From: Anaerolineae bacterium
GTDB taxonomy: Bacteria > Chloroflexota > Anaerolineae > S140-20
Length of the DNA stretch: 20,111 bases
Assembly (NCBI GenBank): GCA_027021705.1
Contig: JALUTT010000006.1
Span: 1-20,111, forward strand
Direction: 5' to 3'
The position numbers and the translations under genes were made by a program. This document shows, one piece after another, positions 1 through 20,111 of this stretch. Every line of letters begins with the position of its first letter. Position 1 is the first letter of the stretch. The notes below the pieces were generated by a model. The model was not told the DNA's origin. It did no database searches and saw nothing but the letters and a program-made list of their open reading frames with translations.

Positions 1-194
1 TCTACATTCGGACGATGGATGTGACGGGGGAGGTGATCCTGCCGGAGGGGGTGGAGATGGTGATGCCCGGGGACAATGTGACGATGCAGGTGAAGTTGAT
101 CGAGCCGGTGGCGATTGAGCCGGGGAGTCGGTTTGCCATTCGCGAGGGTGGCCTGACCGTCGGCGCCGGCGTCATCACCAAGATCATCCGTTAA
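1..194 (+). CDS. tuf: Elongation factor Tu, 3' end (partial, not in ORF track)
   Basis: Frame from nt 3 reads [63 protein letters not shown], the EF-Tu domain III C-terminus. TAA at 192-194, directly upstream of rpsJ. Confidence 0.98.
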
Positions 195-213
195 TCGGAA
201 TAGGATGGGGGGT

Positions 214-522
214 ATGGCCAAACAGAGAATCCGCATCCGACTGAAAGCCTACGATCACCGCATCCTGGACCAATCGGCGCGGCGCATCGTGGAGACGGCA
301 GAGCGGACGGGCGCGACGGTCGTCGGTCCGGTCCCTTTGCCCACCAAGATCGAGCGCTTCACGGTACGGCGGTCCACGTTCATTGACAAGGACTCTCACG
401 AGCACTTCGAGATCCGTACCCACAAGCGGTTGATTGACGTCATTGACCCGGACGCCAAGACCATTGATACGCTGATGCGGCTGAACCTGCCAGCGGGTGT
501 GGACATCGAGATCAAACTGTAG
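214..522 (+). CDS. rpsJ: 30S ribosomal protein S10
   Basis: [22 protein letters not shown]...GPVPLPT...[12 protein letters not shown]...[14 protein letters not shown] 214 preferred over 205. Confidence 0.98.
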
Positions 523-532
523 CGTGAGTGAA

Positions 533-663
533 GGGGGCGTTGGGCCTGGCTTCTGGGAAAACGGGGAGTGCAAGGCCCAACGTCCCCGGGGATGATGCAG
601 CGTTGGGAGAGGTTCCCCGTCCGGTTGGGAGCCAGCCGGGGAGGCACGACGCTGACAGTCCCT
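533..663 (+). other. Two long intergenic stem-loops (rpsJ-rplC spacer)
   Basis: 533-547 GGGGGCGTTGGGCCT pairs with 573-587 AGGCCCAACGTCCCC (one G-U). A second hairpin has 598-605/647-654 and 621-628/632-639 and ends just before the TAAGGAGG SD of rplC. Confidence 0.6.
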
Positions 664-677
664 GATAAGGAGGTACG

Positions 678-1376
678 ATGGGTAGTGTCACGAAGGGCCT
701 TCTGGGCCGTAAAGTGGGGATGACCCAGATCTTCGACGAGAACGGCGAGGTGGTGCCGGTCACGGTGATCGAAGCTGGCCCCTGTTGGGTGACCCAGGTG
801 AAGACCCTGGAGCGCGACGGCTACCGGGCGATCCAGATCGGCTTCGAGGAGCTGGAGCCGCGCAAAGCCCGACGCAAGCTGACCCGGGGACAACTGGGGC
901 ACTTGGGGCTGTTGAAGCCGGACGAGAAGCACCCTGAGCGCAAGCAGTTGGCCGAACCTGTGCCGCCCTTGCGCTACCTGCGGGAGATCCGGGTGAAGGA
1001 CGAGACGGCCTACCACGAAGGCCAGAAGCTCACCGTGGAGATCTTCCAGGTGGGGGAGCGGGTGGATGTGGTGGGCATTACCAAGGGGCGGGGCTTCGCC
1101 GGCACCATCAAGCGCCACGGTTTCCGGCGGCAGCCCAAGACCCACGGCCAGTCGGACCGGGAGCGCGCGCCGGGGTCCATCGGCGCGACCTCGACGCCCG
1201 GTCGCGTCTGGAAGGGAAAGCGGATGGCCGGCCGGATGGGGAACGCCCGGGTCACGGCCCAGAACCTGCTGGTGGCCCTGGTGGACCCGGAGCACAACCT
1301 GCTGGCCGTGCGCGGAAGCGTTCCCGGCCCTCGAGGTGGATTGGTCATCATCAAAGAGGCCCGTAAGCAAGGGTGA
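678..1376 (+). CDS. rplC: 50S ribosomal protein L3
   Basis: [58 protein letters not shown]. Strong SD TAAGGAGG. Confidence 0.98.
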
Positions 1377-1393
1377 TGAGGAGGGAAGGTCCG

Positions 1394-2017
1394 TTGCGAG
1401 TACCGGTCTATAGCATGGAAGGTGCCGTCGTCGGGGAGGTGGAGCTCCCTCCGAAGATTTTCCAGGCTCCCATCAACACCGCCTTGATGCACCAGGCGTT
1501 GGTGCGCCAGTTGGCCAACGCCCGTCAGGGCACCCACAAGACCAAGTCACGGGGGGAGGTCAACCGCACCAAAGCCAAGTGGTACCGTCAGAAGGGGACG
1601 GGGCGGGCCCGTCACGGGAGCCGCAACGCGCCCATCTTCGTCGGCGGGGGCATTGCCCACGGTCCCAAGCCGCGCAGCTACCGCCAGAAGATGCCCCGCA
1701 AGATGCGACGGGCGGCCCTGCGCTCGGCCCTCTCGGTGAAGGCGGCCGAGCAGCAGATCATCCTGGTGGACCAGCTCTCCTGGGACCGCCCCAGGACGCG
1801 GCAGATGGTGGAACTGCTGGACAACCTGAACGTGGAGAGCAGTGCCCTCATCCTGCTGGCGGAGAGGAACGAGGCGGTGGAGAAGTCGGCCAACAACCTC
1901 CCCGAGGTCAAGACGCTGCGTGCCAATTACCTGAACATCCGGGACCTGTTGAAGTACGACTACCTGTTGGTTCCTCTCGACTCGCTGCGGGTCATCGAGT
2001 CCATCCTCGGCGAGTAG
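1394..2017 (+). CDS. rplD: 50S ribosomal protein L4
   Basis: [13 protein letters not shown]...[37 protein letters not shown] 1394 (MRVPVY) chosen because it follows a GGAGG SD; ORF track starts at 1373. Confidence 0.97.
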
Positions 2018-2083
2018 GCGGGGGGAGCCGCACAGGGTTGGTGGGACCTGTGGATTCTGACACCTCGTTAAGGAGGGTTGGGG

Positions 2084-2386
2084 ATGGCAGATTTGCATCC
2101 TTATGAGGTCATCTTACGGCCTATCGTAACCGAGAAGAGCAACATCCAGGCCGATGAGTACAATCAGTACACCTTTGAGGTGGACCGGCGGGCCAACAAG
2201 CGGCAGATCAAAGAGGCGGTGGAGACCATCTTCGACGTGGAGGTCGTGCGGGTGAATGTGATCAATGTGCCCGCCAAGCGGGTCCGGCGTTGGGGCCGGC
2301 GTCCCGTGGTCCGGCGCTCCGGCTGGAAGAAGGCCATCGTCACGCTGGCGCCGGGCCACCGGATCGAGTTCTTCGAGGGCGTGTAA
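2084..2386 (+). CDS. rplW: 50S ribosomal protein L23
   Basis: ILRPIVTEKS...YTFEVDRRANKRQIKEAVETIFDVEV...WKKAIVTL. SD TAAGGAGG at 2069-2076. Confidence 0.98.
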   Translation: MADLHPYEVILRPIVTEKSNIQADEYNQYTFEVDRRANKRQIKEAVETIFDVEVVRVNVINVPAKRVRRWGRRPVVRRSGWKKAIVTLAPGHRIEFFEGV

Positions 2387-2421
2387 GCGGACAGGCATCG
2401 CAACAGGGAGTGGGGTGAACG

Positions 2422-3258
2422 ATGGGCATCAAAGTCTACAAGCCAACATCGCCCGGACGCCGTGGGATGACGGGCTACACCTTCGAGGAGATCACGCGGC
2501 GGGAGCCGGAGCGCAGCCTTCTGCGGCCTCTGCGCAAGCGGGCGGGTCGCAACTTCCAGGGCCGGATCACCGTCCGCCACCGGGGTGGCGGCCACAAGCG
2601 GCGCTACCGGTTGATTGACTTCAAACGGGACAAGGTTGGCATCCCGGCCAAGGTAACTTCCATAGAGTACGATCCCAACCGTTCGGCTCGCATCGCTTTG
2701 CTGACCTACGCCGACGGGGAGAAGCGGTACATCATCGCCCCCCTGGGGCTGCGGGTGGGGGATACGGTGATGAGCGGCCCCGATGCGGAGATCCGGGTGG
2801 GCAACGCGCTGCCCCTGGCCAACATCCCGTTGGGCACCCAGGTGCACAACGTGGAGCTCTATCCAGGCCGGGGGGGGCAGTTGGTGCGGGCGGCAGGGAC
2901 CTCGGCCCAGGTGCTGGCCAAAGAGGGGGGCTACGTCACCTTGCGCCTGCCCAGTGGCGAGGTACGGATGGTGCGCCAGGAGTGCATGGCGACCATCGGG
3001 CAGGTGGGGAACGTGGAGCACGGCAACATCAAGCTGGGCAAGGCGGGCCGCAAGCGCTGGCTGGGTATCCGGCCCACCGTGCGCGGTTCGGCGATGAGCC
3101 CCCGGGACCATCCCCACGGCGGGGGGGAGGGGCGGGCGCCCATCGGGCTGCCGGGACCCAAATCCCCGTGGGGGAAGCCCACCTTGGGGAAGAAGACCCG
3201 CCGCAACAAGGCGACGGACAAGTACATCATTCGACGGCGGGGGAAGCGCCGGCGCTAG
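2422..3258 (+). CDS. rplB: 50S ribosomal protein L2
   Basis: [58 protein letters not shown]. Confidence 0.99.
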
Positions 3259-3277
3259 GTTTAGTAGGGAAGAATCG

Positions 3278-3535
3278 GTGCCTGAGATATGCAGGTTCTA
3301 TGGGATTGTTATCTTTATGAACTACAATGACCACCCTCCGCCTCATTTTCACGCGAGATACCAGGATCAGGAAGTGGTGATCGAGATCCAGACAGGAATG
3401 GTGAGAGGTAGGATGTCGAAGCGGGCATTGCGTATGCTGTTCGAATGGTTGGAGAAGTATCAAGGGGATCTGATGGACAACTGGAGGCGTGCAGAGGAAC
3501 GGAGGCCATTGAAGAAAATACCTCCGCTGGTGTAG
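3278..3535 (+). CDS. DUF4160-family protein (putative DhiT-like toxin)
   Basis: MPEICRFYGIVIFMNYNDHPPPHFHARY...LMDNWRRAEERRPLKKIPPL has the MPxIxRFxGIxI...DHxPPHxH start and W...L.KI.PL end I recognise as DUF4160. GTG start, low GC, followed by a DUF2442-like gene. Confidence 0.9.
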   Translation: MPEICRFYGIVIFMNYNDHPPPHFHARYQDQEVVIEIQTGMVRGRMSKRALRMLFEWLEKYQGDLMDNWRRAEERRPLKKIPPLV

Positions 3536-3556
3536 GGTAGAGAGGCAATGGGAGAG

Positions 3557-3838
3557 ATGTTTCTCCATATCACAGATGTTACTTGGTTAGGCGGGTATAG
3601 ATTGAGGCTGACTTTTAGCGATGGTGTGGTCAAGGATGTGGATTTGCAGGGCGAATTGTACGGGGAGGTTTTTGAACCGCTGAAGGACCTGGATCGCTTC
3701 CGGCAAGTCGCTGTAAATCCTGAGACCAACACCATCGAGTGGCCCAATGGCGCAGATTTTGCGCCCGAGTACTTGTATGAAATCGGGGAAGAGCCCGAGG
3801 AGATTAGGCCCACGGCAACTGCTCCCATCGAGGGATGA
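3557..3838 (+). CDS. DUF2442-family protein (putative DhiA-like antitoxin)
   Basis: MFLHITDVTWLGGYRLRLTFSDG...G.VFEPLKD...F.QV.V....NTIEWPNGADFAPEYLY is the DUF2442 (NE0471 N-terminal-like) pattern. Alternative ATG at 3548. Confidence 0.9.
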   Translation: MFLHITDVTWLGGYRLRLTFSDGVVKDVDLQGELYGEVFEPLKDLDRFRQVAVNPETNTIEWPNGADFAPEYLYEIGEEPEEIRPTATAPIEG

Positions 3839-3865
3839 GGACGAGCAGAAAGGAGCCGGAGAACG

Positions 3866-4159
3866 ATGTCACGGTCGCTGAAAAAGGGACCTTACGTAGA
3901 CCCCAAGTTGGTCCGCAAGATCGAGGAGATGAACCGCCGGGGGGATAAGCGGGTGATCCGCACCTGGTCTCGCGACTCCACCATCCTCCCCCAGATGGTG
4001 GGGCACACCATCGCCGTCCACGACGGTCGCCGGCACGTGCCCATCTACATCACCGAGACGATGGTGGGGCACAAGCTGGGGGAGTTTGCCCCCACCCGTA
4101 CCTTCCGAGGGCACATCGTCAAGGAGAAGAAGACCAAAGCCCGCAAGAAGAAGCGGTAG
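3866..4159 (+). CDS. rpsS: 30S ribosomal protein S19
   Basis: [12 protein letters not shown]...[45 protein letters not shown]. Confidence 0.99.
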
Positions 4160-4182
4160 GCGGGTAGAAGGGGAACGAGGCT

Positions 4183-4533
4183 ATGGAAGAGTTCAAGGTC
4201 CGGGCAGTGGCTCGATACATCCCGATGTCCCCCCAGAAAGTGCGCCGGGTTATTGACCAGGTGCGTGGGTTAGGGGCCGATGAGGCTTTGGAGTTGTTGC
4301 GCTTCATGCCCCAGGCGGCGGCACGGCCTGTGGCCAAGGTCATCCGTTCGGCCATCGCCAACGCCGAGGATATTGGCCTGGTGCGGGAGGACCTCTACAT
4401 CGCCGAGATTCGGGCCGATGATGGCCCCACCCGCAAGTGGCGGCGGTTCGGGGCCCGCGGTCGGTTCAAGCCCATTCTGAGGCGCTCTTGCCACATCACC
4501 GTCGTGCTGGCCGAAGAGGCCGAGGAAGTGTAA
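4183..4533 (+). CDS. rplV: 50S ribosomal protein L22
   Basis: [22 protein letters not shown]...[10 protein letters not shown]...DDGPT.K...GARGR...HITVVL. Confidence 0.98.
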
Positions 4534-4552
4534 GCGCGGTAAGGAGGCAACG

Positions 4553-5215
4553 TTGGGACGCAAGGTACATCCATACGGTTTCCGCCTGGGCGTCATCCGA
4601 GACTGGAAGGCCCACTGGTTCGCCGAGGGGAAGGAGTACAAGAAGCTGCTGGAGGAGGACCTGGCCATCCGTGACTACCTGGAAAAGCAGTTGGCCCAGG
4701 CCGGCCTCTCCAATGTGGAGATCGAGCGCTTCCCCAACCAGGTCCAGGTCACCATTTGGACCGCCAAGCCGGGTGTGGTCATCGGACGGCGGGGTGCGGC
4801 GGTGAAGCAACTGCGGCGCGACCTGGAGAAGATGACGGGAAAGTCGGTGAAGATCGAGGTGGAAGAGGTGACCCAGCCGGACCTGGACGCCAAGCTGGTG
4901 GCCCGGAACATTGCGGCCCAACTGGAGCGGCGGATCTCCCACAGCCGGGCGATGAAGCAGGCGGTCCGTCAGGCGATGCGGGCGGGGGCCAAGGGCATCA
5001 AAGTGATGTGCAGCGGTCGTCTGGCCGGCGCCGAGATGGCCCGGCGCGAGTGGCAGATGGACGGCCGGGTGCCCCGTAACACGCTTCGGGCCGACATTGA
5101 CTTCGCCCGGGCCGAGGCGCTCACCACCTTCGGGCGCATCGGCGTCAAGGTGTGGATTTACAAAGGGGATGTGCTGCCGGAGGGTGAGCAAGAGGAAGAA
5201 GAAGCGGTTGCGTGA
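4553..5215 (+). CDS. rpsC: 30S ribosomal protein S3
   Basis: [15 protein letters not shown] motif [42 protein letters not shown] start after SD TAAGGAGG. Confidence 0.99.
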
Positions 5216-5386
5216 GCGGGCGGAGGAAGGACCAACAGGCGCTCTTCCTGAGACGGCTCTCTTGAGCGAGGCTTCGCTTGCCGAGGATGGGAGTTGGTCG
5301 GAGGAAGACGAAGCGTGGTCACACCTGCAGCAGGTGCCATCGTCCTAGTGCCATTTTCTGGATGAGCTTAGCAGGAGCGTCATACG

Positions 5387-5812
5387 ATGTTGATGCCAAA
5401 GCGCGTGAAATATCGGAAGCAGATGCGGGGTAGGATGAAGGGCCGGGCCTCGCGGGGGGTGGAAGTCTCCTTCGGGGAGTACGGCCTGCAGGCCCTGGAG
5501 CCGGCCTGGATCACCAGCCGGCAGATCGAGGCCGCCCGGCGTGCTATTGTCCGCTATGTGAAGCGGCGTGGCAAGGTCTGGATCCGCATCTTCCCCGACA
5601 AACCGGTGACCAAGAAGCCGGCCGAGACCCGGATGGGGAAGGGGAAGGGCTCTGTGGACCACTGGGTCGCCGTGGTGAAGCCGGGGCGCATCCTCTTCGA
5701 GATCGCTGGCGTCTCCGAAGAAGCGGCGCGGGAGGCGATGCGCCTGGCCTCTCACAAGCTTCCCATCAAAACCCAGTTCGTCACTCGCCACGACATAGGG
5801 ACGGAGGAGTAG
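5387..5812 (+). CDS. rplP: 50S ribosomal protein L16
   Basis: [52 protein letters not shown]. Confidence 0.99.
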
Positions 5813-5814
5813 GG

Positions 5815-6048
5815 ATGCACGCGCGAGAGATTCGGGCGATGACGACCGAGGAGATCGAAGCCCACCTGGACGAGGCCTATCAGCGCCTCTTCCGGCTTCG
5901 CTTCGATTGGGCTGCAGGGCAGCTCCGCGACAACAACCAGATCCGGGCCGTGAAGCGGGATATTGCCCGGATGAAGACTATTCTGCGGGAGCGCGAACTG
6001 GCGGCGATGATGGCCGCCTGGCAGGAAGGTGAGGGTGAGGAGGCATGA
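5815..6048 (+). CDS. rpmC: 50S ribosomal protein L29
   Basis: [12 protein letters not shown]...LFRLRF...GQL....[20 protein letters not shown]; lies between rplP and rpsQ. Confidence 0.97.
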
Positions 6049-6296
6049 AGAAGCGACGCAAGCGCCTGGTGGGTCGTGTCGTCAGCGACAAGATGGACAA
6101 GACCGTCGTCGTGCAGGTGGAGCGGATGAAGCGCCACCCCTTGTACGGCAAGGTGGTGCGGATCCGCAAGAAGTACAAGGCCCACGACGAGGAGAACGCC
6201 TGTCGAGAAGGCGACCTGGTGCGCATCGTGGAGTCGCGTCCCATCAGCAAGGAGAAGCGCTGGGTGGTCGAAGCGATCCTGGAGCGTGCCCGCTGA
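6045..6296 (+). CDS. rpsQ: 30S ribosomal protein S17
   Basis: [16 protein letters not shown]...HPLYGK....[10 protein letters not shown]....[22 protein letters not shown] overlap with rpmC. Confidence 0.99.
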
Positions 6297-6306
6297 GGAG
6301 CATGAG

Positions 6307-6451
6307 CCGGCCCCTCAGCCTCCCTCGCCGGAAGGGGCAGGGTGCTGGAGGGGCCGGAGGCTGGGAGGAGGTGTCGTTCAGAAGTGTGGGAGGGATCCGA
6401 AAAGCCTTGGCCGTAGGGGGTGGGATGCTCCCACAGTTTTGGACGGTACCT
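6307..6451 (+). other. Structured rpsQ-rplN spacer (two long hairpins)
   Basis: 6307-6316/6348-6357 form a perfect 10-bp stem. 6369-6392/6428-6451 form a 24-position stem with one mismatch and four G-U pairs. Confidence 0.65.
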
Positions 6452-6476
6452 GGGGAAGGACGGAAGGAGGACGACG

Positions 6477-6848
6477 ATGATTCAGCAAGAGAGCCGGCTG
6501 CGCGTGGCCGATAACACCGGTGCCAAGGAGATCCTGGTGATTCGGGTGTTGGGAGGGTCCAAGCGGCGCTACGGTCGGGTGGGCGATGTGGTCGTTGCCA
6601 CGGTGAAGCAGGCCACCCCCACGGGCTCGGTGAAGAAGAGCGACATCGTGCGGGCCGTCATCGTGCGCACCGCCAAAGAGTACCGCCGGCCCGATGGCTC
6701 CTACATCCGGTTCGATGACAACGCAGCGGTCATCCTGGATGGGTACACGCGGAATCCCAAGGGGACGCGCATCTTCGGCCCCGTGGCCCGGGAGCTGCGG
6801 GACAAGGGCTTCACGAAGATCGTCTCCCTGGCTCCAGAAGTCCTGTGA
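6477..6848 (+). CDS. rplN: 50S ribosomal protein L14
   Basis: [18 protein letters not shown]...[16 protein letters not shown]...[27 protein letters not shown] 6477 after AAGGAGG. Confidence 0.99.
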
Positions 6849-6862
6849 GGTAGGTAGGGGAT

Positions 6863-7222
6863 ATGGCCAGAAAACGTAAGGACGAGAAGAAGCGACGCCG
6901 GTTGCGGGTGAAGAAGGGGGACACGGTGCTGGTGATCAGCGGCGACGATCGGGGCCGGCGCGGCACCATCCTCCGGACGATCCCCAAGGAAGAGCGGGTG
7001 GTGGTGCAGGGGGTCAACATCGTTAAGAAGCACCAGCGGCCCATCCAGGCCGGTCGGGGCCAGGTCCGCGCGGGCATCATCGAGTTCGAGGCCCCCATCC
7101 ACGTCTCCAACGTGATGTTGGTTTGCCCCACCTGCGGGGAGGCCACCCGGGTGGGCTATCGCTTCAACGAAGAGGGCCGGAAGGTCCGCTACTGCAAGCT
7201 TTGCGAGGCGGATATTGACTAA
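6863..7222 (+). CDS. rplX: 50S ribosomal protein L24
   Basis: KOW motif VKKGDTVLVISGDDRG, VQGVNIVKKHQRP, EAPIHVSNVML, C-terminal CPTC...CKLC. Confidence 0.98.
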   Translation: MARKRKDEKKRRRLRVKKGDTVLVISGDDRGRRGTILRTIPKEERVVVQGVNIVKKHQRPIQAGRGQVRAGIIEFEAPIHVSNVMLVCPTCGEATRVGYRFNEEGRKVRYCKLCEADID

Positions 7223-7245
7223 GCACCTGGTGGGCCGTTGGGGCC

Positions 7246-7402
7246 TTTCGGCCCTGGAAGGGCCTCCTACACTGCCGGAAGGGCCTTCTACGCTGGATGT
7301 AGGAGGGCTTTCCTAAAGCCCGACCGGAATTTCGGCCCTGGAAGGGCCTCTGCCGGAAGGGCCTTCTACGCAGGGTGTAGGAGGGCTTTCCTAAAGCCCA
7401 AC
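7246..7402. repeat. Tandemly duplicated cluster of GTAG-type REP-like palindromes
   Basis: Copy 1 (7246-7321) and copy 2 (7330-7399) differ by a 6-nt indel and 2 substitutions. Units include minus-strand GTAGGA-GGCCCT-TCC-AGGGCC (7246-7270) and plus-strand GTAGGA-GGGCTTT-CCT-AAAGCCC (7299-7324, 7377-7402). Confidence 0.85.
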
Positions 7403-7440
7403 TGAGGATGCTGGAACGCTACGTAGAGGAGTGAGGCGCA

Positions 7441-7983
7441 ATGCCACGGTTGAAGGAGCGGTACCGCCAGGACGTGGTACCGGCGATGATGAAAGAGTTC
7501 GGCTACAAAAACGTGATGCAGGTTCCCCGCGTGGAGAAAGTCGTGGTCAACGTGGGGGTGGGCGAGGCGTTGGACAATCCCAAGGCGCTGGACCACACCG
7601 TGCAGGACATTGCCACCATCACCGGTCAGAAGCCGATCGTCACCCGGGCCCGAAAGTCCATCGCCGGTTTCAAGCTGCGGGCCGGTCGTGCCATCGGCGT
7701 CAAGGTCACCCTGCGCGGCCAGCGGATGTACGACTTCCTCGACCGACTCTTCAACGTGACCCTGCCTCGGCAGCGCGACTTCCGGGGGGTCTCCCCGGAT
7801 TCCTTTGATGGTCGGGGCAACTACACCTTGGGGCTCCGGGAGCAGTTGGTCTGGCCGGAGATTGACTACGACCAGATTGACAAGGTGCGGGGCATGGAGA
7901 TCACCATCGTCACCACGGCCAAGACCGATGAGGAAGGGCGGCGGCTGCTGGAACTGATGGGCATGCCCTTCCGACGCGCGTGA
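7441..7983 (+). CDS. rplE: 50S ribosomal protein L5
   Basis: [58 protein letters not shown]. Confidence 0.99.
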
Positions 7984-8046
7984 GCGGGAACCTGGAGAGG
8001 GACCGGTCGTAACTGTTCGCAACGTTGAGCCAGCGAGGGAGGACCT

Positions 8047-8229
8047 GTGGCAAGGAAATGCATGATCTACCGGGAAAAACGGCGCAAGTATAAGGTTCGG
8101 GTGCGGAACCGCTGCATCCGGTGCGGGCGGCCCCGGGGGTACATCCGCCGCTTCCAACTGTGCCGGATCTGCTTCCGGGAGCTGGCCCTGGAAGGGGTGA
8201 TCCCCGGCGTGACCAAGGCCAGCTGGTAG
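8047..8229 (+). CDS. rpsN: 30S ribosomal protein S14, short zinc-binding (type Z) form
   Basis: 60 aa, [43 protein letters not shown] start after GGAGG. Confidence 0.98.
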
Positions 8230-8320
8230 GCCCGGGGCGGAGGGCCCGGATCGGGCATGATCCGGTGCCTGTCACCGCATGACCGATGGACGCTGATGAA
8301 TTCGCAGAGGATAGAAAGCT

Positions 8321-8728
8321 ATGACTGTGACGGATCCCATTGCTGATATGCTGACCCGCATTCGCAACGCCTTGATGGCCGGTCATACCTCCGTTGCGAT
8401 GCCCAGCTCCAAGATGAAGGTGGCCATCGCCCGCATTTTGAAGGATGAGGGCTTCATCGAGGATTTCGTCGTCGGCGATGAGCGGCCCCAGCCTGTCCTG
8501 GTCATCCGGCTCAAGTACGTGGGCCGGCGGCGGCATCGCCGCCCGGTCATCACCGGGTTGAAGCGGGTGAGCAAGCCCGGACGGCGGATTTACGTGGGCA
8601 AGCGGGAGATCCCCTGGGTGCTGAGCGGGATGGGCATCGCCATCCTCTCCACCCCTAAGGGGGTTCTGACCGATCAACAGGCCCGTCGTCTGGGCGTCGG
8701 GGGCGAGGTCCTCTGCTACGTCTGGTAG
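8321..8728 (+). CDS. rpsH: 30S ribosomal protein S8
   Basis: [56 protein letters not shown]. Confidence 0.99.
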
Positions 8729-8841
8729 GTCGTGGCCGGAGGCTTGGCGGCAGCGGAGGGTCCGACGCCGGGCTGTGCAAGACCGGTGGCCGGGCCGGCG
8801 CAACGTGATGCCGCTGAGCGGCTGTTTCGAGGAGGTGTGTT

Positions 8842-9390
8842 GTGTCGCGCATTGGTCGGAAACCGATCCCCATCCCCAAGGGTGTAGAAGTCGAGATTCG
8901 GGGCAACGTCGTCCGGGTCCGAGGGCCTAAGGGGGAGCTCACCCGAGAGTTTCACCCCGATATGACCATCGTCCAGGAGGATGGTTACTTGCTGGTCCGG
9001 CGTCCGACGGACCAGCGCCACCACCGGGCCCTCCACGGGTTGACGCGGGCCCTGTTGAACAACATGGTGATCGGCGTCTCCACGGGCTTCCGCAAGGTGC
9101 TGGAGATCGTCGGCGTGGGTTATCGGGCCCAGGTGCGGCCCGACGGCTCGCTCCTGCTCAACCTGGGCTTCTCCCACCCGGTGGAGGTCAAGCCGCCGGA
9201 GAATGTTACCTTCCATATGGAACCCCGATCGAAGGAGATCGTCATCGAGGGGATTGACAAGCAGGTGGTCGGGCAGGTAGCGGCGGAGATCCGTCGCCTC
9301 CGCCCCCCGGAACCCTACAAGGGGAAGGGGATTCGCTACAAGGGTGAGCATGTCCGGCGTAAGGCCGGCAAGGCCGGTAAGGCCAAGTAG
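8842..9390 (+). CDS. rplF: 50S ribosomal protein L6
   Basis: MSRIGRKPIPIP, LEIVGVGYRA, RPPEPYKGKGIRY..E.VRRKAGK. GTG start after GAGGAGGT. Confidence 0.99.
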   Translation: MSRIGRKPIPIPKGVEVEIRGNVVRVRGPKGELTREFHPDMTIVQEDGYLLVRRPTDQRHHRALHGLTRALLNNMVIGVSTGFRKVLEIVGVGYRAQVRPDGSLLLNLGFSHPVEVKPPENVTFHMEPRSKEIVIEGIDKQVVGQVAAEIRRLRPPEPYKGKGIRYKGEHVRRKAGKAGKAK

Positions 9391-9420
9391 CCGGGAAATC
9401 GCGTACGTGGTGAGAGGGTT

Positions 9421-9789
9421 ATGGATAAGAACAAGCAGAAACGGCTGGCACGACTGCGGCGGCATCGCCGGGTGCGCAAACGGGTCTTCGGGACGCCGGA
9501 GCGCCCTCGGTTGAATGTCTACCGAAGCCTGACCCACATCTACGCTCAGATCATTGACGACACCGTGGGCCACACGCTGGCCTCGGCCTCGACCATTGAC
9601 CGGGAGATCCGAGAGCGCGTCGCCGGATTGCCGAAGACGGAGCAAGCCCGGATCGTAGGCCGGGTTCTGGCGGAGCGGGCCCTGGCCAAAGGGGTCACCA
9701 AAGTCGCCTTCGACCGAGGCGGGTACAAGTACCACGGTCGCGTCAAGGCGCTGGCCGAAGGAGCACGCGAAGGAGGGCTGGACTTCTGA
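9421..9789 (+). CDS. rplR: 50S ribosomal protein L18
   Basis: [57 protein letters not shown]. Confidence 0.99.
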
Positions 9790-10337
9790 TGAACGGAAAC
9801 CGATTGCGCGACCGGGAAGTCTTCGAGGAGCAGCGGGAGGAGCTCGACGAGCGGGTGGTGGACATCAAGCGGGTGGCCAAGGTGGTGAAGGGTGGCCGTC
9901 GCTTCGCCTTCCGCGTCGTCGTCGTCGTCGGAGACAACAAGGGCCGGGTAGGCGTGGGCGTGGGCAAGGCCCGGGGGGTGCCCGATGCCATCCGCAAGGG
10001 GTTGGAGCGGGCCCGGCGGAATATGATCCGGGTGCCGCTGGTGGATACCACCATCCCCCACGAGGTGATCGGCAAGCAGGGCGGGGCCAAGGTCCTGCTC
10101 AAGCCGGCCTCGCCGGGCACGGGCGTGATCGCCGCCGGCGGCGTCCGGGCCGTCCTGGAGGCGGCCGGCGTGAAGGACATCCTGACCAAGTCCCTGGGCA
10201 GCTCCAACGTCTTGAACGTCGTCTACGCCACCCTCAACGGGCTGTCCCAGCTCAAGTCGGTCGAAGAGGAGGCGGCCCGACGGGGCCTGCCCAAAGAGCG
10301 GGTGATGCCATTCTGGAGTCGGCGCTATGTCCGCTGA
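9789..10337 (+). CDS. rpsE: 30S ribosomal protein S5
   Basis: [54 protein letters not shown] overlap with rplR. Confidence 0.99.
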
Positions 10338-10533
10338 GAAGAAGCTACGGATCAAGCTGGTGAAGAGTCCCATCGGCTACTCCCGACGCCAGAAAGCGAC
10401 GGTGCGGGCGTTGGGGCTGCGCCGGATGCACCAGACCGTCGTCCGCGAGGATACGCCGGTGATCCGGGGCATGATCGCCAAGGTGAGCCATCTGGTGCAG
10501 GTGGAGACGGTGCCGGCCGAGGAGGAAGCCTAG
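10327..10533 (+). CDS. rpmD: 50S ribosomal protein L30
   Basis: [11 protein letters not shown]...[17 protein letters not shown]...[16 protein letters not shown]. Confidence 0.98.
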
Positions 10534-10594
10534 CCGGCCCATTTCCCTGCCGCCGTGGGACCCGTGACGTCTGAGGCAAGCAGGAGTGAGGTGG

Positions 10595-11074
10595 ATGAAA
10601 TTACACGAACTGCGTCCCCCCGAGGGGGCGAAGAAGAGGCGGAAGCGAGTGGGACGAGGGATTGCGGCCGGCCAGGGCAAGACGGCAGGGCGTGGTACCA
10701 AGGGGCAGAACGCCCGATCGGGCGGTGGGGTCCCTCCCTACTTTGAGGGCGGGCAGCTCCCCGTCGTGCGCAAGCTCCCCTTCGCTCGTGGCGTCGGGTT
10801 CCGCAACCCCAACCGAATTCGCTTCACCCCGGTCAACCTGAAGCGGCTGAAGGGCTTTCAGGCGGGCGACGAGGTGTCGCCGGAAACGCTGGCGGCGGCC
10901 GGGATCATCAAGAAGGCCAGCGAGTTGGTCGTCATCCTGGGCGATGGGGACCTGGATCGTCCCCTGCACTTCAAAGCCCATCGCTTCTCGGCCAGCGCCC
11001 GCCGGAAGATCGAGGCGGCCGGGGGCACCATCGAGGAACTCCCCTACCGGCGGGGAGGCGCTCGGACCCGATAG
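10595..11074 (+). CDS. rplO: 50S ribosomal protein L15
   Basis: MKLHELRPPEGAKKRRKRVGRG...GKTAGRGTKGQNARSG....FEGGQLP...KIEAAGG. ATG 10595. Confidence 0.98.
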   Translation: MKLHELRPPEGAKKRRKRVGRGIAAGQGKTAGRGTKGQNARSGGGVPPYFEGGQLPVVRKLPFARGVGFRNPNRIRFTPVNLKRLKGFQAGDEVSPETLAAAGIIKKASELVVILGDGDLDRPLHFKAHRFSASARRKIEAAGGTIEELPYRRGGARTR

Positions 11075-11102
11075 GACGAGGGGAGCATAGAGGGGGAGTC
11101 GT

Positions 11103-12422
11103 ATGATCCAGGCTGTCCGCAACGCCTTTACCCTGCCCGATCTGCGCAGGAAATTGCTCTTCACCCTGGCCATCCTGATCATCTACCGGCTGGCCGCCCA
11201 CGTTCCCGTGCCGGGTGTCAACCAGGCGGCCCTGAAGAACCTGCTGCAGGGCGGCGGAGCCGGTGGTCAGTTGGTGGGGCTGCTGGACATCCTATCCGGT
11301 GGGGCTGTGGCCACCTTCTCCGTGATGGCGATGGGGGTCTACCCCTACATCACGGCTTCCATCATCTTCCAGCTCCTGGTGCCCATTATCCCCAACCTGG
11401 AGCAGATGCTGAAGGAGGAGGGTGAGGAGGGCCGCAGAAGGCTGGAACGGTACACCTATTACCTGACCGTCCCGCTGGCCGCCCTGCAGGCCATCGGGCA
11501 GGTGCGGCTCTTCGGAAGCATCGGTGGGGAGCCAATTCTTCCCCATTTCGGCTTCAGCGGCCCTCAGTTGCTGCCCACCTTTGCCACCATCGCGGCGATG
11601 ACGGCGGGTACGATGTTCGCCATCTGGCTGGGCGAACTGATCAGCGAGCAGGGGATCGGCAACGGAGTCTCCCTGATCATCTTCGGCGGGATCGTCGCCC
11701 GCATCCCCCAGAACGTGGTGAACATCCTGGTTCAGCAAGGGGTGGGCGGGCTGCTCCTCTTCTTGGCCATCACCGCCATCACCGTCTTCGTCATCGTCGT
11801 CGTCCAGGAGGGGCAGCGCCGTATCCCGGTCCAGTACGGAAAGCGGGTACGAGGGCGTAGGGTTTACGGCGGTCAAGCGACCCATATCCCCCTGCGGGTG
11901 AACACGGCGGGGATGATCCCGCTCATCTTCGCCCAGTCCATCCTGACCTTCCCGGCCATCATCGCCCAGTTCTTCATCACCAGCACCAACCCAACGGTGG
12001 CCAGCTTCGCCCGGTCGGTGACCAACATCTTCAGCGGCACCAGCGGCTGGTACGCGCCGATGTACTTCCTGATGGTCGTGGCTTTCACTTACTTCTACAC
12101 GGACGTGCTGGTGCAGCAGCAGGACCTGCCGGGAGTGTTGCAACGGCAGGGCGGATTCATCCCCGGCATTCGACCGGGAAGGCGGACGGCCGAGTACATC
12201 ACGGCGGTCTACCGGCGCATTACGCTGGTGGGTGCTCTCTTCCTGGGGGCGGTGGCCGTGTTGCCTTTCATCGTGGGCCTCTTCGTGCGCTCGCCCCAGG
12301 GCACGCCCACGCTGTTGATCACCAGCGCCGGCCTGCTCATCGTGGTCGGCGTGGTCGTGGACACGATGCGTCAACTGGAAGCCCAGTTGCTGATGCGTCA
12401 CTACGAGAGCTTCCTGCGGTGA
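11103..12422 (+). CDS. secY: Preprotein translocase subunit SecY
   Basis: LRRKLLFTL, MGVYPYITASII.QLL, WLGELISEQGIGNGVSLIIF, RRIPVQY, GGFIPGIRPG; multiple hydrophobic segments. Confidence 0.99.
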   Translation: MIQAVRNAFTLPDLRRKLLFTLAILIIYRLAAHVPVPGVNQAALKNLLQGGGAGGQLVGLLDILSGGAVATFSVMAMGVYPYITASIIFQLLVPIIPNLEQMLKEEGEEGRRRLERYTYYLTVPLAALQAIGQVRLFGSIGGEPILPHFGFSGPQLLPTFATIAAMTAGTMFAIWLGELISEQGIGNGVSLIIFGGIVARIPQNVVNILVQQGVGGLLLFLAITAITVFVIVVVQEGQRRIPVQYGKRVRGRRVYGGQATHIPLRVNTAGMIPLIFAQSILTFPAIIAQFFITSTNPTVASFARSVTNIFSGTSGWYAPMYFLMVVAFTYFYTDVLVQQQDLPGVLQRQGGFIPGIRPGRRTAEYITAVYRRITLVGALFLGAVAVLPFIVGLFVRSPQGTPTLLITSAGLLIVVGVVVDTMRQLEAQLLMRHYESFLR

Positions 12423-12501
12423 TCCTGAGGGCGATGACCATCAAGTGTCGCACGTGCTCTCAGGTGGTCAGAACGCCAAACGGAGAAGATGGAGGCGGGA
12501 G

Positions 12502-13170
12502 GTGGGCCGCTACATCGTCTTGTTGGGAGCGCCGGGGGCGGGGAAGGGGACTCAGGCCGGTATTCTCTCCCAGGAGATGGGGATTCCCCACGTGGCGACG
12601 GGTGACCTCTTCCGTTACCATCTGAAGGAAGGGACCGAGCTGGGGAGGCTGGCGAAAGCCTATATGGAGCGGGGGGACCTGGTCCCCGACGAGGTGACGG
12701 TGGGGATGGTCCGGGAGCGGCTGAGCCAACCCGACTGTGCCCGAGGGGTGATCCTGGACGGCTTTCCCCGTACCATCGCTCAGGCCGAGGCGCTGGATGC
12801 CCTGCTGGCCGAGCGGGGAGAGCGGGTGACCATCGTCCCCTACATCAGGGTGAGCGAGGAGGTCCTGTTGCAGCGGCTGGGAGGGCGGTGGACTTGTCGC
12901 CGGTGTGGGCGGGTCTACCACATCCTGTTCGACCCGCCGCCGGAACCGGGACGTTGCGAGTGCGGTGGGGAGCTTTACCAGAGGCCCGACGATACGCCCG
13001 AGACCCAGCGACGCCGGATTGAAGTCTACATGGAGCAGACCAGCCCGCTCATCACCTACTATCGAGAGCGCGGGCTGCTGGTCGAGATTGATGGGGAGCA
13101 GGATATTGACGCGGTCCACGAGGCGTTGGCGGCCGCCATTGAGACGGCCTCGGTTCACCAGGACCCGTGA
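12502..13170 (+). CDS. adk: Adenylate kinase (Cys-containing LID)
   Basis: P-loop LLGAPGAGKGTQA, GDLVPDE, ILDGFPRT..QA, LID CRRC...CEC, QRPDD. GTG 12502 after GGAGG. Confidence 0.98.
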   Translation: MGRYIVLLGAPGAGKGTQAGILSQEMGIPHVATGDLFRYHLKEGTELGRLAKAYMERGDLVPDEVTVGMVRERLSQPDCARGVILDGFPRTIAQAEALDALLAERGERVTIVPYIRVSEEVLLQRLGGRWTCRRCGRVYHILFDPPPEPGRCECGGELYQRPDDTPETQRRRIEVYMEQTSPLITYYRERGLLVEIDGEQDIDAVHEALAAAIETASVHQDP

Positions 13171-13942
13171 GGCGGTTGTCTACCTGAAAACGGAAGAGGA
13201 GCTGGCGCTGATGCGCCAGGCTGGCCGGATCGTGGCCGAGGTATTGGCCGCCGTGCGGGAGCGCGTGGCTCCCGGCGTGACGACCGGTGAGCTGGACGCG
13301 CTGGCCGAGGAGATCATTCGCGGCCACGGGGCGATCCCCTCGTTCAAGGGGTACCCCAACAGCCTGCCTGAGGGGCCGCCCTTCCCGGCGACCATCTGCG
13401 CCTCGGTCAACGACGAACTGGTCCACGGCATCCCCGGCCCCCGGGTGCTGCAGGAAGGGGACATCATCTCGGTGGATGTGGGGGCCATCTACCAGGGCTT
13501 CCACGGCGACGCGGCCATCACCATCCCGGTGGGGGAGATCAGCGAGGAGGCCCAGCGGTTGCTGGAGGTGACGGAACAGGCCCTCTACGTGGGCATCGCC
13601 CAGGCCCGGTTAGGGAACCGGACCGGCGACATCGCCTGGGCTATCCAGCAGTATGTGGAATCCCACGGCTTCTCCGTCGTGCGGGAGTACACCAGTCACG
13701 GCATCGGCCGTGAAATGCACGAGGGATTCCAGATGCTGAACGTGGGCCGTCCAGGGCGGGGGCTGCCCTTGCGCCCCGGCATGACCATCGCCCTGGAACC
13801 GATGGTCAACGCGGGAACGTGGAAGACGCGGCTGCTGTCGGATCAGTGGACGGTGGCGACGGCCGATGGCCGGCTCTCCGCCCACTTTGAGCATACCATC
13901 GCCATCACCAACGGCGAGGCGGAGATCCTGACCCGACTGTGA
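13139..13942 (+). CDS. map: Type I methionine aminopeptidase (start uncertain)
   Basis: YLKTEEELALMRQAG, CASVNDELVHGIP, DVGA...GFHGDAA.T, HGIG..MHE, ALEPMVN, SAHFEHT. Candidate starts: TTG 13139, TTG 13106, ATG 13091, ATG 13211. Confidence 0.95.
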   Translation: MRRPRFTRTREAVVYLKTEEELALMRQAGRIVAEVLAAVRERVAPGVTTGELDALAEEIIRGHGAIPSFKGYPNSLPEGPPFPATICASVNDELVHGIPGPRVLQEGDIISVDVGAIYQGFHGDAAITIPVGEISEEAQRLLEVTEQALYVGIAQARLGNRTGDIAWAIQQYVESHGFSVVREYTSHGIGREMHEGFQMLNVGRPGRGLPLRPGMTIALEPMVNAGTWKTRLLSDQWTVATADGRLSAHFEHTIAITNGEAEILTRL

Positions 13943-14020
13943 ATCCAAGATGGGCTAGGACCCTCCCGCGAGTTCGCACCGCGTGACCTGCGGGAAGGTG
14001 ACAGAAGGGAGAGAAGTGCG

Positions 14021-14134
14021 ATGAAAGTCTCAGCATCGGTGAAGCGCCGTTGTCCCAAGTGTAAGATCGTGCGACGTCGGGGGGTTGTCTACGTGATCTG
14101 CGAGAACCCCAAGCACAAGCAGCGACAGGGATAG
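14021..14134 (+). CDS. rpmJ: 50S ribosomal protein L36, Zn-ribbon form (not in ORF track)
   Basis: Translated by hand: [37 protein letters not shown] (37 aa). Confidence 0.98.
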
Positions 14135-14179
14135 GGGTCCGAAGGGGGGCACGCCCTTGAGTTCATTCAGGAGGGAGCG

Positions 14180-14569
14180 ATGGCTCGTATCGCGGGGGTA
14201 GACCTGCCCCGTAACAAACGTGTGGAAATCGGTCTGACCTACATCTATGGGATCGGACGCTCTTTGAGCAACGAGATCTTGCGCCAGGCCGGCGTGGATC
14301 CCAACACCCGGGTGAAGGACCTCTCGGAAGAGGAGATCACCCGCCTGCGCGAGATCATCGAGCGCAACTATCGGGTGGAGGGAGACCTCCGGCGGGAAGT
14401 GCAGATGAACATCAAGCGGCTGATGGAGATCGGCTGCTATCGGGGGCTGCGCCACCGGCGGAACCTGCCGGTGCGGGGGCAGCGGACGCGGACCAATGCC
14501 CGGACCAAACGAGGTCCTCGCAAGACCGTCCCCGGGCGTGGCCGCCGGCGAGGGATGAAGAAGAAGTAG
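14180..14569 (+). CDS. rpsM: 30S ribosomal protein S13
   Basis: [53 protein letters not shown]. Confidence 0.99.
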
Positions 14570-14599
14570 GGCGTCAGCAGGGAGTGGGAAGGAGGCGAT

Positions 14600-15001
14600 A
14601 TGGCACGAAGACGAGGTACAGGACGGCGTCGTGGGCCGCGTAAGGTGCGGAAGAACGTGCCGCATGGGCAGGCACACATCCATGCCACGTTCAACAACAC
14701 CATCGTCACGATGACCGACCTGGAAGGGAATGTGATCAACTGGGCGAGTGCGGGCACCGTGGGGTTCAAAGGGTCCCGCAAGAGCACGCCCTATGCCGCC
14801 CGCCTGGCTGCCGAGCAGGCGGCCAAGGTGGCGATGGACAACGGGATGCGGGAGGTGGACATCTACGTGAAGGGGCCTGGTCCGGGGCGGGAGGCGGCCA
14901 TCCGGGCCATCCAGGCCGCGGGCCTCAAGGTCCTCTCCATCACCGATGTCACGCCTATCCCCCACAACGGTTGTCGCCCGCCCAAGAAGCGAAGAGTCTG
15001 A
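14600..15001 (+). CDS. rpsK: 30S ribosomal protein S11
   Basis: [58 protein letters not shown]. Confidence 0.99.
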
Positions 15002-15019
15002 TCTGAGGTTGGAGGACCT

Positions 15020-15664
15020 ATGGCGAGGTACACAGGACCGGTTTGCAAGCTGTGCCGTCGGGCTGGGGAAAAGCTCTATCTGAAGGGGGAGCGCTGCTAC
15101 ACGCCCAAGTGCGCCCTGGAGCGGAAGGGGTATGCGCCGGGGCAGCACGGGCGGGAGGCGCAGTACAGCCGTCGGCGTGCCTCCGACTATGCCCGGCAGC
15201 TGCGGGAGAAGCAGAAGGCCCGGCGGATCTATGGCGTGCTGGAGCGGCAGTTCCGGCGCTACTACAAGCAGGCCCTCAAGAAGCGGGGAATGACCGGCGA
15301 GAACCTGCTGATTATCCTGGAGAGCCGGCTGGACAACGTGATCTATCGGCTGGGGTTTGCCGATTCACGAGCCCAGGCCCGACAACTGGTGCAGCACGGT
15401 CATTTTGTCGTCAACGGGCGGCGGACCAACATCCCGTCTTACCTGGTGAAGCCCGGCGATCAGATCATCGTGCGGGAAGGGAGCCGCAAGCGACGCTACT
15501 TCAAGGAACGGGCTCAACTGCTGAGCGACTACGTGCAGCGCGTGCCGGCCTGGCTGGTCCTCGACCCTCAGCAGATGTCCGCCCGGGTGTTGCGGCTTCC
15601 CACCCGTGAGGAGATTGATCTGCCCTTGCAGGAACAGTTGATCGTTGAGTACTACTCTCGCTAG
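15020..15664 (+). CDS. rpsD: 30S ribosomal protein S4
   Basis: [24 protein letters not shown]...[32 protein letters not shown]. Confidence 0.99.
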
Positions 15665-15750
15665 TCCGCGATCGGGGCCGAGGGGGCTGCTGGAAAACGC
15701 CCCGGTCGTCGGCAGGTAGGGGCAAAGGATCAGGGAATTCCAGAGGCGCC

Positions 15751-15805
15751 ATTTGCCATCTGCAATTTGCAATCTGCAATTTGCAATTCGCAATTCGCAC
15801 TCGCA
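15751..15805. repeat. 7-bp tandem repeat ATYYGCA (7 full units plus 1 partial)
   Basis: atttgcc atctgca atttgca atctgca atttgca attcgca attcgca ctcgca, flanked by the inverted repeat 15733-15746/15807-15820. Confidence 0.92.
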
Positions 15806-15846
15806 CCCTCTGAGATTCCCAACGGGTACCTGGGGAGGATGGTCTG

Positions 15847-16821
15847 TTGACTACGACGTTGGTTTTGCCCAAGATTGAGACCGATGTCATCTCGCGGAAC
15901 TATGGCCGGTTCATCATCGGCCCTTTGGAGAGCGGCTACGGCATCACGCTGGGGAATGCCCTGCGGCGTGTGTTGCTCAGCTCCCTGCCGGGGGCAGCCG
16001 TGACCTCCATCCGCGTGAGTGACGTGCATCACGAGTTTTCGGAGATCCCCCACGTCCGGGAGGATATGACCCAGTTGATCCTCCAGATCAAGCAGCTGCG
16101 GTTGATCCTGCACGGCGAGGAGCCGGTGCGGATGCGCCTGGACGTGCAAGGGGAGGGAACGGTGGTGGCGGCTGACATCCAAGCGCCGGCCGAGGTGGAG
16201 ATCGTCAACCCTGACCTCTACCTCTTCACCGTGGACGACGAGAACGCCCAGCTTGAGATCGAAATGACGGTGGAGAAGGGTCGGGGATACTCGCCCGCCG
16301 AGGAGCGGGGACGGCTTCCCATTGGCGAACTCCCGGTGGATGCCATCTTCAGCCCTGTCCGCAAGGTCAACTACAACGTGGAGCGGACGCGGGTGGGGCA
16401 GATCACCGACTACGATCGGCTGGTGATGGAGATCTGGACCGATGGGACGATCCGTCCCAGCGAGGCGCTGAGCGAGGCGGCCAAGATCCTGCTCACCCAC
16501 CTGCGCCTCATCGCCGGCGTAAGCGAAGAAGAAGAGCCCGTCGAAGAGGGAGAAGAGGTCGAGGAGGCCATTCCTCAGGAGCTCTACGAGCGGCCCATCG
16601 AGGAACTGGACCTGAGCGTGCGCGTCTTCAACTCCCTCAAGCGAACGGGCATCACCAGCGTCGGTGAGGTGCTGGAGATGATGGAGCGGGGCGAGGAGGC
16701 GATGCTCACCATTCGCAACTTCGGTGAGAAGTCCCTCCAGGAGCTGAAGGAGAAGCTGCGCGCCCGGGGCTACCTGGCCTATCTGGAGCGCAAGCAGATG
16801 GCTGCTGAGAAGGAAGCGTGA
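15847..16821 (+). CDS. rpoA: DNA-directed RNA polymerase subunit alpha
   Basis: [38 protein letters not shown], alpha-[20 protein letters not shown]...[13 protein letters not shown] start after GGGGAGG. Confidence 0.99.
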
Positions 16822-16843
16822 AGCATCGGGGAGGACTGAGAGG

Positions 16844-17230
16844 ATGCGGCATCGTGTAGCAGGTCGGAGATTGAACCGTTCGATGGGGCACCGGACAGCC
16901 CTGCGGCGGAACCTGGTGACGGAACTGTTCCGCCACGAGCAGATCAAGACCACAGAAGCCAAGGCCAAGGCCATTCGGGGCCAAGCGGAGAAGCTGATCA
17001 CCCTGGCCAAGCGGGGGCTGCGGGCGGCCGAAGAGGACCCGGCGCGGGGCGTCCACGCCCGTCGGCTGGCCCACGGTCGTCTGAACGATCCGGCCATCGT
17101 CAAGAAGCTCTTCGACGAGATCGCGCCCCGCTACATGGACCGTCCGGGGGGGTACACGCGCATCTACAAGCTGGGGGTGCGCAAGGGAGACGCGGCCCCG
17201 ATGGTGATCCTGGAACTGGTTGAGGAGTAG
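16844..17230 (+). CDS. rplQ: 50S ribosomal protein L17
   Basis: [44 protein letters not shown]...RKGDAAPM. Confidence 0.99.
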
Positions 17231-17255
17231 CGGGTCGGGCGGCACGAGGCGCACC

Positions 17256-18029
17256 GTGGCGCGGGTTCGGGCGATTGTGGCCTACGATGGCACCGACTTC
17301 GCCGGCTTCCAGCGGCAGACCAACGCGCCTACGGTGCAGGGGGCGCTGGAGCAGGCGCTGGCGACCATTGGGCAGCCGGGGCGGGTCCTGGCCGCCGGCC
17401 GTACCGACGCCGGGGTTCACGCCACCGGCCAGGTGATCGCCTTCGACGTGGACTGGCCCCACCCGCTGGAGGAGCTGCAGCGGGCGTTGAACGCCGTGCT
17501 GCCGGAGGCCATCGCCATCTGGGAGGTGGCCTGGGCTGCGCCGGACTTCCACCCGCGCTTTCAGGCCCGCAGCCGGACCTACCGGTACACCCTTTACAAC
17601 GCACCGGTCCGCGATCCCCTGCGACGGCGCACCGCCTACCACGTGGCTGCGCCGCTGGACGTGGGGGCGATGCAGGAGGCAGCTCGCTTCCTCGTAGGGG
17701 AGCACGATTTCGCGGCCTTCGGACGCCCCCCCAAGGGGGAGAACACCGTGCGCCGGGTCCTCCGGGCCGAGTGGTCGGCCCAGAGGCCGTTGATCACCTT
17801 CGAGATCGAGGCGACGGCCTTCCTCTACCGGATGGTGCGGCGTATCGTGGGAACCCTGCTGCCGGTGGGGTGGGGAAAGGTTGGGCCGGAGCACGTGGCA
17901 GAAGTGTTGGCCTCCCGGGACCCAAGTTTGGCCGGGCCGACCGTCCCGCCCCACGGACTCTGTCTGGTGGCTGTATCCTATCCCGAAACGGAGAATTCCG
18001 AAACTCGGATCCCGAACGCGAGGAGTTAG
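17256..18029 (+). CDS. truA: tRNA pseudouridine(38-40) synthase TruA
   Basis: [13 protein letters not shown], catalytic [48 protein letters not shown] 17256. Confidence 0.97.
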
Positions 18030-18033
18030 TAGC

Positions 18034-18510
18034 GTGAAGAGCAAAACCTACGTGACCAAACCTGGCGAGGTGGAGCGGACGTGGTACGTGGTGGACGCCA
18101 GCGGTCAGACCTTGGGCCGGCTGGCCTCCCGGATCGCCCACATCCTGCGGGGCAAGCACAAGCCCACCTACAGCCCCTCGGTGGATGTGGGGGACTACGT
18201 CATCGTCATCAACGCCGAAAAGGTGCGGGTGACCGGTCGGAAGCTGGACCAGAAAATCTACTACCGCCACTCCGGCTATCCGGGGGGGCTGAAGCAGATC
18301 TCCCTGCGGGATCAGCTCGCCAAGCATCCCACCCGGGTGATCGAGGCGGCGGTGCGCGGGATGCTGCCGCGCAACCGGCTGGGGCGGCGGATGTTTAAGA
18401 AGCTCAAGGTCTACGCCGGGCCGGAGCATCCCCACCAGGCTCAGAACCCCAAGCCCCTGGACCTGGACCGGGTGGTGAGAGGTGTGGTGAAGGAGGAGAA
18501 GGGAGCATGA
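18034..18510 (+). CDS. rplM: 50S ribosomal protein L13
   Basis: [65 protein letters not shown] 18034 after AGGAG. Confidence 0.98.
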
Positions 18511-18905
18511 CCGCCGAGCAGTACTTTGAGGGGATCGGACGACGCAAGACGGCCACCGCCCGCGTGCGCCTCTATCCCGGTGGTAGCGGCAAGGTCCTCG
18601 TGAACGACCGTCCGCTGGAGGACTACTTCCCCCGGCCCGTGGACCAGTACCACCTGCTGGAGCCGTTGAAGGTGACGGAGACCGAAGGGCGTTTCGACAT
18701 CACCGTCAAGGTCAAGGGGGGCGGGATGAGCGGTCAGGCGGGCGCCATCCGCCTGGGCATCGCCCGCGCCCTGCTCAAGGTGGATCCGAACCTGCGCCCC
18801 GTCCTGCGGAAGGGAGGGTTCCTGACCCGGGATGCCCGGGTGAAGGAGCGCAAGAAGCCCGGCCTCAAGCGGGCCCGCAAAGCGCCTCAGTACACCAAGC
18901 GCTAG
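18507..18905 (+). CDS. rpsI: 30S ribosomal protein S9
   Basis: [60 protein letters not shown]. Confidence 0.99.
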
Positions 18906-18998
18906 TCGGTGGCCCCGGCATCGGCTTGGGAGAGCCGGTGTTGAGGGGACCTTCCCAGCCCCGCCACTCCTACGGCGGGGAAGCCCAAGAGACCTTTT

Positions 18999-19037
18999 CG
19001 CCCCGCCGGCTTCACGGCGGGGCGTTCTATTCCCTTT
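18999..19037 (+). terminator. Putative intrinsic terminator of the r-protein superoperon
   Basis: Perfect 10-bp GC stem CGCCCCGCCG (18999-19008) / CGGCGGGGCG (19015-19024), 6-nt loop, then an imperfect U-tract TTCTATTCCCTTT. Confidence 0.7.
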
Positions 19038-19043
19038 CCTCCC

Positions 19044-19072
19044 TTGACATAGAACGTCTGTTCACGTATAAT
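19044..19072 (+). promoter_or_regulatory. sigma70/sigmaA promoter of lexA
   Basis: TTGACA (19044-19049), 17 bp spacer, TATAAT (19067-19072): an exact consensus. Confidence 0.92.
19052..19063. promoter_or_regulatory. LexA operator (SOS box) 1, GAAC-N4-GTTC
   Basis: GAACGTCTGTTC in the -35/-10 spacer. Matches the Gram-positive-type SOS box also described in Chloroflexota (Dehalococcoides). Confidence 0.9.
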
Positions 19073-19074
19073 AC

Positions 19075-19086
19075 GAACAGACGTTT
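19075..19086. promoter_or_regulatory. LexA operator (SOS box) 2, GAAC-N4-GTTT
   Basis: GAACAGACGTTT over the expected +1; an inverted copy of box 1. Confidence 0.82.
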
Positions 19087-19128
19087 GGGTTATCTTGGGA
19101 TACATTGGGATTTTTGCCGGGGGTAAAC

Positions 19129-19806
19129 ATGAAACAGCCACACCTTTCCGAACGTCAACAGAGAATCTTGAAGTTCATCCATCGCTTCGTTCGGGAGCAC
19201 GGCTACCCGCCGACCATCCGGGAGATCGGTCGTGCTGTGGACATCAGCTCCACGTCCGTCGTCAAGTACAACCTGCGCAAGCTGGAATCGCTGGGGCTTT
19301 TGGCGCGGGACCCCACGGTCTCCCGGGGGTTACGTCTGACGGACGAAGGACGGGATCTGTTGACGGCCTGGGGGATCGTTGCTCCCTCGTCCGATGTGCG
19401 CCGGATCCCTCTGCTGGGGCGCATCGTCGCCGGCGAGCCCATCCCCATCCCCGCCTCCGACTTCGCCCTGATGGGCGCCGACGAGACGGTGGAACTGGCC
19501 CGGGGGCTGGTCCCCGATGATCCCGACATCTTCGCCCTGGAGGTCCATGGCGACTCGATGATTGATGCCCTGATCAACGACGGTGACATCGTCGTGATGA
19601 AGCGGGTGGACGGCAATCCCCGTCCCGGCGACATGGTCGCAGTCTGGCTCCGCAACCAGGAGGCGACAACGCTGAAGCAGTTCTACCTGGATGGCGACAA
19701 GGTGCGCCTCCAGCCGGCCAACCCCACGATGGAGCCCATCTACGAGGACCCGGCCAACGTCGAAGTGCAGGGCCGGGTGATCCTGGTCATCCGCCGGCTC
19801 CATTAG
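19129..19806 (+). CDS. lexA: SOS-response repressor LexA
   Basis: wHTH LSERQQRILKFI...GYPPTIREIG...SSTSVV; Ala-Gly cleavage site IVAGEPI; catalytic Ser in GDSMI and Lys in TTLK; RLQPANP. SOS boxes upstream. Confidence 0.98.
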   Translation: MKQPHLSERQQRILKFIHRFVREHGYPPTIREIGRAVDISSTSVVKYNLRKLESLGLLARDPTVSRGLRLTDEGRDLLTAWGIVAPSSDVRRIPLLGRIVAGEPIPIPASDFALMGADETVELARGLVPDDPDIFALEVHGDSMIDALINDGDIVVMKRVDGNPRPGDMVAVWLRNQEATTLKQFYLDGDKVRLQPANPTMEPIYEDPANVEVQGRVILVIRRLH

Positions 19807-19861
19807 TGGTCGGGTGGTCTGTTGGTCGGGTGGTCACGTGGTCTGTTGGTCACGTGGTCCT
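19806..19861. repeat. 8-bp tandem repeat KTGGTCNN x7
   Basis: gtggtcgg gtggtctg ttggtcgg gtggtcac gtggtctg ttggtcac gtggtcct, beginning at the last base of the lexA stop codon. Confidence 0.92.
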
Positions 19862-19945
19862 TGTCCCCTGTCCCTTGTCCCTTGCTTCTTGTCCCTTGTT
19901 CCTTGCCCCTTGCCCCCTGCTCCTTGCCCCCTGCCCCTTGCCCCT
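19862..19945. repeat. 7-bp tandem repeat TGYYYCY x12
   Basis: tgtcccc tgtccct tgtccct tgcttct tgtccct tgttcct tgcccct tgccccc tgctcct tgccccc tgcccct tgcccct. Confidence 0.95.
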
Positions 19946-19992
19946 TCCGAAAGCTCAGCGGGTTACCAGCGGCAAGTAGACACGGTAGTGGC

Positions 19993-20021
19993 TTGTCAAA
20001 CTTGATTTTATGAGTTATACT
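19993..20021 (+). promoter_or_regulatory. Putative sigma70 promoter of the terminal ORF
   Basis: TTGTCA (19993-19998), 17 bp spacer, TATACT (20016-20021). Confidence 0.65.
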
Positions 20022-20056
20022 CCGGGGAGAAATCAATTCTTCTCGGAGGTGGTTCC

Positions 20057-20111
20057 ATGAACAAGAGATACATAGTTCGTCTCACAGAAGAGGAAAGGGA
20101 GTACCTGCACG
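20057..20111 (+). CDS. N-terminus of a probable IS630-family transposase / HTH protein (partial)
   Basis: MNKRYIVRLTEEEREYLH... resembles the K.YIV.LT.EER..L start of IS630-type transposases. SD GGAGGT at 20045-20050. Only 18 codons are visible. Confidence 0.68.
   Translation, partial: MNKRYIVRLTEEEREYLH

Follow-up and report, generated by a model that had tools for sequence, protein, structure and literature searches.

A DUF4160/DUF2442 toxin-antitoxin-like gene pair between rplB and rpsS in an Anaerolineae ribosomal protein operon

The rplB and rpsS genes of an Anaerolineae bacterium (GCA_027021705.1, contig JALUTT010000006.1) are separated by 607 nt (3259-3865, + strand), and the ORF list and the sequence place two intact, co-oriented open reading frames within this spacer, a DUF4160 toxin-like gene (ORF1) followed by a DUF2442 antitoxin-like gene (ORF2). 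All coordinates refer to the window, the whole 20,111-nucleotide stretch of DNA that was analyzed. We consider it probable that an intact DUF4160/DUF2442 cassette landed after the rplB stop codon by recent horizontal transfer and is passively carried there as a selfish or near-neutral toxin-antitoxin passenger. The pair would represent a further case of a known family in a rare location rather than a new system, and suggests that a core essential operon can take up an intact toxin-antitoxin-like cassette and remain unbroken.

The rplB-rpsS junction in the window and in relatives

In the window, translation genes follow one another on the plus strand; the series opens with the 3' end of tuf, followed 10 nt later by rpsJ, and continues through rplC, rplD, rplW, rplB, rpsS, rplV, rpsC, rplP, rpmC, rpsQ, rplN, rplX, rplE, rpsH, rplF, rplR, rpsE, rplO, secY, adk, map, rpsM, rpsK, rpsD, rpoA, rplQ, truA, rplM, rpsI and lexA. 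The S10-type order rpsJ-rplC-rplD-rplW-rplB-rpsS-rplV-rpsC-rplP-rpmC-rpsQ is preserved on one strand according to both the ORF list and Pfam, which agree with the preliminary description in placing the two ORFs inside this cluster, and the DUF4160/DUF2442 pair is its sole interruption. The genes rplB and rpsS are neighbors in a gene order that ranks among the most conserved in bacteria.

Both genes flanking the insert are intact. The rplB gene (ribosomal protein L2; 2422-3258, + strand; Pfam Ribosomal_L2_N at E 3.5e-38 and L2_C at E 1e-55) retains its C-terminus and stop codon, with an L2 tail that agrees with the tails in the nearest relatives, and rpsS (ribosomal protein S19; 3866-4159, + strand; Pfam Ribosomal_S19 at E 5.7e-38) is likewise uninterrupted. 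Between them lie a 19-nt spacer (3259-3277, + strand) with a weak Shine-Dalgarno (SD)-like GGGAAG, ORF1 (3278-3535, + strand; 85 aa from a GTG start; PF13711), a second spacer (3536-3556, + strand) bearing the SD-like motifs GAGAGG and GGGAGAG, ORF2 (3557-3838, + strand; 93 aa; PF10387) and a final spacer of 27 nt (3839-3865, + strand) containing AAAGGAG. An alternative ATG at 3548 would extend ORF2 to 96 aa and shorten the ORF1-ORF2 spacer from 21 nt to 12 nt; with either start, the two small, adjacent and co-oriented genes display the layout of a type II toxin-antitoxin module. The arrangement first described, two small co-oriented ORFs set off by spacers of 19 nt and 27 nt, is exact, and the 27 nt ahead of rpsS are probably the original rplB-rpsS spacer together with the rpsS ribosome-binding site.

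The same junction was then compared in related genomes. A genome scan with the L2 protein of the window yielded at least 594 stretches encoding a relative, and the best 80 of 594 loci were kept; the top L2 matches among these belong to a Caldilineae MAG (84%) and to Anaerolineales or Anaerolineae MAGs (81-82%), which assigns the window to an Anaerolineae/Caldilineae-like Chloroflexota genome, itself absent from the matches. Searches by tblastn with the window proteins show that the relatives share the same S10-type gene order. At all 80 loci the L2-S19 gap, corrected for unaligned termini, is short (median 19.5 nt, maximum 98 nt), and the rplB-rpsS spacers read base by base in 15 relatives span 14-75 nt, most of them 14-32 nt. 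Neither the DUF4160 nor the DUF2442 protein was recovered near rplB by tblastn at any of these 80 best related loci (best L2 84%), a set that could have missed closer relatives sharing the insertion. Since the C-terminus of L2 resembles that of relatives and the 27 nt before rpsS resemble an ordinary SD-bearing spacer, the sequence places the insertion point of the cassette directly after the rplB stop codon.

Across 984 junctions of 13 junction types in the 80 related genomes, eight gaps exceeded 250 nt. Six of these were inspected: in four, the gap is an in-frame low-complexity tail of S17, S3 or L24, and the remaining two are S10-L3 spacers with short ORFs only. The other two gaps longer than 250 nt, at loci L008 and L014, are both S10-L3.

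The composition of the pair sets it apart from its surroundings. GC3 is 0.64 in ORF1 and 0.60 in ORF2, while all 31 other genes or ORFs scored in the window lie at 0.77-0.91, and the codon adaptation index (CAI), referenced to the ribosomal genes of the window, is 0.35-0.38 for the pair (0.35 for ORF1) versus 0.58-0.78 in the comparison genes, namely secY, adk and, with leave-one-out scoring, 21 ribosomal genes. The 581-nt insert has a GC content of 0.511, whereas 581-nt windows elsewhere average 0.648 (sd 0.024) with a minimum of 0.585. On recount, the local GC counts given initially also proved exact, with 26/60 at 3301-3360 and 27/60 at 3541-3600 versus 45/60 in rplB at 3061-3120. Because both GC3 and CAI deviate and none of the 80 related loci carries the pair, the DUF4160/DUF2442 pair is, by these sequence measures, foreign to the host genome, and its unameliorated composition indicates a recent arrival. 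The horizontal acquisition first proposed from GC counts is thereby upheld by codon-level composition and by the absence of the pair from 80 of 80 best related loci.

The 607-nt spacer contains the two ORFs only, with no transposase or integrase gene, and among 16 direct and 12 inverted repeat pairs none brackets the insert, nor is there a target duplication. A transposon or cassette with defined ends was rejected on account of this lack of bracketing repeats. No Rfam family matched anywhere in the window.

The two proteins and their family

Both proteins belong to the Pfam families initially assigned to them. ORF1 matches PF13711 with 74 bits (cut-off 23; E 1.1e-20) over profile positions 1-64 of 65, and ORF2 matches PF10387 with 57.1 bits (cut-off 23.9; E 2.1e-15) over positions 1-69 of 72. 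The more specific label of DhiT and DhiA given in the preliminary description holds at the superfamily level but not at the equivalog level, as ORF1 scores 65 bits against a cut-off of 100 for the NCBIfam equivalog DhiT (NF048015) and ORF2 scores 36.7 bits against a cut-off of 200 for DhiA (NF048016). From these profile scores, the window pair is classed as DhiTA relatives and not as equivalogs.

The N-terminus of ORF1, MPEICRFYGIVIF, contains the invariant columns P2, R6, F7 and G9 in an alignment of 46 sequences (ORF1 and 45 homologues), in which ORF1 retains all 20 invariant columns. Its first 13 residues form two strands in the predicted structure (pLDDT 95.5). As these residues carry both invariant columns and modelled strands, alignment and model support GTG 3278 as the start codon. 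In the protein collection ORF1 is stored as a 72-aa protein beginning at ATG 3317, and an exact-sequence look-up of the 85-aa M-start form found no entry there. The ORF1 sequence matched nothing in the PDB at E <= 1, and a fold search with the confident ORF1 model returned no PDB entry at E <= 0.001, the best TM by query being 0.40.

The start of ORF2 is probably ATG 3557, giving 93 aa, because 41 aligned homologues share the N-terminal MFLH; the ORF1-ORF2 spacer would therefore be 21 nt. The protein collection also stores ORF2 as 93 aa. ORF2 keeps every invariant column of its subfamily alignment, and its model has a pLDDT of 86.5, falling to a mean of 52-54 in the last two residue blocks, where the C-terminal tail is also variable across homologues. 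Pfam assigns DUF2442 alone to ORF2, with no DNA-binding domain. The ORF2 model superimposes on the N-terminal DUF2442 domain of NE0471 from Nitrosomonas europaea (PDB 2auw) with a TM of 0.73 and an rmsd of 1.6 over 77 columns at 30% identity, and the corresponding sequence match has an E of 0.004. NE0471 is larger (170 aa), and ORF2 spans its residues 8-82 only, with nothing matching the remainder. The extra C-terminal part of NE0471 is presumably a helix-turn-helix (HTH) domain. The earlier remark that the DUF2442 protein lacks an HTH such as that of NE0471 agrees with these alignments, in which ORF2 matches DhiA positions 2-71 of 160 and only the N-terminal domain of NE0471. A short, HTH-less antitoxin is thus correctly described here but is not special to this locus, being the rule in a subfamily whose 41 homologues measure 84-108 aa.

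Experimental precedents exist for several members of this family. In Dickeya dadantii 3937, the dhiTA genes (DUF4160/DUF2442) encode a toxin that alone inhibits growth, whereas the pair is not toxic, as reported for both Dickeya dadantii and E. coli (PMC8198452). The window pair shares with dhiTA the DUF4160 plus DUF2442 combination, the toxin gene in first position and the small size and adjacency of the genes; it differs in that dhiTA, as described in that report, is co-transcribed and autoregulated from its own promoter (PMC8198452), while neither a promoter-like site nor a DNA-binding domain was detected for the window pair. The nearest tested relative is the 'Persistence Enhancing Module' of the Thermus thermophilus plasmid pTthSNM3-3d, which lies downstream of rep and is reported to raise plasmid persistence; deletion of its second ORF gave no transformants and deletion of its first ORF did, and the ORFs are described as having no visible effect in E. 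coli (PMC12724237). The resemblance in architecture is close, with a toxin of 86-87 aa encoded first, an HTH-less DUF2442 protein of 91-92 aa, a spacer of 10 nt and a co-oriented position downstream of another gene (rep, after a 104-nt gap) (PMC12724237), at an identity to the window pair of 42% for the toxin and 35% for the antitoxin. An addiction role is plausible for the Thermus module, which resides on a plasmid; the window copy, by contrast, lies in a chromosomal ribosomal operon. DUF4160 has also been described as an effector domain of NsnC proteins of the Menshen antiphage system, and no confident structural homologue is reported for the domain (PMC12065111). ORF1 has the same Pfam domain and similarly lacks a confident structural homologue; in NsnC, however, DUF4160 is fused into a multi-domain defence protein (PMC12065111), while ORF1 is a stand-alone protein of 85 aa without a PADLOC match.

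The family is abundant. A word-indexed search returned 1983 clusters of ORF1 homologues; of the 120 listed, almost every one measures 85 aa, the best non-self match among them is 81% identical, and the named ones come from Anaerolineae, Thermodesulfobacteriota, KSB1, Bacteroidota and one archaeon. An exhaustive search with ORF1 gave 4428 representative clusters at E <= 0.001, of which 725 reach E <= 1e-10. ORF2 homologues fall into 2974 clusters, with non-self matches among those listed being 65-81% identical. For 20 of the first 39 listed non-self ORF1 matches, counted by eye, the longest contig has the identical size to that of a listed ORF2 match, suggesting that these ORF1 and ORF2 matches sit on the same contigs. 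The two domains are also found fused, as Pfam detects DUF4160 and DUF2442 in one protein in 10 of 19 longer homologues and the ESM Atlas contains a cluster of 52 fused DUF4160-DUF2442 proteins of ~170 aa; an ESM Atlas feature search without PF13711 gave no usable match. The fusions lend indirect support to a putative neutralizing interaction between the toxin-like and antitoxin-like proteins. Members occur on 36 plasmid records (best identity 48.2%), including three Thermus plasmids at 42.4%, and on 4 phage records, and PADLOC assigned neither window protein to a family at E <= 0.01. Judged by homology, the family is very large and mobile, and the window pair is an ordinary member of its short-antitoxin subfamily.

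Transcription and translation signals

A sigma-70-type promoter scan with a threshold of 9 of 12 or better found no site in 2400-4600 or in 3050-3560. Applied to positions 1-20000, the same scan returned three sites; one lies upstream of lexA at 19044-19072 and matches perfectly (12 of 12), and the others, elsewhere, score 9 of 12. Recovery of the perfect lexA-upstream site indicates that the scan works on the DNA of this window. When the threshold was relaxed in 3050-3560, the best candidate (8 of 12 at 3300) lay inside ORF1 and was rejected as its driver. A weak or non-sigma-70 promoter may be present within the 3' end of rplB. No terminator-like site was found on the plus strand in 2400-4600. 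As neither a promoter-like site nor a plus-strand terminator was detected, the pair is likely co-transcribed with the ribosomal genes. Scans of the region therefore bear out the initial observation of an insert devoid of promoter, terminator, transposase and target duplication. Autoregulation through binding of the antitoxin to a promoter of its own does not fit this locus, where no promoter-like site lies upstream, the antitoxin-like protein consists of DUF2442 only and ORF1 begins 19 nt from the rplB stop codon.

Translation signals differ between the two genes. Measured as the predicted duplex with an assumed canonical anti-SD, SD strength is -4.8 kcal/mol for ORF1, the second-weakest SD-like match among the starts scored, and -6.4 or -7.3 kcal/mol for ORF2, depending on the choice of start. 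The corresponding value for rpsS is -8.2 kcal/mol, and most ribosomal genes of the window range from -8 to -15 kcal/mol. From these predicted strengths, the toxin would be translated at a low level and the antitoxin at a somewhat higher one.

Explanations for the insertion

We propose that a ~580-bp cassette landed, recently and by horizontal transfer, immediately behind the rplB stop codon, within the short spacer that separates rplB from rpsS. The cassette would have consisted of an intact DUF4160 toxin-like gene and a gene for a short DUF2442 antitoxin-like protein, both of the DhiTA superfamily and of the same subfamily as the Thermus module, and would have brought no detectable promoter or terminator and spared the rpsS ribosome-binding site; given these features, it most likely travels as a passive part of the long ribosomal-protein transcript. 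The GTG start and weak SD of ORF1, together with rare codons in both genes, would keep toxin output low, and the ATG start and somewhat stronger SD of ORF2 would provide antitoxin in excess. Most likely, the pair acts as a toxin-antitoxin passenger of the ordinary kind, selfish or close to neutral, and is tolerated because its insertion breaks nothing. An arrangement seen in one genome only gives no sign of selection for position and fits a neutral as well as a selected insertion; we do not regard the pair as a component of ribosomal operon control that is conserved and under selection. The str-S10-spc-alpha cluster is described as occasionally entered by small foreign segments, such as nrdHEF inside the rpoBC operon (PMC8046335). 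The insertions named in that account are located in the rpoBC operon or in the intervals between operons, and rplB/rpsS is not mentioned in it (PMC8046335); judged by titles and abstracts, our search of the open-access literature found no report of a toxin-antitoxin pair at rplB-rpsS or elsewhere within a ribosomal protein operon.

Several other readings of the locus were weighed against this one. The pair could be no working toxin-antitoxin module here but harmless or domesticated small proteins, or proteins with another function, riding the transcript. Such a reading would accommodate a confident ORF1 model without a PDB fold match, the Thermus ORFs that are reported to have no visible effect in E. 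coli (PMC12724237) and scores under the DhiT and DhiA equivalog cut-offs for both proteins. However, all subfamily-invariant residues are retained in both proteins, the linkage of the two domains is tight and extends in some proteins to fusion, and three separate reports indicate that family members act as toxins or effectors (PMC8198452, PMC12065111, PMC12724237), making a non-toxin-antitoxin function unlikely.

Less probable still is that the insert is not fixed in the genome, being either an assembly artefact produced by a chimeric join or a minority allele or strain variant. The source is a metagenome-type contig, and composition shifts sharply at the gene boundaries. Furthermore, the exact 72-aa DUF4160 protein is found on 1 contig, as compared to 2 for exact L2, 5 for S19 and 6 for L22, from which the insert may be polymorphic or assemblies may break there. 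The DUF2442 protein shows a related pattern: its 93-aa form is on 1 contig, and its C-terminal 77 residues are identical on a second contig (7,143 bp), where a 78-aa form is called from an internal TTG. This second contig is nevertheless independent evidence that the DUF2442 sequence exists. Both junctions fall within a spacer that normally measures 14-75 nt, the flanking genes and both inserted ORFs are intact with the rpsS ribosome-binding site kept, and a chimeric join would rarely rejoin the same operon 580 bp later. With two clean junctions inside a spacer of ~25 nt, the sequence makes misassembly unlikely.

The preliminary description had favored a role as a sensor of ribosome-synthesis shut-off, in which the promoterless pair reports transcription of the ribosomal operon, and a stop caused by the stringent response or by phage allows a labile antitoxin to decay and the toxin to halt growth or abort infection. 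The wiring permits such a role, as the locus lacks a promoter-like site and a terminator and the antitoxin lacks a DNA-binding domain; the C-terminal tail of the antitoxin is variable and modelled with low confidence, and the Menshen antiphage system is described as having DUF4160 among its effector domains (PMC12065111). Against it, the arrangement occurs in one genome and at 0 of 80 best related loci, the unameliorated composition indicates a recent arrival, and no PADLOC defence model matched. Moreover, any toxin-antitoxin pair with a labile antitoxin responds to a global transcription stop, and the position of this pair therefore adds no specific evidence for a sensor. None of our results favors the sensor, which we regard as very improbable; the selfish or neutral passenger, offered initially as the alternative, fits the data better.

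Equally remote is a cassette kept through its dependence on the ribosomal transcript, acting as a growth-rate-coupled or abortive-infection switch within the S10 operon, where the lack of a promoter and of a DNA-binding antitoxin would let the toxin-antitoxin balance track transcription of the ribosomal operon. If the position were selected, a toxin would be coupled to ribosome synthesis in a novel manner; the present evidence gives no support for this. As the passively carried passenger that we prefer, the pair would place a toxin gene on one of the most abundant transcripts of the cell, and hence provide a natural test of whether weak translation signals alone keep a toxin harmless.

Translation starts and transcription of the pair

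The stored version of ORF1 (3278-3535), the DUF4160 toxin-like member of the pair, is a 72-aa protein starting at the ATG at window position 3317 and missing 13 conserved N-terminal residues; the family alignment therefore supports the GTG at 3278 as the start codon. ORF2 (3548-3838), the DUF2442 antitoxin-like member, is recorded in the protein collection as a 93-aa product starting at 3557; a second, 7,143-bp contig carries a 78-aa version that starts at an internal TTG.

The end of tuf and rpsJ lie only 10 nt apart (194-205), and the S10-type genes therefore appear to be continuous with the upstream str/tuf unit, placing the promoter that drives the pair potentially beyond the window. Like the window's pair, the experimentally studied short-antitoxin pair of Thermus plasmid pTthSNM3-3d (L081, 452-2047) is co-oriented with and lies 3' of another gene, rep, at a gap of 104 nt. 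It may be common for such pairs to rely on the gene before them for their transcription.

A repeat unit and long spacers in the ribosomal cluster

The spacer between rplX and rplE (7223-7440) spans 218 nt, whereas its median length among 73 relatives is 23 nt, and houses two copies, at about 7243-7320 and 7330-7400, of a GC-rich, hairpin-forming repeat unit of about 70-78 nt. Its core, GGAAGGGCCTTCTACGC, occurs in two exact copies and a third with two mismatches within this spacer, and a search of the whole window allowing up to 3 mismatches returned four matches versus 0.12 expected by chance. The spacer has a folding energy of -110.3 kcal/mol (z -3.8). This repeat resembles a small element of the REP or MITE type, another apparent entrant into the ribosomal cluster.

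Three further spacers are unusually long in the window relative to the medians in relatives, which were drawn from the best 80 of at least 594 loci: rpsJ-rplC (523-677; 155 nt versus 55 nt), rpsC-rplP (5216-5386; 171 nt versus 19.5 nt) and rpsQ-rplN (6297-6476; 180 nt versus 30 nt). No Rfam family was detected in any of these three. Large intergenic gaps are mimicked in the gap survey by long low-complexity C-terminal tails (about 96-208 aa, with a high content of Ala, Pro, Glu or Lys) on S17, S3 and L24 in three MAGs, two from Dehalococcoidia and one from Anaerolineaceae, located at 7323-7950 in locus L042, 6127-6513 and 7410-7715 in L029, and 7785-8136 in L015, the Anaerolineaceae locus.

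The lexA region and tandem repeats

A LexA-family gene (19105-19806) is closely preceded by a strong terminator-like hairpin with 10 GC pairs (18999-19024) and, after the hairpin, a perfect TTGACA-17-TATAAT promoter (19044-19072). Short tandem arrays, GTGGTCAC-like and CCTTGCC (12.6 copies), occupy 19806-19946 downstream of lexA, and seven tandem copies of ATTTGCA lie between rpsD and rpoA (15751-15799).
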